NCBI GenBank assembly: GCA_039593355.1
Contig: JBCNPK010000011.1
Location: 25,039-89,038 of the forward strand
Source: Pseudoduganella sp.
GTDB taxonomy: Bacteria; Pseudomonadota; Gammaproteobacteria; Burkholderiales; Burkholderiaceae_D
Length of the DNA stretch: 64,000 nt
Reading direction: 5' to 3'
Made by a program: the position numbers and the translations under genes. The notes beneath the pieces were generated by a model that saw only the letters and a program-made list of their open reading frames with translations, did not search any database and was not told the origin of the DNA. Numbering within the stretch: the first letter of the stretch is position 1; each line of letters opens with the position of its first letter. Positions 1-64,000 of this stretch are shown piece by piece.

Positions 1-466
1 CTTGGTCCAGCTTGGAGAACAGTTCGCGCGCCTTGTCCTCGTCGCCAGGATAGCCGCCCAGCGGGAACAGAGCGTCCGGCGCAAGGGCCAGGAAGCCGTC
101 CAGTGCGAGGCGGCGGGCAATGTCCTCGATATGCGGGTTCAGGCCGCGGTTTTCATGGACCACCAGCACGGCCGGCAGCTTGCCTTGAGCGGCCGCTGGC
201 TGCACCAGGTAGCCGCGCAGGGTGCCATAGCCGTTTGGCGACGGGTACTCGACGTAAGCGGCCTTCAGACGCTTGTCGTCCGGCGCCACCAGCGGCGCGG
301 CAAAGCTCGGCGCCAGGGTGGCCAGCAGGCTGGCGCCTGTAGCGCCTGCCACCGCAAAGCGCGTGGCGCGGGCGATGAAATCGCGGCGGCTCAGCTGGCC
401 GTGCACGTATTTGTCGAACAGTTCCAGTACTTCGGGGGCATAGTCCTTGGCAGTCAGGCGTGGCAT
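1..466 (-). CDS. dienelactone hydrolase family protein with Tat-type signal (5' part only; 3' end lies outside the window)
   Basis: Own translation of the minus strand from ATG at 466-464: MPRLTAKDYAPEVLELFDKYVHGQLSRRDFIARATRFAVAGATGASLLATLAP...KLPAVLVVHENRGLNPHIEDIARRLALDGFLALAPD. It has an SRRDFI twin-arginine motif and the HENRGLNPHI block typical of this hydrolase family. It is not in the ORF track because the frame is open at the window edge. Confidence 0.7.
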   Translation of the reverse strand, partial: MPRLTAKDYAPEVLELFDKYVHGQLSRRDFIARATRFAVAGATGASLLATLAPSFAAPLVAPDDKRLKAAYVEYPSPNGYGTLRGYLVQPAAAQGKLPAVLVVHENRGLNPHIEDIARRLALDGFLALAPDALFPLGGYPGDEDKARELFSKLDQ

Positions 467-549
467 CTGTCGCGCTCCAGGTATTAAAGGCTGTAAAGTC
501 TACTCCGACCGGTGCATAATGGGAGTTCGATTCTAGCCAGTACTCGCTA

Positions 550-1494
550 TTGATGAGGCAAGCAATGATGAACGATTTTGCGGCCGCTTCCAAGGCCACG
601 ATGCAATTCCTTCGGCAGCGCCTGGGTTTCAAGCTGTGGATGGTCACCCGTAATGACGGCAAGGACTGGGTGGTCCTGTTTGCCGAAGATCATGGTTACG
701 GCGTCCGCCCTGGCCAGGCCTATGATTGGGCCGAGACCTTGTGTTCGCGCATGGTTGAAGGGCAGGGGCCGCATATCGCGCCGGATGTGACGAAGGAACC
801 CGCCTATGCCCAGGCCCCGATTACGCACCAGATTGCCATTGGCGCCTACGTCGGCGTACCTTTGCGGCGCGCCGACGGTTCGCTGTTCGGCACCCTGTGC
901 GCGATCGATCCCGAGCCGCAGCCAGAACGCATCCGCGAAGACAAGGACATGGTGGTCCTGATGGGCGAGCTGCTGGGCGGCTTGCTGGAAGCCGAATTGT
1001 CGGGCATTGAAGCACAGCGCAAGGCGGAGCGCGGCGACGTCGACATCACACGCGACGAACTGACAGGCCTGTATAACCGCCGCGGCTGGGACATGCTGGT
1101 CATGCGCGAAGAAGAACGCTGCCGGCGTTATGGCCACCCCGCCTGCGTGGTGTCGCTCGACCTGGACGACCTCAAGTTTTACAACGATACCCAAGGCTAT
1201 GCTTCCGGTGACGCCCTGCTGATCCGCTGCAGCAAGGCCCTGAAGGAAGTCACGCGCGGCTCCGACGTCGTGGCGCGCATGGGCGGCGACGAGTTCGCCA
1301 TGCTGATGGTGGAATGCGATTACTTTGACGCCCAGGCCATGCTGCTGCGTGTACAGGAAACCCTGGCCGGCTACGACGTGGGCGCCTCGCTGGGCATGGC
1401 CATGCGCAAGCCCGGCATCGACCTGGAGGAAGCCCTCGCCATTGCCGATGCCGAGATGTACCGTGCCAAGCGGTCACGCAAGGTTTTGAACTAA
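550..1494 (+). CDS. GAF domain-containing diguanylate cyclase (GGDEF)
   Basis: 314-aa ORF. The N-terminal part is GAF-like (GAYVGVPLRRADGSLFGTLCAID). The C-terminal part is a GGDEF domain with RDELTGLYNRRGW and an intact GGDEF motif (ARMGGDEFAML). Confidence 0.85.
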   Translation: MMRQAMMNDFAAASKATMQFLRQRLGFKLWMVTRNDGKDWVVLFAEDHGYGVRPGQAYDWAETLCSRMVEGQGPHIAPDVTKEPAYAQAPITHQIAIGAYVGVPLRRADGSLFGTLCAIDPEPQPERIREDKDMVVLMGELLGGLLEAELSGIEAQRKAERGDVDITRDELTGLYNRRGWDMLVMREEERCRRYGHPACVVSLDLDDLKFYNDTQGYASGDALLIRCSKALKEVTRGSDVVARMGGDEFAMLMVECDYFDAQAMLLRVQETLAGYDVGASLGMAMRKPGIDLEEALAIADAEMYRAKRSRKVLN

Positions 1495-2673
1495 CTCTTC
1501 CTGTGCGGCGGGCTTGCTGTCCGCCGCTTTCCCGACGCCAAACAGCGGCTGCAGCAGCGGCACGCGGCGCACCACTTCGAACACGCCAAAGCTGATTGCC
1601 AGGGTCAGGACCACGATCAGCAGGCCTTCCGTCACGGGCGGCAGTCCGGCCGCACGCAGCGCCATCGCCAGGCAGACGATCAGCGTCTGGTGCAGGATGT
1701 AGACCGGGAACACGGCCTGGGTCAGGTAACGGCGCTTGGCGCTGTCGAAATTCAGGTGGCGATGGCCGAAGCCGCACACTGCAACGATGCCGCTCCACTG
1801 GCACAGGGCATAGATGGTGCGCGCCACCGGCAGCCAGGTGATCTGGAATGCCTCGTTCAGCGAACCGAAACAGACAATGGCGGCCCAGCTAGCAAGGAAG
1901 AAGCCAAGGGCAGCAAAACGTGCATCGTCCAGGCGTTGCCAGAACAGCCCTTGGCGCGCCATCGCCGCACCCAGCAGGAAGACCGGCAGGCTCATCGCAT
2001 GGTTATGCCAGTCGGCAACAAGATTGTGCGTGTGCGGCCAGTGCGACAGCAGCAAGATGCGGCCCAGCGCCAGAACGGCAAGCGGCAGCGCGAACAGCTT
2101 CCAGCCGTGCAATTGGCCCAGCAGCCAGGCGCCGGCGGCTTGCATGCGGCGGGAACCGATGGCGGCCAGGATCAGGGTGTAGACCCACAGGTAGGGCAGG
2201 AACCACAGGTGGTTCCAGGTCGGCAGGTCGAGGCAGCCATTGTGGTCGCAGAAGCCGTGATAGGCCCGCACGTAAAGCTGCATGAATTCGAAATAGCTGC
2301 CCTGGTAGGCGACGTCCGACACCACCTCAAAGTAGGATTGCGGTGGGACAATAAAGAACATGCCGAAGATCAGCGGAACCAGCAGGCGCTTGCTGCGCTC
2401 CTTCGCCAGTCCCGTGCCGCCGAGTTTTTCCAGTAGGAAAGCTGCTGCCGCACCGCCGATCAGGAATAGCAGGGACATGCGCCAGGGAGAGGAGAGCATC
2501 ATGAAAGGCTCAATGGCGTCGCTGGGGTGCGGTGTTTTGACATGCCAATCCCAGGTCACGTAGTACATGCCGGTGTGGTACAGCACCAGCAGGAAGAATG
2601 CGCCGATGCGCAGCCAATCGAGGAAGTACAGGCGTTTGTTTTGCATGATGGTTTGGCAAGCAGGGTTGGACAT
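1474..2673 (-). CDS. acyltransferase family 3 membrane protein (OpgC-like)
   Basis: 399-aa polytopic membrane ORF. The N-terminus RLYFLDWLRIGAFFLLVLYHTGMYY is typical of acyltransferase_3/OpgC proteins. The true start may be the internal MQNK about 9 codons downstream. Confidence 0.75.
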   Translation of the reverse strand: MSNPACQTIMQNKRLYFLDWLRIGAFFLLVLYHTGMYYVTWDWHVKTPHPSDAIEPFMMLSSPWRMSLLFLIGGAAAAFLLEKLGGTGLAKERSKRLLVPLIFGMFFIVPPQSYFEVVSDVAYQGSYFEFMQLYVRAYHGFCDHNGCLDLPTWNHLWFLPYLWVYTLILAAIGSRRMQAAGAWLLGQLHGWKLFALPLAVLALGRILLLSHWPHTHNLVADWHNHAMSLPVFLLGAAMARQGLFWQRLDDARFAALGFFLASWAAIVCFGSLNEAFQITWLPVARTIYALCQWSGIVAVCGFGHRHLNFDSAKRRYLTQAVFPVYILHQTLIVCLAMALRAAGLPPVTEGLLIVVLTLAISFGVFEVVRRVPLLQPLFGVGKAADSKPAAQEELVQNLA

Positions 2674-2752
2674 GACGCCAGCTTAGGGGCGTCATGCCTG
2701 CCGGGCGAGCATTAGGTGGCGAACTGCATTTTGCTGGGGCGAACGGCAGTGA

Positions 2753-2858
2753 GCAGGCGGGTCTGACCCTTGGGTCAGACCCAGGTTTACCGGGTTTAAC
2801 CCGCGTTCGCCAAACCCGGCAAATCTGGGTCAGACCCAAGGGTCTGACCCGCCTGTGC
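2753..2858. repeat. nested palindromic REP-like element built from GGGTCTGACCC/GGGTCAGACCC units
   Basis: GCAGGCGGGTCTGACCCTTGGGTCAGACCCAG ... CTGGGTCAGACCCAAGGGTCTGACCCGCCTGTGC. Each arm is itself a hairpin, and the two arms are inverted copies around a central GTTTACCGGGTTTAACCCGCGTTCGCCAAACCCGGCAAAT spacer. It is intergenic, between two minus-strand genes. Confidence 0.75.
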
Positions 2859-2870
2859 TGCCGGCGCTGG

Positions 2871-3584
2871 TTAGGCGGAGGCCGCCAGTGCGGCGAGAAG
2901 TTCAGCCTTGTGATTGCGGCCCAAAGGCACGACGTCGCCGTTGCGCAATACCAGCTGGCCCTGCTGGTCGACCTGGGTGACCAGGGACAGCCGCACAGCG
3001 GCGCGGCGGTGGCAGCGCATGAAGTCGCCTCCCAGGCTGTCCAGCAAGTCGGTCAGGGTTTGCCGCAGCAGCGGCGCGCCTTGCGAGGTATGCAGGACCA
3101 CATAATTGTCGGCGGTCTCGAGCCACTGAATCTCGGCGACCGGTACGACGCGCGTGGCGCCGCGCTCGGTCACAAGCAATTGCTGGAGCGGGGCGCCAGG
3201 CAGGCCGGGCGGTCGTGCGGTGGAGCGGGTCGCCAGGCGTTCGCGCAGGCGCTGCATGGCGCGCTGCAGGCGGGCGGCATCGAAGGGCTTGAGCAGGTAG
3301 TCGATGGCGTTGGCGTCGAAGGCCGGTACCGCGTATTCGTCGAAGGCGGTGGCGAAGACCACCAGCGGCGCGGGCTGGGGCAGCGAGGCTGCGACCTCCA
3401 GTCCGCTAACTTCGGGCATCTGCACGTCGAGGAAAATGGCGTCCGGCGCGAAGCTGGCGACTTTTTCAAGCGCTTCCACGCCATCGCGCGCTTCCTCGAT
3501 GGCGGTCACGCCTTGCTCCTGCACCAGCATGCGGCGCAGCTTGTCGCGCGCAGGGCGCTCGTCGTCGACGATCAGGATCCGCAT
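2871..3584 (-). CDS. LytTR/AlgR-family response regulator
   Basis: 237 aa. REC domain (MRILIVDDERPARDKL..., DAIFLDVQMPEVSG) plus a C-terminal LytTR-type DNA-binding region (ADNYVVLHT...LLRQTL). Confidence 0.9.
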   Translation of the reverse strand: MRILIVDDERPARDKLRRMLVQEQGVTAIEEARDGVEALEKVASFAPDAIFLDVQMPEVSGLEVAASLPQPAPLVVFATAFDEYAVPAFDANAIDYLLKPFDAARLQRAMQRLRERLATRSTARPPGLPGAPLQQLLVTERGATRVVPVAEIQWLETADNYVVLHTSQGAPLLRQTLTDLLDSLGGDFMRCHRRAAVRLSLVTQVDQQGQLVLRNGDVVPLGRNHKAELLAALAASA

Positions 3585-4621
3585 GGCAGCCTCATTTCAG
3601 CGCGTACGCCGGCCGGTTCCAGCTGCACCAGGGCCAAGCTGGCCTGGTCGCCATACAGGGCCTGCAGCCGCTCGCGCAAATTGCGCACGCCAATGCCGCC
3701 GCCCGACGGGGCTGCCGCCACTGCAGGTAGCCGGCCGGCATCATCAGAGACCGACAGCAGCAGCACACCGCCATCACGACTGGCGCTGATGGCGATATGT
3801 GTCACGCCGCGCCGCCGCTCCACAGTGTGCTTGAACACGTTCTCCAGCAAGGGCTGCATGCTCATCACCGGCACCAGGCATTCACCGCATGCGGCATCGA
3901 TGTCCCAGCTGATCTGCACCCGGTCGACAAAGCGCTCCTCCATCAGCCGCGCATAGCCGCGCAGCAGGCGCAGCTCGGTCGCCAAGGGCGCCTGCTGCTG
4001 GCCGCTGACGTCGAGCGTCGCGCGCAGCACGTCTGCCAGTTGAACCAGCGTGGCATCGGCCCGCTCGACGTCGCTGTGCATCAGCGAAGAGATCGTGTTC
4101 AGGGCGTTGAACAGGAAGTGCGGCTGCATCTGCTGCGTGAGCTGGTGCAGCTGGGCCGTGCGCAACTGCGCGTTGGCTTGTTCCGCCGCGCGGAAGGACA
4201 GCACGCCAAACGTGATCAGCGTGAAGATCACCACGAAGATCGAAATCTTGATGTTCTCATACAGGAAAGTCTCGCCCCAGGGCTCATGCCGGTACTCGGC
4301 GCCAAGCCAGGTATACACCGCATGGCGGATGCCGAAGGCCAGCGGGGTGAACAGGAGCCACCACACCGGAAGCCACACGGCCTGCCGTGCGAACCAGCGC
4401 GCCGGGGTGGAGAGCAGTCCATCGTAACTGCGCGTGCCGAGGCGCTGCATGGCCAGCAGCAGCGAGGCCACGGCCATCGAGGAAGACTCCCACAGGATGG
4501 GCTGCCACAGGCCGCCGTGGCCTACCTCGTGGCGCAGGTAATCCTGCACGGCGGTCGCCACCATCATGGCCCAGAACAGCAGCCATGCGATGGCCAGCGA
4601 AACTGTGGCGCGGCGGTTCAT
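3572..4621 (-). CDS. sensor histidine kinase, LytS/AlgZ (His_kinase) type
   Basis: 349 aa. Multi-TM N-terminus, the QMQPHFLFNALNTISSLMH phospho-acceptor block typical of LytS/YehU/AlgZ kinases, and a C-terminal ATPase block (GGIGVRNLRERLQALYG). It overlaps the RR gene by 13 nt. Confidence 0.85.
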   Translation of the reverse strand: MNRRATVSLAIAWLLFWAMMVATAVQDYLRHEVGHGGLWQPILWESSSMAVASLLLAMQRLGTRSYDGLLSTPARWFARQAVWLPVWWLLFTPLAFGIRHAVYTWLGAEYRHEPWGETFLYENIKISIFVVIFTLITFGVLSFRAAEQANAQLRTAQLHQLTQQMQPHFLFNALNTISSLMHSDVERADATLVQLADVLRATLDVSGQQQAPLATELRLLRGYARLMEERFVDRVQISWDIDAACGECLVPVMSMQPLLENVFKHTVERRRGVTHIAISASRDGGVLLLSVSDDAGRLPAVAAAPSGGGIGVRNLRERLQALYGDQASLALVQLEPAGVRAEMRLPCGS

Positions 4622-6270
4622 TTGGCCTGCTTCTGGTGGCGTGCTTCGACCAGGTCAATCTCGCGCACCAGCTTGCGTGCCGTTTCGTCGGAGATGTGGT
4701 GATGGCGCGCCAGGTTGAAGATGGCCTGGCGCTCAGCTTCCATGGCCGCCAGCCGCAATTCGCGCTCGGCGCGGTCCAGCTTGCGGAAATGCTCCTTGTT
4801 CTGGTCTTCCGCCGACCAGGCAAGGTTGAGGCGGTACTCGTAGAGCGCAATGACGCGCGCCGCAGCCTGTGGCAGCACGTCCGGATGGTGGGCATCGGCC
4901 AGGGCCAGTTCGGCGCGCTCAATGGCGGCAATCGCCGCCGAAGCGGCCTGGCGCCGCGCCATGTCTTCCTGTTGGCGCTCGGCCGGTTCTTCGGGGAAGG
5001 TCATGCCGCCCAGCAGGCGCGGCAAGCCGATGCTGGCCGCCAGCAGGGAAATCAGGATCACCGAACTGGCCAGCAGGATGGTCAGGTCGCGCGCCGGGAA
5101 CGGCTCGCCGCTTGGCAGCACCAATGGCAGGGTCAGCACGCCCGCCAGCGTGATCGCGCCGCGCGCTCCCGCCAGCGCCGTGGCCAGCAGCAGGCGCCAG
5201 TGGGGCCGGCCGCCGTTGCCGGCGCCGGCGCGGCGGCTGCGGCGGTAAAGCGTGATGCGCAGCGTGGCCCACACCCACACAAAGCGCAGGGCGATCAGGC
5301 CGAAACTGATGGCAAAGGCGTACAGCACCAGCCACCACGAATTGATGTGGCCGCTTTGCTCAAGCGATTCGCTGGCGCCGCGCAGAATGTCGGGCAACTG
5401 TTCGCCAAGCAGCACGAACATCACGCCGTTCAGGGTGAACTGCACCGTGTCCCAGACCGCGGTGCGCTGGATGCGGGTGGCGGCCAGCGCCTGGCCGCCC
5501 AGTTCCACATAGCTCATGGTGATGCCGGCCGACACGGCGGCCAGGATGCCCGACGCATGCAGGCGCTCCGCCACCAGGTAAGCGCCGAAAGGGATCAGCA
5601 GGCTGACCAGGATCGGGGAGCCGGAGGGCTCGCCGTAGCGCGACGTCAGCCGGCCTTGCAGCCAGGCGACGGCAGTCGTGACGCCGACGCCGGTGGCGAT
5701 GCCGGCGGCGGCCAGCCAGACAAAGGTCAGCGAGGCACTGGTGAGTGAGAAGGTGCCGGTCAGGGCGGCCGCGACGGCGAAGCGGAAGCACACCAGGCCG
5801 CTCGCGTCGTTCAGCAGGGCTTCGCCCTCCAGGATGTGCATCAGGCGCTTGGGAATCGGTGCACGCGAAGCGATCGAGCCGACTGCAATCGGATCGGTCG
5901 GCGACAGGATGGCCGCCAGCGCAAAGGCCACCGGCAGCGGCATGGCGGGAATCATCCAGTGAATCAGGTAGCCCGCGCCCAGCACGGTGAAGATCACCAG
6001 GCCCAGTGCCAGCTCGAGGATCACCACGCGGTCGCGGAACAGGCCCGTATTCGGAATGCGCCAGCCATCGAGGAAGAGCAGCGGCGGGATGAACAGCAGG
6101 AAGAACAATTCCGGGTCGAGCTGGACGCCATGGCCGGACCAGACTGCAATGCCGGCACCCAGGCCGATCTGGACCAGGGGGAGGGGAATGCCTGCGGACA
6201 GCATCCGCTTCAAATAAGCGCTGGCGATCACGGCCAGCAGCATTGCCAATACTATCTCGATAGAATCCAT
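4618..6270 (-). CDS. Na+/H+ antiporter (CPA1/NhaP-like)
   Basis: 550-aa polytopic ORF with Na_H_exchanger-like helices (AILSPTDPIAV, LEGEALLNDASGLV) and a soluble charged C-terminal tail. Its TGA overlaps the kinase ATG (ATGA at 4621-4618). Confidence 0.85.
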   Translation of the reverse strand: MDSIEIVLAMLLAVIASAYLKRMLSAGIPLPLVQIGLGAGIAVWSGHGVQLDPELFFLLFIPPLLFLDGWRIPNTGLFRDRVVILELALGLVIFTVLGAGYLIHWMIPAMPLPVAFALAAILSPTDPIAVGSIASRAPIPKRLMHILEGEALLNDASGLVCFRFAVAAALTGTFSLTSASLTFVWLAAAGIATGVGVTTAVAWLQGRLTSRYGEPSGSPILVSLLIPFGAYLVAERLHASGILAAVSAGITMSYVELGGQALAATRIQRTAVWDTVQFTLNGVMFVLLGEQLPDILRGASESLEQSGHINSWWLVLYAFAISFGLIALRFVWVWATLRITLYRRSRRAGAGNGGRPHWRLLLATALAGARGAITLAGVLTLPLVLPSGEPFPARDLTILLASSVILISLLAASIGLPRLLGGMTFPEEPAERQQEDMARRQAASAAIAAIERAELALADAHHPDVLPQAAARVIALYEYRLNLAWSAEDQNKEHFRKLDRAERELRLAAMEAERQAIFNLARHHHISDETARKLVREIDLVEARHQKQAK

Positions 6271-6345
6271 GCGGGCATTATAGGGGGATGCAATTCGAAA
6301 AAGAACTTGTCACTCATAAAAGTGGCTGTCATAATAACGCCTTCT

Positions 6346-6421
6346 GCGGGAATAGCTCAGTTGGTAGAGCGCAACCTTGCCAAGGTTGAGGTCGAGAGTT
6401 CGAGACTCTTTTCCCGCTCCA
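6346..6421 (+). tRNA. tRNA-Gly (anticodon GCC)
   Basis: GCGGGAATAGCTCAGTTGGTAGAGCGCAACCTTGCCAAGGTTGAGGTCGAGAGTTCGAGACTCTTTTCCCGCTCCA folds as a cloverleaf by hand: 7-bp acceptor stem, GCTC/GAGC D stem, CAACC/GGTTG anticodon stem with loop TTGCCAA, GTTCGAGA T loop and encoded CCA. Confidence 0.95.
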
Positions 6422-6432
6422 GAATTCTTGAA

Positions 6433-6459
6433 AGGACGCCATCGTGCGTCCTTTTTTTG
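6433..6459 (+). terminator. rho-independent terminator after tRNA-Gly
   Basis: AGGACGC-CATCGT-GCGTCCT hairpin followed by TTTTTTT, 12 nt after the tRNA 3' end. Confidence 0.7.
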
Positions 6460-6565
6460 TTGTTTCTGCCCCTCATCGCATCCGGATGGTTTATAAAGGC
6501 CGGTATACTGCCGAAACATTCCATACCAAATGGAATGCCTATTCAAGAACATTGGAGCGACCGCG

Positions 6566-7519
6566 ATGAATTCCGTTCAACAAGAAGTTGACGAGCGTAG
6601 TAACCTCACAAACTCCAACAAGTTCGAGTTGCTGCTGTTCCGCCTCGGCGTTGACAGCACCAGCGGCAACTCCGAGCTCTATGGCATCAACGTCTTCAAG
6701 ATTCGCGAGATCGTTGCGATGCCGACCGTGACTGCGGTCGCGGGCTCGGAGCCGCACATGCTGGGCGTGGTCAACCTGCGCGGCCAGATCATTCCCGTGA
6801 TGGACTTGCCGGGCATCGTCGGCGTCAAGCCGAAGACTGGCCTGAACATCATGCTGGTGACCGAATTTGCCCGCACCACCCAGGCCTTTGCCGTGGAGTC
6901 GGTCGACGAAATCGTGCGCCTGGACTGGAGCCAGGTGCTGAGCGCCGAGGGCAGCCACGGCGGCGGCATGGTGACCTCGATCGCCCGCGTCGACGGCGAC
7001 GTGCAGAACACCCGCCTGGCCCAGGTGCTGGACGTGGAAACCATCCTGCGCAACCTGACCCCGAGCGACGGCAAGGACATCGACGAAAACACCATCGGCC
7101 GCCTGCCGCTGAAACCGGGCACCTTCATCCTCGCCGCCGACGACTCCGTCGTAGCGCGCAACCTGATCGAGCGCGGCCTGGAAGCGATGCATGCGCCTTT
7201 CGTGATGATGAAGACCGGTAAGGAAGCCTGGGACAAGCTGAACCACATTGCCGAAGGCTGCAAGGCCGAGGGCATTCCGGTGGAAGACCGCGTGGCCCTG
7301 GTGCTGACCGACCTGGAAATGCCGGAGATGGACGGCTTCACGCTGACCCGCCTGGTGAAGCAGGATGCGCGCTTCTCCAAGATCCCGGTGGTGATCCACT
7401 CTTCGCTGTCGGGCAAGACCAACGAGGACCACGTGAAAGGCGTCGGCGCCGATGCCTATGTGGCCAAGTTCGTGGCGGAAGAACTGGCGGAAACCATCCG
7501 CCGCGTCCTGACTAAATGA
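6566..7519 (+). CDS. cheV: chemotaxis coupling protein CheV (CheW-like domain plus receiver domain)
   Basis: N-terminal CheW-like region (FELLLFRLG...ELYGINVFKIREIV...VVNLRGQIIPVMDL) and C-terminal REC (LVLTDLEMPEMDGFTL, KIPVVIHSSLSG). Start chosen at ATG 6566, which has a GGAG 8 nt upstream. The track ORF begins at 6530. Confidence 0.85.
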   Translation: MNSVQQEVDERSNLTNSNKFELLLFRLGVDSTSGNSELYGINVFKIREIVAMPTVTAVAGSEPHMLGVVNLRGQIIPVMDLPGIVGVKPKTGLNIMLVTEFARTTQAFAVESVDEIVRLDWSQVLSAEGSHGGGMVTSIARVDGDVQNTRLAQVLDVETILRNLTPSDGKDIDENTIGRLPLKPGTFILAADDSVVARNLIERGLEAMHAPFVMMKTGKEAWDKLNHIAEGCKAEGIPVEDRVALVLTDLEMPEMDGFTLTRLVKQDARFSKIPVVIHSSLSGKTNEDHVKGVGADAYVAKFVAEELAETIRRVLTK

Positions 7520-8369
7520 CTTCCTTGAGTTGGCGGCTGTGGAACTTCACATGGTCGCCGATGAAGCTCGAAATAAAGTAGTAGCCATGATCGTAGCCCG
7601 CATGCCGGCGCAGCTCCAAAGGCTGTCCGGCGGCGCGGCACGCATCCTCGAACACTCCCGGAAATAACTGCTCCTCAAGGAACTTGTCGGCCAGGCCCTG
7701 GTCGATCAGGATGCCGTTGGGGAAAGGCGCTTCGTCCTGCACGGACATCAAGGCGCTGGCGTCGTGCTGCAGCCAGGATTCCTGGTCCGGCCCGAGATAG
7801 CCGCTGAAGGCCTTCTGTCCCCAGGGGCAGCGCACCGGCGCCGCAATCGGCGCGAAGGCCGACACGCTGCGGAACAGGTCCGGCCGGCGCAGGGCCAGTG
7901 TCAGTGCGCCATGCCCGCCCATCGAATGGCCGAAGATACCAATGCGCTTCGGGTCGACCGGCAATTCATCGATCACCAGCTTGCGCAGTTCGTGGATATA
8001 GCTCTCCATGCGGTAGTGCTGCGACCATGGTGCTTGCGTGGCGTCGAGGTAGAAGCCCGCGCCTTCGCCGAAATCCCAGCTCTCTGTTTCGCCTTCTATG
8101 CCGGCACCGCGCGGGCTCGTATCGGGTGCGATGAGGATCAAGCCTTCACGGGCCGCGTGCTGCTGCGCGCCGGCCTTGATCGCGAAAGTCTCTTCGGTGC
8201 AGGTGAGGCCTGCGAGGTAGAGCAGTGCAGGCAGCGGCCCTTGCGCTGCCTGTGGCGGAATGAAGATGGCGAAGCGCATTGGCAAGCCAATCGCCTCCGA
8301 CTCATGGCGGTAGAAGCGCTGCATCCCGCCATGGCAAACGTGTTCGCTGATCATGTCCATGCATGGCAT
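7512..8369 (-). CDS. fghA: S-formylglutathione hydrolase (esterase D family)
   Basis: 285 aa with the family hallmarks SEHVCHGGMQRFYRHES, LYLAGLTCTEETF and GHSMGGHGAL. Three in-frame ATGs at 8369/8360/8354 cannot be resolved by eye. Confidence 0.85.
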   Translation of the reverse strand: MPCMDMISEHVCHGGMQRFYRHESEAIGLPMRFAIFIPPQAAQGPLPALLYLAGLTCTEETFAIKAGAQQHAAREGLILIAPDTSPRGAGIEGETESWDFGEGAGFYLDATQAPWSQHYRMESYIHELRKLVIDELPVDPKRIGIFGHSMGGHGALTLALRRPDLFRSVSAFAPIAAPVRCPWGQKAFSGYLGPDQESWLQHDASALMSVQDEAPFPNGILIDQGLADKFLEEQLFPGVFEDACRAAGQPLELRRHAGYDHGYYFISSFIGDHVKFHSRQLKEVI

Positions 8370-8434
8370 TGTAGCGGAGATGAGTGCGACGCGTTTTTCA
8401 CAAATGCAATATAGTGGGGGTCGGAGGTAAGTCT

Positions 8435-9619
8435 ATGACCGATTTGTTAGTCATCTCTGACGAACTCGCGTGGCCTTGCGCCATGCTGCTTGCATGGCTT
8501 GCGGGCGAGTTCGTTCACCGTTGGACCAATCTGCCGCGCATCAGTGTGTACGGCCTGGTGGGCTTCCTGCTGGCGCAGGCTATGCCCGATCTTCTCGTGC
8601 CTGACGGCAGCAGCCAGGTAACCCTGCTTGCCAATATCGCTTTCGGCCTGATCCTTTTCGAATTCGGTTACCGCATCAACCTGCGCTGGCTGCGCGTGAA
8701 TCCGTGGATTGCAGTCAGTGGGCTCGCGGAATCTGCGCTCACATTCGGCGCTGTATATTGGATCGCCAGCTGGCAGGGCATGCCGCCGTTGACGGCTTTG
8801 CTGCTTGCTTCGCTGGCGATGTCTTCATCGCCGGCCGGGGTGCTGCGCGTGATCAATGAAGAGCGCAGTTCGGGCCAGGTGACCGAGCGCCTGCTGCACC
8901 TGGTCGCAATCAATTGCGTGCTCGCGCTGTTCGTGTTCAAGGTGGTGGTCGGCTTCTGGGTCTTCCAGACTTCCGGCAGCCTGACGCAGGCCGTCTCGCG
9001 CAGCGTGATCGAATTGCTTGCGTCCGCTGTGCTGGGCGCCGTGGCCGGCATGCTCGTGCCTGCGCTGCTGCGCAGCCTGGGCACCCTGTCGCGCGACGGC
9101 ACCGTGGCCTTTGCCATGGTGGTGGTGCTGCTGGTGTCGATCACGCAGGCGGCGGACCTGTCGCCGGTGCTGGCGGCGTTGACCTTCGGCCTGACGGCGC
9201 GCCACCGCCGCGTGACTTTCACGCGCACGCAGCGCAACTTTGGCGCGATCGGCGAATTGCTGACGGTGCTGCTGTTCGTGTTTGCGGTGTCCACGCTCGA
9301 CTGGCAACGGGTGGTGTTCGGCGCATCGCTTGGCATTCTGCTGGTGCTGGTGCGTTTCGCCACCAAGACCATTGCGGTGGCGGTGTTCGCGCACGTAGCG
9401 GGCATTGCCTGGCGCAAGGGAGCGTTGATCGGGATCGCGCTGTCGCCTATGTCGGTGTTTGCGATCCTGCTGCTGGAGCAGACGCGTTATATGGGTATTG
9501 TGCTGGTCGATGAACTGGCTGCGCTGGCCGCCATGACCTTGTTCATGGAAGTGCTTGGGCCGATCATCACCCAGCGCGCGCTGATCATGGCGCGCGAAAC
9601 GGCAAAAGAGGAGGGCTGA
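8435..9619 (+). CDS. cation:proton antiporter (Na_H_exchanger fold, Kef/CPA2-like membrane domain without a KTN domain)
   Basis: About 394-aa polytopic ORF. Start set at ATG 8435 (GGAGG 7 nt upstream), while the track ORF starts at 8384. Its stop lies 1 nt before the ybdK ATG. Confidence 0.75.
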
Positions 9620-9620
9620 T

Positions 9621-10739
9621 ATGCCGTTGGAAGAATTCAAATCGTCGCAACCGTTGACGATGGGCGTGGAGCTGGAGCTGCAGCTGGTCAGCCTGTCGGA
9701 CTTCGACCTGACCGCTTCAAGCCCGGACTTGCTGCATCTCCTGGCGCGCAAGCCATTCCCCGGCCACGTGACGCCGGAGATCACCGAGAGCATGATCGAG
9801 ATTAACAGCGACGTGCACACCAACCACAGCGAACTGCTGGCCCAGTTGCGCGAAACGCGCGACACGCTGGTGCGGGCGGCCGATACGCTGAACATCGGCA
9901 TCTGCGGCGGCGGTACCCACCCGTTCCAGCGCTGGTCGGAGCGCAAGATCTTCTCCAAGCCGCGCTTCAAGGAAGTGTCCGCGCTGTACGGCTATCTGGC
10001 CAAGCAATTCACGATTTTCGGGCAGCACGTGCATATCGGCTGCAGCAGCGGCGACGATGCGCTGTACCTGCTGCATTCGTTGAGCCGCTATGTGCCCCAT
10101 TTCATCGCCTTGTCCGCATCCTCGCCTTACGTGCAGGGGAATGACACCCTGTTCAACTCGGCCCGCCTGAACAGCGTATTTGCTTTCCCCATGAGTGGCC
10201 GTGCGCCCTTCATCCTCAAGTGGGACGAGTTCGAGCACAGCTTCTTCTCCAAGATGGAGCACACGGGCGTGATCAAGTCGATGAAGGACTTTTACTGGGA
10301 CATCCGGCCGAAACCCGAATACGGCACCATCGAATTGCGCGTCTGCGATACGCCGCTGACGGTGGAGCGGGCCGCGGCGCTGGCTTGCTATCTGCAGGCC
10401 TTGTGCTCCTACCTGTTGGAGCGCAAGGAGGCAGCTCCCGCCGAAGACGACTACCTGGTCTACAATTACAACCGTTTCCAGGCTTGTCGCTTTGGCCTGG
10501 ATGGAACGGTCGTGCACCCGAAGACTTACGAGAGCCTGTCCCTGCGTGAAGACATTCTCACTACGCTGCGCCGCATGGATTTGCATGCGGAAGCACTCGG
10601 CGGTAGCGCGGCATTGAACCACCTGATGCAGGTGACGCACATGGGCAGCGACGCCCACTATCTGCGGGCGGAGTTCGATGCATCGGGCAGTGTGGAAGGT
10701 GTCGTCGATGCAGCGATTGCGCGTTTCAGGGGGAATTGA
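9621..10739 (+). CDS. ybdK: carboxylate-amine ligase YbdK (glutamate-cysteine ligase family 2)
   Basis: 372 aa. [10 protein letters not shown]..., [15 protein letters not shown] and YWDIRP...GTIELRVCD are the conserved GCS2/YbdK blocks. Confidence 0.85.
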
Positions 10740-10766
10740 CTGGAATTCAGGGCCTTTATTGACTGA

Positions 10767-10794
10767 TTGTCACCGGGCGCGTCCATCGTATAAT
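10767..10794 (+). promoter_or_regulatory. candidate sigma70 promoter for the 10823 ORF
   Basis: TTGTCA (10767-10772), a 16-nt spacer, then TATAAT (10789-10794). The -10 ends 29 nt upstream of ATG 10823. Confidence 0.35.
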
Positions 10795-10822
10795 CAGGCA
10801 CGAACTTTAATTCAAACAGCTC

Positions 10823-11137
10823 ATGAGCGATAACAGTGTCCTGGGGATTTACACCTTCGAAGGCATTTTCGAAGGGAAGGCGGTGTATGAATACGCATAC
10901 CCGCAAGAGCATGCGCTGCACAAGTGCATGCTGTTCCTGCTGCAGGAAGGGACGGATGCCCTGTGGGACGCGGCGATTATCGAATGCGCCAAATTCGGTT
11001 TCGAGAACGTGGCGATGGACACCTTCAGTATCCTGCAGACCGACATGCTGGAAAAAGCGCCTTTCAAGGACCTGCACGCCCACATCGAAGAAGCCCTGAC
11101 CTTCGGCAGTTCCCTGGTCTTCTACGCCAAGCCTTGA
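10823..11137 (+). CDS. hypothetical cytoplasmic protein (104 aa)
   Basis: Clean ORF with a protein-like composition (MSDNSVLGIYTFEGIFEGKAVYEYAYPQEHALHK...). It has a promoter-like element upstream, and its stop overlaps the TTG start of the next gene. I recognise no family. Confidence 0.5.
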   Translation: MSDNSVLGIYTFEGIFEGKAVYEYAYPQEHALHKCMLFLLQEGTDALWDAAIIECAKFGFENVAMDTFSILQTDMLEKAPFKDLHAHIEEALTFGSSLVFYAKP

Positions 11138-11823
11138 GCTCTTTCCAGCAGTATGGTTTCGAAAAAATCCCTGGGTTGCTCGCAGCCGCCCAGTGCGCGC
11201 AGATAATCGGGCAGCTCCCTTCCATCAGCGGTCCTGGCTCGCGCGCACTACTTGCTCAATCGTGGTGCGCAGGCTTGGCAAGGCAACTCCTCGTTGCCGA
11301 TGCGCTGGCCGGCGTTCTCCCCGCCGGCCATGTCGCCGTGCAGTGCACCCTCTTTGAAAAATCGGAGTCCGTCAATTGGCTGGTGCCCGTGCACCAGGAC
11401 TTGAGCATTCCTGTACGTGAGCGCACCGATGGAGAAGGCCTGCGTGGCTGGTCGCTGAAGGAGGATGGCTGGTACGTTCAGCCTCCGCTAGCGCTGCTGG
11501 AGCATATGATCGCCGTGCGCGTCCACCTGGACGATTGCGGCGAAGACGATGGACCGATTTATGTAGTGCCAGGCTCGCACAGTCAAGGCATCATTAGTGC
11601 GCGTGAGGCGTCCGCGATGCGTGGCAGCGAGCAGGCCTGTTTTGCGAACGCTGGCGATGCCCTCGTCATGCGGCCATTGCTGTTGCATCGCTCTTCCAAG
11701 TCCACTGGCGCCAGTAGGCGCCGAGTGCTGCACTTCCTTTTTGGCCCAGCTAGCATGCCGCAAGGTATAGAATGGCGGGAGCAGGAAGGAGTTTGCCATG
11801 AAAGTTGTCGCCACAATAATTAG
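11134..11823 (+). CDS. phytanoyl-CoA dioxygenase (PhyH) family Fe(II)/2-oxoglutarate oxygenase
   Basis: The real part of track ORF 10924..11823. The N-terminus (TTG)SSFQQYGFEKIPGLL is typical of PhyH. There is an HxD motif in VPVHQDLS and a distal His in LLLHRSSKS. TTG 11134 is in frame and overlaps the upstream TGA (TTGA). Confidence 0.6.
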   Translation: MSSFQQYGFEKIPGLLAAAQCAQIIGQLPSISGPGSRALLAQSWCAGLARQLLVADALAGVLPAGHVAVQCTLFEKSESVNWLVPVHQDLSIPVRERTDGEGLRGWSLKEDGWYVQPPLALLEHMIAVRVHLDDCGEDDGPIYVVPGSHSQGIISAREASAMRGSEQACFANAGDALVMRPLLLHRSSKSTGASRRRVLHFLFGPASMPQGIEWREQEGVCHESCRHNN

Positions 11824-12274
11824 CTTGGTGTTATGCCAGGCCGCGCTGGCCGGGACCAATGCTTTGTCGCCATCTGACGAAGCCGCCGCATTCAAGGCGG
11901 CCGGATTCAAACAACACGGCAAGCAGTGGAAGGCATGCAAGGATGCTAGCGCCAGCTATGTGCCCGGGGCGATCGAACAAGTCCAGGACATCAATGGCGA
12001 CGGGCGTCCCGAGGCGGTCATCACCGAAGGCAGCACCGCCTGTTTTGGCGACACCGGTGTGGGCTACACCCTGGTCAGCAAACAGGCTGACGGCAGCTGG
12101 GAAGTCATGTCGCGCGGCGTCGGCATCCTGATCGTTCAAAAGACCAAAGGCAAAGACGGTTGGCCCGACCTCGAAATCGGCGGCCCCGGCTTCTGCTTCC
12201 CCATCGAACGCTGGAACGGCAGCGAATACAAGGTCATCGGAAAGCAATACGAAGGCAAACCCTGCAAGCGTTAA
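11798..12274 (+). CDS. secreted hypothetical protein (signal peptide, FG-GAP/VCBS-like DINGDG motif)
   Basis: The signal peptide MKVVATIISLVLCQAALAG is followed by a soluble 140-aa domain containing DINGDGRPEAVI. Confidence 0.6.
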   Translation: MKVVATIISLVLCQAALAGTNALSPSDEAAAFKAAGFKQHGKQWKACKDASASYVPGAIEQVQDINGDGRPEAVITEGSTACFGDTGVGYTLVSKQADGSWEVMSRGVGILIVQKTKGKDGWPDLEIGGPGFCFPIERWNGSEYKVIGKQYEGKPCKR

Positions 12275-13224
12275 AAGCGGGTTTCGCGGGCGGCGCGGAG
12301 GAAGCTGTCGAGGATGCCGGTGCAGTCGAGAAGTTCGACGCCGCCGGCGCGGTGGAATTCGGGGTGCCACTGCAATCCCATGACGAAGGGCGCCCTTTGG
12401 TAGCGGATCGCCTCGATCATATTGTCCGGATAGGACAGCGCTTCCACCTGCATGTCTTTGCCCAGCGTTTTCACCGCCTGGTGGTGGATCGAATTCACCA
12501 GCGCGCGCTGCGGGCCCTTCACCATGGCCGGTAGTGAAGAGCCGGGAGGGAAGGTGATTTCGTGACGGTGCCGGTCGTAGTCGTCCGAGACATGGGGATG
12601 CGCATCCGGCACGTCGGTTGCGATATCCTGGTACAGCGTGCCGCCAAAGGCGACGTTCAGCAGCTGGCATCCGCGGCAGATACCCAGCACCGGCTTGCCC
12701 GCTTCGACAAATTCATGCAGCAGCTCCAGCTCGTACATGTCGCGCGCCCGGTCGCCGCTCCATTCGGGCTTGGTGGGCGCCTCGGCATAGCTTTGCGGCG
12801 AAACGTCGGCGCCGCCCTGCAGCACCAGGCCGTCCAGGTGCTTGGCGTAATCGCGCAGGCGGATGTTGGAAGGATGCAGCAGGCCCGATGTATTCACGGT
12901 GGGGATCATGAACACCAGCACGTCGCGCGACATCACCCACTGCGCCACCGACTCCTCCAGGTATTGCAGGTTCTTGCTGCGCAGCCCCGTTGCGCCGGGT
13001 TCGGGATGATAAATGCGGGCCGAGACGCCAATGTGCAAAGGGCGCTGGATGATATGCCGCGTGGCCGCGGCCGCCCAGCGCTTGTAGCGGGCCATGATGA
13101 CGCGCCCCCACAGGCTGAAGATGGTCTCACCGGGATCGAGATAGCGCGGCGCATCGCCGGCCCGGCGCCGCTGTCCGCGGTCGCCCTCGCGGCGGTCGTG
13201 TTTGCGGGGATCGTGATCGCTCAT
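12271..13224 (-). CDS. gamma-glutamyl-gamma-aminobutyrate hydrolase-like class I glutamine amidotransferase (peptidase C26)
   Basis: GICRGCQLLNVAFGGTLYQDI (nucleophile Cys elbow) and NSIHHQAV...WHPEF are C26/PuuD blocks. A strong GAGGAGG lies 8 nt upstream of ATG 13224. The N-terminal 45 aa form a charged extension. Confidence 0.8.
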   Translation of the reverse strand: MSDHDPRKHDRREGDRGQRRRAGDAPRYLDPGETIFSLWGRVIMARYKRWAAAATRHIIQRPLHIGVSARIYHPEPGATGLRSKNLQYLEESVAQWVMSRDVLVFMIPTVNTSGLLHPSNIRLRDYAKHLDGLVLQGGADVSPQSYAEAPTKPEWSGDRARDMYELELLHEFVEAGKPVLGICRGCQLLNVAFGGTLYQDIATDVPDAHPHVSDDYDRHRHEITFPPGSSLPAMVKGPQRALVNSIHHQAVKTLGKDMQVEALSYPDNMIEAIRYQRAPFVMGLQWHPEFHRAGGVELLDCTGILDSFLRAARETRF

Positions 13225-13278
13225 GCGCAGGCTGCCTCCTCAGGCCGAGTTTCGCATACACGCGGATTTAAAGACGCA

Positions 13279-13920
13279 CTACTGGCCCTTGAGCAGTGCC
13301 AGCACTTCCTCTTCCGATACCTGGGGAAAGCTGCGGTAATGCCGGCTGACGGACATGAAGTTCATTGGCGCCGCGAGGTAGACGATGCCGTCGGCCAGCG
13401 GCGCAATGATTTCCAGCGAGTCCGGGGCTGCTACCGGCACGGCGGCCAGCAATTGATAGGGCTTGCGCGCGCGCGTGGCGCGCAGTGCCGCGGCCATGGT
13501 GGAACCTGTCGCCAGGCCGTCGTCGACGATCACCACGATGCGGCCTTCGGGATTGGCCGGCGGCCGCTGGCTGCCGTAAGAAGCGCGGCGCCGCCGCATC
13601 AGTTCCACCTGTTCGTGGGTTTGCAGCTCTACCCACTCCATGCTGGTGCGTGTTCGGTTGAAGTAGGGCGCAAGTTCGCGGTTGCCATGTTCGTCGACGG
13701 CGCCGACGGCCAGCTCGGGATCGATGGCGGAAGGGATCTTCCGCACCAGCACAACGTCCAGCTCGCCCTGCAGCCGGTCGGCGATGATGCGCCCCATTGG
13801 CACGGCGCCGCGGGGAATGGCGAGTATCAGGGGATTACTGCCGCGCAGGTATGCAAGCTTCTCGGCCAGCAGTTCGGCGGCCTGCTTGCGATCCTGAAGG
13901 GGGAGTTCGATGTCGTCCAT
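13279..13920 (-). CDS. phosphoribosyltransferase family protein
   Basis: PRPP-binding loop VVIVDDGLATGSTM, and N-terminal RKQAAELLAEKL...ILAIPRGAVPMG. Start at ATG 13920 (GGAGG 7 nt upstream); the track ORF starts at 13944. Confidence 0.8.
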   Translation of the reverse strand: MDDIELPLQDRKQAAELLAEKLAYLRGSNPLILAIPRGAVPMGRIIADRLQGELDVVLVRKIPSAIDPELAVGAVDEHGNRELAPYFNRTRTSMEWVELQTHEQVELMRRRRASYGSQRPPANPEGRIVVIVDDGLATGSTMAAALRATRARKPYQLLAAVPVAAPDSLEIIAPLADGIVYLAAPMNFMSVSRHYRSFPQVSEEEVLALLKGQ

Positions 13921-13974
13921 GCTAGCCTCCGCCGCGCTGTCCATATGACAGCATAGCGCGGTAAGGCGCGCGCG

Positions 13975-14310
13975 TTAAGCCTGGATATCGAGCAGTGTGC
14001 CGATGCGCTCATCGGCAGCCTTCACCACCTTGGCCGACAGGTCGAAGTTGGCTTTGTAGACCAGCGAGTTGGTGATGGCGCTGGCCGGGTCGGTGCCCGA
14101 CGGTGCTGCACCGGCATTGTCGGCGGCGGCCAGGCCGCGCGCAGCAGTGGAAATGGTGACGCTGGTGCCGCCCGGCGTTTCCTGGAAATTGGCTTGCTGC
14201 GGCTGGAAGTTCTGGGTCGACAGGTTGGCGACGTTGTGCCCCTCCACCGCCAGCGCTTGCTGGTTGGACTGGAGGCCGGAAAGCCCGGCTTGGAGTGCGG
14301 AAATCGTCAT
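13975..14310 (-). CDS. small protein with flagellar rod/hook-type N- and C-terminal segments only (mini rod-like protein)
   Basis: 111 aa. The N-terminus ISALQAGLSGLQSNQQALAVEGHNVANLSTQNF resembles the flg_bb_rod signature. The C-terminus ITNSLVYKANFDLSAKVVKAADERIGTLLDI resembles the rod C-terminal segment. No other flagellar gene is in the window. Confidence 0.5.
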   Translation of the reverse strand: MTISALQAGLSGLQSNQQALAVEGHNVANLSTQNFQPQQANFQETPGGTSVTISTAARGLAAADNAGAAPSGTDPASAITNSLVYKANFDLSAKVVKAADERIGTLLDIQA

Positions 14311-14423
14311 GGCGCCAGTTTAACCGATTCCATGTGGAAACAAACGATCTGCCCAAAAAATAAGCACGGCAAGCAACACATGGTATGATGATGGTCGCAA
14401 TGATTGAAGCGGGAGGGCTTGCG

Positions 14424-14981
14424 ATGAAGATCACGAAGGAAAAAGCCGCCGAAAACCGGCAGTTGCTGGTCGAAACGGCGGCGCGGCTATTCCGCGAGAA
14501 AGGGATCGATGGCGTGGGCGTTGCCGAGATCAGCAAGGCCGCCGGCCTGACCCATGGCGCCCTGTACGCCCATTTCCCGTCCAAGGATGCGCTGGCGGCA
14601 GAAGCGATGCATTTCAGCACCTGCTCGGCCTTTGGCAAACTGAACGAGCGTCCCTTGACGCTGCCCGAACTGGTCGCTTATTACCTGGCGCCAGAGCAGC
14701 GCGACAACCTGGCGGAAGGCTGCCCGCTGGCCGCCGCCGCCAGCGAAGTGGCGCGCCAGGATGCGGGCGTCAGCGCCAACTATACGAGCGGCTTCCGGCA
14801 GATGGTGGACTACATCGGCAGCCGGCTGCCGCCCGGGGAGAACCGACGGCAGCGGGCCCAGGCCATCATGGCCGCGCTGGTGGGCGCGGTCTCGGTGTCG
14901 CGCAATGTCTACAAAACAGACCCCGAATTGGCCGATGAAGTGCTGGAATCCGTGCGTTCCATGCTACTGAAGCTGAGTTAA
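14424..14981 (+). CDS. TetR/AcrR family transcriptional regulator
   Basis: The N-terminal HTH block LLVETAARLFREKGIDGVGVAEISKAAGLTHGALYAHFPSKDAL is classic TetR. Start at ATG 14424 (GGGAGGG upstream). Confidence 0.85.
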   Translation: MKITKEKAAENRQLLVETAARLFREKGIDGVGVAEISKAAGLTHGALYAHFPSKDALAAEAMHFSTCSAFGKLNERPLTLPELVAYYLAPEQRDNLAEGCPLAAAASEVARQDAGVSANYTSGFRQMVDYIGSRLPPGENRRQRAQAIMAALVGAVSVSRNVYKTDPELADEVLESVRSMLLKLS

Positions 14982-15041
14982 TTGCTACGTTTAACGTTTT
15001 GGGATTGCTTTCCTGAGCCGTGCGCATAAAAATCTGGGACA

Positions 15042-16220
15042 TTGCCCAAACGCATCGTTCCGGAGAGCATCATCAAAGCCTTCGCTGCCACACTTGCCGC
15101 CTTATTGCTGGCCTGTGCCAGCCTGCCAATCGCGCAGGCCGGGGAAGTTGCGCTCGATGCGCGCCTGAATGAGCAAATTATCAAGATCCCCGCCGGCCGC
15201 GCCCAGGATGTGCAACTGGAAACCACGGTCTTCCGCCCGCCCGGCCAAGGTCCGTTCCCGCTGCTGATCGTCAACCATGGCAAGGCGCCGGGCAATCCCA
15301 AGCTGCAGGCACGCGACCGCTTCATTTACCTGGCCACGGCTTTCGTGCGCCGCGGCTATGCAGTGATGGTTCCGATGCGGACCGGCTTCGCCAACTCCAC
15401 CGGCAAATTCGTCGAGTACGGCTGCAATATGACGGCCAACGGCTACGAACAGGCGGGCGATATTGCGGACGTGGTGCGCTATGCGCGCTCCCAGCCCTGG
15501 GTCGACAGCGAACACATTGTGCTGGCCGGCCAATCCTTCGGCGGCCTGGCGAGCATGGCGGCGGCCACGCAGGAGATGCCGGGCGTGCGCGGCGTGATGA
15601 ATTTTGCGGGTGGCTTGAAAGTGCACGGCGACCTGTGCGACTGGCGGCGTGCGCTGGTCAAGGCCTTCACCGAATACGGCCGCCGCAACAAGGTGCCGAG
15701 CATGTGGATGTATGGCGCCAATGACAGCTACTTCGGTCCCGAACTGGCGGCGCGCATGCACGGCGCGTTCACGGCCGCCGGCGGCAAGGCGGAGCTGGTC
15801 GCCTATGGCCCGTTCAAGAAAGACGCCCACGGTTTGCTGGGCAACCGCGACGGCGCCACGGTCTGGCTGCCGGAAGTGGAGCGCTTCCTGGCCGAAATCG
15901 GCATGCCGACGCGCGAGGTGTATGCCGTGGCGGACCCGCCAGCCCAGCGCGCCACCCGTTATGCAGCGTTGGATGATGTCGATGCCGTGCCCTTCGTGCC
16001 GCAACGCGGCCGCGAGCAGTACCGCGAATTCCTGAACAAGGCGACGCCGCGCGCCTTCGCCATTTCGTCCACCGGTTCGTGGGGCTGGGCGGAGGAGGGC
16101 GAAAACACCAATGAGAAGGCGCTGGCCGCCTGTCAGGCCGCCAGCAAGGAACCGTGCCGCCTGTATTCCGTCGATAACGACATCGTCTGGCCCGAGCACG
16201 GCACGGCCGGGCGCAACTAG
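15042..16220 (+). CDS. secreted alpha/beta hydrolase (dienelactone hydrolase-like) with a C-terminal DUF4189-like domain
   Basis: Signal-like AATLAALLLACASLPIAQA, hydrolase core with nucleophile elbow GQSFGG, and a C-terminal AFAISSTGSWGWAEEGENTNEKALAACQAASKEPCRLY segment resembling DUF4189. It uses a TTG start and has no in-frame ATG near the N-terminus. Confidence 0.65.
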   Translation: MPKRIVPESIIKAFAATLAALLLACASLPIAQAGEVALDARLNEQIIKIPAGRAQDVQLETTVFRPPGQGPFPLLIVNHGKAPGNPKLQARDRFIYLATAFVRRGYAVMVPMRTGFANSTGKFVEYGCNMTANGYEQAGDIADVVRYARSQPWVDSEHIVLAGQSFGGLASMAAATQEMPGVRGVMNFAGGLKVHGDLCDWRRALVKAFTEYGRRNKVPSMWMYGANDSYFGPELAARMHGAFTAAGGKAELVAYGPFKKDAHGLLGNRDGATVWLPEVERFLAEIGMPTREVYAVADPPAQRATRYAALDDVDAVPFVPQRGREQYREFLNKATPRAFAISSTGSWGWAEEGENTNEKALAACQAASKEPCRLYSVDNDIVWPEHGTAGRN

Positions 16221-16600
16221 AACAATGTGAAAGCGGCGACGAAAGTGAGCGCGGCGCTCAGGTAGCCCAGCGGGCGCTGTGCCCACAACATGCGGTAAGC
16301 CATGACGGCGCAAGGCCGGTGCAGGTTGACGAAGGCGTAGCTGGACAGCAGGTTCTGCACGGCGACCCAGGCATGCATCAAGATCGCAGCGCCCAGCATG
16401 GCGATGCCGCCGCCATGTGCGATTGCAGCGCGCTCGACAGCGGCAACGATCACCGCCCCCTGTCCTATCCCCAGCATCATTCCCAGCATTGCCACGCGCA
16501 GCAGGCGCGGGTGGAAGTATTGGCGCTGCCATTGCGGCAGCAGGCTGAGTGCATGCAGGACAAGCACCATCGTTAAACTGAGCTGGTACAGGTCCAACAT
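16217..16600 (-). CDS. hypothetical small membrane protein
   Basis: About 127 aa from ATG 16600, with four hydrophobic segments (MLDLYQLSLTMVLVLHALSLL...). The upstream extension to 16780 would overlap the fdsB start and looks non-coding. The start is uncertain. Confidence 0.4.
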   Translation of the reverse strand: MLDLYQLSLTMVLVLHALSLLPQWQRQYFHPRLLRVAMLGMMLGIGQGAVIVAAVERAAIAHGGGIAMLGAAILMHAWVAVQNLLSSYAFVNLHRPCAVMAYRMLWAQRPLGYLSAALTFVAAFTLF

Positions 16601-16727
16601 GGACGCCAATGATTGCAAATTTTCCACGGGCGTACCTCCGCGCTGTGGCATCCTTATGTTGAAATTAACATATTCCGCCACAGGGCTACGCATGATACCC
16701 TGAGGTAAGCAAACGCCATTTCGCGAG

Positions 16728-18422
16728 GTGAAGCAGGGCATGATTCCTATTGCAGTGCAGGGTGCCAGCCGGGAACGCAAGCGCCAGCGGCCGAAAGGCC
16801 GGCAGGTCGACGCTGCTGCGTTGCAGCAGGTGCGGACTTTACTTGGATCGGCGCCGCGCCGGCGCGACTTGCTGATCGAATTCCTTCATTTGATCCAGGA
16901 TGCGTATGGCTGCCTGTCGGCGGCGCACCTGGCGGCCCTCGCTTCCGAACTGCGGCTGGCGCAAGTTGAAGTCTTTGAAGTCGCTTCTTTTTACCACCAT
17001 TTCGATATCGTCCGCGAAGGCGAGGTCGCGCCAGCAGCGCTGACCGTACGCGTGTGCGATGGCCTGTCGTGTGAGCTGGCTGGGGCAGGCGAGTTGCTGG
17101 CGCGCTTGCCGGCCCTGCTGGGGCGCGAAGTGCGGGTGCTGCGGGCACCGTGCATCGGGCGCTGCGAGCAGGCGCCCGCTGCGTTGGTAGGCCAGACTGC
17201 GGTGGAACAGGCGAGTTGCGAGAGCATTGCCGCCGTTGTTGCCGCCAGCGCGAGCGGCGGCATCAAGGACGACGCGGGCACGAACACCGCGGCCGAGGGC
17301 GTGGCCGCCGGACCCTTCTTTGCGGTGCTGCGCGAATGCCTGTCGGGCGCCCGGACCGCGGAAGCGGTGATCGCAGAGCTTGAGGATTCCGGTTTGCGCG
17401 GCTTGGGCGGGGCCGGTTTCCCGGCTGGCCGCAAGTGGCGCATCGTCCGCAGCGAGCCTGGACCGCGCCTGATGGCCGTCAACATCGACGAAGGCGAGCC
17501 GGGCACGTTCAAGGACCGCTACTACCTGGAGCGCAACCCGCGCCAGTTCATCGAAGGCATGCTGATCGCAGCCTGGGCGGTAGGCATCGACGACATCTAC
17601 GTCTATCTGCGCGATGAGTATCACGATTGCCGCAAGCTGCTGCAGCGCGAGCTGGAGCGGTTGGCGCCCGCGGAACCGCGCATCCACCTGCGGCGCGGAG
17701 CCGGCGCCTACATCTGCGGCGAAGAATCTGCCATGATCGAGTCGATCGAAGGCAAGCGCGGCATGCCGCGCCTGCGTCCTCCCTATGTGGCGCAAAAAGG
17801 TTTGTTTGGCCGCCCGACGCTGGAACATAATTTCGAAACCCTGTACTGGATTCCCGAAATCCTGGCGAAAGGCGCGAAATGGTTCGCCGGCCATGGCCGG
17901 AACGGACGCCAGGGATTGCGCTCGTTTTCCGTGTCTGGCCGGGTCAAAGAACCCGGCGTTAAACTGGCGCCTGCCGGAATCACCGTGCAGGAGCTGATCG
18001 AGGAATACTGCGGCGGCATGCAGGAAGGCCACAAGTTGTACGCCTACCTGCCAGGCGGCGCTTCGGGCGGCATCCTTCCCGCCAGTATGGCCAACGTCCC
18101 GCTCGATTTCGACACCTTACAGCCTTACGGATGCTTTATCGGCTCCGCCGCCATCATCGTATTGTCGCAGCAGGACAGCGCGCGCGCCGCCGCCGGCAAT
18201 ATGATGCGCTTCTTCCGCCATGAATCCTGCGGCCAGTGCACGCCTTGCCGCGCCGGTACCGCCAAGGCGGCCGGGCTGATCGAGCAGCCGGTCTGGGATG
18301 CCGCCCTGCTTGGCGAGCTTTCGCAAGTGATGCGGGACGCTTCCATCTGCGGCCTGGGCCAGGCGGCGCCTAACCCGGTCGACTGCGTGCTCAAATACTT
18401 CCCGCACGAGGTAACGCGATGA
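16728..18422 (+). CDS. fdsB: NAD-dependent formate dehydrogenase diaphorase subunit, fused NuoE-like (FdsG) and NuoF-like (FdsB) domains
   Basis: The N-terminal 2Fe-2S thioredoxin-like part (VCDGLSCELAG...CIGRCEQAPA) is followed by a NuoF-like part (GLGGAGFPAGRKW, NIDEGEPGTFKDR, ESCGQCTPCR). ATG 16740 with AGGTG upstream is an alternative start. Confidence 0.85.
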   Translation: MKQGMIPIAVQGASRERKRQRPKGRQVDAAALQQVRTLLGSAPRRRDLLIEFLHLIQDAYGCLSAAHLAALASELRLAQVEVFEVASFYHHFDIVREGEVAPAALTVRVCDGLSCELAGAGELLARLPALLGREVRVLRAPCIGRCEQAPAALVGQTAVEQASCESIAAVVAASASGGIKDDAGTNTAAEGVAAGPFFAVLRECLSGARTAEAVIAELEDSGLRGLGGAGFPAGRKWRIVRSEPGPRLMAVNIDEGEPGTFKDRYYLERNPRQFIEGMLIAAWAVGIDDIYVYLRDEYHDCRKLLQRELERLAPAEPRIHLRRGAGAYICGEESAMIESIEGKRGMPRLRPPYVAQKGLFGRPTLEHNFETLYWIPEILAKGAKWFAGHGRNGRQGLRSFSVSGRVKEPGVKLAPAGITVQELIEEYCGGMQEGHKLYAYLPGGASGGILPASMANVPLDFDTLQPYGCFIGSAAIIVLSQQDSARAAAGNMMRFFRHESCGQCTPCRAGTAKAAGLIEQPVWDAALLGELSQVMRDASICGLGQAAPNPVDCVLKYFPHEVTR

Positions 18423-21202
18423 TCGCCTTCGAACTCAATGGCCGCGCAGTGTACGCCGAAGAGGGCGAGACCCTGCTGCAAGCAGCGCGCCGGGAAGGCG
18501 TCGAGATCCCGCACCTGTGCTACAAGGATGGCATGGCCGCTGCCGGCAACTGCCGCGCATGCATGGTGGAGATCGAAGGCGAACGCGTGCTGGCACCTTC
18601 CTGCTGCCGTCACCCTTCGCAAGGCATGCAGGTCAGCACGGACAGCCCGCGTGCGCTTTCCGCGCAGAAGATGGTGCTCGAACTGCTGCTGGCCGACATG
18701 CCGGAACAGGAGCACACGCTGCACAACGAAGTCGAACAGTGGGCGGCGCGGCTCGCCGTCGGCAAGCCGCGCTTCGCTGCGCGCCGGCAGCCGCCGCGCG
18801 ACCTGTCGCACGCCGCTATCGCGGTCAACCTCGACGCCTGCATCCAGTGCACGCGCTGCCTGCGCGCCTGCCGCGACGAGCAGATGAACGATGTGATCGG
18901 CCTGGCCTGGCGCGGCGACCACGAGAAAATCGTGTTCGACATGGAAGACCCGATGGGCGCCTCGACCTGCGTTGCCTGCGGCGAATGCGTGCAGGCCTGC
19001 CCGACCGGCGCCCTGATGCCGGCGCGCGATGCCGCCCTGGCGGTGCCGGACAAGCGCGTCGATTCCGTCTGCCCATACTGCGGCGTGGGCTGCCAGCTCA
19101 CCTACAACGTCAAGGACAACAAGATTCTCTTCGTGGAAGGCCGCAACGGCCCCGCCAACGAAGGCAGGCTTTGCGTGAAAGGCCGCTACGGCTTCGACTA
19201 CGCGCACCACCCGCACCGGCTAGTCCGGCCGCTGGTGCGCCGCGCGGATGCGCCGCCCAAGTCGGGCGAATTCGCCATGGACCCGGAGCGCGTGCACGAT
19301 GTGTTCCGCGAGGCGAGCTGGGAAGAAGCGCTGGCGCTGGCCGGCGGCAAGCTGGCAGCCATCCGCGACACGTATGGCCCGCGCGCACTGGCCGGCTTCG
19401 GCTCGGCCAAAGGCAGCAACGAAGAAGCCTACCTGTTCCAGAAGCTGGTACGAACCGGCTTTGGCAGCAATAACGTGGACCACTGCACCCGGCTGTGCCA
19501 CGCTTCCTCGGTAGCGGCGCTGCTGGAAGGGATAGGCTCGGGCGCGGTTTCCAATCCCGTCAAGGACGTGATGAAGGCCGAAGTCGTGATCCTGATCGGG
19601 GCCAATCCGGCAGTCAACCACCCGGTGGCGGCGACCTGGATCAAGAACGCGGTGAAGCAGGGCACGAAACTGATTGTGTGCGACCCGCGCCGCTCGGACC
19701 TGTCTCGCATCGCCCACCGTTTCCTGCAGTTCCAGCCCGATACCGACGTAGCCTTGTTGAACGCCATGATGAACGTGATCGTGACGGAAGGCATGGTGGA
19801 CAAGGACTTCATTGCCAGCCGCACCATCGGTTACGACGAGCTGGCGGCCAATGTAGCCGATTACACTCCGGAGGCGATGGCGCCGGTCTGCGGCATCGAG
19901 GCCGATGTCATTCGCGCCGTTGCGCGCCAATACGCCACCTCGCGTGCCTCGATGATCCTGTGGGGCATGGGCATTTCCCAGCACGTGCACGGCACAGACA
20001 ATGCCCGCTGCCTGATTGCGCTTGCGCTGATGACCGGCCAGATCGGCCGCCCTGGCACCGGCTTGCACCCGCTGCGCGGCCAGAACAACGTGCAGGGTGC
20101 GTCCGACGCCGGCCTGATCCCGATGATGTATCCGGATTACCAGCGCGTGACCGAGCCCGCGGCCAAAGCCCGCTTCGAAAGCGCCTGGGGCCTCGTGCCA
20201 GGGGCCCTGGACGACAAGCCTGGACTGACGGTGGTGGAAGTGATGGACGCCGCCAAGGCCGGGCAGGTGAAGGGCATGTACATCATGGGCGAGAATCCCG
20301 CCATGTCGGACCCTGACGCCAACCACGCGCGCGCCGCGCTGGCTGCGCTGGAACACTTGGTGGTGCAGGACATTTTCCTGACTGAGACGGCCTACCTGGC
20401 CGACGTGGTCCTGCCGGCCAGTGCGTTCCCCGAGAAGACCGGCAGTTTCACCAACACCGACCGGCTGGTGCAGATTGGCAGGCAGGCATTGCAGCCGCCC
20501 GGCGAAGCGCGGCAGGACCTGTGGATCATCCAGCAGATCGCGCAACGCCTGGGACTCGATTGGCAATATGGCAGCGCCGCCGACGTGTTTGCGGAAATGC
20601 GCAAGGTGATGCCCAGCATTGCCGGCATCACCTGGGAACGGCTGGAACGCGAACACGCCGTGACCTATCCTTGCCTGGAGGAAGGCGATCCCGGTACGCC
20701 GGTGGTGTTCACGCAAGACTTTCCGCGCGAATCGGGCAGGGCGCGCTTTGTCCCGGCCGATATCATCCCGGCCAACGAGCGGCCCGATACCGAATACCCG
20801 ATGGTGCTGATCACCGGACGCCAGCTCGAACACTGGCACACGGGCAGCATGACGCGCCGCACCGTGGTTCTCGACGCGATCGAGCCTGACCCGGTAGCGC
20901 TGGTGCATCCGCTCGACTTGGCTGCCCTCGGCGGCAAGCCCGGCGACGTGGTGACCATTGCATCGCGGCGCGGCCAGGTCTCGCTGTACGCCCGCGCCGA
21001 CGACAGCTCGCCGCGCGGCGCCGTGTTCGTGCCGTTCTGCTATTACGAAGCTGCGATCAACAAGCTGACCAATCCAGCGTTGGACCCATTTGGCAAGATC
21101 CCCGAATTCAAATACTGTGCGGTGAGGGTGACGCTGGGCGGCGAGGTACAGGCCCAGTCGAGTTTCGGCGGCGGCCAGGCGATGGAGGCGGCACACGCAT
21201 GA
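18419..21202 (+). CDS. fdsA: formate dehydrogenase catalytic subunit (Mo/W-bisPGD, NuoG-like N-terminus), Cys-type
   Basis: 927 aa. It has the N-terminal 2Fe-2S/4Fe-4S cysteine clusters (CRACMVEI, CIQCTRCLRAC, CVACGECVQACP, CPYCGVGC), then the molybdopterin oxidoreductase body. The active-site context HCTRLCHASSV carries Cys where selenoenzymes have Sec. It overlaps fdsB by 4 nt. Confidence 0.9.
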   Translation: MIAFELNGRAVYAEEGETLLQAARREGVEIPHLCYKDGMAAAGNCRACMVEIEGERVLAPSCCRHPSQGMQVSTDSPRALSAQKMVLELLLADMPEQEHTLHNEVEQWAARLAVGKPRFAARRQPPRDLSHAAIAVNLDACIQCTRCLRACRDEQMNDVIGLAWRGDHEKIVFDMEDPMGASTCVACGECVQACPTGALMPARDAALAVPDKRVDSVCPYCGVGCQLTYNVKDNKILFVEGRNGPANEGRLCVKGRYGFDYAHHPHRLVRPLVRRADAPPKSGEFAMDPERVHDVFREASWEEALALAGGKLAAIRDTYGPRALAGFGSAKGSNEEAYLFQKLVRTGFGSNNVDHCTRLCHASSVAALLEGIGSGAVSNPVKDVMKAEVVILIGANPAVNHPVAATWIKNAVKQGTKLIVCDPRRSDLSRIAHRFLQFQPDTDVALLNAMMNVIVTEGMVDKDFIASRTIGYDELAANVADYTPEAMAPVCGIEADVIRAVARQYATSRASMILWGMGISQHVHGTDNARCLIALALMTGQIGRPGTGLHPLRGQNNVQGASDAGLIPMMYPDYQRVTEPAAKARFESAWGLVPGALDDKPGLTVVEVMDAAKAGQVKGMYIMGENPAMSDPDANHARAALAALEHLVVQDIFLTETAYLADVVLPASAFPEKTGSFTNTDRLVQIGRQALQPPGEARQDLWIIQQIAQRLGLDWQYGSAADVFAEMRKVMPSIAGITWERLEREHAVTYPCLEEGDPGTPVVFTQDFPRESGRARFVPADIIPANERPDTEYPMVLITGRQLEHWHTGSMTRRTVVLDAIEPDPVALVHPLDLAALGGKPGDVVTIASRRGQVSLYARADDSSPRGAVFVPFCYYEAAINKLTNPALDPFGKIPEFKYCAVRVTLGGEVQAQSSFGGGQAMEAAHA

Positions 21203-22158
21203 AATTACCGGAGATGACCCAGGCCAGCGTGCCGCTGATGCAGGAAGTGGAAGCGGTCGACGAAAAAGGGCGACGCTCGCTGATCCACATCCCGGCCGAA
21301 CGGCCGCTGACAGTGTACGTGGACAAGCGCGAGCTGGTGACCCTGATGACGCTTGGCGGCGCGCCGGAAGCCCTGGTGCTGGGCTACTTGCGCAACCAGC
21401 GCCTGGTGCGCTCGGTGGAGGATATTGCGTCGATCCATGTCGATTGGACCGTCGGCGCGGCAGCCGTCAAGACGCGCGGCGGGATTAGGAACATCGAAGA
21501 GCGCACGGCGCGCAAAGTCGTGACCACCGGCTGCGGCCAAGGCTCCGTGTTCGGCGACTTGATGGACGAAGTGGACGATATCGTCTTGCCGCCGGACGCG
21601 CGGCTGAAGCAATCGGGCGTCTACCGCATCGTCGAAACCATCCGCACGCTGCAGTCGGTCTACAAGCAGGCCGGCTCGGTGCACGGCTGCGCCCTGTTCA
21701 CGCAGGCCGGCGAGTTGCTGTACTTCGTGGAAGACGTAGGGCGGCACAATGCGGTCGATTCCATCGCCGGGAAAATGTGGCTCGATGGCGTGGACGGCGG
21801 CGACAAAGTGTTCTACACCACCGGGCGGTTGACCTCCGAAATGGTGATCAAAGGCGCGCAGATGTCGATTCCCTTCCTGCTATCGCGCTCCGGCACCACG
21901 CAGATGGGCCACAGCGTCGCCGCCCGCCTCGGCATGACGCTGCTGGCGCGCTGCACCGGCCGCCACTTCCTGCTGCTGACTTCCCCCGAGCGCCTGATAC
22001 CCGAGCCCGAACTCGCCGAGATACCGTCGAGGCCGTGTCCCACCGTGGGGTCACACCCGAAATGGGACACGGGCCCAGCGGCACTATCGGCAGAGGCCGT
22101 GTCCCAAAACGGGTGTGACCCCACGGTGGGACACGAGCTGGACAAGGAGGAGGGCTGA
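21199..22158 (+). CDS. fdhD: formate dehydrogenase accessory sulfurtransferase FdhD, with a repeat-encoded C-terminal tail
   Basis: FdhD blocks GCGQGSVFG, EDVGRHNAVD and FLLSRSGTTQMG. The conserved domain ends near LLLTSPERL (about 22005). The remaining 50 codons read through a REP pair before the TGA at 22156-22158. Confidence 0.85.
   Translation: MKLPEMTQASVPLMQEVEAVDEKGRRSLIHIPAERPLTVYVDKRELVTLMTLGGAPEALVLGYLRNQRLVRSVEDIASIHVDWTVGAAAVKTRGGIRNIEERTARKVVTTGCGQGSVFGDLMDEVDDIVLPPDARLKQSGVYRIVETIRTLQSVYKQAGSVHGCALFTQAGELLYFVEDVGRHNAVDSIAGKMWLDGVDGGDKVFYTTGRLTSEMVIKGAQMSIPFLLSRSGTTQMGHSVAARLGMTLLARCTGRHFLLLTSPERLIPEPELAEIPSRPCPTVGSHPKWDTGPAALSAEAVSQNGCDPTVGHELDKEEG
22030..22135. repeat. inverted pair of REP-like hairpin units (GAGGCCGTGTCCC...GGGACACG)
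   Basis: Unit 1 is 22030-22072 and unit 2 is 22093-22135. Both have the CCGTGTCCC/GGGACACGG stem. The 22-nt loop of unit 2 (AAAACGGGTGTGACCCCACGGT) is the reverse complement of the loop of unit 1 (ACCGTGGGGTCACACCCGAAAT) except for the four terminal A/T bases. Confidence 0.8.
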
Positions 22159-22866
22159 GTGGGGGTGCTGGAGGCGGTGCACGGGGCGTTCAGGATGCTG
22201 TTCGACGGCGATCCGGTGCTGTGGCGTATCGTGTGGGTTTCGCTTAGTACCAGCATCATCGGGCTCCTGATTGCGACGCCGTTTGCCGTGGCCGGCGGTT
22301 ATGCCATTGCGATGTCGCAGTTCCGTGGGCGGCGCGTGGTGATCTGGCTGGTGCAGGCTGCGCTTTCCTTGCCGACGGTGCTGATCGGCCTTCTGCTGTA
22401 TATGATGCTGTCGCGGCATGGGCCGATGGGCGGTCTGCAGTGGCTGTTCTCGCAGCCGGGCATCGTGGCCGGCCAGGTGCTGATTGCGCTGCCGGTACTG
22501 CTGGCGTTCACGCTGGCGGCGGTGCAGGCGGCCGATCCGCGTTTTGCGGAAACCGCCATCGCACATGGCGCCTCCCGTTGGCGTGTCATGGCGACCTTGC
22601 TGTATGAAGTGCGCTTTGGCGTGATGGCGGCGATTATCAGTGGCTTTGGGCGCGTGATCTCGGAAGTTGGCTGCGCGATGATGGTCGGCGGGAACATCGC
22701 TGGCGAAACGCGCACGATCACCACGGCAATCGCGCTCGAAACCAGCAAGGGAGAGTTCGCACAGGGCATAGCGCTGGGTGTAGTGTTGGTGGCTATCGCG
22801 CTGGCAATGAACGGCGCCATGATGGTGCTGCAGGGCGATGCCCATGCGGCCAGGGGGAGGGGATGA
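22159..22866 (+). CDS. tupB: tungstate-type ABC transporter permease (TupB-like)
   Basis: 235-aa permease with five or more TM segments. It resembles the TupB family (EAA-like loop AIAHGASRWRVMATLLYEVRFG; GNIAGETRTITTAIALE). It has a GTG start with AGGAGG upstream. Confidence 0.75.
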   Translation: MGVLEAVHGAFRMLFDGDPVLWRIVWVSLSTSIIGLLIATPFAVAGGYAIAMSQFRGRRVVIWLVQAALSLPTVLIGLLLYMMLSRHGPMGGLQWLFSQPGIVAGQVLIALPVLLAFTLAAVQAADPRFAETAIAHGASRWRVMATLLYEVRFGVMAAIISGFGRVISEVGCAMMVGGNIAGETRTITTAIALETSKGEFAQGIALGVVLVAIALAMNGAMMVLQGDAHAARGRG

Positions 22867-23516
22867 CGCCTATGCTGTCGATCGCTCGCCTGACGAAGCG
22901 CTATGGGGACCATCTTCTGTTCGACCTGCGGGATTTCCAGCTTGACGCCGCCCGCGCCTATGTGTTGACCGGCGTGAACGGCGCCGGCAAAAGCACTTTG
23001 CTGCGTGTGCTGGCTGGCCTGGCGCCTGCCGATGCGGAGGGCGTCCATTTTGCCGGCGAAGCGGTGACACTGGCACCTTATCCTGCATCCCTGCGCCGCA
23101 GCATCGTCTACGTGCACCAGCATCCGGTGATGTTTTCGACCAGCGTGGCGGGCAATATCGGCTATGGGCTGCATGCGCGCGGGATGGCGCGCGGCGAGGC
23201 CGTGCAATTGGTCGAGGAGGCCATGCACTGGGCTGGCGTGCAGCACCTGCGCGGCAGCCGGCCGGCGACGCTATCGGGCGGCGAAAAGCAGAGGGTGGCG
23301 CTGGCGCGCGCCAAAGTCCTGCATCCGCGCCTGTTGCTGCTCGACGAGCCCACGGCAAGCCTTGATGGCGAGGCGCGCGAACAGGTGTTGGCCTTGATTC
23401 CATCGCTGACCCAGGCCGGCAGCACCGTCGTCATGGCCTGCCATGACCGTGACCTGATCAACCTGCCCGATGTGCGGCGCCTGAAGCTGCGCGACGGCCA
23501 ACTTGAGGAGAAATGA
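22863..23516 (+). CDS. tupC: ABC transporter ATP-binding protein (TupC-like)
   Basis: Walker A GVNGAGKST, signature LSGGEKQRVALA, Walker B LLLLDEP. 4-nt overlap with the permease gene. Confidence 0.8.
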   Translation: MTPMLSIARLTKRYGDHLLFDLRDFQLDAARAYVLTGVNGAGKSTLLRVLAGLAPADAEGVHFAGEAVTLAPYPASLRRSIVYVHQHPVMFSTSVAGNIGYGLHARGMARGEAVQLVEEAMHWAGVQHLRGSRPATLSGGEKQRVALARAKVLHPRLLLLDEPTASLDGEAREQVLALIPSLTQAGSTVVMACHDRDLINLPDVRRLKLRDGQLEEK

Positions 23517-24353
23517 ATGAAGCGCAGGCTCCTGATAGCAGCTTTTGCCGCGGTGGCATTGGCTGCCGCGCACGGTGCGCAAGCGCAGCAGATCATCCGT
23601 CTATCCACCACTACCAGCACGGAAAACTCCGGCCTGCTGGCTTTTCTGTTGCCTGCGTTCGAAGCCAGGACCAATAGCAAGGTGCATGTGATCTCGGTCG
23701 GCACCGGCAAGGCGCTGGAGCTGTCGAAGAACGGCGACGTCGACGTGACCCTGGTGCACGCCCGCGCTGCGGAGGACAGGTTTGTTGCCGATGGCTGGGG
23801 CGTGGACCGGCGCGATGTGATGTACAACGATTTCATCGTGGTCGGTCCGGCTGCGGACCCTTCGGGCATCAAGGGCGGCAAGGACGTGCTGGCGGCCTTC
23901 CGCAAACTGGCCTCAGGCCCGGCAAAATTCATTTCGCGCGGCGACAATTCAGGCACCGACATCATGGAGAAAGCCTACTGGAAGCAGCTTGGCACGCAGC
24001 CCTCCGCGGCACAATACGTTTCGGCCGGCCTGGGCATGGGCGAGGTGCTGAACATGGCGGCCGAGATAGGTGCCTACACGCTGACCGACCGCGCGACCTA
24101 CGGCGCCTACCAGGCCCGGACCGGTTTGGCCTTGATGGTCGAGGGCGATCCACGCATGTTCAACCCTTACGGCATCATCGCCACCAATCCGGCTCGCCAC
24201 GCCGGCGTCAATTACAAGGGGGCGCGCCAGTTGATCGAGTGGATCACCTCTCCGGAGGGACAGGCGAAAATCGCGCAATTCCGCCCCGCCGGCCAGCAGT
24301 TGTTCTTCCCAAGTGCGAAGAACGATTTAACCGCGCTGGAGCCAGGCAAGTAG
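23517..24353 (+). CDS. tupA: tungstate/molybdate-type periplasmic substrate-binding protein (TupA-like)
   Basis: Signal peptide, then the TupA hallmark LSTTTSTENSGLL and RGDNSGT. It starts 1 nt after the tupC stop. Confidence 0.75.
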   Translation: MKRRLLIAAFAAVALAAAHGAQAQQIIRLSTTTSTENSGLLAFLLPAFEARTNSKVHVISVGTGKALELSKNGDVDVTLVHARAAEDRFVADGWGVDRRDVMYNDFIVVGPAADPSGIKGGKDVLAAFRKLASGPAKFISRGDNSGTDIMEKAYWKQLGTQPSAAQYVSAGLGMGEVLNMAAEIGAYTLTDRATYGAYQARTGLALMVEGDPRMFNPYGIIATNPARHAGVNYKGARQLIEWITSPEGQAKIAQFRPAGQQLFFPSAKNDLTALEPGK

Positions 24354-25208
24354 GGCGTCTGCCACGGCAGTTGGGTTTTCCCGCTGCGGGAAGTGTCCGA
24401 CACCGGCCAGCAGCGCGCGATGGTACGGGCCGCTGAACAGGTGTTCCTTGTGCTCGGAGGTCTGCGGGCTGTTGGCGCCGTCCTCGGTGCCGTGCAGCGT
24501 CAGCGTCGGAACGCTGATCACGGAGTGGTGCCGCAGCTTGTCTTCCTGTGCAGCGTAGAAGGGATCGGGGAAGGCCAGGCCCCAGCGGGCCCGGTAGGAA
24601 TGCACGGTCACTTCAACCCAGTCCGGATTGTCCCAGGCGTGCATGGTGTCATGAAACACGCCTTCGCCGAAATGCCAGGATGGCGACCAGGTACGCCAGA
24701 GCAGGGCCGCGAAGTCGCGCCGCTCCTTGCGCAGGGCTTCCGCACCGCGGTCGGTCGTCAGATACCACTGGTACCAGTAATTGCGCGCCTGGTGCAGGCT
24801 CAAAGCCTGGTGCGGGTCATTGGTGCCCCAGCCGACCGAGAGGGCTATGCAGCGCATCACGCGCTCGGGTGCCAGCAGGGCGGCGTTGTAGGCGGCGCGT
24901 GCGCCCCAGTCATGGCCGACGACGTTGAGGCGATCGATGCCAAGGGCGCTGGCGAAGTCCAGCAAGTCCTGCGCGAGGGCGGACAATTGACCGCTGCGCG
25001 GGGTGGCGGGATCGAGGAAACGCGTCTCGCCGAAGCCGCGCAGGCTGGGCGTAATCAGGCGGTAGCCGGCTGCGGCCAGGGTGGGCAGCACGCCGTCCCA
25101 GGTGTGCATATCATCGGGCCAGCCGTGCAGCAGGAAGATCGGCTCTCCCTGCAAGTTGCCATGCTGGCGGAAGGCAATGCGCAAGCGGTCGGTGTTCACG
25201 TATTCCAT
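24327..25208 (-). CDS. alpha/beta hydrolase (epoxide hydrolase-like fold)
   Basis: Start at ATG 25208 (AGGAGG upstream). Contains PIFLLHGWPD, the nucleophile elbow VVGHDWGA and a C-terminal GHFPQRE. The track ORF extends to 25433. Confidence 0.8.
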   Translation of the reverse strand: MEYVNTDRLRIAFRQHGNLQGEPIFLLHGWPDDMHTWDGVLPTLAAAGYRLITPSLRGFGETRFLDPATPRSGQLSALAQDLLDFASALGIDRLNVVGHDWGARAAYNAALLAPERVMRCIALSVGWGTNDPHQALSLHQARNYWYQWYLTTDRGAEALRKERRDFAALLWRTWSPSWHFGEGVFHDTMHAWDNPDWVEVTVHSYRARWGLAFPDPFYAAQEDKLRHHSVISVPTLTLHGTEDGANSPQTSEHKEHLFSGPYHRALLAGVGHFPQRENPTAVADALLAWLQRG

Positions 25209-25269
25209 GTTGCCTCCTGGCTGGCGAAGCGTGCCCTCGGAATTATAAGCCTGCGCTATACTGGAACCT

Positions 25270-25704
25270 ATGGAAAACTTGCATATCGTCTGTCCCCACT
25301 GCGACGCGGTCAACCGTGTTCCTTCAGTGCGCCTGGAGGAAGAGGCCACCTGCGGCAAGTGCCAGCGCCCCTTGTTCACGGGCCACCCGGTGGACTTGTC
25401 GACGGAGCGCTTCCTCAAGCATGTTGAGCGCAATGATATTCCTGTGCTGGTCGATTTCTGGGCGCCCTGGTGCGGGCCGTGCCGGCAAATGGCGCCGTTC
25501 TACGAGCAGGCGGCGCAGCACCTTGAGCCGTACTTCCGTGTCGTGAAAGTGAACACTGAAGCCGAGCAGCAGCTTGCGGCCCGTTTTGCCATCCGCAGCA
25601 TTCCTACACTGGCGGTGTTCAAGGGCGGCCGTGAACTGGCGCGCCAGGCCGGGGCCATGGACAGCAAGAGCATCATTGCCTGGGTGCAGCAGCACCTGCG
25701 TTAA
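25270..25704 (+). CDS. trxC: thioredoxin 2 (TrxC, N-terminal zinc-finger type)
   Basis: N-terminal CPHC...CGKC zinc-binding pair followed by the FWAPWCGPCR active site; 144 aa. Confidence 0.9.
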   Translation: MENLHIVCPHCDAVNRVPSVRLEEEATCGKCQRPLFTGHPVDLSTERFLKHVERNDIPVLVDFWAPWCGPCRQMAPFYEQAAQHLEPYFRVVKVNTEAEQQLAARFAIRSIPTLAVFKGGRELARQAGAMDSKSIIAWVQQHLR

Positions 25705-26594
25705 ACGCGCTGCAGCCACCGGCGTATCCCATCGAGCGAGCGGAAATCGGCCACCGAGCGGCAGTCGATGGCGGGATGGCGCGCGGACAGCATCTTGGAC
25801 AACGCGTTGCCTGGCCCCAGTTCAAGCGCCGCGGTGATTCCCCGCTCGGCGCAGGCATCCATGCAATCGCCCCACAGAATCGTTTCGGCCAGTTGGCGCG
25901 AGAGGCGGTCGATAGCCGCACGCCTGTCGCGAACTGGCCCGCCGTCTATGCCGCCCAGGACCGGAGCCTGCATCGTGCCGAAGCGCTCTTGTTCGAGCAG
26001 CCTTGCGAAAGGCCGGATTGCCTCCTGCAGGTAGGGCGTATGCGAAGCAACGGCGACCGGCAATTGCACGATGCGTGCGCCGGGGATGTCGATCTCTGCC
26101 ACATTCGCTGCGGGGCCCCCGGCGATACAGCTGTCTTCACCCGTTTCAATCGCGATGTGGAAGCCGTGTGCGAACAACATGGGGCGCAGCGCGGCGATGC
26201 GCCGGCCGCTGATGGCGAGCATGGCGTGCGGGCTGCCGGGAGCAACGCAGGCGTCCATCAGGGCGGCGCGCTGGCCTGCCAGCGCAACGGTGCGTTCGGC
26301 AGGGAAGGCGCCGGCTACGCCGTACGCGGTCAGTTCGCCGACGCTGTAGCCTGCCACTAGCGCAGGCGGCGGACAGTCGCTGCGCAGCGCTTCCCACATG
26401 GCCAAGCTGCTGGCCACGATGGCCGGCTGGGCGCTGCGGTTGCTGAACATGCTGGCGGGGTCGGAGACGTCGGGCAGGGCTGGCGCCAGCCGGGCCAGCA
26501 GGGCGGCGCCGTGGGCGTCGCCGCGGGCCAGGTCGTACATGGCGGCATGCTGGCCGCCCTGGCCCGGGCACAGGATCAGCAGGCGGCCGGTCAT
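25701..26594 (-). CDS. mdcH: malonate decarboxylase epsilon subunit (malonyl-CoA:ACP transacylase)
   Basis: Start at ATG 26594 (ATGA overlap with the mdcB stop). Contains LLILCPGQGGQ and the GYSVGELTAY active-site elbow. The 173-aa Arg-rich upstream extension of the track ORF is not coding. Confidence 0.85.
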   Translation of the reverse strand: MTGRLLILCPGQGGQHAAMYDLARGDAHGAALLARLAPALPDVSDPASMFSNRSAQPAIVASSLAMWEALRSDCPPPALVAGYSVGELTAYGVAGAFPAERTVALAGQRAALMDACVAPGSPHAMLAISGRRIAALRPMLFAHGFHIAIETGEDSCIAGGPAANVAEIDIPGARIVQLPVAVASHTPYLQEAIRPFARLLEQERFGTMQAPVLGGIDGGPVRDRRAAIDRLSRQLAETILWGDCMDACAERGITAALELGPGNALSKMLSARHPAIDCRSVADFRSLDGIRRWLQRV

Positions 26595-27508
26595 GGGGGG
26601 GCCATGGTGGAGAGGCTGTGCACCAGGCAGGTGGCCGCAAGAAGGTCGGCGGCGCCGCCGGGTGACAACCGCTGAGCGGTGAAGCGCTGGTGGCATTCCA
26701 GTGCGTATTTTTCCCAATGCGGGTTTGCCGTGCCGCCTTCCTTGAGGAATTTTCTTGCGTCGCCGCGTACCGTGCCTGCGCCTTCGGCTCCGCCGCGGTG
26801 GTAGACATTGGTGTCGCTGATATGCGCCATCAGGGCGAAAATGGCGTCGACGCGGGCGTGCAGCATGGGGGCGCCGCGCGCCAGTGCCGCATGCAGTGCG
26901 GGAAGGCCGACGTCGAACACCGAAGGCAGTCCCATTGCGCCTTCTTCGCGTGCGCCGCTGGCGGCATGCTGCGCGGCGGCTTGCAGGCCGTGCGAGTCGC
27001 CAGTGGCGCGCGTGTGTGCTCCCAGTTCTTGGCCCCAGTGCAGCAGGAGGGCGGTGCGCAGCGCGCCGGGCGTCAACGTCATGCGCAGTGCGCGTACGCG
27101 GCCCATGGCGGCGCACAGCAGCCCAAGCGCGAAGATGGCGCCGCGATGCGTGTTGATGCCTTTTGTCGCGGCCATCATGCGCTCTTCGGCCTTGATGCCG
27201 AGGCTTTTCAACACTGCGAAGGGTGCGCCGTCGTAGCCGGCCTGGCAGATGCGGGCGAAGTAGTGGCGCAGCGCGAACAGGCTGCGCATGAATGTGGCGG
27301 CGTTCATGTCGGTGTGGCTGCCGTTGTCGATGAAGGATACCAGGCCGGGTTTGGGATAGAGCCCCAGTTCGTGGTACAGGCTGCGAACGGCACGCAGGGC
27401 AACTTCGCGGGATAGTTCGTGCGCTGGATGACGGCGGGGCCCGGCCGCCGCGCTGGCAGAGCTGTGCGCCTGGGCATTGCGATCGATGCGGGTGGCAAGC
27501 AGGGTCAC
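26591..27508 (-). CDS. mdcB: triphosphoribosyl-dephospho-CoA synthase
   Basis: LYPKPGLVSFIDNGSHTDM and KGINTHRGAIFALGLL are MdcB/CitG blocks. GTG start at 27508 overlaps the mdcG stop (GTGA). Confidence 0.85.
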   Translation of the reverse strand: MTLLATRIDRNAQAHSSASAAAGPRRHPAHELSREVALRAVRSLYHELGLYPKPGLVSFIDNGSHTDMNAATFMRSLFALRHYFARICQAGYDGAPFAVLKSLGIKAEERMMAATKGINTHRGAIFALGLLCAAMGRVRALRMTLTPGALRTALLLHWGQELGAHTRATGDSHGLQAAAQHAASGAREEGAMGLPSVFDVGLPALHAALARGAPMLHARVDAIFALMAHISDTNVYHRGGAEGAGTVRGDARKFLKEGGTANPHWEKYALECHQRFTAQRLSPGGAADLLAATCLVHSLSTMAPP

Positions 27509-28191
27509 GCTGTCTCCAGTTCTGCGCGCAGTTCGGCGCGGGGGGCGAGCTTTACGCTGGCTTGGGATTTGATCAGTACGCGCTCCGTATTGGCGCGGGC
27601 GGTGAACCATTCTTTCCACGCAACGGCTTGGCCGCTGGGGAAGACGATTTCACCGTCCAGCGGCAATTCGACGAGGAAGCCGGCCAGCATCAGGGTGCCG
27701 GCATCGAGTTCTTCGACGCTGCGCGGGCGGAACAGCAGGTCGATGTCGGAGCTCTCGCCAAGGTAGGACTGGCCTGTCAGTGCCTGCAGGGCCAGAGAAC
27801 CGAACACGCGCAGATCCAGGGCAGCGCCGGCATCGCTCAGGCGGGCAAAAGGAGACTTCCAGCGCGCTGGAAGTGCGTGCGTGACGGCTGCCAGCGGCAG
27901 GGGAGCGCTGTGGCGCGCAATGTGCCGCACGGGCACGCTTAACGGCAAGCGCAATTTGGCGCCTCTGGCGCGCTCCGGCGGGACGGAAAGACCGAGGCAG
28001 ACGTCAGGCTCATTCGCTCCGTAAGCGGAGCCGTTATGCGCGGCGGTATCCTGGCGCCGTACGATGAGCGGCCAGCGCGCGTCGGCCCAGCGTGCGATGG
28101 CGGCGTGGGCCGGCGTTCCTGGCGCAGCGGCGGACAGGACGTGCTGCCAGCCCTCTTCGGTCAGCCAGGCGAGGTCATGCCGTGCGTACAT
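27505..28191 (-). CDS. mdcG: malonate decarboxylase holo-ACP synthase (phosphoribosyl-dephospho-CoA transferase)
   Basis: MYARHDLAWL...RWPLIVRRQ...VFGSLALQALTGQSYLGESSDIDLL matches the MdcG pattern. It sits in the canonical position after mdcE. Confidence 0.8.
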   Translation of the reverse strand: MYARHDLAWLTEEGWQHVLSAAAPGTPAHAAIARWADARWPLIVRRQDTAAHNGSAYGANEPDVCLGLSVPPERARGAKLRLPLSVPVRHIARHSAPLPLAAVTHALPARWKSPFARLSDAGAALDLRVFGSLALQALTGQSYLGESSDIDLLFRPRSVEELDAGTLMLAGFLVELPLDGEIVFPSGQAVAWKEWFTARANTERVLIKSQASVKLAPRAELRAELETA

Positions 28192-28897
28192 TGGCGCCGC
28201 CGATGATCGCTTCAATGACCGGCTGCGCCGCCTTGCGGCCGCCGCGCAGCAATCCAAGCGCGCTGCGCTGGTCGTCGCGCGGTGCGTTGGCGATGGCGTG
28301 CGCAAGGTGCGCGGCGAGGTCGCCTTCCCAGATCGCCTGCAGGCCGCCCATGCGAAGGTAGTTTTCCGGACCGGGTGCGAAAACGGGATTGCTGCGCGCC
28401 AGTTCCACCAGCTTCCCCTCAGGCACCTTGGTGATGCGCGCCATGGCAGGCAAGCCCATGACGCGGATCGTGGCGTCGGGCAGCGCGTAGCAGGCATCGG
28501 CCATCAGCCCGCTGGTGATGAAGCCGCCGGACAAGGCCTGGTCGTACACCAGCCCGATGATGCGGTGTCCCTTGTGGCGCGCCAGGTCGATGCACTTGCC
28601 CAGGTGGGCCATATAGCTGTTGATGCCCAACATTTCGTCGCGGTGGCGCAGGCGTTGCCCCTGCGTGTCGACCAGCAGCACGATGGCGCGGCCGGGATGG
28701 TTGCGCACCGTCGCCAGCACGGCCTTGGCTTGTGCCAGGGCGATTTCCACGCCGATCGGCGCGTGGCCGGTAGTGCCGATCACGCTGACGGTCTGGCCGT
28801 CCACGCTTGCGCTGCCGTTCAGGAATTGATCATGCTCCACGATGTCGTGCCCGCCGGGGAAGAGGGCGTCGGCCAAAACTTTCCAGTCCATCGTCAT
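28175..28897 (-). CDS. mdcE: malonate decarboxylase gamma subunit (carboxyltransferase)
   Basis: Start at ATG 28897 (ATGA overlap with the mdcD stop). It is carboxyltransferase-like (VLLVDTQGQRLRHRDEMLGIN, ALSGGFI). Confidence 0.85.
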   Translation of the reverse strand: MTMDWKVLADALFPGGHDIVEHDQFLNGSASVDGQTVSVIGTTGHAPIGVEIALAQAKAVLATVRNHPGRAIVLLVDTQGQRLRHRDEMLGINSYMAHLGKCIDLARHKGHRIIGLVYDQALSGGFITSGLMADACYALPDATIRVMGLPAMARITKVPEGKLVELARSNPVFAPGPENYLRMGGLQAIWEGDLAAHLAHAIANAPRDDQRSALGLLRGGRKAAQPVIEAIIGGANVRTA

Positions 28898-29778
28898 GCT
28901 CCCAGGCGGTGCGGCGCGGCCGCGGCAGTGAATGAATCGACGTCGAGCATGGGGATGTCCTGCGGCGCGGCGATGCCGAGCGCTGCCCAGATGTCGGCGG
29001 GATCGCGCAAGCCGCCGAAACGTTCGATGCGCTGCTCCAGCATGGCTTGCTCGGCCTCCAGTCCGGCCAGCGTCAGTTCGACGGTGCCGCTGCGGGCTTC
29101 TTCGATGGCGGCCAGCGCCGCCTGGCGGAAGGCCGGAATGCTGTCTTCCACGATGTGCTGCACGTCGCCCATCAGGTAGCGGTGTTTGCCGCCCGTCGTG
29201 CGCCACACCAGCGCACGGTCGCGCGAATCGAATTCCTCGACGCCGTTGGCGGTTTCGATCACTTCCGGGCCGGACATGGCCAGGCGTCCCTCTTCGGAAA
29301 TCACCAGCTTGTTGGCGCAGCGCGCCACGATGCCCATGCCACCGAACGCGCCGTTCGAGCCGCCGATCAGCACCACGACCGGGATGCCGGCTGCGCGCAC
29401 GTCGAGCACGGCGCGCATCACTTCCGATACCGCGATCAGGCCGGCGTTGGCTTCGTGCAGGCGCACGCCGCCGGTTTCCAGCAGCAGCAGGACCGCATCC
29501 GGACGCTCAAGCAGTGCGCGGCGCAGCAGGCCTACCAGCTTGGCGCCATGCACCTCGCCCACCGCACCGCCCATGAAACCGCCTTCCTGGGCGGCGGCAA
29601 ACACGGTCAGTGCACCCAGGCTGGCACGGCCCACCACCACTCCGTCGTCGAAGGATACCGGCGCGTTGAGCTGGCCCAGGTGCGGGCTGACCACGCGCTG
29701 CGCCGGGCCGATGAATTCGTTGAAGCTGTCGAACAGCGCCAGGCGCTCCCGCGCATTGGCTTCCAGGTAGCTGCTCAT
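28894..29778 (-). CDS. mdcD: malonate decarboxylase beta subunit (carboxyltransferase)
   Basis: Start at ATG 29778 (overlaps the mdcC stop). Contains AAQEGGFMGGAVGEVHGAK and LLLETGGVRLHEAN, typical of MdcD. Confidence 0.85.
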   Translation of the reverse strand: MSSYLEANARERLALFDSFNEFIGPAQRVVSPHLGQLNAPVSFDDGVVVGRASLGALTVFAAAQEGGFMGGAVGEVHGAKLVGLLRRALLERPDAVLLLLETGGVRLHEANAGLIAVSEVMRAVLDVRAAGIPVVVLIGGSNGAFGGMGIVARCANKLVISEEGRLAMSGPEVIETANGVEEFDSRDRALVWRTTGGKHRYLMGDVQHIVEDSIPAFRQAALAAIEEARSGTVELTLAGLEAEQAMLEQRIERFGGLRDPADIWAALGIAAPQDIPMLDVDSFTAAAAPHRLGA

Positions 29779-30089
29779 TTGGCTTCTCCCAGCATTTCTT
29801 CCACCGCCTGGTCCAGGCGCAGGCTGACCACGGCGGGGGTGGCGCCCATGTCGTTGATGGAGATGCGTGTGTCCGCCAGTTGCCAGCGCTCCTGGAAATC
29901 GTTGATCACGGCTTGCCAGATCGGGCCGAAGCCGACGGCGGCGGTCTGGATGCCCACTTCGCAGGCGCCGCCCAGCGGCGTGCTCTCGATCAGCACTTCC
30001 AGGTTTCCCGAGCTGACCACGCCGACGATGCGCGGCTCGGCCGGCAGCGAGCGGCGGCCTTGTTCGAATCGGTAATTGAGTGTTTCCAT
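29775..30089 (-). CDS. mdcC: malonate decarboxylase acyl carrier protein (delta subunit)
   Basis: 104 aa. VGVVSSGNLEVL contains the prosthetic-group Ser context of MdcC/CitD-type ACPs. Confidence 0.85.
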   Translation of the reverse strand: METLNYRFEQGRRSLPAEPRIVGVVSSGNLEVLIESTPLGGACEVGIQTAAVGFGPIWQAVINDFQERWQLADTRISINDMGATPAVVSLRLDQAVEEMLGEAK

Positions 30090-30097
30090 CTTGGCTC

Positions 30098-31765
30098 CTA
30101 CCAGTTGCGGAAGCGCTTCGGCGGGTCATACAAGCCTCCCGACGCCCGCACGAGGTCTTTCATGTTCTTGGCCGCCAGCAGGTCGCGCGTAGCCTGGCGC
30201 TTGTCGATGCCCAGGTCTTCGGCGCGCGTGATGATGCCCCGGTCGCGCAGGTTTTCCACCATGCGCTTGTCGCGCCCCAGCCCGACCGGCGTATAGCCTG
30301 CCACGCCGCGGATGGCCTGCTCGCGCTCTTCCGCGCTGCGGCACAGCAGCAGGTTGGCGATGCCTTCCTCGGTCAGGATATGGGTCACGTCGTCGCCGTA
30401 GATCATCACGGGCGGAATCGCCATTTTCGCCTGCTCGCCCAGTTCCCAGGCGTCCAGCTTTTCGACGAAGGCAGGCTGCATATGTTCGCGGAAGGTTTCC
30501 ACCATCTGCACCACCAGCTTCTGGCCGCGCGGGATGGCCGCGCTGCCCTGGCGCGCCTGTTCGCCCGCCTTGAGCCATGCCGGGCTGGCGTGGCGCCGGC
30601 CGCGCGCATCGGCGCCCATGTTCGGCGCGCCGCCAAAGCCGGAAATGCGGCCCAGCGTCGCGGTGGAGGAGTTGCCGGCCAGGTCGATCTGCAGGGTGGA
30701 GCCGATGAACATGTCGCAGGCGTAGTGGCCCGCCGCCTGGCAGTAGGCGCGGTTGCTGCGCATCGAGCCATCCGGACCGACCGCGAAGACGTCGGGCCGG
30801 GCGCGGATGTAGTTTTCCATGCCCAGTTCAGAGCCGAAGGAATGGATCGACTCCACGAAGCCCGCTTCAATCGCGGGAATCAGGGCAGGGTGCGGATTGA
30901 GCGCCCAGTTGGTGGCGATCTTGCCGCGCAGGCCGAGCGATGCGCCATAGGTCGGCAGCAGCAGCTCGATGGCGGCGGTGTCGAAACCGATGCCGTGGTT
31001 CAGGCGCTGCACCTGGTACTCTGCGTAGATGCCCTTGATCGCCATCATCGCCATCAGCACCTGGATTTCGGAAATCTGCGCCGGGTCGCGCGTGAACAGC
31101 GGCTCGATGTAATAGGGCGTCGGCGACTGCACCACGAAATCGACCCAATCGCCAGGCACGTCGATGCGCGGCAGCTCGTCGACGATGCGGTTGACCTGAA
31201 CGATGACGATGCCGTTCTTGAAGGCAGTCGCCTCCACGATGGGCGGTGTATCTTCCGTATTCGGTCCGGTGTACAGGTTGCCGTGCCGGTCGGCCGCTTC
31301 CGCCGCCACCAGGGCCACACGCGGCGGCAGGTCGATGAAGTAGCGGCTGAACAGTTCCAGGTAGGTATGGATGGCGCCGATATTCAGCTTACCCGCGGCT
31401 GCCAGCTTGGCCACGCGGCCGGCCTGCGGGCCGGAAAACGAGAAGTCCAGCCTGGAGGCGACGCCGCGCTCGAAGACGTCCAGGTGTTCGGGCAGGGCGA
31501 GCACGGACTGCAGCATGTGCAGGCCGTGCACGCGCTGTGGATCGAGTCCGGCCAGCGCCTGCGCCAGGAAGTCGGCCTGTTTCTGGTTATTGCCTTCGAT
31601 GCAGACGCGGTCGCCGTTTTCCAGCACGGCGTGCAGCAGGTCGGCGATGCGGGCTGCAGGCAATGCCTTGCCCGCCAGGTCGCCACCGAGCGCGCTGCGG
31701 GCGCGCGCCAGGCGCTCGTTGCGGTTGCGCTGCAGGCTGTCCCACACGCGGATTGGGGCGTTCAT
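30098..31765 (-). CDS. mdcA: malonate decarboxylase alpha subunit (acetyl-S-ACP:malonate ACP transferase)
   Basis: The 555-aa ORF is colinear with MdcA (MNAPIRVWD...RNERLARAR..., GDRVCIEGNNQKQADFL, GGAPNMG). It is the first gene of the mdc block. Confidence 0.9.
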   Translation of the reverse strand: MNAPIRVWDSLQRNRNERLARARSALGGDLAGKALPAARIADLLHAVLENGDRVCIEGNNQKQADFLAQALAGLDPQRVHGLHMLQSVLALPEHLDVFERGVASRLDFSFSGPQAGRVAKLAAAGKLNIGAIHTYLELFSRYFIDLPPRVALVAAEAADRHGNLYTGPNTEDTPPIVEATAFKNGIVIVQVNRIVDELPRIDVPGDWVDFVVQSPTPYYIEPLFTRDPAQISEIQVLMAMMAIKGIYAEYQVQRLNHGIGFDTAAIELLLPTYGASLGLRGKIATNWALNPHPALIPAIEAGFVESIHSFGSELGMENYIRARPDVFAVGPDGSMRSNRAYCQAAGHYACDMFIGSTLQIDLAGNSSTATLGRISGFGGAPNMGADARGRRHASPAWLKAGEQARQGSAAIPRGQKLVVQMVETFREHMQPAFVEKLDAWELGEQAKMAIPPVMIYGDDVTHILTEEGIANLLLCRSAEEREQAIRGVAGYTPVGLGRDKRMVENLRDRGIITRAEDLGIDKRQATRDLLAAKNMKDLVRASGGLYDPPKRFRNW

Positions 31766-33115
31766 TTACTTGGCTCCCATGATCATGTCGGGCAGGCCGG
31801 TGGCAATGCCGGGGAAGATGCACAGCAGGATCACGGCGGCCACCATCAGCAGCAGGAAAGGCGTCACGCCCCAGATCACGTCCTTCAGCGGAATGTCCGG
31901 CGCGATGTTCTTGATGACGAAGATGTTCAGGCCCACCGGCGGGTGGATCAGGCCCATCTCCATCACCACCGTCATGACGATGCCGAACCACACCAGGTCA
32001 AAGCCCGCTTCGCGCAGCGGCGGCAGGATGATCGGCGCCGTCATCAGGATGATCGAGACCGGCGGCAGGAAGAAGCCCAGCACGATCACCAGCACCAGGA
32101 TGGTCGCCAGCAGCACCCACTTCGACAGGTGCATGCCGACCACCCAGCTGGCGGCGGCCTGGCTGATGTGCAGGTAGCTCATCACATAAGAATAGAGCAG
32201 CGACATGCCGATAATCAGCAAGAGCATGGTCGATTCCTTGATCGTGGACGACAGGATCGGCGACATGTCTTTCGGACGCCAGGCGCCGTACACCACGGCG
32301 ATCAGCACCAGCGCAAGCAGCGCGCCCAGGCCAGCCGTTTCGGACGGGGTGGCAAAGCCGCCGTACAGGGCCACCATCACGCCGATCAGCAGCACGATGA
32401 AGGGCAGCACGCGCGGCAGCATTTCCACTTTCTGGCGGAGGGTGAAGTGCTCGTCTTCCAGGTAGGCCGACTTGGCGCCGCCTTTTTCGTACGCTTCCAG
32501 CGCCAGTTTGTATTCGACGCGGGCGCGGTACACCGCATAGCCGGCAAACAGCAGCACCAGCAGCACGCCGGGTCCGATCCCGGCCAGGAACAGGCGGCCG
32601 AGCGACTGCTCCGCCGCCACCGCGTACAGGATCATGGTGATCGACGGCGGCAGCAGGATGCCCAGCGTCCCGCCGGCAGCGATGATGCCGGCTGCGAAGC
32701 CCGGCGAGTAGCCACGCTTGCGCATTTCGGGAATGCCGGCGGAACCGATGGCCGAGCAGGTGGCGGGCGAGGAGCCGGCCATGGCGGCGAACAGCGCGCA
32801 GGCGAACACGTTGGCGATGCCCAGGCCGCCCGGCACCTTGTGCAGCCAGGTGTGGATGGCCGAATACAGGTCCTTGCCGGCCGGCGACTTGCCGATGGCT
32901 GCTCCCTTCAGGATGAACAGCGGGATCGAGAGCAGGGTGATGGACGCCATTTCCTCGTATACGTTCTGGGTCACCGTGTCGAGCGAGCTGGCGGGCATGA
33001 AGAAATACATGAAGGTGGTGGCCACGATGCCCAGGGCATAGGCGATCGGCATGCCGGAAAACATGACTACCAGGGTGACGATGCCGTACAGCGCACCCAA
33101 TGTCAGTTCGCTCAT
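31766..33115 (-). CDS. dctM: TRAP transporter large permease subunit (DctM family)
   Basis: 449-aa polytopic ORF with DctM-like N-terminal LGALYGIVTLVVMFSGMPIAYALG and SLLSIPLFILKGA. It abuts the mdcA start codon. Confidence 0.9.
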   Translation of the reverse strand: MSELTLGALYGIVTLVVMFSGMPIAYALGIVATTFMYFFMPASSLDTVTQNVYEEMASITLLSIPLFILKGAAIGKSPAGKDLYSAIHTWLHKVPGGLGIANVFACALFAAMAGSSPATCSAIGSAGIPEMRKRGYSPGFAAGIIAAGGTLGILLPPSITMILYAVAAEQSLGRLFLAGIGPGVLLVLLFAGYAVYRARVEYKLALEAYEKGGAKSAYLEDEHFTLRQKVEMLPRVLPFIVLLIGVMVALYGGFATPSETAGLGALLALVLIAVVYGAWRPKDMSPILSSTIKESTMLLLIIGMSLLYSYVMSYLHISQAAASWVVGMHLSKWVLLATILVLVIVLGFFLPPVSIILMTAPIILPPLREAGFDLVWFGIVMTVVMEMGLIHPPVGLNIFVIKNIAPDIPLKDVIWGVTPFLLLMVAAVILLCIFPGIATGLPDMIMGAK

Positions 33116-33666
33116 TTTGCGGCTCCTTTTTCAGTGATGCGAGCCAGCACTTGCAGCAGGATCTGCAGGGTCAGCAAGGTCATGCCGGCCGCCATCATGG
33201 AATAGGGAATCCAGAGCGGCGGCGCGAAGGTGGAAGTGGTGGTCTGGCCGTCGACCCAGGCTTCATGCCACAGCGTCCACGACTTCCACGAAAAGAAGGC
33301 GCAGAACACGAAGGAAAGAAGATCGACAACGAACAGGCGCACTGCATTCACCTTCGGCGGCAGGATGGCGGCGAGCGCTTCGATGCCGATATGGCCGCGG
33401 AAGCTTTGCACGTAGGCGCAGCAGAAGAAGGTCACGCCCACCAGCATGAAGATCGATGCTTCATCCTGCCAGTCCGTCGGCACGTGGAAGAAATAGCGCG
33501 ACACCACCGAATAGGTCAGGATCAGGGCGGTGACAACCATCGCCACCATCGACAGGACCAGCAAGCCCTGGTTCAGTTTCGCCAGCAGCGCGGCGACCGG
33601 CGCCAGGCCGGGAGCCTGCGGCAGCGCCGCCTCCTTGGGCGGATTGAGTTCGAAACCGTGGCTCAC
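33112..33666 (-). CDS. dctQ: TRAP transporter small permease subunit (DctQ family)
   Basis: 184 aa with 4 TM segments. 4-nt overlaps with both neighbours, in the canonical P-Q-M order. Confidence 0.85.
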   Translation of the reverse strand: MSHGFELNPPKEAALPQAPGLAPVAALLAKLNQGLLVLSMVAMVVTALILTYSVVSRYFFHVPTDWQDEASIFMLVGVTFFCCAYVQSFRGHIGIEALAAILPPKVNAVRLFVVDLLSFVFCAFFSWKSWTLWHEAWVDGQTTTSTFAPPLWIPYSMMAAGMTLLTLQILLQVLARITEKGAAK

Positions 33667-34691
33667 AGCGTTTTCTCCGCGAGCGCCAGCAATTTGGCGC
33701 AGCTCTCATTGCGCTCGCCGTAATCCTTCCATGCGGTGGTGCGGGCGATGGCCTGCCATTTCTTGACGGAGGCGGCGCTCAGGTCGACCACTTTGGCGCC
33801 GCTCTTCTGGTAGACGGCTGCGACCTGGACATCGTCGGCCTGGGCGGCCGTCTTGGCGAACGATTCCAGCTCGGCGCCGACCGCCATGATGGCGGTCTGC
33901 TGGTCCTTCGGCAGACGTTCGTAGGCGGAACGCGACATCATCAAAGGTTCGAACATGAACCAGTAGGCCGTGCCGCGCCCCGTGGTCAGCGCTTTCGAGA
34001 CTTCTTCGAGGCGGAAGGAAATCAGTGAGGTGGAGGAAGTCAGTGCCGCATCCATGGCCCCGGTCTGCATGGCGGCGTAGATTTCGTTGGAAGGCAGCGA
34101 CACCACGGCGGCGCCGGCAGCCTTCAGGATCAGGTCCATCTCGCGCGAACCGCCGCGGATCTTCATGCCTTTGGCATCTTCCGGATCAACCACCGGCTTC
34201 ACGCGCGAAGCCACGCCGCCGGCCTGCCAGATCCAGCTCACCAGCACCACCCCCTTTTCCCACAGCAGCTGGGTCAGCGCTTTGCCGATTTCCTGGTTCT
34301 TCCAGCCGTAGCCCTGTTCATAGGTGGTGACCAGGCCCGGCATCAGGCCGATGTTCACCTCGGGCACCTCGCCGCCGGCATAGGACAGCGGCACCAGGGA
34401 CAGGTCCAGCGCGCCCTTGCGCATGGCGGAAAACTGGGCGTTGGTCTTCATCAGCGAAGAGCCGGGATAGATGGCGAACTTCAGCGCGCCCTTGGTCCGC
34501 TTTTCCACTTCCGCCGCGAACATGCGGGTCAGGCGGTCGCGGAAGTCGCCCTCGGTCAGGGTGCCGCCGGGGAACTGGTGGGAAATCTTCAGTGCGCCGG
34601 TCTGGGCCCAGGCGGTTTGCAGCCACAGCGGGCTGGTGGCGAGTGCAGCAAGAACGGACCTGCGGGTCATCTGGGTCATGTCATCCTCCAA
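33663..34691 (-). CDS. dctP: TRAP transporter substrate-binding protein (DctP family), Tat/Sec signal
   Basis: The signal MTRRSVLAALATSPLWLQTAWAQ is followed by a DctP-like body (LKISHQFP..., FAIYPGSSL). Confidence 0.85.
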   Translation of the reverse strand: MEDDMTQMTRRSVLAALATSPLWLQTAWAQTGALKISHQFPGGTLTEGDFRDRLTRMFAAEVEKRTKGALKFAIYPGSSLMKTNAQFSAMRKGALDLSLVPLSYAGGEVPEVNIGLMPGLVTTYEQGYGWKNQEIGKALTQLLWEKGVVLVSWIWQAGGVASRVKPVVDPEDAKGMKIRGGSREMDLILKAAGAAVVSLPSNEIYAAMQTGAMDAALTSSTSLISFRLEEVSKALTTGRGTAYWFMFEPLMMSRSAYERLPKDQQTAIMAVGAELESFAKTAAQADDVQVAAVYQKSGAKVVDLSAASVKKWQAIARTTAWKDYGERNESCAKLLALAEKTL

Positions 34692-34716
34692 GGGGTAAGT
34701 ATGCAGCTTTGTTTTT

Positions 34717-34792
34717 TATGTATACAAGAATATCTTCGCCGAATACATTGTCAAGTGAAATATGCGTCTTATAATGGAGTCTCATATACATA
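34717..34792 (+). promoter_or_regulatory. divergent control region: sigma70-like promoter for the GntR gene flanked by two inverted 13-mers (candidate GntR operator)
   Basis: TTGTCA (34748-34753), 16 nt, then TATAAT (34770-34775). TATGTATACAAGA lies at 34717-34729, and its near-copy in inverted orientation (reverse complement TATGTATATGAGA) lies at 34780-34792. Both contain the GT-N-AC core typical of FadR/GntR operators. Confidence 0.45.
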
Positions 34793-34808
34793 CTGAACTT
34801 TTAGTTCC

Positions 34809-35471
34809 ATGGCGAAACATTCATCCACCCTGCGGGAAACCATCGAAGAAATGATTGCGATGGGCGAGCTGCAGCCCGGGCAGCACCTGGACGAGACCGA
34901 ACTGGCGACGCGCTTTGGCGTTTCGCGCACGCCGATCCGCGAGACACTGATCCAGCTGGAATCGATGGGGCTTGTGGTGATCCGTCCACGGCGCGGCGCC
35001 ATCGTGGCCGAACTCGGGCCGCAGCAGCTGGTGGAAATGTTCGAAGTCATGTCCGAGCTGGAGGCGACCTGCGGCCGCCTGGCAGCGCGCCGCATGACAC
35101 CGGACGAGCAGCAAGTGCTGCTGGCGGCGCACGAAGCGTGCAAGGCGGCCGTGGAAGCGGGAGAGCCGGACGAGTACTACTACCGCAACGAAGCCTTCCA
35201 CGAAGCGATCTACGCTGGCAGCCATAACAGCTTCCTGTTCGAGCAGACGCGCGGCCTGTATCGGCGCCTGCGCCCGTATCGCCGTTTGCAGCTGCGCGTG
35301 CGTAACCGCATCGGCCATTCCTATTCGGAGCACGAGGGCGTGGTGCAGGCAATACTTGCCGGCGACGGCGACAAGGCGGCGGAGCTGCTGCGCAGTCACG
35401 TGATGATCCAGGGCCAGCGCTTCTCGGATTTAATGGCATCGCTGCCGCAGCTGACCAAATCGGCCGCCTGA
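34809..35471 (+). CDS. GntR family (FadR/FCD subfamily) transcriptional regulator, probable malonate operon regulator
   Basis: N-terminal wHTH ETELATRFGVSRTPIRETLIQLESMGLV plus a C-terminal FCD-like helical domain. It is divergent from the TRAP-mdc operon, as MdcY/MatR-type regulators are. Confidence 0.85.
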   Translation: MAKHSSTLRETIEEMIAMGELQPGQHLDETELATRFGVSRTPIRETLIQLESMGLVVIRPRRGAIVAELGPQQLVEMFEVMSELEATCGRLAARRMTPDEQQVLLAAHEACKAAVEAGEPDEYYYRNEAFHEAIYAGSHNSFLFEQTRGLYRRLRPYRRLQLRVRNRIGHSYSEHEGVVQAILAGDGDKAAELLRSHVMIQGQRFSDLMASLPQLTKSAA

Positions 35472-35526
35472 TGATAAATAACCATTTTCGTTTACTTATT
35501 GTCGGGCTATCGGTATATTGGAGCGC

Positions 35527-36768
35527 ATGAACAATGTCCTCCTTATTGCGGCGACTTGCCTGCTTGGCCTGCTGTCCACCACGGGCGCCTCACTGCCGTA
35601 CCCGATCCTGCCGCCGCTGTTCGCCGCGGAAGCCCACAACAGCCTGAATAACTTCCTCGGCTTGCCTCCCAAGCTGCTGTTCGGCATCGCGCTGACGGTG
35701 AACCCGATCGGGCTGGTGATTGGCTCGGCCTTGCTGGGGCCTTTGTCGGACCGCTACGGCCGACGTCCGATCCTGCTGGCGACCGCACTGGGCGCCGCAG
35801 CCGGCCACGCGCTGACTGCACTGGCGCTGGTGATGCAGTCGTATCCCCTGTTTATCGTGGCGCGCTTCGGCACCGGCCTGCTGGAAGGAAATGGCGCCGT
35901 TGCGCGTGCGCTGGTGGCGGAAAAGCTGGAGGGCCCGCAGCGCCTGCGCGCCTTGTCGCTGGTGAATGGCTCGCTGCACCTCGGCTGGCTGGTCGGGCCG
36001 GTACTGGCAGGCTTCACGCTGGGTTTCGGTATCACGGTGCCGTTCTGGGTCGCCGTGGCGGCGCTGGTGCTGGCCGCGGCGCTCGTGGCGGTGACCGTGC
36101 CGTGCGCCGCGAAGGCCCCCGCCGATGGCGCTTCCTGGTGGCAGGTGGCGCGTTCCCACCATGCCATGAACCTGTTGCGCTTCCCGGAACTGCGCACGCT
36201 GTTCATCGTGCAGCTTGCGCTGACCTGCGGTATTACCGGTTTCTATGAATATTATCCATTGTGGCTGGTGGAGCAGGGTGGCTACGACGCGCGCGGCATC
36301 GCGACCGTGAATATGGCCATGTGCGCGGTCATGACGCTGGCCGCGATTATCTCGGGCCGCCCGAGCCGCAGCGAACCGCTGCACCGGGCGAGCTGGCTGG
36401 CTTTCGGACTGGCCGCGGCCGTGGCGGGCGTCGCGCTGGGCAATCTGTGGGTTGGCATGATGGCGATCTGCCTGTTCGGTCTGCCGAACGCTTTCTACAA
36501 TGCGACCGTGCAGTCATGGGCGGCCGACCGTTTCGCCGTGCACGGGCAAGGCTCGGTCATGGGCCTGCTGTCCATGACTTTCTGTCTTGCGAACATCGTG
36601 ATGGCGGCCACCGGATCCGTGCTGGCGCTGGTGGATACGCGCCTGGTCCTGCTGCTCGGTGCCGTCCTCGCGGCGTGGGCCGGCTGGCGGCTGCGGGCCT
36701 GGCGCGCAGAGCTGGCGGCGCTGCCCGCGCAGCACACCACGGCAAATGCCGAAGGAGCCGGCGCATGA
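35527..36768 (+). CDS. MFS transporter
   Basis: 12-TM-like ORF with the MFS motif GPLSDRYGRRPILL. Start chosen at ATG 35527. Confidence 0.8.
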   Translation: MNNVLLIAATCLLGLLSTTGASLPYPILPPLFAAEAHNSLNNFLGLPPKLLFGIALTVNPIGLVIGSALLGPLSDRYGRRPILLATALGAAAGHALTALALVMQSYPLFIVARFGTGLLEGNGAVARALVAEKLEGPQRLRALSLVNGSLHLGWLVGPVLAGFTLGFGITVPFWVAVAALVLAAALVAVTVPCAAKAPADGASWWQVARSHHAMNLLRFPELRTLFIVQLALTCGITGFYEYYPLWLVEQGGYDARGIATVNMAMCAVMTLAAIISGRPSRSEPLHRASWLAFGLAAAVAGVALGNLWVGMMAICLFGLPNAFYNATVQSWAADRFAVHGQGSVMGLLSMTFCLANIVMAATGSVLALVDTRLVLLLGAVLAAWAGWRLRAWRAELAALPAQHTTANAEGAGA

Positions 36769-37385
36769 ATACTGCCGACCAGGTCCTGTTCCTGCTGAAA
36801 ACGCGCGGACCGCGCACGGCGCAGCAATTGGCCGAGCTGATGGAGCTGACCTCCATGGGGGCGCGCCGCCACTTGGAAGCGGCGCAAGAGAAGGGCTTCG
36901 TCACGTTCGAAGACGTGGCGGAAAAAGTCGGGCGCCCGTCGCGCCGCTGGCTGCTGACCGATGCCGGCCATGCGCGGTTCCCGGACCGCCACGCCGACCT
37001 GACGCTGCAACTGATCATGCAAGTGCGGGCGCTGTTCGGCGAGGAGGGCATGGACAAGCTGATTACCGCTCGCGAACAAGCCAGCGAAGCGTTCTACCGC
37101 GAGTCGATCGGAGAATGCGGCGCGTTGCCGGAACGCGTTCAAGCGCTGGCCCTGGCCCGCGATGTGGAAGGCTATATGGCCGAAGTCGAAGCTGCGGGCG
37201 ACGGAGCGCTACTCCTGGTCGAAAACCATTGCCCGATCTGCGCCGCAGCCCGCGAATGCCAGAATTTCTGCCGCTCGGAACTGGACGTTTTCCGGCGCGT
37301 GCTGGGCCCCGGCTGTGACGTGCGGCGCGAAGAACACATCCTCTCCGGCGGGCGCCGTTGTGTTTATCGGATCAAGCCCGTGTGA
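36765..37385 (+). CDS. winged-helix transcriptional regulator with Cys-rich C-terminal domain (ArsR/SufR-like)
   Basis: ATG 36765 overlaps the MFS stop (ATGA). N-terminal wHTH LFLLKTRGPRTAQQLAELMELTSMGARRHL; C-terminal cluster HCPICAAARECQNFCRSEL...GPGCDV...GGRRCVY. Confidence 0.7.
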   Translation: MNTADQVLFLLKTRGPRTAQQLAELMELTSMGARRHLEAAQEKGFVTFEDVAEKVGRPSRRWLLTDAGHARFPDRHADLTLQLIMQVRALFGEEGMDKLITAREQASEAFYRESIGECGALPERVQALALARDVEGYMAEVEAAGDGALLLVENHCPICAAARECQNFCRSELDVFRRVLGPGCDVRREEHILSGGRRCVYRIKPV

Positions 37386-37435
37386 CAATGTTTGCGCCGC
37401 TGGTGTAGAGTGGGGAAAACCCAACGGAGGCGCCA

Positions 37436-37693
37436 ATGGATGATGAAATCAGGCGGAAATTTGTCACCGAGGTGTGGAAGCGTTACGTCGAGGTGCAGAA
37501 CTGGGCCATTGCCAACTGGCCCGACCGCGAGCACCCGCTCAGCACCTCGGATTTCGTCGAGGGCCGGAAAGAAATCCTGAGCCTCGGCTTGCCCGCCAAC
37601 CTGAAACTCGGCCACGAACCGCCGCAGCCGGCACCCGAGCCGGCGCAAGGCGGCCCGCAATATCAGGAAGTGACGCCGGCGCCCTGGCCTTGA
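37436..37693 (+). CDS. hypothetical protein (85 aa, Pro-rich tail)
   Basis: GGAGG lies 6 nt upstream of ATG 37436. The N-terminal half is protein-like (MDDEIRRKFVTEVWKRYVEVQNWAIANWPDREHPL). I recognise no family. Confidence 0.45.
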   Translation: MDDEIRRKFVTEVWKRYVEVQNWAIANWPDREHPLSTSDFVEGRKEILSLGLPANLKLGHEPPQPAPEPAQGGPQYQEVTPAPWP

Positions 37694-38871
37694 GGGCGGG
37701 CCTGGCCATGGGTTGCGCCGCGATAGCTCGCATAGCTGACCACCAGGCAGGCGGCCAGGCCGAACGCCAGGTACAGCGCGCTGCCGAACAGCAGCGGCGC
37801 CACCAGTCCTGACACCAGTGCAAACAACATCATCTGCAGGAAGGACTGCATCGACGCAGCCAGCCCGCTATGCTCCGGGAACAGGTTCATGCCGGCCAGC
37901 GTCAGCGGCGGCATGGCCAGGGCCAGCGAGAACGAGAACAGGAACAGCGGCAGCACGGCCCACGGCACGGAAGCCGCAAAGAACCAGTTGTATGCCACAT
38001 TGAGCGCAGCGGCAAGTGCCATCAGGGCATAACTGAGGCCGATCAGCTTCGGGGGCGCCAGGCGGTGCGCCAGCTTGCCGCTTACCGTCGCCCCCAGCAC
38101 GTGACCGCTGATCAGCGGGATGAACAGCCAGGCAAAGGCGGTTTCCGGCAGCTTCAGGATCTCCATGATGAAATAGGCCGCTGAACCGATATACAGCGCA
38201 AAACCGCCGAAGGCAGCGCCCAGCGCCACCGACAACAGCAGGAACTGGCGATGCTTCAGCACCATCCAGTAGTTGCGCGCGATGGCGCCAAGGTGAAGCG
38301 GGTGGCGCTTCCCGCGCGGCAGGCTTTCCGGCAGCCAGCGCCAGACGGACACCCACATCAGCAGGCCGAAGGCGGCCAGGAACCAGAAGATCGAGCGCCA
38401 GCCGAACGTCACCTGCATCCAGCCGCCCAGCACGGGCGCAATGGCGGGAGCCAGGCCGAACACCATCATGATATTGCCGAGCATCTTCTGCGCTGCGATG
38501 CCATCAAAGCGGTCCTGCACGATGGCGCGGCCGATCACCGAGCCGGCGCCGGACGCCAGGCCTTGCAGGATGCGGGCGCCAAGCAGGAAGCCGAAGGAGC
38601 CGGCCATCGCGCCGCCCAGCGAAGCCAGGATGTACAGCACCAGCGACCACAGGATCACCGGGCGCCGGCCAAAGCTGTCCGACAGAGTGCCGTAAAACAG
38701 CATCATGAAGGCGAAAGTGAACAGGAACAGGCTCAAGGTCTGCTGGATCGCCATCGGGCTGGCGCTGAACGTCGCAGCAATCGCCGGGAAAGAAGGCAGG
38801 TAAGTATCGATTGCAAGCGGACCGACCATGGTCAGGCCGGCCAGCAGCAGGGTAAGCAGGATGTTTTTCAT
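37663..38871 (-). CDS. Bcr/CflA family MFS drug efflux transporter
   Basis: The N-terminal GPLAIDTYLPSFPAIAATF and GTLSDSFGRRPV motifs are characteristic of Bcr/CflA. Confidence 0.85.
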   Translation of the reverse strand: MKNILLTLLLAGLTMVGPLAIDTYLPSFPAIAATFSASPMAIQQTLSLFLFTFAFMMLFYGTLSDSFGRRPVILWSLVLYILASLGGAMAGSFGFLLGARILQGLASGAGSVIGRAIVQDRFDGIAAQKMLGNIMMVFGLAPAIAPVLGGWMQVTFGWRSIFWFLAAFGLLMWVSVWRWLPESLPRGKRHPLHLGAIARNYWMVLKHRQFLLLSVALGAAFGGFALYIGSAAYFIMEILKLPETAFAWLFIPLISGHVLGATVSGKLAHRLAPPKLIGLSYALMALAAALNVAYNWFFAASVPWAVLPLFLFSFSLALAMPPLTLAGMNLFPEHSGLAASMQSFLQMMLFALVSGLVAPLLFGSALYLAFGLAACLVVSYASYRGATHGQARPQGQGAGVTS

Positions 38872-38988
38872 GTGGTACCAGAGGGGTAGACCCGCTATTT
38901 TAAGGGAATCGCCTTATGCCTGCAGGGCATAAGCATTCGACTATTGTTTCTTTCGTTTTCCGGCGCCGTCTCGTTATGCTCGTGCCTT

Positions 38989-39912
38989 ATGGCTAACGAC
39001 TCTTACGGCGCCGCGAGCGGCGCAGCGCGCTGGGACCTCGACGAAGTGGTCCACCAGCTGCGCGTATCGCGCGAAGCGACCCACAATATCCGCCACCAGC
39101 GCCGTGTGCGCGAGCTGCCTTCGCGCGCGGAACTGGTGCAAATCCTGGAGGGCCTGGCCGCAGCGCTGTTCCCCACCCATTACGGGCGCCCGAACCTGAC
39201 CGACGAAAGCATCGACTACTTCGTCGGCGACACGCTGAACACCACGCTGGACCGGTTGAATGAGCAGGTGCGGCGCGGCCTGCAGTTTGGCGCCGTGGTG
39301 GCGGAAAGCGAAGAAGAGCAATCGCGTGCGGCCCACGGCATCACGAAAGCCTTTGCAGCCTCGCTGCCGCAGATTCGGGCCCTGGTGGTGTCGGACGTGC
39401 AGGCCGCTTATGCCGGCGACCCGGCTGCGACCTCGATTGCGGAAATCCTCCTGTGCTATCCGGGCATGGTCGCCATCCTGCACTACCGCCTGGCGCACAG
39501 CTTGCATACGCTCGGCGCGCCGTTCATCGCACGCATCGTCAGCGATATCGCGCATTCCCGCACCGGCATCGACATTCACCCGGCGGCGCGGATCGGCGCC
39601 AGCTTCTTCATCGACCACGGCACCGGCGTGGTGATCGGCGAAACGACCATCATCGGCGAACGCGTACGCCTGTACCAGCACGTGACCCTGGGCGCCAAGC
39701 GCTTCCCGGCGGACGAATCGGGCAACCTGATCAAAGGCACGCCGCGCCACCCGATCGTCGAAGACGACGTGGTGATCTACGCCGGCGCCACGGTGCTGGG
39801 ACGCATCACGATCGGCGCCGGCACCACGGTGGGCGGCAATGTCTGGCTGACGCAGAGCGTGCCGCCCAACAGCAATGTCTCGCAGGCCCAGATGCGCAGC
39901 GATTGCGAGTAG
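38989..39912 (+). CDS. cysE: serine O-acetyltransferase (long form)
   Basis: YPGMVAILHYRLAHSL...IDIHPAARIGASFFIDHGTGVVIGETTIIGERVRLYQHVTLG is the CysE hexapeptide-repeat core. Start taken at ATG 38989. Confidence 0.8.
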   Translation: MANDSYGAASGAARWDLDEVVHQLRVSREATHNIRHQRRVRELPSRAELVQILEGLAAALFPTHYGRPNLTDESIDYFVGDTLNTTLDRLNEQVRRGLQFGAVVAESEEEQSRAAHGITKAFAASLPQIRALVVSDVQAAYAGDPAATSIAEILLCYPGMVAILHYRLAHSLHTLGAPFIARIVSDIAHSRTGIDIHPAARIGASFFIDHGTGVVIGETTIIGERVRLYQHVTLGAKRFPADESGNLIKGTPRHPIVEDDVVIYAGATVLGRITIGAGTTVGGNVWLTQSVPPNSNVSQAQMRSDCE

Positions 39913-40015
39913 CTATTATCGAAAAAGTCGATCATTAGCGCGGATATTATTCGTTTTACACCGATCATTCGCCGCAGCATAATGGGCTACCACACTTCAT
40001 ACTGGAGCCCTCGCA

Positions 40016-40582
40016 ATGAAAAAACTGATCGCCTTTGCACTCGCCGCCGGTTTCTCCCTGGCCGCTTCGGCCGCACCGGAAACCTACAATATCGACACCA
40101 CCCATTCCTTCTCCCGCTTCGAGTACAGCCACTTCGGCTACTCGACGCAGGTGAACAAGTTCAATAGCACCGTCGGCAAGATCCAGATCGACCGCGCCGC
40201 CAAGACCGGCTCCGTGGAAGTCACCATCGATCCGAAGTCGGTCAACACCGGTTACGACACGTTCAACGACCATCTGCAAGGCCCGGATTTCCTTGATTCG
40301 GCAAAATATCCGGCCATCACTTACAAGTCCACCAAGTTCGTCTTCAACGGCGACAAGCTGGTTGGCGTGGAAGGCAACCTGACCATCAAGGGCGTGACCA
40401 AGCCGGTGAACCTGGAAGTCACTTCCTTCCAGTGCATGCCGCACCCGATGCTCAAGCGCGACGCCTGTGGCGCCAACGCCATCGCCAAGATCAAGCGCTC
40501 CGATTTCGGCGCCGGCAAATACGCGCCATACGTCGGCGACGACGTCACCCTGGGCTTCTCGGTGGAAGCGATCAAGGAGTAA
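40016..40582 (+). CDS. YceI family periplasmic polyisoprenoid-binding protein
   Basis: Signal peptide plus YNIDTTHSFSRFEYSHFGYST...LTIKGVTKPVNLEV...IKRSDFG, the YceI pattern. Confidence 0.85.
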   Translation: MKKLIAFALAAGFSLAASAAPETYNIDTTHSFSRFEYSHFGYSTQVNKFNSTVGKIQIDRAAKTGSVEVTIDPKSVNTGYDTFNDHLQGPDFLDSAKYPAITYKSTKFVFNGDKLVGVEGNLTIKGVTKPVNLEVTSFQCMPHPMLKRDACGANAIAKIKRSDFGAGKYAPYVGDDVTLGFSVEAIKE

Positions 40583-40586
40583 ATCC

Positions 40587-42347
40587 ATGAAACGACCGCT
40601 GCTGGCCGCAGCCTTGCTGGCTGCCGGTCTGTCGCCGGCATATGCGACGGACATGATCATCACCAATGGCAAGGTCGCCACCATGACGCGTGAAGGCAGC
40701 TTTGCGCAGGCGGTGGCGATCAAGGACGGCGTCATTACCTCGGTGGGCAGCAATGCCCAGGTGCTCAAGCTGAAGAAGCCCGGCACCCAGGTGATCGACG
40801 CCGGCGGCCGCACGGTCGTTCCTGGATTGAACGACTCCCACCTCCACATCATCCGCGAAGGCTTGAACTACAACGCGGAACTGCGCTGGGACGGCGTAAC
40901 GTCGCTCAAGCGCGCCATGCAGATGCTGCGCGAGCAGGCCGCCCGCACGCCGGACGGCGCATGGATCAAGGTGGTGGGCGGGTTCAACGAATTCCAGTTC
41001 GAGGAAAAACGCCTGCCAACGCTGGAAGAAATCAACGAGGCAGTGCCGGACAAGCCGGTGTTCATCCTCTACCTGTACGGCTTAGGCTTCGTGAACCGCA
41101 AGGGCATTGAAGTCCTGGGCTACGACAAGGACACCAGATACAAGGACGGCGAAGTGGAGCTGGGCGCGGACGGCAAGCCCACCGGCCTGCTGGTCGCCAA
41201 GCCGAACGCCATGGTCCTGTACTCCACGCTAGGCAAGACCGGCGCGCTGCCGCGCGAGCAGCAGCTGAACTCCACCATCCAGTACTACCGCGAGATGAAC
41301 CGCCTGGGCGTGACCAGCGCCATCGACGCCGGCGGCGGCGGGCAGGCCTATCCCGACGACTACGCCGTCAGCCTGGAGCTGGCCAAGGACGGCAAGCTCA
41401 CCGTGCGCACCTCCTACTACCTGTTCGCGCAAAAGCCGGGCAAGGAGCTGGAGGACTACCAGCGCTGGCTCACCATGACCAAGCCGGACCGCAACGAGCA
41501 TATGTTCTACCCGAACGGCTATAACACGGAAGGGGCAGGGGAGAACCTGGTCTGGAGCGCGGCCGACTTCGAGAATTTCCTCGAGCCGCGCCCCGACATG
41601 CCGGCCCAGATGGAAAGCGAACTCGAACCGGTGCTGCGCCTGCTGGTGAAGAACCGCTGGCCATTCCGCATTCACGCCACCTATGGCGAATCGATCGAAC
41701 GCGACCTGGCCGTGATCGAGAAGGTCAACCGCGAGATGCCGTTCAACGGCTTGCGCTGGTTCTTCGACCATGCCGAAACCATCAGCGACGCCCAGCTGGC
41801 GCGCGTGAAAAAGCTCGGCGGCGGCATTGCGGTGCAGGACCGCATGTATTTCCAGGGTGAGCACTACTGGAAGCGCTACGGCGCGCAAACGCGGCAGATG
41901 CCGCCGATCCGCAAGATGCTGGACATGAAGCTTCCGGTCGGCCTGGGTACGGACGGCACGCGCGTCTCGAGCTACGGACCCTGGCCATCGATCTACTGGG
42001 CGGTGACCGGCAAGAGCGCCGGCGGCCTGTCGATGTGGCAGCCGAAAGACCGGCTGACCCGTTACGAAGCGCTCAAGCTGATGACCCAGGGCAGCGCCTG
42101 GTTCAGCGGCGAAGACAAGCTGAAGGGCCAGATCGCCAAGGGCCAGTATGCCGACCTGGTCATACTGCCGAAGGACTACTTCAGCATTCCCGAAGCCGAC
42201 ATCAAGACGCTCGAGAGCGCGCTGACCATCGTGAACGGCCGCATCGTCCACGCCGGCCCCGATTTTGGCCAATACAGCCCCGAACTGCCCTCGGTCCAGC
42301 CCGATTGGAGCCCCGTCAAGCACTACGGCGGCTACCAGAACCGCTAG
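40587..42347 (+). CDS. secreted amidohydrolase family protein (Amidohydro_3/YtcJ-like)
   Basis: ATG 40587 lies 2 nt after the yceI stop. Signal MKRPLLAAALLAAGLSPAYA, then ITNGKVATM...DAGGRTVVPGLNDSHLHI (metal-binding HxH). Confidence 0.85.
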   Translation: MKRPLLAAALLAAGLSPAYATDMIITNGKVATMTREGSFAQAVAIKDGVITSVGSNAQVLKLKKPGTQVIDAGGRTVVPGLNDSHLHIIREGLNYNAELRWDGVTSLKRAMQMLREQAARTPDGAWIKVVGGFNEFQFEEKRLPTLEEINEAVPDKPVFILYLYGLGFVNRKGIEVLGYDKDTRYKDGEVELGADGKPTGLLVAKPNAMVLYSTLGKTGALPREQQLNSTIQYYREMNRLGVTSAIDAGGGGQAYPDDYAVSLELAKDGKLTVRTSYYLFAQKPGKELEDYQRWLTMTKPDRNEHMFYPNGYNTEGAGENLVWSAADFENFLEPRPDMPAQMESELEPVLRLLVKNRWPFRIHATYGESIERDLAVIEKVNREMPFNGLRWFFDHAETISDAQLARVKKLGGGIAVQDRMYFQGEHYWKRYGAQTRQMPPIRKMLDMKLPVGLGTDGTRVSSYGPWPSIYWAVTGKSAGGLSMWQPKDRLTRYEALKLMTQGSAWFSGEDKLKGQIAKGQYADLVILPKDYFSIPEADIKTLESALTIVNGRIVHAGPDFGQYSPELPSVQPDWSPVKHYGGYQNR

Positions 42348-42358
42348 TTAGTCGGGGG

Positions 42359-42423
42359 CAGCTCCGGCAAAAAAAGGGGACGTACCCCTTTAAAAGGGTA
42401 CGTCCCCTTTTTTGCCGGAGCTG
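42359..42423. repeat. 65-bp perfect palindrome with AAAAAGGGGACGTA core; bidirectional terminator-like element
   Basis: CAGCTCCGGCAAAAAAAGGGGACGTACCCCTTTAAAAGGGTACGTCCCCTTTTTTGCCGGAGCTG. The inner GC hairpin is followed by a T-run on both strands. It begins 12 nt after the amidohydrolase stop and shares its core with the element at 61292-61357. Confidence 0.8.
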
Positions 42424-42499
42424 ACCCCGAATTCACATTGACTTATTGGAGACTTGGTTAATACTTCCTTGACCGCCCACCCACCGCCGAAGGTGCTTT

Positions 42500-42703
42500 A
42501 TGGATCTGCTGCAATTCCTGCCCCGCGTCGATGCGGCGCGTAGTGAAATCGTTGACCGTGGCATTGAGGTGCAGGCGAGCTTCAGCACGCTATGCGCGGT
42601 GGAGTATCTGAAGTCCCACAACATCGCTTCCCACATCATCCAGCGCGTCTTGCTGCAACCTGCCAAAAGGCGTGCGGCGGCCCGGGTTATGCACAAGAAT
42701 TAA
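42500..42703 (+). CDS. hypothetical small protein (67 aa)
   Basis: ATG with GAAGG upstream. G/C-rich third codon positions (counted by eye) favour this strand over the overlapping minus-strand ORF. I recognise no family. Confidence 0.4.
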   Translation: MDLLQFLPRVDAARSEIVDRGIEVQASFSTLCAVEYLKSHNIASHIIQRVLLQPAKRRAAARVMHKN

Positions 42704-42761
42704 CGGGAAGTAACGCGCGACTTTAATTAGTTAAAGATCCCGGGTGAGAATTTGTGAGATT

Positions 42762-42894
42762 CTAAGTCATTGATTTTCAATGTGATTTTTTCTGCACATT
42801 GAACAGGCAGTTTGTTGGAAATGGCGTCGTTGAGGGCTGTTTGCCTTGTCAAGCCCCCCTTATCAACAAAGATATCCACAAACAATGTGGATAA
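42762..42894. promoter_or_regulatory. AT-rich module A (copy of module B) ending in a triad of DnaA-box-like 9-mers
   Basis: It starts CTAAGTCATTGATTTT, contains GGCGTCGTTGAGGGC, and ends TTATCAACA (42860-42868), ATATCCACA (42872-42880) and the inverted TGTGGATAA (42886-42894, a perfect TTATCCACA on the minus strand). Confidence 0.55.
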
Positions 42895-42989
42895 TCGGAA
42901 AAGCCCTTTTCAATCCGCCACTTACGCTATTTTGGCCGGTTTTAGTGGTCAATTAGCAGGGAAATAAGAACTGTACGTGCATACAGTAC

Positions 42990-43682
42990 TTATTTCAGAA
43001 TGTGTCCCGAAGCCTTGAAACTGCCCGGTTCGGCGCCTGGTTGCACCTGGATATCCACAGTTGAGGCTGGCTGGCCGATGACCAGCTTGCCCGACCAGGC
43101 TTCGCCTTTTTGCAGGCCCGCCAGGATCGCCGCAAATTGCTCGCGGTGGGCGGTGTATTGCGCCAGCTGGGCCTGCAGGGTTTGCAGGTCGGAGTAGTTG
43201 CGCAGTGAGGAAATCACCGTGGTAAACAGCTTGCGCGTGGTGAGGTCGGTCTTGCACCAGAAATCGTTGATGTCGTAGTCGAGAATGATGCTGTGCTCGA
43301 GCGCCTGGCCCGGCTGGCCGGTACGCAGCACGATGCGCACCAGTTCATTCTTCAGTTCCGAGCGGATCTGGCTGGCGACGCGCAGACCAGCATCGCTGGT
43401 CTCCATGATCACGTCCAGCAGCACCAGGGCTACATCGGGATTGTTGCGCAGGGTGGTCAGGGCTTCTTCGCCGGAATAGGCGTGCAGGAAGCTGAGGCGG
43501 CGCCCCATGAAAACGGCATTGCTGAGGGAAAACTTGGTGACGACGTGGACGTCGACGTCGTCATCGACGATCAGGACCCGCCAGGGGGCGGGATTGGCGC
43601 CGGGGGCCTGCTCGGCGGAATTCGCTTGCGCCTCGTCGTCGATCATCCATCCAGCGTCGTCGTCAGGAGCTTTCACGTCCAT
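42990..43682 (-). CDS. response regulator, receiver of the DUF3369-associated type, without a recognisable output domain
   Basis: Start at ATG 43682 (AAAGGAAAA upstream). The REC core VLIVDDDVDVHVVTKFSL...LLDVIMETSDAGLRV...IVLRTGQPGQALEHSIILDYDINDFWCKTDLTTRKLFTTV matches receivers usually fused to DUF3369/HD-GYP. Here only about 55 further residues follow. Confidence 0.75.
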   Translation of the reverse strand: MDVKAPDDDAGWMIDDEAQANSAEQAPGANPAPWRVLIVDDDVDVHVVTKFSLSNAVFMGRRLSFLHAYSGEEALTTLRNNPDVALVLLDVIMETSDAGLRVASQIRSELKNELVRIVLRTGQPGQALEHSIILDYDINDFWCKTDLTTRKLFTTVISSLRNYSDLQTLQAQLAQYTAHREQFAAILAGLQKGEAWSGKLVIGQPASTVDIQVQPGAEPGSFKASGHILK

Positions 43683-43787
43683 GCATTTTCCTTTATCGAT
43701 TGTGGACACACTATTCTGCGGCACCAGTTTTGTCAAAATATTTTCCAGACGCTCAGTGAGTTGCAAAAAGGCATACACACCGAACTG

Positions 43788-43921
43788 CTAAGTCTTTGAT
43801 TTTATTGAGACTAATTAATTGCCAAAGAAATGGGCAATTTATTGAAAGCCGCGTCGTTACAGGCGAAACGGGTCGCCAGGGCCAGCTTTTCCACACGTTT
43901 ATCCACAGTAGAAGTGGATAA
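43788..43921. promoter_or_regulatory. AT-rich module B upstream of the response regulator, ending in a triad of DnaA-box-like 9-mers
   Basis: It starts CTAAGTCTTTGATTTT, contains CGCGTCGTTACAGGC, and ends TTTTCCACA (43887-43895), TTATCCACA (43899-43907, perfect) and the inverted AGTGGATAA (43913-43921). The 3-nt and 5-nt gaps are the same as in module A. Confidence 0.55.
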
Positions 43922-43972
43922 CTGAAATTTCGTGTTTAAAAACTTCGTATTACGGCAATTTTATCATCTGGA

Positions 43973-44593
43973 CTATGAAGCCGCCGCCTTGAGACGGTTC
44001 AATTCATTAAGGAAGCGTTCGCAAGCCAGTGCCGGTGGCCACGGTTCCCAGGCCGGTTCGCCGTATAAGGGCTGCAACGGATCTTCATCCAGAGGCACGG
44101 CAGTGATCTTCAATGTGCGCCGCACTTCCTCGCCGCTCCAGCCCACCACGTGCACGGCTTCGCTGGCGGCCGCCAGGCGGTCGGCGCGCTTGTGCACCTG
44201 GTATTCCTTCGGCGTCCACGCCGGCAGGCCGTAGCGCAGGAAAACGGCTTGCTCCAGCCGCTGGCTCAACTCGCGGAAGCTGTCTCCCAGGAAGGGCTTC
44301 AGCACCGAGATGCAGTCAAAGCCCAGCAAGCCTTCTTCGGCATCGTGCAGCAGTTCGCGCAGGCAGCGCAGGGGATCGAGGGGAACGGGCGACCACAGCC
44401 GGCGCAACTCCAGCACCGTGAGCGAATGCTGCGCCACCGACAGCGGCAGCGGCCAGGCGGAATGGCCGCCCCAGCGATAGGTGCGCGCCAGGCCCAGCGC
44501 GAGGTCGGCATCGTCCCAATCGAAGGGCGTGGGGTCGAGCAAGTCCAGCCGGCGGCCGGACGGCATGCGCACCCAGGCGCGTTGTGTCGTCAT
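43973..44593 (-). CDS. HD-domain phosphohydrolase (YfbR-like)
   Basis: ATG 44593 overlaps the kinase stop (ATGA). It has the H...HD metal motif (SVAQHSL ... LLHDAEEGLLGFD) and a distal D (HKRADRLAA). Confidence 0.7.
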   Translation of the reverse strand: MTTQRAWVRMPSGRRLDLLDPTPFDWDDADLALGLARTYRWGGHSAWPLPLSVAQHSLTVLELRRLWSPVPLDPLRCLRELLHDAEEGLLGFDCISVLKPFLGDSFRELSQRLEQAVFLRYGLPAWTPKEYQVHKRADRLAAASEAVHVVGWSGEEVRRTLKITAVPLDEDPLQPLYGEPAWEPWPPALACERFLNELNRLKAAAS

Positions 44594-46302
44594 GCCGCTA
44601 TCGTATCGTCGCGCCGCAGGTCTGTGCAAGCTTGCAGGATAAGGGTCTCAAGTTCTGGCAGCAGGGCGACCGCGGTTTGCAACTGGCCGGCGGCGCTGGC
44701 CTTTTCCAGTTGATGGCAGAGGGTGTGCAGTTCCGGCGCACTCAGGTAGCCGCAACTGCCTTTCAGGGCGTGGAAAGCGCTGGTGGCGCCTTCGCCGTCC
44801 CCGTTCTGCAGCGCTTCGCGGCCTTCGTTCATGCGGCGCGGCGCTTCTTCCAGGAAGGCCTGGGCGATGCGGTGCTGGTGGCGCAGCGTCATGCCGCTCA
44901 GGGGCAGGATGTGGATGGCCGGGCTGGCGGGCTCGACGCCGAACATATCGTCCAGCTCGGCGAGCGTGGGCGCGGTGCGCGGCAGCTGGCGGCCGCGGTT
45001 CAGCAATTGGGCGATGGTCTTTTCCAGCTGGTCGTACAGCAGCCTTTCGTCGACCGGCTTACTGAGGAAGCCGTCCATGCCGGCCGACAGGTAGTGGGCG
45101 CGGTCAAGGTCGCTGGCGTTGGCGGTCAGGGCGATGATCGGCACCAGCGGGTCGCGCACCGGAAGGTCCAGGCTGCCGCCGCGGCGAATCAGGCGCGCCG
45201 CCTGTTCGCCGTCCATCAGTGGCATGCGGCCATCCATCAGCACCAGGTCGAAATCCTGTTCGTTCAGGGCGCGCAGCGCTTCCTTGCCGTTTTCCACGAC
45301 GGACACTTCGTGGCCCATGCCTTCGAGCAGGGTGCCGATGATGATCTGGTTGGTTCGCACGTCTTCGGCGCACAGCACGCGCAGGCGGTGGGCGTGGCGC
45401 AGGTGGGCCGGCACGTTCAGCGGATCCTGTTCCGGCGGCCCGCCCAGGGCCAGCGGCAGCGAGAAGCGCAGCGTGGAGCCTTTGCCGAGGCGGGTGTCGG
45501 CTTCGATCTGGCCGCCCATCAGGTCGACCAGTTCCTTGCAGATGGCCAGGCCCAGGCCGGGGCCGTCTGCGCGGCGCGTGGAGGACAGGTCGGCCGGTTC
45601 GAACTTGCGGAACAGGCGAGGCAGCATGTCCAGCGGAATGCCGGGACCGGTGTCGGTGATGGAGAAGCTGACGCGCGCCAGCCCGTCCGTCGTTTCGCCC
45701 GAGGCGCGCAGGCGCACTTCGCCGCGCTCGGTGAACTTGATGGCATTGCCCAGCAGGTTGAGCAGGATCTGGCGAATGCGGTTGGGGTCGCCCTGCACAT
45801 GGCGCGGCAGGCCGGGCGCCAGTTCGCAGCGCAGCAGCAAGGCCTTGGCGTCGGCCTGCGGGCGCAGGATGGTGATGGCTTCGTCGATGATGTCGATCAG
45901 GTCCAGGTCCTGGGTGTTGATCGAGAGGCGGCCGGCGTCGATGCGCGAAAAATCGAGCAGGTCGTTAAGGATGGCGAGCAGGGCTTCGCTGTTTTTCAGG
46001 CCGATGCGCAGGTATTCGACCGTGCGGTCGGCGATGGTGCGGTCGCGCAGGGCAAACTTCAGCATGCCGATCACGCCGGCCAGCGGAGTGCGGATATCGT
46101 GGCTCATGGCCGCCAGAAAGTCGATCCGGTGGCGGCCGAGTTTTTCGTTTTGATCCTGGGTTTGCTTGAGGGCGGCTTCACGAGCCGCCAGCTGCTTCTT
46201 TAGGTGGCGGTTCTCCCATATCAGAAGGATAAACGCCGCCAACCCCAGGATGATTAACAGGGGCGCTGCTGTTTGAATAAGCGATGCAAACGAAGAAGGC
46301 AA
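44590..46302 (-). CDS. hybrid sensor histidine kinase (TM - HisKA - HATPase - REC - Hpt) without an extracytoplasmic sensor domain
   Basis: A single N-terminal TM (APLLIILGLAAFILLIW) and a coiled coil, then the H-box FLAAMSHDIRTPL, N/G boxes (LLNLLGNAIKFT, DTGPGI), REC (VLCAEDVRTNQ...DLVLMDGRMPLMDG) and Hpt (FHALKGSCGYL). It has a TTG start with GGAG upstream. Confidence 0.85.
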   Translation of the reverse strand: MPSSFASLIQTAAPLLIILGLAAFILLIWENRHLKKQLAAREAALKQTQDQNEKLGRHRIDFLAAMSHDIRTPLAGVIGMLKFALRDRTIADRTVEYLRIGLKNSEALLAILNDLLDFSRIDAGRLSINTQDLDLIDIIDEAITILRPQADAKALLLRCELAPGLPRHVQGDPNRIRQILLNLLGNAIKFTERGEVRLRASGETTDGLARVSFSITDTGPGIPLDMLPRLFRKFEPADLSSTRRADGPGLGLAICKELVDLMGGQIEADTRLGKGSTLRFSLPLALGGPPEQDPLNVPAHLRHAHRLRVLCAEDVRTNQIIIGTLLEGMGHEVSVVENGKEALRALNEQDFDLVLMDGRMPLMDGEQAARLIRRGGSLDLPVRDPLVPIIALTANASDLDRAHYLSAGMDGFLSKPVDERLLYDQLEKTIAQLLNRGRQLPRTAPTLAELDDMFGVEPASPAIHILPLSGMTLRHQHRIAQAFLEEAPRRMNEGREALQNGDGEGATSAFHALKGSCGYLSAPELHTLCHQLEKASAAGQLQTAVALLPELETLILQACTDLRRDDTIAA

Positions 46303-46401
46303 ACTAAGTCATCTCCACAATATCAATAATTGTAATGGACAAACCGGGTCTGGATGATAACGAATTGTTATGCCCGTGTAGCGTCGTGTATGATCTTGTC
46401 T

Positions 46402-47031
46402 ATGCTAATTTCTCCTGAACAAGGGCTGGCTTTCCTCGCCGCCGCCATGCTGATTACCGTTTCACCCGGTCCCGATAACCTGATGGTATTAAGTATGGGC
46501 ATGTCCCGTGGGCGCAAGCAGGGTGTGGTCTTCGGCCTCGGCTGCGCGCTCGGTTGCCTCAGCCATACGCTACTGGCGGCCCTTGGTGTGGGCGCCCTGA
46601 TTGCGGCTTCGCCGACCGCTTTTACCGCGCTGAAGGTGGCGGGTGGACTGTACCTGATCTGGATGGGGATTGGCGCACTGCGCAGCAAGGGCGGGGCGCA
46701 GGTGGGCCAGGCGGCCCTGCCTTCGGAATCCCTGCGCAAGCTGTTTGCCAAGGGATTGTTCGCCAATGCGATCAATCCCAAGGTGGTGCTGTTCTTCCTG
46801 TCCTTCCTGCCGCAATTCGTGGTGGCGGGGCGCGGCGACGCCAGCTGGCAGACGGCGCAGCTCGGGCTGATCTTCACCTTGCAGGCTTGCCTGCTGTTCG
46901 GGACGCTGGGCTATTTCTCGGGCGCGGTGGGCCGGTGGATCAACCGCAATCCGCGCGCCGGGCTTTGGCTGGACCGCGGCGCGGGCGCGATTTTTGTCGG
47001 CCTGGGCTTGCGGCTTATCGTCGCGCGCTGA
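46402..47031 (+). CDS. LysE/RhtB family amino-acid efflux protein
   Basis: The N-terminal FLAAAMLITVSPGPDNLMVL motif is typical of LysE translocators. About 209 aa from ATG 46402; upstream in-frame ATGs exist at 46354 and 46390. Confidence 0.8.
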   Translation: MLISPEQGLAFLAAAMLITVSPGPDNLMVLSMGMSRGRKQGVVFGLGCALGCLSHTLLAALGVGALIAASPTAFTALKVAGGLYLIWMGIGALRSKGGAQVGQAALPSESLRKLFAKGLFANAINPKVVLFFLSFLPQFVVAGRGDASWQTAQLGLIFTLQACLLFGTLGYFSGAVGRWINRNPRAGLWLDRGAGAIFVGLGLRLIVAR

Positions 47032-47686
47032 TCGCGAACTTCAATTCCAGCTCGTCTTTCACGGACAGGGCGCCGCCGAACACGGCGAAAGGCTTGATGC
47101 CGAAATCGCTCTGTTTGACGGTGAAAGCGCCGGTCGCCAGGACCTTGGCGCCTTCTTCCTTCAATTGCAGCGGGACCAGGTATTCATGGCTTACCCCATG
47201 CAGGGTGACCTGCGCCTTCAGCACATCACGCGCCCCCGGCGCCAGCACGGCACGTACCACGACCGATGGATAGGCATCGGCTTGCAGCACCTTGCTGAAC
47301 ATATTGTGGCGTGTGCCTTCGATGGCGTCCGCGGACGGCTGCGTCTCCAATCCGGCCTCCTTGCGCAGCGCCGCTTCATCCACCGTCAATTGATCGAGGC
47401 GGAAGCGCAATTCGGTGCGGCCCTGGGCCAGATCCACGAATCCTTCGATCTGGCGCGTGGCGACCACATGATCATGGCCCATGCGCGCCAGCGGGCCGCT
47501 GCGGCGAACCGTAATGGCGATCAGTGATTCTCCGGCGACAATCTGGTGCGCCGACGCATTCGCTTGCAGCGCGGGTTCCGGTTTGGGCTGCAGTGGCGTT
47601 GCGGGCGGAGTGGTGCAGGCGCAAATAGCCATTACCGCCGCTAATAAAGCGGTCTGGACGGCTAATTTGTATTTTTTTTCCCGCAT
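47015..47686 (-). CDS. YceI-like lipoprotein
   Basis: Lipoprotein-type signal (LLAAVMAICAC) followed by a YceI-like body (VTLHGVSHEYLVPLQL...FTVKQSDFGIKPF). Confidence 0.75.
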   Translation of the reverse strand: MREKKYKLAVQTALLAAVMAICACTTPPATPLQPKPEPALQANASAHQIVAGESLIAITVRRSGPLARMGHDHVVATRQIEGFVDLAQGRTELRFRLDQLTVDEAALRKEAGLETQPSADAIEGTRHNMFSKVLQADAYPSVVVRAVLAPGARDVLKAQVTLHGVSHEYLVPLQLKEEGAKVLATGAFTVKQSDFGIKPFAVFGGALSVKDELELKFAISARR

Positions 47687-47803
47687 TGTGACTATTGGAG
47701 AGTTTCTATTATAAAAATTGTACTATCTTATACGAAGTCAGGACGTTTTAGTTTTATGGGTAATCGCTGCGTCATATTCGCGAGTGATTATCTGCCTTGC
47801 ACT

Positions 47804-47860
47804 TTCAAATCTCTCCCGATTTGAATCCCTTCACCCGCGCAAAGTCGCGGGTATTTTTTT
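47804..47860 (+). ncRNA. candidate small RNA 3' module: hairpin with CU-rich loop plus intrinsic terminator (5' end undefined)
   Basis: TTCAAATC-TCTCCC-GATTTGAA hairpin (47804-47825), CU-rich linker TCCCTTC, then ACCCGCG-CAAAGT-CGCGGGT followed by ATTTTTTT (47833-47860). The T-run is on the plus strand only. No plus-strand gene lies upstream that it could terminate. Confidence 0.3.
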
Positions 47861-47956
47861 CCCGGTTATTTATGATCCTTAATGAAGTCCTAAGCCTCGG
47901 TCCGTGAAAAGCTGGCAAAGTACATCCATAGCGTACAGCATCCCTGTGCGCCGGGT

Positions 47957-48051
47957 TGCCGGATTCCTCAATCCGGCACGGTTTCTTTCTTCTATCCCCG
48001 CGCCCTAAAAAGCGTTTTTTACCGGCCCCCCAATCGGCCGGTTTTTTTTTT
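47957..48051 (+). ncRNA. second candidate small RNA or 5' leader/attenuator of the GST gene
   Basis: TGCCGGATT-CCTC-AATCCGGCA hairpin (47957-47978), CU-rich stretch TTTCTTTCTTCTATCCCC, then ACCGGCC-CCCCAATC-GGCCGGT followed by about 9 T (48021-48051). It ends 43 nt upstream of ATG 48094. Confidence 0.3.
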
Positions 48052-48093
48052 GCCTGCCGGGGTATGCTGTGCGCGAAACTCCTGGAGATCTCG

Positions 48094-48792
48094 ATGATCG
48101 ATTTGTACACCGCTGCGACGCCGAATGGCCACAAGATTTCAATCGCATTGGAAGAGCTGTCTCTGCCATATGAAATGCATGTGCTCGATTTGGGCAAAAA
48201 TGTGCAGAAGGAGCCCTGGTTCACCGCAATCAACCCGAACGGGCGTATTCCCGCCATTATCGACCGCGCCAACGGCGACTTTGCGGTGTTCGAATCGGGC
48301 GCCATCCTGGTTTACCTGGCGGAGAAAACCGGCCGTTTGATGCCGCAGGACGTCAAGGGCCGCTCGCTGGTGATGCAATGGCTGATGTTCCAGATGGGCG
48401 GCATCGGACCGATGATGGGCCAGGCCAATGTGTTCTACCGTTATTTTCCCGAAAAAATCCAGCCCGCGATCGACCGCTACCAGGGCGAATGCCGGCGCCT
48501 GTTCCGCGTGCTGGACCGCCAGCTGGAACACCACGAATTCCTGGCCGGCGATTATTCGATTGCCGATATCGCCAACTGGGCCTGGGTGCGCACGCACCGC
48601 TGGTCCGGCGTGGAAACGGAGGGCTTGCCGCATTTGCAGCGCTGGCTCCGGCAGATCCGTTCGCGGCCCGCCGTGCAGCGCGGCATCGAGCGCCCGCCCA
48701 GCAATGTGTTGGTTCGTGCTGACAGCCAGGAGAAAGTGGAACAATTTGCCGCCGAAGCGCGCAAAATGCTCGAAACAGGCCAGTCGCGCTGA
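48094..48792 (+). CDS. yfcG: glutathione S-transferase, YfcG/Nu-class disulfide reductase type
   Basis: [22 protein letters not shown]...[13 protein letters not shown]...[15 protein letters not shown]...[16 protein letters not shown] is colinear with E. coli YfcG as I remember it. GGAG lies upstream of ATG 48094. Confidence 0.85.
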
Positions 48793-48812
48793 TGATTTTA
48801 TAAGGAGACCGA

Positions 48813-49436
48813 ATGAAGCTGTACACCGCCGCACGTGCCCCCAACCCACGCCGCGTCGCCATGTTCATGGCGGAGAAGGGCATCGCGATCGATTTGCAGG
48901 CGGTCGACCTGGGCAAAGGCGAGCATCGCAGCGAGAGCTACCTGGCCTTGAATCCTTTCGGCCGCGTGCCGGCGCTGGCGCTGGACGATGGGCGCATCCT
49001 GACCGAAACCCGCGCCATCTGCACCTACCTTGAAGGGCTGCACCCAACGCCGAACCTGATGGGCGAAGGCTTCGAGGAGCGCGCCTTCATCGAAATGGCC
49101 GACCGCCGCATGGAGCTGCACCTGCTCGCGATCGCGGCCAACAGCATACGCCACGGGCATCCCGGCTTCGCCTCGCTCGAGAATCCGCAGTTCCCCGAGT
49201 TCGGCGCGTCCCAGGGCGACAAATTCCGCGAAAACGCAGGCTGGCTCGATGGGGTACTCGCCGTACAGCCTTTCGTGGCGGGGCAGCGTTTCACCATCGC
49301 CGACATCACCGCGTTCTGTGCGATGGACTTTGCCCGAGGCCTGATGAAATTCCGCCCGTCCGACGCGGGGCTGGCCAACCTCCAGGCCTGGCGCGACCGC
49401 ATCGCCGATCGCCCTAGCGCCAGCGCCGGGACTTGA
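48813..49436 (+). CDS. glutathione S-transferase family protein
   Basis: N-terminal thioredoxin-like GST fold (MKLYTAARAPNPRRVAMFMAEKGI...LNPFGRVPAL) and a C-terminal helical GST domain. Confidence 0.85.
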   Translation: MKLYTAARAPNPRRVAMFMAEKGIAIDLQAVDLGKGEHRSESYLALNPFGRVPALALDDGRILTETRAICTYLEGLHPTPNLMGEGFEERAFIEMADRRMELHLLAIAANSIRHGHPGFASLENPQFPEFGASQGDKFRENAGWLDGVLAVQPFVAGQRFTIADITAFCAMDFARGLMKFRPSDAGLANLQAWRDRIADRPSASAGT

Positions 49437-50209
49437 CCGTGGCGAGTTTGCGCCAACCGCGGCGTCGGCGCCTGCTGGCCGGTTTGGCCGCCATGCTGGC
49501 GCTGGCCACGGTTCCGCTGCGGGCCAGCAGGCTGCGCCCCTTGCGGGCAGTGGCGCTGGCCATCGTCCCCTATGGGAAGCTGGAAGCCAACGGCCACAAG
49601 TCGGGGCTGTTTGTCGAGGCGTTCGAATTGCTCGAGCGCGTGTCGGGCCGCCATATCGAAGTCACGGTCGCGCCGTATGCCCGCGCCATCGCGATGCTGC
49701 GCTCGGGCGAGGCCGACTTGATGATCGCCACGTCCAACCCGCTCATCGCGGAAGCGGCCGAACCGATGGGCATGCTTTGGGCGGCCGATGTCATCGCGAT
49801 CGCGCGGCAAGGCGTCAAGCTCGAAGGCCAGGAGGATTTGCGGGGACGCACGGTCGGCATGCTGCGCGGATCGGATTACGGCGCCGCATTCCTGGACGAT
49901 GCGGAATACCGCCGGCATGAGATCACCGACCAGGTGCAGGGCGTGCGCATGCTTCTTGAGGGGCGGCTCGACGCCACGCTGGGAACGCGCCTGGCGGTGT
50001 TCCATGCCATGCGCCTGCTGGGCGTGCCGCGCGCGCGGCTCGGAACTTCGATCTCCGTGCAGGCGCGCGAAATCCACCTCCACCTTGGCCGCCGCAGCGC
50101 CGACGATGCGCTGGAAACCCAACTGCGGCAAGCGGTCCAGGAGATGCGCAGCAGCGGCAAGGCCGAAGCTTTGCTGGCTAAATACCTGGCCGGGCTGCCC
50201 TTGGCCTGA
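49433..50209 (+). CDS. periplasmic substrate-binding domain protein (SBP family 3-like)
   Basis: Arg-rich signal (RQPRRRRLLAGLAAMLALA) plus an SBP_bac_3-like body (PYARAIAMLRSGEADLMI...). The TTG start overlaps the GST stop. No cognate permease is adjacent on this strand. Confidence 0.6.
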   Translation: MTVASLRQPRRRRLLAGLAAMLALATVPLRASRLRPLRAVALAIVPYGKLEANGHKSGLFVEAFELLERVSGRHIEVTVAPYARAIAMLRSGEADLMIATSNPLIAEAAEPMGMLWAADVIAIARQGVKLEGQEDLRGRTVGMLRGSDYGAAFLDDAEYRRHEITDQVQGVRMLLEGRLDATLGTRLAVFHAMRLLGVPRARLGTSISVQAREIHLHLGRRSADDALETQLRQAVQEMRSSGKAEALLAKYLAGLPLA

Positions 50210-51245
50210 GCCTTCCCACCATCCCGCTCGGGAAGAAGTAGATGGCGAGAATGAACAGTATGCCGAGCCACAACAGCCAGCGGTCCGGATGCAGGGCTGC
50301 CTGCAGCAATGGCAGGCCGGCCAGGCCGCCGGCGGCATGCGCCATCAACGATTTCAGGTAGTTGTTGGCCAGGATGAACAGCGCGGCGCCGATCACGGAG
50401 CCGTACATGGTGCCCATGCCGCCGATGACGACGATCAGCAGGATGTCGGTCATGACTTCGAAGCCAAGCGTGGTCCTGGGGCCGACATAGCGCAGCCACA
50501 GCGCCAACAGCGCTCCGGCCAGTGCGGCCGCCAGCGCCGCGATGCAGTTGGCGGCAATGCGGTACAGCACGGTGCGGTAGCCCAGGGCCTCGGCGCGGAA
50601 TTCGTTCTCGCGGATCGCCTGCAAAACGCGGCCGAACGGGGAATTGACCACCCGCAGCAGGGCCAGGAAAATCAGCGCGGCGCAGAAAAAGACGATGTAG
50701 TAGGTGAGTACCTTGCCGTCGACGATGCGGCCCATGAATTCGCCGAACTCGTTGGCGGGCGAGAGCAGCTCGGGTACGTCGAAAGTCTTGCCGTCTTCGC
50801 CGCCGGTCCAGCCGGACATCTGCGAGGCCAGCACCGCGAACGACGACGCCACCGCCAGCGTGATCATGGCGTAGAAGATGGCGCGCACGCGCAGCGCAAA
50901 CAGGCCGATGACGAAGGCCAGGGCCAGCGTCAGCACAAGTGCGGCGGCAAGCCCCAGCGCCATGCCGCTCCAGGTGGGGATGGGCTTGTCGAAGCCCAGG
51001 CCGACACCATAGGCGCCGATGCCAAAAAACATGGTGTGTGCGAAGGACACGATGCCGGTATAGCCTAGCAGCAGGTCGTAGGAGGCTACCAGCACGATGT
51101 AGATGCAGATGGTGGCGGCCGTGTTCAGCGGCCGTACTCCGGTGGTGATGAAGGGCGCGAGCGCAAGGCCCAGCAGCACCAGCAGGAGCAGTGCGGACAG
51201 GGCGCGGCTGCGCGGCAGGTCGCCGGAAAGCAGGGTATTCAGCAT
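50178..51245 (-). CDS. branched-chain amino acid (HAAT/Liv-type) ABC transporter permease, LivM-like
   Basis: 355-aa polytopic ORF with LivM-like LLGYTGIVSFAHTMFFGIGAY. It is the last gene of the minus-strand ABC operon. Confidence 0.85.
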   Translation of the reverse strand: MLNTLLSGDLPRSRALSALLLLVLLGLALAPFITTGVRPLNTAATICIYIVLVASYDLLLGYTGIVSFAHTMFFGIGAYGVGLGFDKPIPTWSGMALGLAAALVLTLALAFVIGLFALRVRAIFYAMITLAVASSFAVLASQMSGWTGGEDGKTFDVPELLSPANEFGEFMGRIVDGKVLTYYIVFFCAALIFLALLRVVNSPFGRVLQAIRENEFRAEALGYRTVLYRIAANCIAALAAALAGALLALWLRYVGPRTTLGFEVMTDILLIVVIGGMGTMYGSVIGAALFILANNYLKSLMAHAAGGLAGLPLLQAALHPDRWLLWLGILFILAIYFFPSGMVGRLRPRAARPGI

Positions 51246-51246
51246 T

Positions 51247-52236
51247 TCATTTCCTCGACAGGCCGGCGGGGCGCCACAGCAGGATGGCGATCATCAGCAC
51301 GATATGGGACACCAGCGCGAGTTTCGGCGCCAGGAAGCCGGCGTAATTGGCGCTCAGCGCCATCAGCAGCGCGCCGATGAAACAGCCGCCCACCGAACCG
51401 AGGCCGCCGATGATGACGGTGATGAAGACCATGACCATCACTTCGCCGCCCATCGATGCAGTCAGGGTTTCCTTGTAAAGTCCCCACATCACGCCGCCCA
51501 GCCCGGCCAGCGCGGAGCCGGCGGCGAATACCGCCACGAACAGGCGGCGGATGCGGTAGCCGAGCGCTTCCACCATTTCGCCGTTTTCGACGCCGGCGCG
51601 TATCAGCAGGCCAAGCTTGGTGCGGCTCAGCAGCAGGGTGAGGCCGATGAACACCAGCAGGCCGACCACCACCGCCAGCAAGCGGTATTTCTCGATGGCC
51701 GCGTCGCCCAGCACAATGGCGCCGCGCAGGGCCGTCGGCAGCGGCATCGGCTGCTGTTCGGCGCCCCAGATGACCTGGATCAATTGTTCGACCACGATCA
51801 TGCCGCCCATCGTGATCAGGATCTGTTTCAGGTGCTGGCCGTAGACGGGCATGATGACCAAGCGCTCGAACAGCCAGCCAAGCAGCGCCGTCACCGCCAT
51901 CGCCAGCGCGATCGCCAGCCCGAGCGCGGCCAGGTTCATGCCGAGGGAATCGGCTTCCATCCAGCCACGCATCGGCAGCAGGACCAGGGTCGCGGCGAAG
52001 GCGCCGACGGAGACAAAGGCGCCGTGGCCGAAGTTCAGTACGTCCATCAGCCCGAATACCAGCGTCAGGCCGCTGGACATGATGAAGATCATCATCCCCA
52101 TCGCCAGGCCTGCCACGGTCAGGGTGACCCAGGTCGGCATGCTGCCGACCAGGGGCAGCATGGCCAGCATCAGTGCCGGCACCAGCAGCGTTGGCAGGTA
52201 GTCCTTCGGGACGGTGGGCAGTGCAGTGTCGCTCAC
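51247..52236 (-). CDS. Liv-type ABC transporter permease, LivH-like
   Basis: 329 aa; the LTLVFGLMDVLNFGHGAF motif is typical of LivH. Confidence 0.85.
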   Translation of the reverse strand: MSDTALPTVPKDYLPTLLVPALMLAMLPLVGSMPTWVTLTVAGLAMGMMIFIMSSGLTLVFGLMDVLNFGHGAFVSVGAFAATLVLLPMRGWMEADSLGMNLAALGLAIALAMAVTALLGWLFERLVIMPVYGQHLKQILITMGGMIVVEQLIQVIWGAEQQPMPLPTALRGAIVLGDAAIEKYRLLAVVVGLLVFIGLTLLLSRTKLGLLIRAGVENGEMVEALGYRIRRLFVAVFAAGSALAGLGGVMWGLYKETLTASMGGEVMVMVFITVIIGGLGSVGGCFIGALLMALSANYAGFLAPKLALVSHIVLMIAILLWRPAGLSRK

Positions 52237-52245
52237 TGTCGCTCC

Positions 52246-52968
52246 TTATTGATGTGAGTCCAGGGCCAGGCCAAGCAGGCGTTCCTGAAGGGCGCGATCG
52301 CTTGCCAGTTCGGCCATGGCGCCGCTGTGAACGATGCGGCCGTCGTCCATCACGGCCACGGTATCGCCCAGCTGGCGCACGAAGTTGAAGTTCTGCTCCA
52401 CCAGCAGCACCGTGCTCTGGCCTTTAAGCTGGCGGATGGCGTCGGCCAGGCTCTGGATGATGGCCGGCGCCAGGCCCTTGGTCGGTTCGTCGATCAGCAG
52501 CAGCTGGCGCGGCTCGATGATGGCGCGTGCAATGGCGACCATCTGCTTCTGGCCGCCCGACAGGTTGCCGGCCGGGTAGTTCCAGAACTTCTTCAGCGCC
52601 GGGAAGAAGGAGAAGATCCATTCCAGGCGCGCCGTGTCCATTGGGCCGCTGCGGGCAGCAAGGTGCAGGTTCTCGCGCACGGTCAGGCCGCTGAATACGG
52701 CCATCGATTCGGGCACGTAGGCGATGCCTGCCTGCGCAATATCCGGCGTGCGCAGCCCGCCGATGTCGCGGCCGTTGAATTCGACCCTGCCGGCGCTGGC
52801 CTGCCACAAGCCCATGATGGTGCGCAGGGTGGTGCTCTTGCCGGCGCCATTGCGCCCCAGCAGGACTGTCAGGCCGCCGCGCGGCACCTCCAGGTCGACC
52901 CCTTGCAGGATGTGGTATTCGCCGATGTGCGTATGCACACCGGTGAGCTTGAGCAGGGCGTCAGTCAT
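52246..52968 (-). CDS. Liv-type ABC transporter ATP-binding protein, LivF-like
   Basis: Start at ATG 52968 (8-nt overlap with the upstream gene). Walker A GRNGAGKST, signature LSGGQKQMVAIA, Walker B LLLIDEP. Confidence 0.85.
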   Translation of the reverse strand: MTDALLKLTGVHTHIGEYHILQGVDLEVPRGGLTVLLGRNGAGKSTTLRTIMGLWQASAGRVEFNGRDIGGLRTPDIAQAGIAYVPESMAVFSGLTVRENLHLAARSGPMDTARLEWIFSFFPALKKFWNYPAGNLSGGQKQMVAIARAIIEPRQLLLIDEPTKGLAPAIIQSLADAIRQLKGQSTVLLVEQNFNFVRQLGDTVAVMDDGRIVHSGAMAELASDRALQERLLGLALDSHQ

Positions 52969-53719
52969 GGCTTGCGGTTCCCAGGTAGGCTTCCTGCACG
53001 ATGGCGGAGGACATGACGGCGGCGGGTTCGCCATCCGCCACCAGCGCGCCGTTGTGCAGCACGATGATGCGGTCGGCCAGCGCGCGAACGACGTCCATTT
53101 TGTGTTCCACCAGCAGGACCGCCTTGTTGCGCTCCGCCTTGACCTGGTGGATCAGTTCCAAGACCACCGGTACTTCGTCCACGCTCATGCCGGCGGTCGG
53201 CTCGTCGAACATCATCACGTCGGGCTCCAGGGCCAGCATGATGGCCACCTCCAGCTTGCGCTTGTCGCCGTGCGGCAGGGCTGCCACCAGCATATCGCGC
53301 CGCCCGGCCAGCGCCACGCGCTGCAGGTAGTGGTCGGCGCGTTCGATCAGGTCCTTGTGGCTGGACCAGATCGTCCACAGCTTCATGCCCGCGTTGGCGC
53401 GCGCCTGCACCGCCAGCCGCACGTTTTCGTGCACGGTCAGATGGGGGAACAGGTTGGTCAGCTGGAAGGCGCGGCCGATTCCCTTGCGGGTGCGGCTTGC
53501 CGGGCCGTTGCGGGTGATGTCTTCGCCGCGCAGCAGCACTTGTCCGCTGGTGGCGGGCAGCTGGCCGGACACCAGGTTGAAATAGGTGGTCTTGCCGGCG
53601 CCGTTGGGGCCGACGATCACCGTCAGCTGGCCGGCATGGAAATCGGCGCTGACGTTGTCGACGGCCGTGTGGCCGCCGAAGCGAATGGTCAGCCCGCGTG
53701 TGGACAGCAATGGAGTCAT
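52961..53719 (-). CDS. Liv-type ABC transporter ATP-binding protein, LivG-like
   Basis: Walker A GPNGAGKTT, FQLTNLFPHLTVHENV, and PHGDKRKLEVA in place of the LSGG signature, as in LivG. Confidence 0.85.
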   Translation of the reverse strand: MTPLLSTRGLTIRFGGHTAVDNVSADFHAGQLTVIVGPNGAGKTTYFNLVSGQLPATSGQVLLRGEDITRNGPASRTRKGIGRAFQLTNLFPHLTVHENVRLAVQARANAGMKLWTIWSSHKDLIERADHYLQRVALAGRRDMLVAALPHGDKRKLEVAIMLALEPDVMMFDEPTAGMSVDEVPVVLELIHQVKAERNKAVLLVEHKMDVVRALADRIIVLHNGALVADGEPAAVMSSAIVQEAYLGTASHD

Positions 53720-53723
53720 CGGT

Positions 53724-54893
53724 TCAGCGCCTGTTCCTGATCGGTACGGGCAGCTCGGAGGCCGGGATTTCGCGCACCAGCTCGAGCAGGTCCCATTCGC
53801 TTTTCTGGTCCTTCTTGATGCGGAAGTGGTACATCGGCTGCATGGCCTGGTGGTCTTGCTTGCGGAAGCGCATTTTTCCTTTCGGCGTGTCGAATTCCAT
53901 GCCCTCCATGGCGGCGATCATCTTCTGGGTGTTGCCGCCGCCGGTCCTGGCGAGGGCGGTGTAGACGGCGCTGGCCGCCGTGAAGCCGCCGGCTGTGAAC
54001 ATGTCCGGCGGTTTGTTGTAGCGCTTCATGTGCTCGGCCACGAACCAGTCGTTCATGACGTTCCTGGGGAAGCCGTAGTAGTAATAGATCGTCCCTTCGG
54101 TGCCGGCGAAGGCTTTCCATGTTTTCAGCACCGGCAGGATATTGCCGCCCGGGGCCAGCGTGATGCCATACCGTTCCGGCTTCATGTCGGCGATCTTGTT
54201 CATGGGGTTGGGTCCGGCCCAGATGATCTGCAGCACGCGCGGCGGCGGCGCGTCCTTCAGCTTGTCGAACAGGCGCTGGGCCGAGGCGGTGAAGTCGGTC
54301 GCGTTCTGCGGCGCGTATTCCTCGTGCACGACGTTGGCTTTGGAGCCGGTCAGCCTGAGCGCCTCGCGCGCGGCGGCCACGGCGTCCTTGCCGAAAGCGT
54401 AGTCCTGCGCCAGGAAGGCCACGCTGCCTTGCTTGAAGGTGGAGGCGGCCGCCAGGCCATCCTGCATGGAATTGCGGGCAGTGCGGAAGATGTACTTGTT
54501 CCACTTGGCGCCCGTGATCGCGTCGGCCACGGCCGGCTCGACAAGCAGTATTTTCTTGTATTCCGCCGCGATGGGCAGCATGGCGATAGCCGAGCCGGAG
54601 GAAGTGGTGCCGACCGCGATGTCGACCTTGTCGTCCTCGTAGGCTTCGGCCAGCAGGGCGCGGCCCTGGTCAGGCTTGCTCTGGTCGTCCTTGACGATGA
54701 CCTTCAGCTTGCGGCCGTTGATTTCCATCTTGCCGCCGGTGAGGTATTCAAGGCCCATCATGAATCCGGTCTCGGTTTCCCTTGCGTAGGGTTCGAGGAT
54801 GCCGGTCTTGCCGGCGATGAGCGCAACCTTCAGGTCCTGGGCCGCGGCCAGCGTGCAGGCCAGCGCAAGCACCAGGGGCAACAGTTTTCTCAT
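53724..54893 (-). CDS. Liv-type periplasmic substrate-binding protein
   Basis: Start at ATG 54893. Signal MRKLLPLVLALACTLAAAQ followed by a Peripla_BP_6-like body (LKVALIAGKTGILEPY...). The ligand cannot be inferred. Confidence 0.8.
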   Translation of the reverse strand: MRKLLPLVLALACTLAAAQDLKVALIAGKTGILEPYARETETGFMMGLEYLTGGKMEINGRKLKVIVKDDQSKPDQGRALLAEAYEDDKVDIAVGTTSSGSAIAMLPIAAEYKKILLVEPAVADAITGAKWNKYIFRTARNSMQDGLAAASTFKQGSVAFLAQDYAFGKDAVAAAREALRLTGSKANVVHEEYAPQNATDFTASAQRLFDKLKDAPPPRVLQIIWAGPNPMNKIADMKPERYGITLAPGGNILPVLKTWKAFAGTEGTIYYYYGFPRNVMNDWFVAEHMKRYNKPPDMFTAGGFTAASAVYTALARTGGGNTQKMIAAMEGMEFDTPKGKMRFRKQDHQAMQPMYHFRIKKDQKSEWDLLELVREIPASELPVPIRNRR

Positions 54894-54894
54894 A

Positions 54895-55761
54895 TCAGTC
54901 AACGCTATCGAGGAAGCTGCGCAGCGCTTCCTGCGCTGCTGGTTCGGACAGCATCGGCGCATGGCCGACATCGGGTACCTCAGCATACAGCATGCCCGGC
55001 GCGGCGGCGCGCATGGCGTTCGCCTGGGCCGGCTCGATCAGGTCCGATAGTGCGCCGCGTATCAGCATGGTCGGGCGGCGCCGCGCCAGGCGGCGGAAAG
55101 CGAAGTGCGCCGCCATCGACGTGGAGCGCAGCTTGTTGGCGCGGATCGGCACGGCGATGTTCGGGTCGTAGCGCATGGCCAGCGTGCCATCGCTTTGCTC
55201 GCGGAAGGCGCGGTGCGCCCAGCGCGCCCATTCCTGCGCCGTGTTGGCGGGAAAGGCGACGCTGTTGATGCTGCTGATGTAGTCGGCGGCCTGCTGCCAG
55301 CTGGTGAACTGCTCGCCCTTGCCGGTATAGCTGCGAATGCGCGACAGTCCGCGTTCGGACAAGGTCGGGCCCACGTCATTCAGGACGGCGGCGGCGACCA
55401 GGCTGGATTTGCGCAGGGCCAGGGTCATGGTGATCAGGCCGCCCATCGAGGTGCCGATGAAGACGGCACGCTCGATGCCCAGGTCGTTCGCCAACTTGAC
55501 CACGTCGTTGGCGTACACCATGGTGGTGTAGTGCTCCGGCTTGCGATCGTATTCGGAATTGCCGCGGCCCCGCACGTCGACGGCGATCACGCGGCGGCCC
55601 TGCGCGGCGAGCCATGGCGCGACGTCCTCAAAGTCGGCGGAGTTGCGCGTCAGGCCGTGGATGCAGATCACGGGCAGGCGCGCCGGTCCGCTGGCGGCGG
55701 GATAGTCGCGTGCATAAAGGCGCAGGCCATCGTCGCTGGTGTAGCTGATCTCGGAATACAT
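54895..55761 (-). CDS. alpha/beta hydrolase, first gene of the ABC operon
   Basis: Start at ATG 55761. Contains PVICIHGLTRNSADF and the nucleophile elbow GTSMGG. Its stop lies 1 nt before the binding-protein ATG (TGATATG). Confidence 0.8.
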   Translation of the reverse strand: MYSEISYTSDDGLRLYARDYPAASGPARLPVICIHGLTRNSADFEDVAPWLAAQGRRVIAVDVRGRGNSEYDRKPEHYTTMVYANDVVKLANDLGIERAVFIGTSMGGLITMTLALRKSSLVAAAVLNDVGPTLSERGLSRIRSYTGKGEQFTSWQQAADYISSINSVAFPANTAQEWARWAHRAFREQSDGTLAMRYDPNIAVPIRANKLRSTSMAAHFAFRRLARRRPTMLIRGALSDLIEPAQANAMRAAAPGMLYAEVPDVGHAPMLSEPAAQEALRSFLDSVD

Positions 55762-55794
55762 GGTCCTCGTAGGCAGCGTTGCAGGAGCCTGCAG

Positions 55795-55890
55795 TGTGCA
55801 AGAAATGCATCGGACACGGAACCGGCGGCGACGCCCACCGTGTGTGCAATTTTGCACAGCTGCACAAGAGAGGCCGAAAATGATGCACAA
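55795..55890. promoter_or_regulatory. divergent control region with a 16-bp palindrome TGTGCAATTTTGCACA and four further TGTGCA/TGCACA half-sites
   Basis: Perfect 7-2-7 inverted repeat at 55843-55858. TGTGCAAGAAATGCAT lies at 55795-55810, and TGCACAA at 55861-55867 and 55884-55890. The region lies between the hydrolase ATG (55761, minus) and the LysR ATG (55899, plus). Confidence 0.6.
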
Positions 55891-55898
55891 TAGGCCGC

Positions 55899-56801
55899 AT
55901 GAAAACACTGCCCGAATGGACCGACCTGCGCTTCTTCCTGGAGCTGGCGCGCTCCGGTACCCTGTCCGGCGCCTCGCGCCGGCTGGAAGTGGAGCACACC
56001 ACCGTATCGCGCCGTATCGACCGCCTGGAGCAGCAGCTGGGCGCCACCCTGTTCGACCGCTCGCGCGAGGGGTATGAGCTGACGGAGATGGGGCACGCGG
56101 TGCTGCCGCACGCGGAGGCGATGGAAAGCGCCGTGCTGGCGGCCCAGGGCCAGTTATCCGGCACCGAGGTCGCCATCCGCGGCGTGGTGCGCCTTGGCGT
56201 GCCGGAAGCGCTGGGCGTGCGTTTCATCACGCCGTTGCTGGCGCAATTCCTGCAGGATTATCCCGAACTTTCGGTCGACCTGCTGGTGCAGCCGCGCTTT
56301 GCCAACCTGGCCAGCCGCGAGGCCGACCTGGGCGTGACGCTGGATGCGCCCAACACGGGCCGCTACATGGTCACGCGGCTGACGTCCTTCCGGCTTTACG
56401 TGTACGGCTCGCCGGACTACCTGGCGCGGCACGCGCCGATCCTGAAGCGCAGCGACCTGGCGGGCCACGATTTCGTCGACTACGTGCAGGACCGCCTGGC
56501 CAGCAACGAGCTGAACTTCCTCGATGAACTGGGGGTCAATCCGCGCCGCCGCCTGTGCTGCACCGGCATGCTGGCGCAGGCCGAGGCGGCGGCGGCGGGC
56601 CTGGGACTGATGATGGCGCCGCCCTACATGGCGACCGATGGCCGCCTGGTGCCGGTGCTGCAGGATGAAGTCTTCGTGGAGCGCGCCTACTGGCTGGTGG
56701 CCCCGGTCGACTTGTACAGGCTGCCCCGTGTGCGCGCCGTCTGGAACCTGCTGCGCCAGTTCGCCGAATCGCGCTCCAGCCTGTTTATTTCGAATAAGTG
56801 A
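55899..56801 (+). CDS. LysR family transcriptional regulator
   Basis: N-terminal HTH LRFFLELARSGTLSGASRRLEVEHTTVSRRIDRLEQQLG plus a LysR substrate-binding domain. It is divergent from the hydrolase-ABC operon. Confidence 0.85.
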   Translation: MKTLPEWTDLRFFLELARSGTLSGASRRLEVEHTTVSRRIDRLEQQLGATLFDRSREGYELTEMGHAVLPHAEAMESAVLAAQGQLSGTEVAIRGVVRLGVPEALGVRFITPLLAQFLQDYPELSVDLLVQPRFANLASREADLGVTLDAPNTGRYMVTRLTSFRLYVYGSPDYLARHAPILKRSDLAGHDFVDYVQDRLASNELNFLDELGVNPRRRLCCTGMLAQAEAAAAGLGLMMAPPYMATDGRLVPVLQDEVFVERAYWLVAPVDLYRLPRVRAVWNLLRQFAESRSSLFISNK

Positions 56802-57295
56802 GGCAGGTCGGCGCCGATATCGATCCGGTGCAGTTCCGGCGCGGCGGTGTCGGGCAGGGCCGCACCGGTCGCCAGCGCGTGCAGGATGGGCGCGGGGTCG
56901 TAGCTCCAGTCCACACAGTAGCGGCAAGGGTCGCCGTCGCGCACCTTCATCAGCGCCAGTTCGAACTGCGACACCGAGACGACCAGCGGATCGTCATGCC
57001 CGGCCAGGAATTCGAGGAAGGCCAGCGGCTGATATTCGCGGAAAGGCGAGATATTCTGCTCCCGTATGAACGCTTCCAGCGCTTCGTCCAGCAGCGCGCC
57101 CTGGCGCAGCAACTCCACCGTCAGCACGCAGGTGCGCTCGAGGACGTAATACCGCCACAGGTGGACGTTGCCGCGCGCTTCCTTCAGGTCGACCGAGGTG
57201 GCCACGCGATGGTAATACGGCGCATCGTCGGCGCCAGGCTGGTAGGTGTCGCGCATCAGGCCAAGCAGGATGCGCTGGTGGTTGCCAAGGTCCAT
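56687..57295 (-). CDS. MNIO partner protein, DUF2063-like (family assignment tentative)
   Basis: ATG 57295 is preceded by a GGAGG embedded in the last codons of the DUF692 gene. It has a DUF2063-like pattern: LWRYYVLERTCVLTVELL...ISPFREYQPLAFLEFLAGHDDPLVVSVSQFELALMKV. Its 3' end overlaps the convergent LysR gene by 115 nt. Confidence 0.6.
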   Translation of the reverse strand: MDLGNHQRILLGLMRDTYQPGADDAPYYHRVATSVDLKEARGNVHLWRYYVLERTCVLTVELLRQGALLDEALEAFIREQNISPFREYQPLAFLEFLAGHDDPLVVSVSQFELALMKVRDGDPCRYCVDWSYDPAPILHALATGAALPDTAAPELHRIDIGADLPHLFEINRLERDSANWRSRFQTARTRGSLYKSTGATSQ

Positions 57296-57297
57296 TC

Positions 57298-58179
57298 TTA
57301 CCTCCATTCGCGTTGCCGCATCTGCCGCAAGGTGTCGGCGATGGCGGCGTGACCCAGGCCGGGAACGGCTTCGGGCATGAATTCGTACACGATCGCTTCC
57401 GCCTCGGTGGCGATGTCGCGCAGCACCTGCTGCGCCAGGTCCATGGTGCAGGGGCGCGGCAAGCGCGAATGCACGTCCAGCATCAGGCCATTGTGCTGCA
57501 CCCCGCAGGCCACGTGCAGCTCGCGCACGTGGCTGCCGTCCAGCTCCGCCAGGAAAGCCTGGATGTCGAGCGCATGGTTGTGCTCATCGCATTCGAGGTT
57601 GTAGACGTCCAGGATCAAGCCGCAGCCGCTGTCGGCCGCGATGGCGTTGAGAAAGCCGGCGTCGCTGTAGTCGGCCGGGCAGTCGGGCACCACGTGCACG
57701 ATGTTCTCCAGCAGGAAGGGCAGGCCGTAGCGCTGCTGCAGGCACCAGGCCCGCTGCGCCACCAGTTCGGCCGCCTGCTCGGTGCGCGGCATGGCCAACA
57801 TGATGCCGAGGTGCTCACCATCGACCCGCGTGTAGCCCAGATGCTCGCTGTGCCAGCGTACGCGCACCTGGTCCATCAGATCGTCCAGCAGGCGCAGGTA
57901 GGTTGGCGACCAGCCGTCGTGCGAACCGATGGACAGGCTGACGCCGTGCACCACGATGGTTTTGTCGCGGTCGATGTTCTTCAATTCGGAAACGATGGCC
58001 GGGTCCAGGAAGATCCGCTCACCATCGGCGATCGACATGGTCTCCGGGGTCACCTCGATGATGTCCGCGTGTGGCAGCATCATTTCCAGCAACACCGGAT
58101 CGCGTCCCTCGTAGCTGACGCCCACACCCGGTTGCGGGCGTGGGTCGGCAGACAACAATTTAGCCGAAGACGGTTTCAT
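57298..58179 (-). CDS. DUF692 family multinuclear non-heme iron-dependent oxidative enzyme (MNIO; MbnB/TglH/BufB superfamily)
   Basis: 293 aa with DUF692 blocks: GVGVSYEG, VVHGVSLSIGS, RWHSEHLGY, PFLLENIV, GLILDVYNLECDEHNH and RELHVACG. Confidence 0.8.
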   Translation of the reverse strand: MKPSSAKLLSADPRPQPGVGVSYEGRDPVLLEMMLPHADIIEVTPETMSIADGERIFLDPAIVSELKNIDRDKTIVVHGVSLSIGSHDGWSPTYLRLLDDLMDQVRVRWHSEHLGYTRVDGEHLGIMLAMPRTEQAAELVAQRAWCLQQRYGLPFLLENIVHVVPDCPADYSDAGFLNAIAADSGCGLILDVYNLECDEHNHALDIQAFLAELDGSHVRELHVACGVQHNGLMLDVHSRLPRPCTMDLAQQVLRDIATEAEAIVYEFMPEAVPGLGHAAIADTLRQMRQREWR

Positions 58180-58423
58180 GCTGGATTACCGCGCCTTCGA
58201 TATGCGGCACCTCGCGCAGCACGCGGCCGATGGCCGGATCGCCCCGCAGGAAACTCAGGTCGAAACCTGTCAGGCCGCAGTTGCAGCCACCCTTGGGCAC
58301 CATCTGGGCCACGGCGATATCGAGGGCCCGGTGCAATTCTTCCAGGGTGACCTTGCCTTCGCTGACGACGATCTTGATGTGGTTATTCTTGGTTTGGGTA
58401 TGGCGCATGCTCAGTTCTTCCAT
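58160..58423 (-). CDS. small Cys-containing protein, candidate MNIO substrate/precursor (87 aa)
   Basis: GGAG lies 6 nt upstream of ATG 58423. MEELSMRHTQTKNNHIKIVVSEGKVTLEELHRALDIAVAQMVPKGGCNCGLTGFDLSFLRGDPAIGRVLREVPHIEGAVIQHETVFG. It has no signal peptide. The MNIO ATG lies inside its last 7 codons. Confidence 0.55.
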   Translation of the reverse strand: MEELSMRHTQTKNNHIKIVVSEGKVTLEELHRALDIAVAQMVPKGGCNCGLTGFDLSFLRGDPAIGRVLREVPHIEGAVIQHETVFG

Positions 58424-58574
58424 GACGTTCTCCAGTTGGTCCGTTGGTGAACAAGGGCGGGTGGGCTGGACCAGGCGGTAAACCGCGCCCCGGGGCTTTG
58501 CATGGGTGTCACTTTATGCCCCCGGAGTGCGTGGCGAATTGGTACTGGCACCCAGATTCCGGGCCGCCCAGCAC

Positions 58575-61217
58575 CTAGTTTTTATGCAGTGAAGCGGGCG
58601 GGCGGCGCAGCAGGTCGATGCGGGTGCTGGCCCCCATCTTGCCGAGCAGGGTGGAAACGTGGTGTTCGACCGTACGTTCGGAACGGCACAGGCGCTGGGC
58701 GATTTCGAGGTTGCTGAGGCCTTCCAGCAGCAATTCCAGCACCTGGGCTTCGCGGCGCGTCAGGCCGCTCGGGTGTTCGCGCGCTGCCGCGTAGGGGCCG
58801 CGGCGCGGTTTGGGCAACTGGGCTTGCGCGCCGCAGTCCCGCGCCCGTTGGCGCGCCATGGCAGCCGCCGGGGCCGCGCCGATCTGCTCCAGCAGGGCGA
58901 CGGCTTTCGGCATGGCCTGCGCCGCCGCGTCGCCCGGAATGTCGAGCAGGGCCAGCGCCGCCTCGAAGGGTAGTCCCAGGGCCAGCCACGCGTCGCAGGC
59001 AGCCTGGCCGCGCCCGGACAATTCGGCGGCGCGCGGAGGTGGTGGCGGATGTTCGCATTCCGGCAGGAGCGCCACCGAGGCACGGCGCTGCCAGGAGCAG
59101 ACTTCGGCCAGGTCCCAGGCATTCACGCCCGAAAAGTCGAATTGGGCGGCCTCGTCCAGCCAACGGCGGCAGCCATCGATGTCCTGCGCCTGCCACGCCG
59201 CTTCGACCATGGCCAGCAACACCGGCAGCAGACGTTGCGATTCGCCGGTGGCGCGCGCCCATTGCAAGGCTTCCTGAAGGCAGCGCGGCGCTTCCGCATC
59301 GCCCTGGCGCGACAGTGTGCGGCCCAGCACCGTCAGCGCCGGCAGGCGCATCACGAGGCTCAGGTCGGGCAGGGCGAGGACCTGGCGCGCCAGCGCGGCC
59401 GCCGCGGCGAATTCGCCCTTGTCGAGGTGGAGCTGCGCCTGCCAGCCGGTCAGGTAATGCACCCAGGCGTCCAGCTCATGTTCGCGGTGATAGGCCAGGC
59501 CTTCGGCCAGCAGGCGCCCGGCCAGTGCAAACTGTTTGAACACGACGGCATATTCGACCCAGTTGCTGTAAATGCGCGCCGCGTGTTCGTGCAGGTGCTG
59601 CGCCAGCGCGCATTGCAGGCCCTCCCCGAGTTCCCGCTGGCCGCTCGCATCGCCCAGGAACAGCTTGGCGCTGCCGATATTGGTGAGGGCATGCACCCGC
59701 GTGTCATGGTCGTCCAGTGTAGTCGCCAGCTCCAGCGCGAGGCGGCCCCATTCGATGGCGGAAGCCGGATGGTTCTGCAGCAGCTGGTGCTGGGAGCGCA
59801 TGCTGTACGCCATGGCCAGCTCCTTGCTGTTGGGGAGCTGCTCGAGCGTGTGGATCGCTTCCAGGCCGTAGTGCTCCGCCTCTCTCGATTCGCCGCGGTA
59901 CCAATAGGTGCGCGCCAGCCAGCGCAGGTTCAGCCCGACCTTATCCGGCCGGTCCACGCTCTGCCAGAGCGCGATGGCTTGCTTGCGCGCCTCGATCAGG
60001 CGCTCGTCGATGCGCAACAGGCCCGCCTCGTAGGCCCAGTCTTCATAAAGCTGGGCGGCTTCCCCGGTCCAGCTGACGGCATCCACGAACTGCAGGGCGC
60101 TGGCCAGGTGGGCCGCCGCCTGGCGGTGGGCGCCAAGCCGCGCGGCCTGGCGCGCCGCGCGCGGCGCCAGTTGCAGCACCATGTGCGCATCCTGCGCCCC
60201 GGTGGCGTGGTGCACCAGGCGCGCCAGTTCCACCTTTGCATGGCTGGGCGCCTGTTCGGTCAGCGCCTTGCACAGGCGCTTGTGCAGGGCGCGCGAAGCG
60301 GCAGGGCGCAGCCCGTTCAGCACTGCCTGGCGCGCCAGCTCGTGACGGAACGACAGGTTGCCGGGGCTGGCCCGCTGCAGCAGGCCGCTATCGACGCTGC
60401 CGTCGATGGCGTCATGACCATGGTCGCCCAGCAGGGCTTCCAGCAGCCATTCTTCCAGCGCGACGGGACTGACGCTGACCAGTTCCAGCACAGTGCGCAC
60501 CGGCGCCGCCAGGCGCGACATGCGCGCCCACACCGCGTCGCGCACCGAAGCCGGCAAGTGGCCGGGCGTACTGTCGCAATCCGCCAACAGTTCGGACAGG
60601 AAGAATGGATTGCCGCCGGTGACGCGGTATAGCTCCACGGGATCGCAGGGCGCGTTGCGCGCAAGCGTGGCGACGGCTTGCGGCGACAGCGGCGGCAGGG
60701 CGATGCGCTGGGTGCTGGCGGCAGGCAAGTCGCCGGCCCAGCGCCAGAAGGCATGGTCGGGCGGCAGTTCATCATTGCGCACGCTGGCCAGCAGCAGGAT
60801 GCGCTGGCTTGAAATCCGCCGCGCCAGGTATTTGAGCAGGTCAAGCGTGGCCTGGTCGGCCCAGTGCAAGTCTTCGCACAGCACCAGGACGGGACGCTGC
60901 TGCGACGCCAGGCGGCCCAGCAGCAAGGGCATCAGCTGGTCGGCGCTGGCGGCATTGTCGATGGCGCAGACGATGTCCTGGCCGAGTTCGTGGGCGAAGT
61001 CGCGCAGGGGGCCGAGGACGCGCGGTGTGGACAGGTCTTCACAGGCGCCTTGCAGGACCAGGAAGCGGTCGCGCAGCGGCGCAGCAAAGGCTTGCAGCAA
61101 GGAAGATTTGCCAATGCCGGCTTCGCCCAGCACAAGCGCCATGCCGCCCACGCCGGAGCCGGCACGGCTGGCAAGCCGCTGAAGTATGTCCAACTCCCTT
61201 TCGCGCTCGAGCAGCAT
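58575..61217 (-). CDS. LAL-type LuxR family regulator (AAA ATPase - TPR-like - LuxR HTH)
   Basis: 880 aa. N-terminal P-loop GEAGIGKSSLL, a long helical repeat region, and a C-terminal LuxR HTH LTRREAQVLELLLEGLSNLEIAQRLCRSERTVEHHVSTLLGKMG. Confidence 0.85.
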   Translation of the reverse strand: MLLERERELDILQRLASRAGSGVGGMALVLGEAGIGKSSLLQAFAAPLRDRFLVLQGACEDLSTPRVLGPLRDFAHELGQDIVCAIDNAASADQLMPLLLGRLASQQRPVLVLCEDLHWADQATLDLLKYLARRISSQRILLLASVRNDELPPDHAFWRWAGDLPAASTQRIALPPLSPQAVATLARNAPCDPVELYRVTGGNPFFLSELLADCDSTPGHLPASVRDAVWARMSRLAAPVRTVLELVSVSPVALEEWLLEALLGDHGHDAIDGSVDSGLLQRASPGNLSFRHELARQAVLNGLRPAASRALHKRLCKALTEQAPSHAKVELARLVHHATGAQDAHMVLQLAPRAARQAARLGAHRQAAAHLASALQFVDAVSWTGEAAQLYEDWAYEAGLLRIDERLIEARKQAIALWQSVDRPDKVGLNLRWLARTYWYRGESREAEHYGLEAIHTLEQLPNSKELAMAYSMRSQHQLLQNHPASAIEWGRLALELATTLDDHDTRVHALTNIGSAKLFLGDASGQRELGEGLQCALAQHLHEHAARIYSNWVEYAVVFKQFALAGRLLAEGLAYHREHELDAWVHYLTGWQAQLHLDKGEFAAAAALARQVLALPDLSLVMRLPALTVLGRTLSRQGDAEAPRCLQEALQWARATGESQRLLPVLLAMVEAAWQAQDIDGCRRWLDEAAQFDFSGVNAWDLAEVCSWQRRASVALLPECEHPPPPPRAAELSGRGQAACDAWLALGLPFEAALALLDIPGDAAAQAMPKAVALLEQIGAAPAAAMARQRARDCGAQAQLPKPRRGPYAAAREHPSGLTRREAQVLELLLEGLSNLEIAQRLCRSERTVEHHVSTLLGKMGASTRIDLLRRPPASLHKN

Positions 61218-61291
61218 CTGGCTCTCCTCACTGCCATCATAAGCCTGTCAGCGCGAAAAAAATCTCACCAATCGTAACGAATATTGGGGGT

Positions 61292-61357
61292 CTTGAAAAA
61301 GGGGACGTAACACATTTTTCAACCCATGGAAAAATGTGTTACGTCCCCTTTTTCAAG
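61292..61357. repeat. 66-bp palindrome with the AAAAAGGGGACGTA core; terminator-like element between the receptor and the LuxR gene
   Basis: CTTGAAAAAGGGGACGTAACACATTTTTC-AACCCATG-GAAAAATGTGTTACGTCCCCTTTTTCAAG. It has the same core as 42359-42423 but a different centre. Confidence 0.8.
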
Positions 61358-61372
61358 GCCCCGAATTTCCTT

Positions 61373-63709
61373 TTAGAACTTGTACGAGGCGGTGAGCTTG
61401 TAGGTGCGCGGGTCGCCGTAGTAGGTGGTGACGGTGTTGAAGAAGCCGCCGAAGGCGTAGCCCGCTACCTTGTAGCGCTTGTCCGTCAGGTTGCGGCCGT
61501 GCAGGCCGATCTGCAGGCGTCGGTCGGCGCTGGTCCATACCAGGCCGGCGTCCCACAGCGTGAAGCCGCCCTGGGCCAGCATCAGGTTCTGCGGTACCAG
61601 GGCATCCATCGATGCGACGCCGGTCGGGCGCACGATTTCGGCCTGGTACACCTTGTCCTTGTAGGACAGGCTGGGGTTGAAACTCATGCTGCCGCCGCGG
61701 CCGAACAGGGTGACCGGCCATTCGTAGGTGGCGCCCAGGTTGGCGGACTTCTTCGGCGTGTTCTGGAATTCGGCGCTCTTGGCGACGTTGATCAGGCTGG
61801 CGCCGCTGGCGACCATCCATTCCTTGTATTCGGCGTCGATGTAGCTCAGCATGCCGTTCAGGGACAGGCCCTCGGTCACGCGGGCAAGCACTTCCAGTTC
61901 CACGCCTTTGATCTTGGCTTTGCCGGCGTTGGTCAGGGTGCCGGCGAAGCCGTTCACCTGACCTTGCGCATTGAAAGTGGGGATCGAACCGGGGATCTGC
62001 ACGTTCTTGTAGTCGGTGTAGAACACGGCCGCGTTGGTTTGCAGCCGGCCGCCGTTGAGCGAGGATTTCAGGCCCAGTTCGACCGAATCGACTTCCTCGG
62101 GATTGACACCCTTGCGTTTCTCCAGCGAGGCTGGGGTGTTCGGGCCACCGGTTGCCGCCAGGTCCATGCGCGGGTCGAACATGCCACCCTTGAAGCCGCT
62201 CTGGTAGCTGCCGTACAGGTTATGTTCCGGCGAGATCTTCCAGCCGAAGCCCAGCTTCGGCGTGAATTTCCTGTCCTTGCGCTGCAGGTCGTTCTTGCTC
62301 ATATCGGTGTTGGGCGCGAGGCCGACGGCGGCCGGGTTGCCCAGGTTCGGCGAGCCGGCCAGGCCGAGATAGGTGCGCTTGTAGATGGCCGCTTCGCGCT
62401 CGTCGTCGGTCCAGCGGCCGCCCACGCTCACGCTGAAGGCGTCGGTGACGTTGTAGCTGGCGTCGGCGTAGACCGCCCAGGTCTTGGAGTCGATGTCGTC
62501 GCGCGTCAGCAGGGAGAAGCCGGTGCCGGCGCCGTACAGCACGTCGAATTCGTTGAAGGCATTGGTCTTCATGTAGAACAGGCCGGCCACGCCCTGCCAT
62601 TTGGAACCGGTATAGGTGAACTGGAATTCCTGGCTGTCCTGCTTGTCGCTGTAAATGGCCGGGGCTTCCCACAGCGGGGTGTTCAGCGAGTCGAAGTCGA
62701 TCGGGGCGTAGGATTTGGACGAGCGGTGTGCCGTCACCGACTTGAATACCGTCTCGGGCGTAATGTTGTAATCGATGGTCAGCGAGGCGCCCTTGGTGGT
62801 CACTTGCTGGTCATGGCCATTGACCTTGTACAGGTTGGCGCGCGTGTCGTAGGAGCCGTCCAGCGGTGGCAGGTTGGCCGGCGCCGGGCCGTTCAGCAGG
62901 CGGTAGCCTTGCTTCGGTTCGGAATCGTCCTTCGTGTAGTCGGCGGCGAGGCGGATGAACAGGTCGGTGCTCGGCACCAGTTCGGCGCTGACACGCGCCG
63001 CGGCCACGTCCTTGTTGTAGTTCTCGCGGCCATTGACGACATTCTTGCCGAAGCCGTCGCGGTTGAAGGTGCCGACCGTGGCGCCGACGCGCAGGATGTC
63101 GCTGAGCGGGGTGCTGCCTTTCAGGACCAGGTCGTGCTGCTTGTAGTTGCCCAGCGTACCCTTGATTTCCAAGGTCGGGTTGGGGGAAAGCTTGCGGGTG
63201 ACGTATTTGACGGCACCGCCGATGGTGTTGCGCCCGTACAGGGTGCCTTGCGGTCCGCGCAGCACTTCGATGCGTTCCAGGTCGTAGATGTCGGTCAGCG
63301 CGCCTTGCGGGCGGGCGAGGTAGACGTCGTCCAGGTAGATGCCGACGCCTTGCTCGTAGCCAGCCACCGGGTCTTGCTGGCCGATGCCGCGAATGAAGGC
63401 GGTCAGTGTGGTGTTGGTGCCGCGCGAGGCTTTGAGCGTGGTGTTCGGCACGATATCGGTCAGCGCGGTGATGTCCGGGAGGGCCTGTTTTTCCAGCTGG
63501 GCGCCGGACAGTGCGGTCACCGCGCCCGGCACGTCCTGAATCAGCTCCGCGCGTTTGCGGGCAGTGACGATGACACGGTCGATTGCGCCTTCAGCTTTCT
63601 CCCCGTCGGCCGTTTGCGCCAGTACTGGATGGGCGTACATGGCGGGAAGGGTCATCATGACGGCAGCCACGGAGCGGCGCAGCATGAAAGTGGTATTCGA
63701 CACACGCAT
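61373..63709 (-). CDS. TonB-dependent receptor
   Basis: Start at ATG 63709 (GAGGAG upstream). Signal MRVSNTTFMLRRSVAAVMMTLPAMYAHPVLAQ, plug domain (IDRVIVTARKR..., IEVLRGPQGTLYGRNTIGG), a beta-barrel, and a C-terminal YKF aromatic terminus. Confidence 0.85.
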   Translation of the reverse strand: MRVSNTTFMLRRSVAAVMMTLPAMYAHPVLAQTADGEKAEGAIDRVIVTARKRAELIQDVPGAVTALSGAQLEKQALPDITALTDIVPNTTLKASRGTNTTLTAFIRGIGQQDPVAGYEQGVGIYLDDVYLARPQGALTDIYDLERIEVLRGPQGTLYGRNTIGGAVKYVTRKLSPNPTLEIKGTLGNYKQHDLVLKGSTPLSDILRVGATVGTFNRDGFGKNVVNGRENYNKDVAAARVSAELVPSTDLFIRLAADYTKDDSEPKQGYRLLNGPAPANLPPLDGSYDTRANLYKVNGHDQQVTTKGASLTIDYNITPETVFKSVTAHRSSKSYAPIDFDSLNTPLWEAPAIYSDKQDSQEFQFTYTGSKWQGVAGLFYMKTNAFNEFDVLYGAGTGFSLLTRDDIDSKTWAVYADASYNVTDAFSVSVGGRWTDDEREAAIYKRTYLGLAGSPNLGNPAAVGLAPNTDMSKNDLQRKDRKFTPKLGFGWKISPEHNLYGSYQSGFKGGMFDPRMDLAATGGPNTPASLEKRKGVNPEEVDSVELGLKSSLNGGRLQTNAAVFYTDYKNVQIPGSIPTFNAQGQVNGFAGTLTNAGKAKIKGVELEVLARVTEGLSLNGMLSYIDAEYKEWMVASGASLINVAKSAEFQNTPKKSANLGATYEWPVTLFGRGGSMSFNPSLSYKDKVYQAEIVRPTGVASMDALVPQNLMLAQGGFTLWDAGLVWTSADRRLQIGLHGRNLTDKRYKVAGYAFGGFFNTVTTYYGDPRTYKLTASYKF

Positions 63710-63741
63710 CAAAGTCTCCTCAGGTTTTGTTATGCGAGGAG

Positions 63742-63805
63742 TGTGCATGTTTTGCCAACTGTGCGAAACTGACAGTACTGCACTCACGTTGTGCAATTTT
63801 GCACA
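63742..63805. promoter_or_regulatory. second copy of the TGTGCAATTTTGCACA operator architecture, upstream of the TonB-dependent receptor
   Basis: An identical 16-mer lies at 63790-63805, and the imperfect copy TGTGCATGTTTTGCCA at 63742-63757. The start-to-start spacing is 48 bp, as at 55795/55843. Confidence 0.6.
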
Positions 63806-63925
63806 CGATGGCGAGTAGTGATATTTCGATTTCACGATGATCTAGTCCTTGCTGATATAGCTTTGTTATAGCGCGTGGCTTGTTTGATAAGCTCGGGAAA
63901 TTACTGCTATGTCATAGAGGATCGG

Positions 63926-64000
63926 ATGAAGGAGACGAATGAAACAAGGCGCAGGGTCTTTCTCGGCTTGATGGGCGGCGCGGCCAGCCTGGCCTTCGCA
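63926..64000 (+). CDS. start of a Tat-signal protein (first 25 codons only)
   Basis: AGAGGA lies upstream of ATG 63926. The translation MKETNETRRRVFLGLMGGAASLAFA has a twin-arginine motif and a hydrophobic core. The ORF runs off the window. Confidence 0.4.
   Translation, partial: MKETNETRRRVFLGLMGGAASLAFA

What the first reader, a model, noticed from the sequence alone, without database searches (positions are those of the whole stretch)
56687..58423. Compact DUF692/MNIO operon with a DUF2063-like partner and an upstream small Cys protein: candidate new RiPP-type system
Seen: three minus-strand genes are translationally packed. They are an 87-aa ORF (58423-58160); a 293-aa DUF692 enzyme whose ATG (58179) lies 20 nt inside the small ORF; and a 202-aa protein whose ATG (57295) follows the enzyme's TAA after 2 nt, with a GGAGG inside the enzyme's last codons. 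The enzyme carries the DUF692 blocks (VVHGVSLSIGS, WHSEHLGY, FLLENI, LILDVYNL, ELHVACG). The third protein has the PFREYQPLAFLEFLAGH...SQFELAL logic of DUF2063-type partners. Established: DUF692 proteins are MNIOs (MbnB, TglH, ChrH, ApyH, BufB) that modify ribosomally made peptides, usually with such a partner. Inference: this is a peptide-modification operon. Its putative substrate matches none of the substrate classes I know, namely the short methanobactin MbnA, the signal-peptide DUF2282 bufferin precursors, TglA and ChrA. The chemistry and product may therefore be undescribed.
Basis: partly seen in the sequence, partly recalled or inferred. Interest (0 to 1): 0.85.

Follow-up and report, generated by a model that had tools for sequence, protein, structure and literature searches.

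The report
Uncharacterised three-gene iron-enzyme peptide-modification cassette
This is a real, tightly packed three-gene operon in which an iron enzyme and its helper protein most likely modify two invariant cysteines of a very conserved 87-residue protein; a 2025 computer survey already named the family ("adjamnio-1"), but I found no report of what chemistry it performs or what the product does.

Summary
Three minus-strand genes are packed as described: an 87-aa ORF, a 293-aa MNIO/DUF692 enzyme (PF05114, E 5.6e-44) and a 202-aa partner.

The small ORF is a real gene. It has 174 homologue clusters in Burkholderiales, Acidobacteriota and Myxococcota, an invariant GGCNCGLTGFD..F..G.P block, and variation almost only at third codon positions. 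It lies directly upstream of the MNIO in all 21 loci examined.

The enzyme is below every curated equivalog cut-off (BufB 131/310, HvfB 114/360, ApyH, ChrH, MbnB). The partner matches no DUF2063 model, but its predicted fold is closest to TglI, NGO1945 and MbnC.

The system is not uncatalogued. Antoine et al. 2025 named this precursor family "adjamnio-1", with MNIO network cluster 1 and a "PME-type 2" partner. Their representative, WP_073215760, is a 71%-identical homologue. I found no experimental work.

New here: only the bare trio is conserved, with no protease or exporter. The small protein is as conserved as its enzyme or more. Distant relatives carry G-C-x-x-C-G-[LM]-x-G-[FILV]-D, some behind Tat-like signals or as tandem whole domains.

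Best reading: the MNIO and partner oxidise Cys47/Cys49 of a small protein that is kept whole. The product is most probably a thiooxazole-type metal site, but the chemistry is open.

The parts
58160..58423 (-). Gene for the 87-aa small protein (adjamnio-1 family), the putative MNIO substrate. It has no signal peptide.
   Evidence: ORF and SD. 174 homologue clusters. No Pfam or NCBIfam model. The published adjamnio-1 representative WP_073215760.1 (P0241) is in the 90%-identity cluster of P0011, a 71%-identical hit at E 2.2e-30. The N-terminus is hydrophilic; the highest 11-residue Kyte-Doolittle mean is 1.4.
58235..58291 (-). Codons 45-63, GGCNCGLTGFDLSFLRGDP: the near-invariant Cys loop. Cys47 is 58285-58283 and Cys49 is 58279-58277. 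This is the proposed modification site.
   Evidence: G45-D55, F58, G61 and P63 are invariant in 54 sequences. Variable sites by codon position are 3/1/18. AF2 pLDDT is <50 at residues 45-47, 49-51 and 53-61, so the conservation is not explained by a confident fold.
57298..58179 (-). 293-aa MNIO (DUF692) enzyme of the clade associated with adjamnio-1.
   Evidence: PF05114 E 5.6e-44. Below all equivalog cut-offs: BufB 131/310, HvfB 114/360, ApyH 58/400, ChrH 44.5/600, MbnB 35/325. Nearest solved sequences are 3BWW, TglH and MbnB. H78, H113, E158, D191, N194, H222, D235, H237 and E266 are invariant in the clade. 69% identical to the Massilia sp. CF038 enzyme.
56780..57295 (-). Conserved core (residues 1-172) of the partner protein. 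It is TglI-like ('PME-type 2'): a helical N-domain followed by a short beta-alpha-beta-beta C-domain.
   Evidence: 167 homologue clusters, none with a Pfam domain. AF2 mean pLDDT 86.9. The top three Foldseek PDB hits are TglI 8hci_A (E 1.2e-2, prob 1.00, TMq 0.52), NGO1945 3dee (E 0.13) and MbnC 7tcr_C (E 1.4).
56687..56779 (-). Lineage-specific C-terminal tail of the partner ORF. It is disordered and overlaps the convergent LysR gene.
   Evidence: Present only in the close Pseudoduganella/Duganella relatives (202-aa forms); most other homologues are about 170-205 aa with unrelated or no tails. pLDDT <50 for residues 177-202. LysR ends at 56801.
58424..58574 (-). 151-nt intergenic region upstream of the small gene, the probable promoter/operator. 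It holds a conserved 19-nt box (58552-58534) and a -10-like TAAAGT (58516-58511).
   Evidence: Alignment of 7 orthologous regions. Coordinates. The box is unique in the window. No sigma-70 consensus was found by the scan, so the promoter role is an inference.
58575..61217 (-). 880-aa AAA_16 / TPR / LuxR-HTH (STAND, MalT/LAL-type) regulator directly upstream. It is a candidate activator of the cassette in this clade only.
   Evidence: Pfam AAA_16 3e-20 and GerE 2.1e-14. The adjacency is conserved in L001-L014 but not in L015-L021. STAND/TPR regulators also flank the distant L022 cassette.

Best explanation
This is a self-contained three-gene MNIO maturation cassette of the 'adjamnio-1' type.

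Shown:
- The three genes are translationally packed and always occur together.
- The enzyme is a full-length MNIO whose His/Asp/Glu/Asn motif residues are invariant in its clade.
- The partner has a TglI/NGO1945-like fold.
- The small protein has two invariant cysteines in a loop predicted to be flexible.

Inferred:
- The MNIO and partner form a heterodimer, as TglHI and MbnBC do.
- The partner's short beta-alpha-beta-beta C-domain binds the N-terminal strand and helix of the small protein (HIKIVV...LEELHRALD).
- This feeds the G-G-C47-N-C49-G loop to the iron site.
- O2-dependent four-electron oxidation then converts Cys49, and probably Cys47, into a heterocycle. A 5-thiooxazole is most probable, because BufB and HvfB are the nearest characterised enzymes and Cys49 is followed by Gly.
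- The product is not cut out and secreted. The ~9.6-kDa protein is kept whole, in the cytoplasm in this organism, and serves as a thiophilic-metal (copper-type) or redox site.
- In this clade, expression is probably switched on by the adjacent STAND/LuxR regulator.
For: - Gene packing.
- Enzyme: PF05114 and ranking of characterised enzyme models, BufB 131 > HvfB 114 >> ApyH 58 > ChrH 44.5 > MbnB 35 bits. 3BWW is the best solved relative. Motif residues are invariant.
- Partner: fold is closest to TglI, NGO1945 and MbnC, in that order, as the top three PDB hits.
- Linkage: small gene, MNIO and partner occur together in 21 of 21 loci from Pseudoduganella/Duganella, Massilia, Ramlibacter, Cupriavidus, Bryobacteraceae, Polyangia and an unassigned metagenome contig (L021), with unrelated flanks and no protease or transporter.
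- Small protein: identity to the window across lineages L015-L019 is 65-73%, against 58-69% for the enzyme and 47-64% for the partner. The Cys loop is invariant but has low AF2 confidence. Selection acts on the protein.
- Kept whole: distant relatives keep G-C-x-x-C-G-[LM]-x-G-[FILV]-D and are again followed by an MNIO and a homologous partner. Some carry Tat-like signals placed before the entire domain, and one has two tandem copies of the entire domain.
- Literature: 5-thiooxazole-forming MNIOs prefer a small residue after Cys (PMC13097082). Antoine et al. independently class the family as a putative precursor without signal peptide and with a PME-type 2 partner (PMC12452194).
Against: - No modification has been observed. 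The chemistry is inferred from HMM score ranking only, and all scores are far below the equivalog cut-offs.
- 5-thiooxazole enzymes characterised so far work with DUF2063 (PME1) partners and Sec-exported substrates. This system has neither.
- The two-Cys motif of the relatives (e.g. CPACG in P0282 and P0288) resembles the CPxCGxG substrate motif of ChrH/DybH, which make a macrocycle plus imidazolidinedione.
- No metal-homeostasis genes are consistently linked. The neighbouring TonB-dependent receptor is followed by its own hairpin terminator and is linked only within one clade.
- The Foldseek E-values for the partner are weak (1.2e-2 at best).
- The AF2 model of the small protein is poor (pLDDT 57), so 'folded mini-protein' is not shown.
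- The Tat models score just under their cut-offs.
Confidence: 0.6

Rival explanations
1. Same cassette and same substrate, but the chemistry is not thiooxazole. The two cysteines are joined in a ChrH/DybH-like reaction (macrocycle through a thioaminal plus an imidazolidinedione built on the residues after the second Cys), or in a reaction not yet described that is tuned to the C-x-C spacing.
For: Distant relatives have C-x-x-C-G, some exactly CPACG (P0282, P0288). This resembles the CPxCGxG motif modified by the ChrH subfamily, net -4 Da (PMC13056109). Both Cys and the following G-L-x-G-F-D are conserved as a unit. The enzyme is outside every curated equivalog. MNIO chemistry is known to vary widely between subfamilies.
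Against: The ChrH model scores only 44.5 bits against 131 for BufB. ChrH-type enzymes carry a C-terminal helical bundle and lack a separate partner. This enzyme is 293 aa with a TglI-like partner. The spacing after the second Cys differs (CG-L-x-G against CG-x-G), and the motif is internal rather than C-terminal.
Confidence: 0.2
2. This is a classical RiPP. The N-terminal ~44 residues are a leader, the Cys loop is the core, and an unlinked protease and exporter release a small secreted peptide, for example a metallophore taken up by the nearby TonB-dependent receptor.
For: The gene order precursor-MNIO-partner matches methanobactin-type clusters. A Gly-Gly precedes Cys47. A TonB-dependent receptor lies two genes upstream in the Pseudoduganella clade. 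In Massilia sp. CF038 a 2OG-Fe(II) oxygenase and a 140-aa protein follow the trio.
Against: No protease or transporter is linked in any of seven independent contexts. The whole length of the protein is conserved, including residues 64-82 after the loop. The Gly-Gly is not kept in the wider family, where only G-C is. Tat-like signals and a tandem duplication involve the whole domain. The receptor gene ends with its own strong hairpin terminator and is absent next to the trio outside one clade.
Confidence: 0.12
3. The small protein is not a substrate. It is an accessory subunit or metallochaperone that binds a metal or an Fe-S-type centre through its C-x-C/C-x-x-C motif, and the MNIO acts on something else or has lost activity.
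For: C-x-x-C-G motifs are typical metal ligands. There are weak sub-threshold hits of the two-domain relative to the RnfB N-terminal Cys region (E 0.018-0.022). Tat-like signals are typical of proteins that carry cofactors. The small protein is unusually conserved for a RiPP precursor.
Against: Only two Cys are present, too few for a cluster without dimerisation. Every MNIO characterised in the papers read or listed here, and to my knowledge any so far, acts on the product of an adjacent gene, and a Cys-bearing gene directly upstream is the usual substrate position (PMC12452194). The enzyme keeps all its invariant His/Asp/Glu/Asn motif residues. No other conserved candidate substrate gene exists in the cassette.
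Confidence: 0.08

Closest known systems
adjamnio-1 precursor family / MNIO network cluster 1 / PME-type 2 partner (Antoine et al., Microb Genom 2025, PMC12452194); defined in silico only
   Same: The window's small protein is a 71%-identical homologue of the cluster that contains the published representative WP_073215760.1 (Massilia sp. CF038). The enzyme is 69% and the partner 64% identical to the CF038 proteins, in the same gene order. As published, there is no Sec signal peptide and the partner lacks the DUF2063 signature.
   Different: Nothing that would exclude membership. The window copy lacks the two extra downstream genes of CF038 (a 140-aa protein and a 2OG-Fe(II) oxygenase) and has a 30-residue tail on the partner. 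The paper reports no chemistry, product or function.
Bufferins / captophorins (BufABC, HvfABC, FonABC): MNIO plus DUF2063 partner installing 5-thiooxazoles on Sec-exported Cys-rich proteins
   Same: These are the nearest characterised enzymes by profile score (BufB 131 bits, HvfB 114 bits; 3BWW is the best PDB sequence hit). The substrate is a small protein rather than a short peptide. A Cys-Gly dyad is present.
   Different: Scores are far below the equivalog cut-offs of 310 and 360. The partner is not DUF2063. The substrate has no Sec signal peptide, no DUF2282 domain and no EGKCG repeats. No DoxX gene is linked.
TglHI (pearlin / 3-thiaglutamate pathway)
   Same: TglI is the closest solved fold to the partner (8hci_A, prob 1.00, TMq 0.52). 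TglH is the second-best solved sequence match to the enzyme (E 3.7e-11). The substrate has no signal peptide.
   Different: TglH acts on a C-terminal Cys added by a PEARL enzyme (own knowledge of the pathway). Here both Cys are internal and genetically encoded. No PEARL/TglB-type (LanB-like) family was among the Pfam families listed for neighbouring genes.
ChrH / DybH subfamily (chryseobasins, lipidated macrocyclic peptides)
   Same: The substrate motif has two Cys. The wider family here has C-x-x-C-G, in some members exactly CPACG, like the CPxCGxG of ChrA and DybA.
   Different: The ChrH model scores 44.5 bits against a cut-off of 600. ChrH-type enzymes have an extra C-terminal helical bundle and no separate partner. 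Here the spacing is C-x-C, the motif is internal, and it continues as G-L-x-G-F-D.
Methanobactin MbnABC
   Same: The gene order is precursor, MNIO, partner. MbnC is the third Foldseek hit for the partner. A TonB-dependent receptor is nearby in this clade.
   Different: The MbnB model scores 35 bits against a cut-off of 325. The MbnC match is not significant (E 1.4). The precursor is 87 aa and conserved throughout, not a ~30-aa leader-core peptide (MbnA size from own knowledge). Among the flanking genes annotated none is an exporter or aminotransferase.

Membership tests
MNIO superfamily (Pfam PF05114, MbnB_TglH_ChrH) | Significant match to the family profile above the gathering score | tested here: met
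   150.8 bits against a cut-off of 25, E 5.6e-44, profile positions 14-234 of 263.
MNIO superfamily (Pfam PF05114, MbnB_TglH_ChrH) | Conserved His/Asp/Glu/Asn iron-ligand positions | tested here: met
   H78, H113, E158, D191, N194, H222, D235, H237 and E266 are invariant in 15 clade members. H113, E158, D191, N194, D235 and H237 align to the SDH, EN, DvsN and DtH motifs of MbnB; H78 and E266 lie outside that aligned stretch and H222 does not align to a His. That these are the metal ligands comes from my recollection of the published MbnB structures.
adjamnio-1 / MNIO cluster 1 system (Antoine et al. 2025) | Small protein homologous to the family representative WP_073215760 | tested here: met
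   The accession was confirmed for the L015 protein. It is in the 90% cluster of P0011, which hits the window protein at E 2.2e-30 and 71% identity. The GGCNCGLTGFD motif is shared.
adjamnio-1 / MNIO cluster 1 system (Antoine et al. 2025) | Gene directly upstream of an MNIO gene, followed by a partner without the DUF2063 signature (PME-type 2); no Sec signal peptide | tested here: met
   Gene order. The partner has no Pfam hit but a TglI/NGO1945-like fold. The N-terminus is hydrophilic.
adjamnio-1 / MNIO cluster 1 system (Antoine et al. 2025) | Enzyme falls in cluster 1 of the published sequence similarity network | not testable with these tools
   The network is not available here. As a proxy, the enzyme is 69% identical to the MNIO encoded next to the published representative.
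Bufferin / captophorin systems (BufB, HvfB equivalogs plus PME1) | Enzyme reaches the NCBIfam equivalog cut-off | tested here: not met
   BufB 131 against 310; HvfB 114.4 against 360.
Bufferin / captophorin systems (BufB, HvfB equivalogs plus PME1) | DUF2063-domain partner (PME1) | tested here: not met
   No Pfam or NCBIfam hit at E<=1. There is only weak structural similarity to 3dee (E 0.13).
Bufferin / captophorin systems (BufB, HvfB equivalogs plus PME1) | Sec signal peptide and a DUF2282, EGKCG or Cys-Lys type precursor | tested here: not met
   No Pfam or NCBIfam hit for the small protein. There is no hydrophobic N-terminal segment. The motif is GGCNCG.
Bufferin / captophorin systems (BufB, HvfB equivalogs plus PME1) | Cys converted to 5-thiooxazole | not testable with these tools
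   This needs co-expression followed by MS, UV and NMR.
ChrH subfamily | Equivalog score, C-terminal helical bundle on the enzyme, CPxCGxG substrate motif | tested here: not met
   44.5 bits against 600. The enzyme is 293 aa against a 363-position model and ends about 27 residues after the invariant E266. The window motif is GCNCGLTG. Family features are taken from PMC13056109.
Methanobactin (MbnB/MbnC) | MbnB equivalog score and an MbnC partner | tested here: not met
   35.2 bits against 325. The partner has no MbnC profile hit. Foldseek to 7tcr_C gives E 1.4.
TglHI (pearlin) | TglI-like partner fold | tested here: inconclusive
   It is the best PDB match (prob 1.00, TMq 0.52), but E is only 1.2e-2 and identity 13%. 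There is no sequence-level match.
TglHI (pearlin) | Substrate Cys at the C-terminus, added by a PEARL enzyme | tested here: not met
   Cys47 and Cys49 are internal and encoded in the gene. No PEARL/TglB-type (LanB-like) family was among the Pfam families listed for the flanking genes.

The most novel reading that the evidence does not exclude
The 87-residue protein is itself the end product. It would be a non-secreted, uncleaved mini-protein whose C-x-C loop the MNIO converts into a Cys-derived heterocycle or cross-link, giving a built-in metal or redox cofactor. That would make it the first intracellular MNIO-matured protein. Relatives would export the already matured domain through Tat. The chemistry, fixed by the conserved G-C-x(1,2)-C-G-[LM]-x-G-[FILV]-D signature, would differ from both the thiooxazole and the ChrH reactions.
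Probability: 0.25. Interest if true: 0.7.

Novelty: new member of a known kind. Interest (0 to 1): 0.5.

Why it matters
MNIOs are a fast-growing enzyme family in which several newly studied subfamilies have yielded new peptide chemistry. This cassette belongs to a subfamily that has been listed in a survey, and I found no test of it.

It is a minimal three-gene system, so it is easy to reconstitute. Its substrate is invariant across phyla, and its product appears to stay inside the cell or, in relatives, to leave by the Tat pathway.

Characterising it would do two things. It would show whether thiooxazole-type metal sites also operate in the cytoplasm, or reveal a new two-cysteine reaction. 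It would also show how TglI-like partners recognise a substrate the size of a protein.

For genome annotation, the small gene and the partner currently have no Pfam or NCBIfam model.

Tried and rejected
- Pfam and NCBIfam on the small protein and the partner gave no hits at E<=1.
- A PDB sequence search with the partner profile gave only a chance hit at E 8.1.
- AF2 of the small protein gave a low-confidence model (pLDDT 57), so I ran no fold search on it.
- Rfam on 56400-58800 found nothing at E<=1, so there is no known riboswitch or leader RNA.
- The sigma-70 promoter and intrinsic terminator scan of the cassette found nothing. The promoter proposal rests only on the conserved intergenic block.
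- I considered a sigma-54 promoter in that block by eye. The only TGGCAC-like match is on the opposite strand, so I rejected it.
- I considered the Gly-Gly before Cys47 as a double-glycine leader cleavage site. I rejected it because the wider family keeps only G-C and no C39/PCAT transporter is linked.
- I considered the TonB-dependent receptor as a methanobactin-like uptake gene. I rejected it as part of the operon because it has its own hairpin terminator and is linked only in the close clade.
- Weak RnfB-like hits of a two-domain relative (E ~0.02) are treated as chance.
- The supplements of PMC12452194 did not contain the accession numbers or alignments as text. I therefore proved the link to adjamnio-1 through the accession of the L015 protein. 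The possible identity of the C-x-x-C relatives with 'adjamnio-7' could not be tested.
- One contig look-up failed (repeated). One returned no DNA, and one contig was too short to show the neighbours.
- No second copy of any of the three genes exists in the window.

Full report
**1. The observation**

- The 87-aa ORF is 58423-58160, with GGAG 6 nt upstream of its ATG.
- The 293-aa ORF begins at ATG 58179, 20 nt inside the small ORF, and ends with TAA at 57300-57298.
- The third ORF begins at ATG 57295, two bases later, with GGAGG in the last codons of the enzyme. It runs to 56687. The database copy that is 100% identical is 202 aa long (P0121).
- The quoted enzyme motifs are all present.

The window is 64% G+C and carries many spurious long ORFs on all frames, so ORF length alone proves nothing. 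Conservation does.

- The enzyme matches PF05114 at E 5.6e-44.
- The small ORF has 174 homologue clusters and the third ORF 167.
- Across 22 orthologous small genes, the 19-codon core varies at codon positions 1/2/3 in 3, 1 and 18 sites. This is the signature of selection on the protein.

Two refinements.

- The last ~30 residues of the third ORF are a tail found only in the close relatives. The tail is predicted disordered and overlaps the convergent LysR gene (55899-56801 +) by 115 nt.
- The first ~17 residues of the enzyme are not conserved outside the close clade. In other lineages the small gene and the enzyme gene are separated by 4-56 nt rather than overlapping.

**2. What the three proteins are**

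*Enzyme.* It is a full-length MNIO. H78, H113, E158, D191, N194, H222, D235, H237 and E266 are invariant in its clade. Six of them (H113, E158, D191, N194, D235, H237) align with the SDH, EN, DvsN and DtH motifs of MbnB. The assignment of these positions as iron ligands is from my memory of the MbnB structures.

It does not belong to any characterised equivalog:

| Model | Score (bits) | Cut-off (bits) |
|---|---|---|
| BufB | 131 | 310 |
| HvfB | 114 | 360 |
| ApyH | 58 | 400 |
| ChrH | 44.5 | 600 |
| MbnB | 35 | 325 |

The best solved sequence relatives are 3BWW (the Histophilus somni MNIO), then TglH, then MbnB. Its 120 closest database relatives are all at least 61% identical and are named only 'DUF692' or 'UPF0276'.

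*Partner.* It has no Pfam, NCBIfam or PDB sequence match, so it is not a DUF2063 protein by the usual test.

- A confident AlphaFold model (mean pLDDT 86.9) shows a helical N-domain (residues 3-119) and a short beta-alpha-beta-beta C-domain (126-172).
- The three best Foldseek hits in the whole PDB are the three MNIO partner structures named in the survey or known to me: TglI (8hci_A, E 1.2e-2, prob 1.00, TMq 0.52), NGO1945/DUF2063 (3dee, E 0.13) and MbnC (7tcr_C, E 1.4).
- The E-values are weak, but the ranking is telling.

*Small protein.* It has no family model and no signal peptide.

- It is conserved along its whole length. H15, V20, V25, T26, L30, H31, A33, L34, G45-D55 (GGCNCGLTGFD), F58, G61 and P63 are invariant in 54 sequences.
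- AlphaFold predicts a strand (14-20), a helix (27-41), a low-confidence loop holding the Cys motif, a short helix (63-69) and a strand (75-82). The overall mean pLDDT is only 57.

**3. Linkage**

All 21 related loci examined carry the small gene directly upstream of the MNIO, and the third gene follows in every locus that extends far enough.

- Within Pseudoduganella/Duganella (L001-L014) the whole neighbourhood is syntenic: TonB-dependent receptor, STAND/LuxR regulator, trio, convergent LysR.
- Outside that clade only the trio is shared, and the flanks are unrelated. This holds for Massilia sp. CF038, Ramlibacter, Cupriavidus, a Bryobacteraceae MAG, a Polyangia MAG and one unassigned metagenome contig (L021).
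- No protease or transporter is linked in any of them.
- Across lineages L015-L019 the small protein is 65-73% identical to the window's, the enzyme 58-69% and the partner 47-64%. A putative substrate that is at least as conserved as its enzyme is unusual for a RiPP precursor.

**4. The family is already catalogued**

Antoine et al. (Microb Genom 2025, PMC12452194) analysed small clusters of the MNIO similarity network. They named the Cys-containing proteins encoded next to cluster 1 enzymes 'adjamnio-1', with WP_073215760 of Massilia sp. CF038 as representative. They state that adjamnio-1 proteins lack Sec signal peptides and that their MNIOs have 'PME-type 2' partners, meaning structurally DUF2063/TglI-like proteins without the Pfam signature.

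I fetched the CF038 locus through the partner homologue P0152. An exact look-up confirmed that its 87-aa protein is WP_073215760.1. It lies in the 90%-identity cluster of P0011, a 71%-identical hit of the window protein at E 2.2e-30. The window therefore encodes a member of this family.

That paper is purely computational. Searches for 'adjamnio', for MNIO together with the host genera, for all MNIO papers from 2025 on, and for thiooxazole, captophorin and PME terms found no experimental study of the family.

**5. What this analysis adds**

A profile search of 1.84 billion representative proteins shows the family is small: 41 representatives at E<=1e-3 and 14 at E<=1e-10.

The distant members keep the architecture but carry C-x-x-C instead of C-x-C. 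The superfamily signature is G-C-x(1,2)-C-G-[LM]-x-G-[FILV]-D.

These relatives are again followed by an MNIO, and where the contig extends far enough by a further ~160-200-aa protein without a Pfam domain. In L022 the enzyme is 55% and the partner 39% (E 2e-29) identical to the window's.

Several relatives (P0277, P0282, P0287, P0294, P0297) have an N-terminal RRxF[FL]K-type segment, then a hydrophobic stretch and A-x-A, placed before the complete domain. The Tat-signal models score just under their cut-offs for three of them: PF10518 at 16-20.6 bits against 22.7, and TIGR01409 at 15.9-16.2 against 16.7.

P0294 has two tandem copies of the complete domain, each with its own strand-helix part.

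Together with the absence of any protease, this suggests that the whole small protein, and not an excised core peptide, is the functional product. It also suggests that maturation happens in the cytoplasm before any export.

**6. Most likely mechanism**

Shown: gene packing, protein family assignments, linkage and conservation.

Inferred:
- The MNIO and the TglI-like partner form a heterodimer, by analogy with TglHI and MbnBC.
- The partner's small beta-sheet domain binds the N-terminal strand and helix of the small protein.
- The flexible G-G-C47-N-C49-G loop reaches the iron site.
- O2-dependent four-electron oxidation modifies Cys49 and probably Cys47.

I rank 5-thiooxazole formation first for three reasons. 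BufB and HvfB are the nearest characterised enzymes. The MNIO-PME1 systems examined by Gadgil et al. install this group. Their model enzyme FonB prefers a small residue after Cys, and Cys49 is followed by Gly (PMC13097082). The likely role is binding of a thiophilic metal such as copper, or redox chemistry.

This chemical assignment is weak. The scores are far below the cut-offs, and the partner type and the cellular location differ from all known thiooxazole systems.

The main chemical rival is a ChrH/DybH-type reaction. Those enzymes act on CPxCGxG, and some relatives here have exactly CPACG. Against this, the ChrH model scores only 44.5 bits, and ChrH-type enzymes have an extra C-terminal bundle and no partner.

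Two other rivals are less likely, for the reasons given under the rival explanations: a classical secreted RiPP, and a small protein that is a chaperone rather than a substrate.

**7. Regulation (inference)**

The 151-nt region between the regulator's stop codon and the small gene contains a 19-nt block (58552-58534) and a TAAAGT (58516-58511) that are conserved among seven orthologous loci. The block is unique in the window. No sigma-70 consensus or known RNA motif was found there.

The 880-aa AAA_16/TPR/LuxR protein is the obvious candidate activator in this clade. STAND/TPR regulators also flank the distant L022 cassette. The TonB-dependent receptor further upstream is followed by its own strong hairpin (61353-61296), so I do not count it as part of the unit.

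**8. Verdict**

The novelty claim must be lowered. This is a new member of a family that has been named in silico, and I found no functional characterisation of it. Its chemistry, product and function remain open.

The minimal three-gene layout and the invariant two-Cys loop make it an attractive experimental target. Interest is 0.5. The bolder reading, an intracellular MNIO-matured mini-protein with new two-cysteine chemistry, has a probability of about 0.25.

Noticed in passing
window 56687-56801: The partner ORF has no stop codon until 115 nt into the convergent LysR gene (55899-56801 +). The resulting ~30-residue tail occurs in 202-aa forms throughout the close Pseudoduganella/Duganella relatives, is predicted disordered, and is absent or unrelated in other lineages. 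Its conservation may simply reflect the LysR coding sequence on the other strand (98% protein identity in relatives).
   Followed up: partly
window 58534-58552 and 58511-58516 (minus strand): There is a conserved 19-nt block, GGTGCCAGTACCAATTCGC, and a TAAAGT in the intergenic region upstream of the small gene. Both are invariant or nearly so in seven orthologous loci, and the block is unique in the window. This may be the operator of the adjacent STAND/LuxR regulator plus a -10 element.
   Followed up: partly
window 61296-61353: A long perfect hairpin flanked by an A-run and a T-run (aaaaaggggacgtaacacattttt ... aaaaatgtgttacgtccccttttt) lies between the TonB-dependent receptor gene and the regulator gene. 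It looks like a bidirectional intrinsic terminator.
   Followed up: no
L015 8636-9777 (Massilia sp. CF038): In the genome of the published adjamnio-1 representative, the trio is followed on the same strand by a 140-aa protein without any family and a 234-aa 2OG-Fe(II) oxygenase (PF13640, E 1.2e-8). These may be extra tailoring genes. They are absent from the window and the other lineages.
   Followed up: partly
P0277, P0282, P0287, P0294, P0297 (L022, L023, L024): Distant C-x-x-C relatives of the small protein carry Tat-like N-terminal signals that score just below the curated cut-offs. P0294 has two tandem copies of the whole domain. In L022 the cassette is flanked by two STAND/TPR regulators and followed by a 252-aa protein of unknown family.
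   Followed up: partly
L021 7091-7753; window 54895-55908: An alpha/beta-hydrolase gene lies directly upstream of the small gene on the same strand in L021. An S33-type alpha/beta hydrolase lies beyond the LysR gene in the window, divergent from LysR. These may be coincidental, since such genes are common, but a hydrolase could act as a processing enzyme.
   Followed up: no
P0275, P0276 (database relatives): Two database entries look like artefacts. P0275 loses the conserved sequence right after GFDLSF, which suggests a frameshift. P0276 joins an unrelated N-terminal segment to the C-terminal half of the small protein, which suggests a gene-call or assembly fusion.
   Followed up: no
L020 3512-7629 and 9706-10302 (Polyangia MAG): Upstream of the trio lies a same-strand block with a glutathionylspermidine-synthase-like ATP-grasp protein, two unknown proteins and a weak WelO5-like oxygenase. 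A ferritin gene lies convergent downstream. This arrangement is not seen elsewhere.
   Followed up: no

Follow-up and report, generated by a model that had tools for sequence, protein, structure and literature searches.

MNIOs, which are iron-dependent oxidases, form a fast-growing family in which most characterised members have a different chemistry. TglH, the enzyme of the TglHI-TglA system (3-thiaglutamate/pearlin), acts on a C-terminal Cys that a PEARL enzyme adds. The Cys reactions of MbnB, TglH and ChrH are very different from one another (PMC10214503). TglI and MbnC bind substrate leaders by antiparallel beta-sheet pairing (PMC10214503), and in ChrHI-ChrA (chryseobasin) two close Cys within a C-terminal CPACGMG motif are both required for the MNIO reaction (PMC10214503); ChrH needs SAM and ChrI is an integral membrane protein. 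The bufferin, oxazolin and captophorin systems (BufABC, HvfABC, FonABC) act on small proteins or peptides that bind copper and turn their Cys into 5-thiooxazole. They are minimal cassettes of precursor, MNIO and partner acting on a small protein with a Gly after the target Cys (PMC13097082), with precursors that carry Sec signals and partners that are DUF2063 proteins of PME-type 1. FonB, a Cys-to-thiooxazole enzyme, favours a small residue after the Cys (PMC13097082).

Closest to the locus described here is 'adjamnio-1', a name given to the proteins encoded next to MNIO cluster #1 in a survey of small MNIO sequence clusters (Antoine et al. 2025, Microb Genom 11:001462; PMC12452194). In the sections of that paper drawn on here, adjamnio-1 proteins are described as probable new precursors with Cys motifs, no Sec signals and PME-type 2 partners, the modelled representative is WP_073215760 of Massilia sp. 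CF038, and the family is known bioinformatically, without experiment (PMC12452194). Those sections neither mention Tat nor report a strict autonomy of three genes. A full-text literature search, with most subscription journals outside its scope, found no experimental work on adjamnio-1.

In the window, which is the whole 64,000-nt stretch of DNA that we analysed, a small protein of this kind is encoded next to an MNIO and a partner. The features that we refer to are the following:

58160..58423, minus strand: adjamnio-1 family small protein, putative MNIO substrate, 87 aa (open reading frame and homology)
58430-58433, minus strand: GGAG ribosome-binding site, with a six-base spacer to the ATG at 58423 (read directly)
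58304..58387, minus strand: residues 13-40 of the small protein, conserved strand/turn/helix NHIKIVVSEGKVTLEELHRALDIAVAQ, proposed partner-docking region (alignment and model)
58259..58291, minus strand: invariant loop G45-G-C47-N-C49-G-L-T-G-F-D55 of the small protein, proposed modification site, with the CNC at 58277-58285
57298..58179, minus strand: MNIO (DUF692) enzyme, 293 aa (PF05114, E 5.6e-44)
56687..57307, minus strand: TglI-like partner ('PME-type 2'), 206 aa, likely true start M5 (57295)
58575..61217, minus strand: AAA_16-TPR-LuxR (STAND/MalT-like) regulator, just upstream of the small gene (Pfam)
61373..63835: TonB-dependent receptor, a neighbour in the window (Pfam)

The original prediction described an 87-aa open reading frame with a GGAG, coupled to the MNIO gene, and the sequence is exactly as it was quoted; the last 20 nt of the frame are shared with the start (first ATG) of the MNIO gene. 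A homology search returned 174 homologues at E<=0.01, and comparison of the gene with 12 close relatives gave 71/25/207 substitutions at codon positions 1/2/3. On the strength of these two results we conclude from the sequences that the frame is a real gene and more than a chance ORF. Two plus-strand ORFs that overlap it (58178..58450 and 58230..58481) are antisense shadows of the GC-rich (64% GC) DNA. The protein contains exactly two Cys, C47 and C49, in a single Gly-flanked GGCNCG, so that the Cys are internal while the C-terminal end reads VFG. Its N-terminus MEELSMRHTQTKNNHIK has no hydrophobic core, and direct reading of the first 30 residues finds none. The absence of a hydrophobic N-terminus and the lone CNC motif near the middle of the protein, both part of the original prediction, are thereby borne out. 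Scans of the protein against Pfam and NCBIfam gave no match, and promoter and terminator consensus scans around the three-gene cassette found nothing.

An exact-sequence look-up identified WP_073215760.1 as the 87-aa protein of locus L015:5983-6243, where the same three-gene arrangement is present. The window small protein is 73% identical to this representative, and a single family search recovers both. Between the window MNIO and that of CF038 the identity is 69%, and the former is a probable member of SSN cluster #1. With a Cys motif, no Sec signal and an MNIO gene that is followed by one for a PME-type 2 partner, the window protein shows no difference in kind from adjamnio-1 as far as the cited sections describe it. 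Judged by alignment, it is another adjamnio-1 orthologue with all the features of the family. The novelty that the original prediction implied is thus lost, since the family was already named in 2025 (PMC12452194), and the value of the present analysis lies in a better-defined experiment, not in discovery. What is added here is the strict autonomy of the cassette, a CxC/CxxC superfamily with members that carry Tat-like signals, and the predicted TglI-like fold of the partner. The same sections of Antoine et al. 2025 independently assign the family as putative precursors (PMC12452194).

A scan of one genome per species yielded 35 loci. They span Oxalobacteraceae (Massilia, Duganella, Pseudoduganella, Telluria), Ramlibacter, Caulobacterales and several Acidobacteriota lineages, and also include Gemmatimonadaceae, Candidatus Udaeobacter and Candidatus Tumulicola; the cassette is spread over at least six phyla or lineages, including Burkholderiales, Caulobacterales, Acidobacteriota, Gemmatimonadota, Verrucomicrobiota and Eremiobacterota. 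In 35/35 loci the small gene comes first, the MNIO gene second and the partner gene third. At each of them the small gene is single-copy and an orthologous MNIO gene (59-93% identity) lies directly downstream, while the partner gene is present in 34/35, the missing one being a contig end. Further examples in Bryobacteraceae and Cupriavidus have unrelated flanks in their Pfam-annotated neighbourhoods. An MNIO follows every homologue with a readable context, and homologues without MNIO neighbours, which the original prediction had named as evidence against itself, did not appear.

The 21 more distant loci have just three protein families in common, those of the small protein, its MNIO and the TglI-like partner; the other clusters found there are antisense shadow ORFs or are common to near relatives only. 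A six-frame comparison of the loci, extending 2 kb to either side of the cassette, turned up no small ORF that is conserved, and neither the distant loci nor the Pfam-annotated neighbourhoods of Bryobacteraceae and Cupriavidus have a recurrent peptidase/protease or ABC exporter beside it. The 64,000-nt window contains no second MNIO, no second precursor copy and no other partner. Because nothing but these three families recurs among the distant loci, we conclude from this comparison that the conserved unit is a self-contained three-gene cassette without a dedicated protease or exporter. It lacks the linked leader peptidase or exporter by which a RiPP precursor is strictly defined. The regulator at 58575..61217 is syntenic in loci L001-L014, which come from Massilia eburnea, Duganella and Pseudoduganella, and L015-L035 lack it; the synteny of the TonB-dependent receptor, a convergent LysR gene and an alpha/beta-hydrolase is likewise limited to L001-L014. 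By gene order, the AAA_16-TPR-LuxR regulator is lineage-specific context outside the conserved cassette.

The original prediction proposed to align homologues and see whether invariance centres on the CNC motif and its flanks, and this is what we found. GGCNCGLTGFD is without variation in 120 homologues, and C47 and C49 remain invariant across the distant relatives. Within the 120 core-family homologues H15, V20, V25, T26, L30, H31, L34, G45-D55 and F58 are invariant and R60, G61, D62 and P63 nearly so, while the first ~11 and the last ~6 residues are variable. Once distant relatives are added, the invariant columns are only C47, C49, G50 and G53, with G46, L51, D55, G61 and P63 conserved in >=90%. 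The pattern C-x(1,2)-C-G-[LM]-x-G is kept in 203/208 retrieved family members (the five exceptions resemble fragments or frameshifted calls): CNCGLTG occurs in 175 and CxxC in 27, and exactly two Cys are present in 196. The alignments thus mark the Cys pair and its flanks as the most conserved part of the small protein. The family is small and tight: when 1.84 billion representative proteins were searched exhaustively with a profile, only 40 representatives matched.

Based on these observations, we put at roughly 65% the probability that the MNIO and its partner act on the 87-aa protein as their substrate and that it is modified at the Cys pair. This reading is favoured by the strict linkage of the three genes, the lack of any other candidate nearby, the invariant Cys, the flexibility of their loop in the model and the TglI-like partner. 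The proposal that the CNC is a new modification site is favoured as well, the Cys pair being invariant, an MNIO always next to it, and no buried site and no other ORF found; the chemical modification itself is still putative.

Across the loci the small protein (51-73% identity) and the enzyme (59-72%) change at about an equal rate along the whole length. Conservation of the whole length near the rate of the enzyme is atypical for a leader/core peptide and counts against the substrate reading; it fits a structural or accessory protein too.

We built an AlphaFold2 model of the window small protein from the 120-sequence alignment. The model is weak (mean pLDDT 55, pTM 0.37), with a strand at 14-20, a helix at 27-41, short helices at 56-59 and 63-69 and a strand at 75-82; the first strand and the first helix are its best-scoring part. 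Residues 45-47 and 49-53 are at pLDDT <50, and with the lowest confidence falling on the Cys loop, a buried, confident metal or disulfide site at the Cys pair is not predicted. Such a site had been singled out in the original prediction as a result that would count against a modified Cys pair, and it does not appear in this low-confidence model. At a pLDDT of 55 the fold itself is neither proved nor excluded. A profile search of PDB sequences with the small protein returned chance-level matches only (best E 0.17), and Foldseek with the low-confidence model gave nothing better than E 0.78, a result of little weight, as was to be expected with such a model.

One alternative is that the small protein is an accessory metalloprotein, whose CxC/CxxC knuckle would hold a metal (iron, zinc or copper), for instance in a dimer with 2+2 Cys, and which would serve the MNIO as metal donor, redox partner or scaffold, with the substrate encoded elsewhere. 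The conservation of the whole domain, its regular secondary structure and the absence of protease and exporter from the cassette are consistent with such a role, and together with H15 and H31, which do not vary in the core family, the two Cys could make up a 2His/2Cys site. Also consistent with it are distant relatives with rubredoxin-like CPxCG motifs. However, H15 and H31 are lost in the distant relatives, so that a superfamily-wide set of four ligands does not exist, and the interchange of CNC and CxxC spacing that is seen would be unexpected for one fixed metal geometry. A rubredoxin-like or zinc-knuckle protein has four ligands in one chain and a confident site, whereas the window protein has two Cys, a loop with pLDDT <50 and no PDB match. 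Furthermore, none of the loci has another conserved gene nearby that might encode the substrate, a dedicated metal donor is not described in the MNIO literature that we covered, in which the minimal fon system consists of precursor, enzyme and partner (PMC13097082), and the partner resembles TglI, a recruiter of a peptide substrate. We therefore consider this alternative unlikely. The original prediction had likewise allowed for an accessory role of the protein, the real substrate being encoded at another place, and the lack of another conserved candidate ORF near the cassette disfavours it.

The distant relatives have the same layout, with C-x-x-C-G-[LM]-x-G-[FIL]-D in place of CNC. The CPxCG-type motifs of some of them look like metal-binding (rubredoxin-like) knuckles, and this resemblance counts against the substrate reading. 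In all five informative CxxC relatives (P0264, P0277, P0280, P0287, P0273) an MNIO gene lies directly downstream, encoding an enzyme 40-58% identical to that of the window, and a partner homologue comes next after the MNIO where the contig is long enough; P0267 was left out of this count as its contig ends at the gene. Five relatives (P0264, P0267, P0271, P0275, P0280) begin with an N-terminal RR-x-F-F-K-type segment followed by a hydrophobic stretch rich in Ala and by an A-x-A site. These Tat-like segments score just under the model thresholds (Pfam TAT_signal 16-20.6 bits vs 22.7; TIGR01409 15.9-16.2 vs 16.7) and are located N-terminal to the entire conserved domain. In a search with the superfamily profile, the best 120 matches are all core-family, and among the matches listed there is none from Hahella (adjamnio-2) or Novilysobacter (adjamnio-7, CxxC).

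The position of the Tat-like signal bears on a second alternative, that of a classical leader/core RiPP. The leader would be residues 1-46, ending in a double glycine (K-G-G followed by C), and a protease or peptidase-exporter encoded elsewhere would free a modified peptide of ~41 residues starting at C47. G45 and G46 do lie directly before C47 and are invariant or nearly so, the conservation of the N-terminal strand-helix is what one would expect of a recognition leader, and a TglI-like partner is in keeping with a leader. Yet no peptidase or ABC exporter is conserved beside the cassette in any lineage, the region past the Cys pair (FDLSFLRGDP...IPNIQG) is conserved in the manner of a folded domain, and with a Tat-like signal before the whole domain the 'leader' would be exported together with the 'core'. 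In our estimation a leader/core peptide is very unlikely. The original prediction had supposed an unusually long follower region after the Cys pair; this idea does not hold up, as the whole ~70-residue domain is conserved with the Tat-like signal N-terminal to all of it, behaving as a small protein substrate. Given the conservation of the whole domain, the lack of protease and exporter and the placement of the Tat-like signals before the entire domain, the mature product of the window genes is probably the modified small protein, cytoplasmic in the window organism, and not a cleaved secreted peptide.

The partner has no match in Pfam (E<=0.1) or NCBIfam, which includes DUF2063 and MbnC, and a search of PDB sequences with a profile built from the partner alignment gave no match either; the relation to TglI was found by fold comparison only. 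Its AlphaFold model is good (pLDDT 86.7, pTM 0.79), with a helical domain at 7-123 followed by strand-helix-strand-strand at 130-176, a small beta-alpha C-terminal domain. Foldseek matches it to 8hci_A, the TglI chain of the TglHI complex (E 2.1e-3, probability 1.00, TM 0.46, 225 columns), and every other fold match in the PDB has E>1. A TglI-like/DUF2063-like fold without a Pfam DUF2063 signature is what characterises PME-type 2, and the window partner has it. By analogy with the leader pairing of TglI and MbnC (PMC10214503), we infer that residues 13-40 of the small protein may dock onto the partner.

Like TglHI-TglA, the window locus has a partner with a predicted TglI-like fold and a substrate candidate without a signal peptide, and TglH is the second-best solved relative of its enzyme. 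Unlike in TglHI-TglA, the Cys are internal, and no PEARL gene belongs to the cassette, because no further gene is conserved beside the three. A pearlin-like carrier peptide was rejected on these grounds. The locus resembles BufABC, HvfABC and FonABC in its minimal cassette, its small-protein substrate candidate and the Gly after the Cys. It differs from them in having neither Sec signal nor DUF2063 partner, in its one CNC site, in its TglI-like partner and in an enzyme far under the BufB and HvfB cut-offs. Two close Cys are shared with ChrA, and unlike the ChrHI-ChrA system the window has its motif mid-protein and an enzyme that is distant from ChrH.

The enzyme itself has its best named matches in BufB (131 bits; NCBIfam cut-off 310) and HvfB (114; 360), followed by ApyH (58; 400), ChrH (44; 600) and MbnB (35; 325), missing every equivalog cut-off. 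This MbnB score and a partner without an MbnC match set the locus apart from the methanobactin system (MbnABC). The closest solved structures are 3BWW (60 bits), TglH (46) and MbnB (25). H78, H113, E158, D191, N194, H222, D235, H237 and E266 align with conserved His/Asp/Glu/Asn of these three, and from what is known of MbnB and TglH we take them to be the iron-ligand set. Because of this agreement with the solved MNIOs the enzyme looks competent by sequence, yet it belongs to a subfamily separate from the named ones. As it lies under the cut-off of every characterised family, their chemistry is not transferable to it.

If the small protein is the substrate, we hypothesize the following course. 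The partner would dock the strand-helix of residues 13-40 via beta-strand pairing and bring C47-N-C49-G, a flexible loop flanked by Gly, to the multi-iron centre. Iron would be coordinated by a Cys thiolate, and an O2-dependent oxidation would convert one or both Cys; C49, which always precedes a Gly, would be the likelier target. The product could be a sulfur heterocycle (5-thiooxazole or oxazolone/thioamide) or another rearranged product, and it would provide a metal site with N and S ligands. Our first guess, a tentative one, is that a four-electron oxidation yields a thiooxazole or an oxazolone/thioamide N,S chelator, because the nearest named relatives make 5-thiooxazoles and C49-Gly resembles the KCG sites of captophorins (PMC13097082).

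A ChrH-like two-Cys rearrangement, or something new, appears comparably likely. In this group of possibilities, which would leave the small protein a substrate as in our preferred reading, we include a C47-C49 cross-link, a ChrH-like rearrangement of two thiols, the excision of a beta-carbon and a reaction that uses Asn48. ChrH uses two nearby Cys, the range of Cys reactions among MbnB, TglH and ChrH is wide (PMC10214503), and Asn48 is retained in 175/176 CxC members. The enzyme lies under all equivalog cut-offs, and its partner is TglI-like, not of the DUF2063 type. Against this stand the best sequence matches of the enzyme, which are BufB and HvfB. For Asn48, the residues between the two Cys are variable in the CxxC relatives, so that Asn48 would not be essential across the superfamily. 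We regard such other chemistry as possible and hold it no less tentatively than the heterocycle.

More speculatively, and with a doubtful chance of being right, it is conceivable that a distinct MNIO clade and its TglI-like partner install a protein-derived prosthetic group on a folded domain of ~70 residues, possibly by a new type of reaction. Such a group might be a new two-Cys cross-link or heterocycle metal site at C-x(1,2)-C-G, on a product that stays cytoplasmic or, in the relatives, is Tat-exported already folded. MNIO chemistry would then serve a cofactor-like maturation of proteins and not the making of a secreted peptide natural product.

Known MNIO substrates are for the most part Sec-exported proteins and peptides that bear a leader. 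If the broader reading of a substrate modified at its Cys pair is right, a class of cytoplasmic or Tat-exported small proteins would join them, and a new metal-binding group could come to light. The cassette consists of three genes, is autonomous, occurs in soil bacteria of many phyla and lies outside all characterised subfamilies. Being small, autonomous, widespread and outside those subfamilies, it makes a clean target for heterologous co-expression and MS. One of the relatives with a Tat-like segment, P0280, has the conserved domain in two tandem copies.

A CxxC replaces the CNC motif in P0264, P0267, P0271, P0275 and P0280, proteins that are distant relatives of the small protein, and each of them carries a twin-arginine-like N-terminal signal (RRTFFK..., RRSFFK...) ahead of the entire domain. 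This Tat-like signal scores slightly below the Pfam and TIGR Tat-signal cut-offs. Downstream of the CxxC relatives (loci L040-L042, 5812-7751) we found an MNIO gene with 58% identity to the MNIO of the window. The 2025 survey of Antoine et al. (PMC12452194) makes no mention of MNIO substrates with Tat-type signals. P0280 (187 aa; locus L043, 166-729) has the CxxC domain duplicated in tandem after the Tat-like signal, and the start of an MNIO gene was found 3' of its gene on this short contig.

The region upstream of the window cassette (58575-63835) encodes a regulator of the STAND type (AAA_16-TPR-LuxR) as well as a TonB-dependent receptor, and this arrangement is restricted to the clade of Massilia eburnea, Duganella and Pseudoduganella. 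The distant cassette of L040 is also flanked by STAND-type regulators, which are unrelated to that of the window (AAA_35-TPR and BTAD-AAA_16-TPR, at 2883-5390 and 8970-12092). Their presence beside both cassettes may be a coincidence or may reflect a recurrent mode of regulation. In some distant cassettes, unannotated extra genes lie directly 3' of the partner gene. L040 has one of 252 aa (7896-8654), L041 and L042 also have such a gene, and L036 (10104-11136) has two, of 217 aa and 139 aa. These extra genes are not common to different lineages.

In the window, the 3' ends of the partner ORF and the convergent LysR gene (55899..56801, plus strand) overlap by 115 nt (56687-56801). The window partner has about 30 additional C-terminal residues that are missing elsewhere: in an alignment of 16 partners taken from loci L015-L035, which represent other lineages, the lengths are about 172-194 aa. 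This tail has a pLDDT of around 50. It looks like a lineage-specific read-through and not a functional part of the protein.

The cassette appears degraded in Massilia sp. H-1 (L023, 6001-7760; CP087969.1), where the match to the small protein ends at residue 65 and both the MNIO and the partner are split into two ORFs each. This state corresponds either to a pseudogenised cassette or to indel errors in the assembly.

Very long antisense ORFs were also observed in the window:

57313-58350, plus strand, 345 aa, antisense to the MNIO gene
58178-58450, plus strand, 90 aa, antisense to the small gene
61025-63772, plus strand, 915 aa, antisense to the TonB receptor gene

None of the three is a gene; they are shadow frames of a kind common in GC-rich DNA and could misdirect ORF-based annotation.

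Translations judged by eye gave one further feature:

50178-54986, minus strand, putative branched-chain amino-acid type ABC transporter operon

The operon presumably encodes two permeases, two ATPases and one periplasmic binding protein, and appears unrelated to the MNIO cassette.
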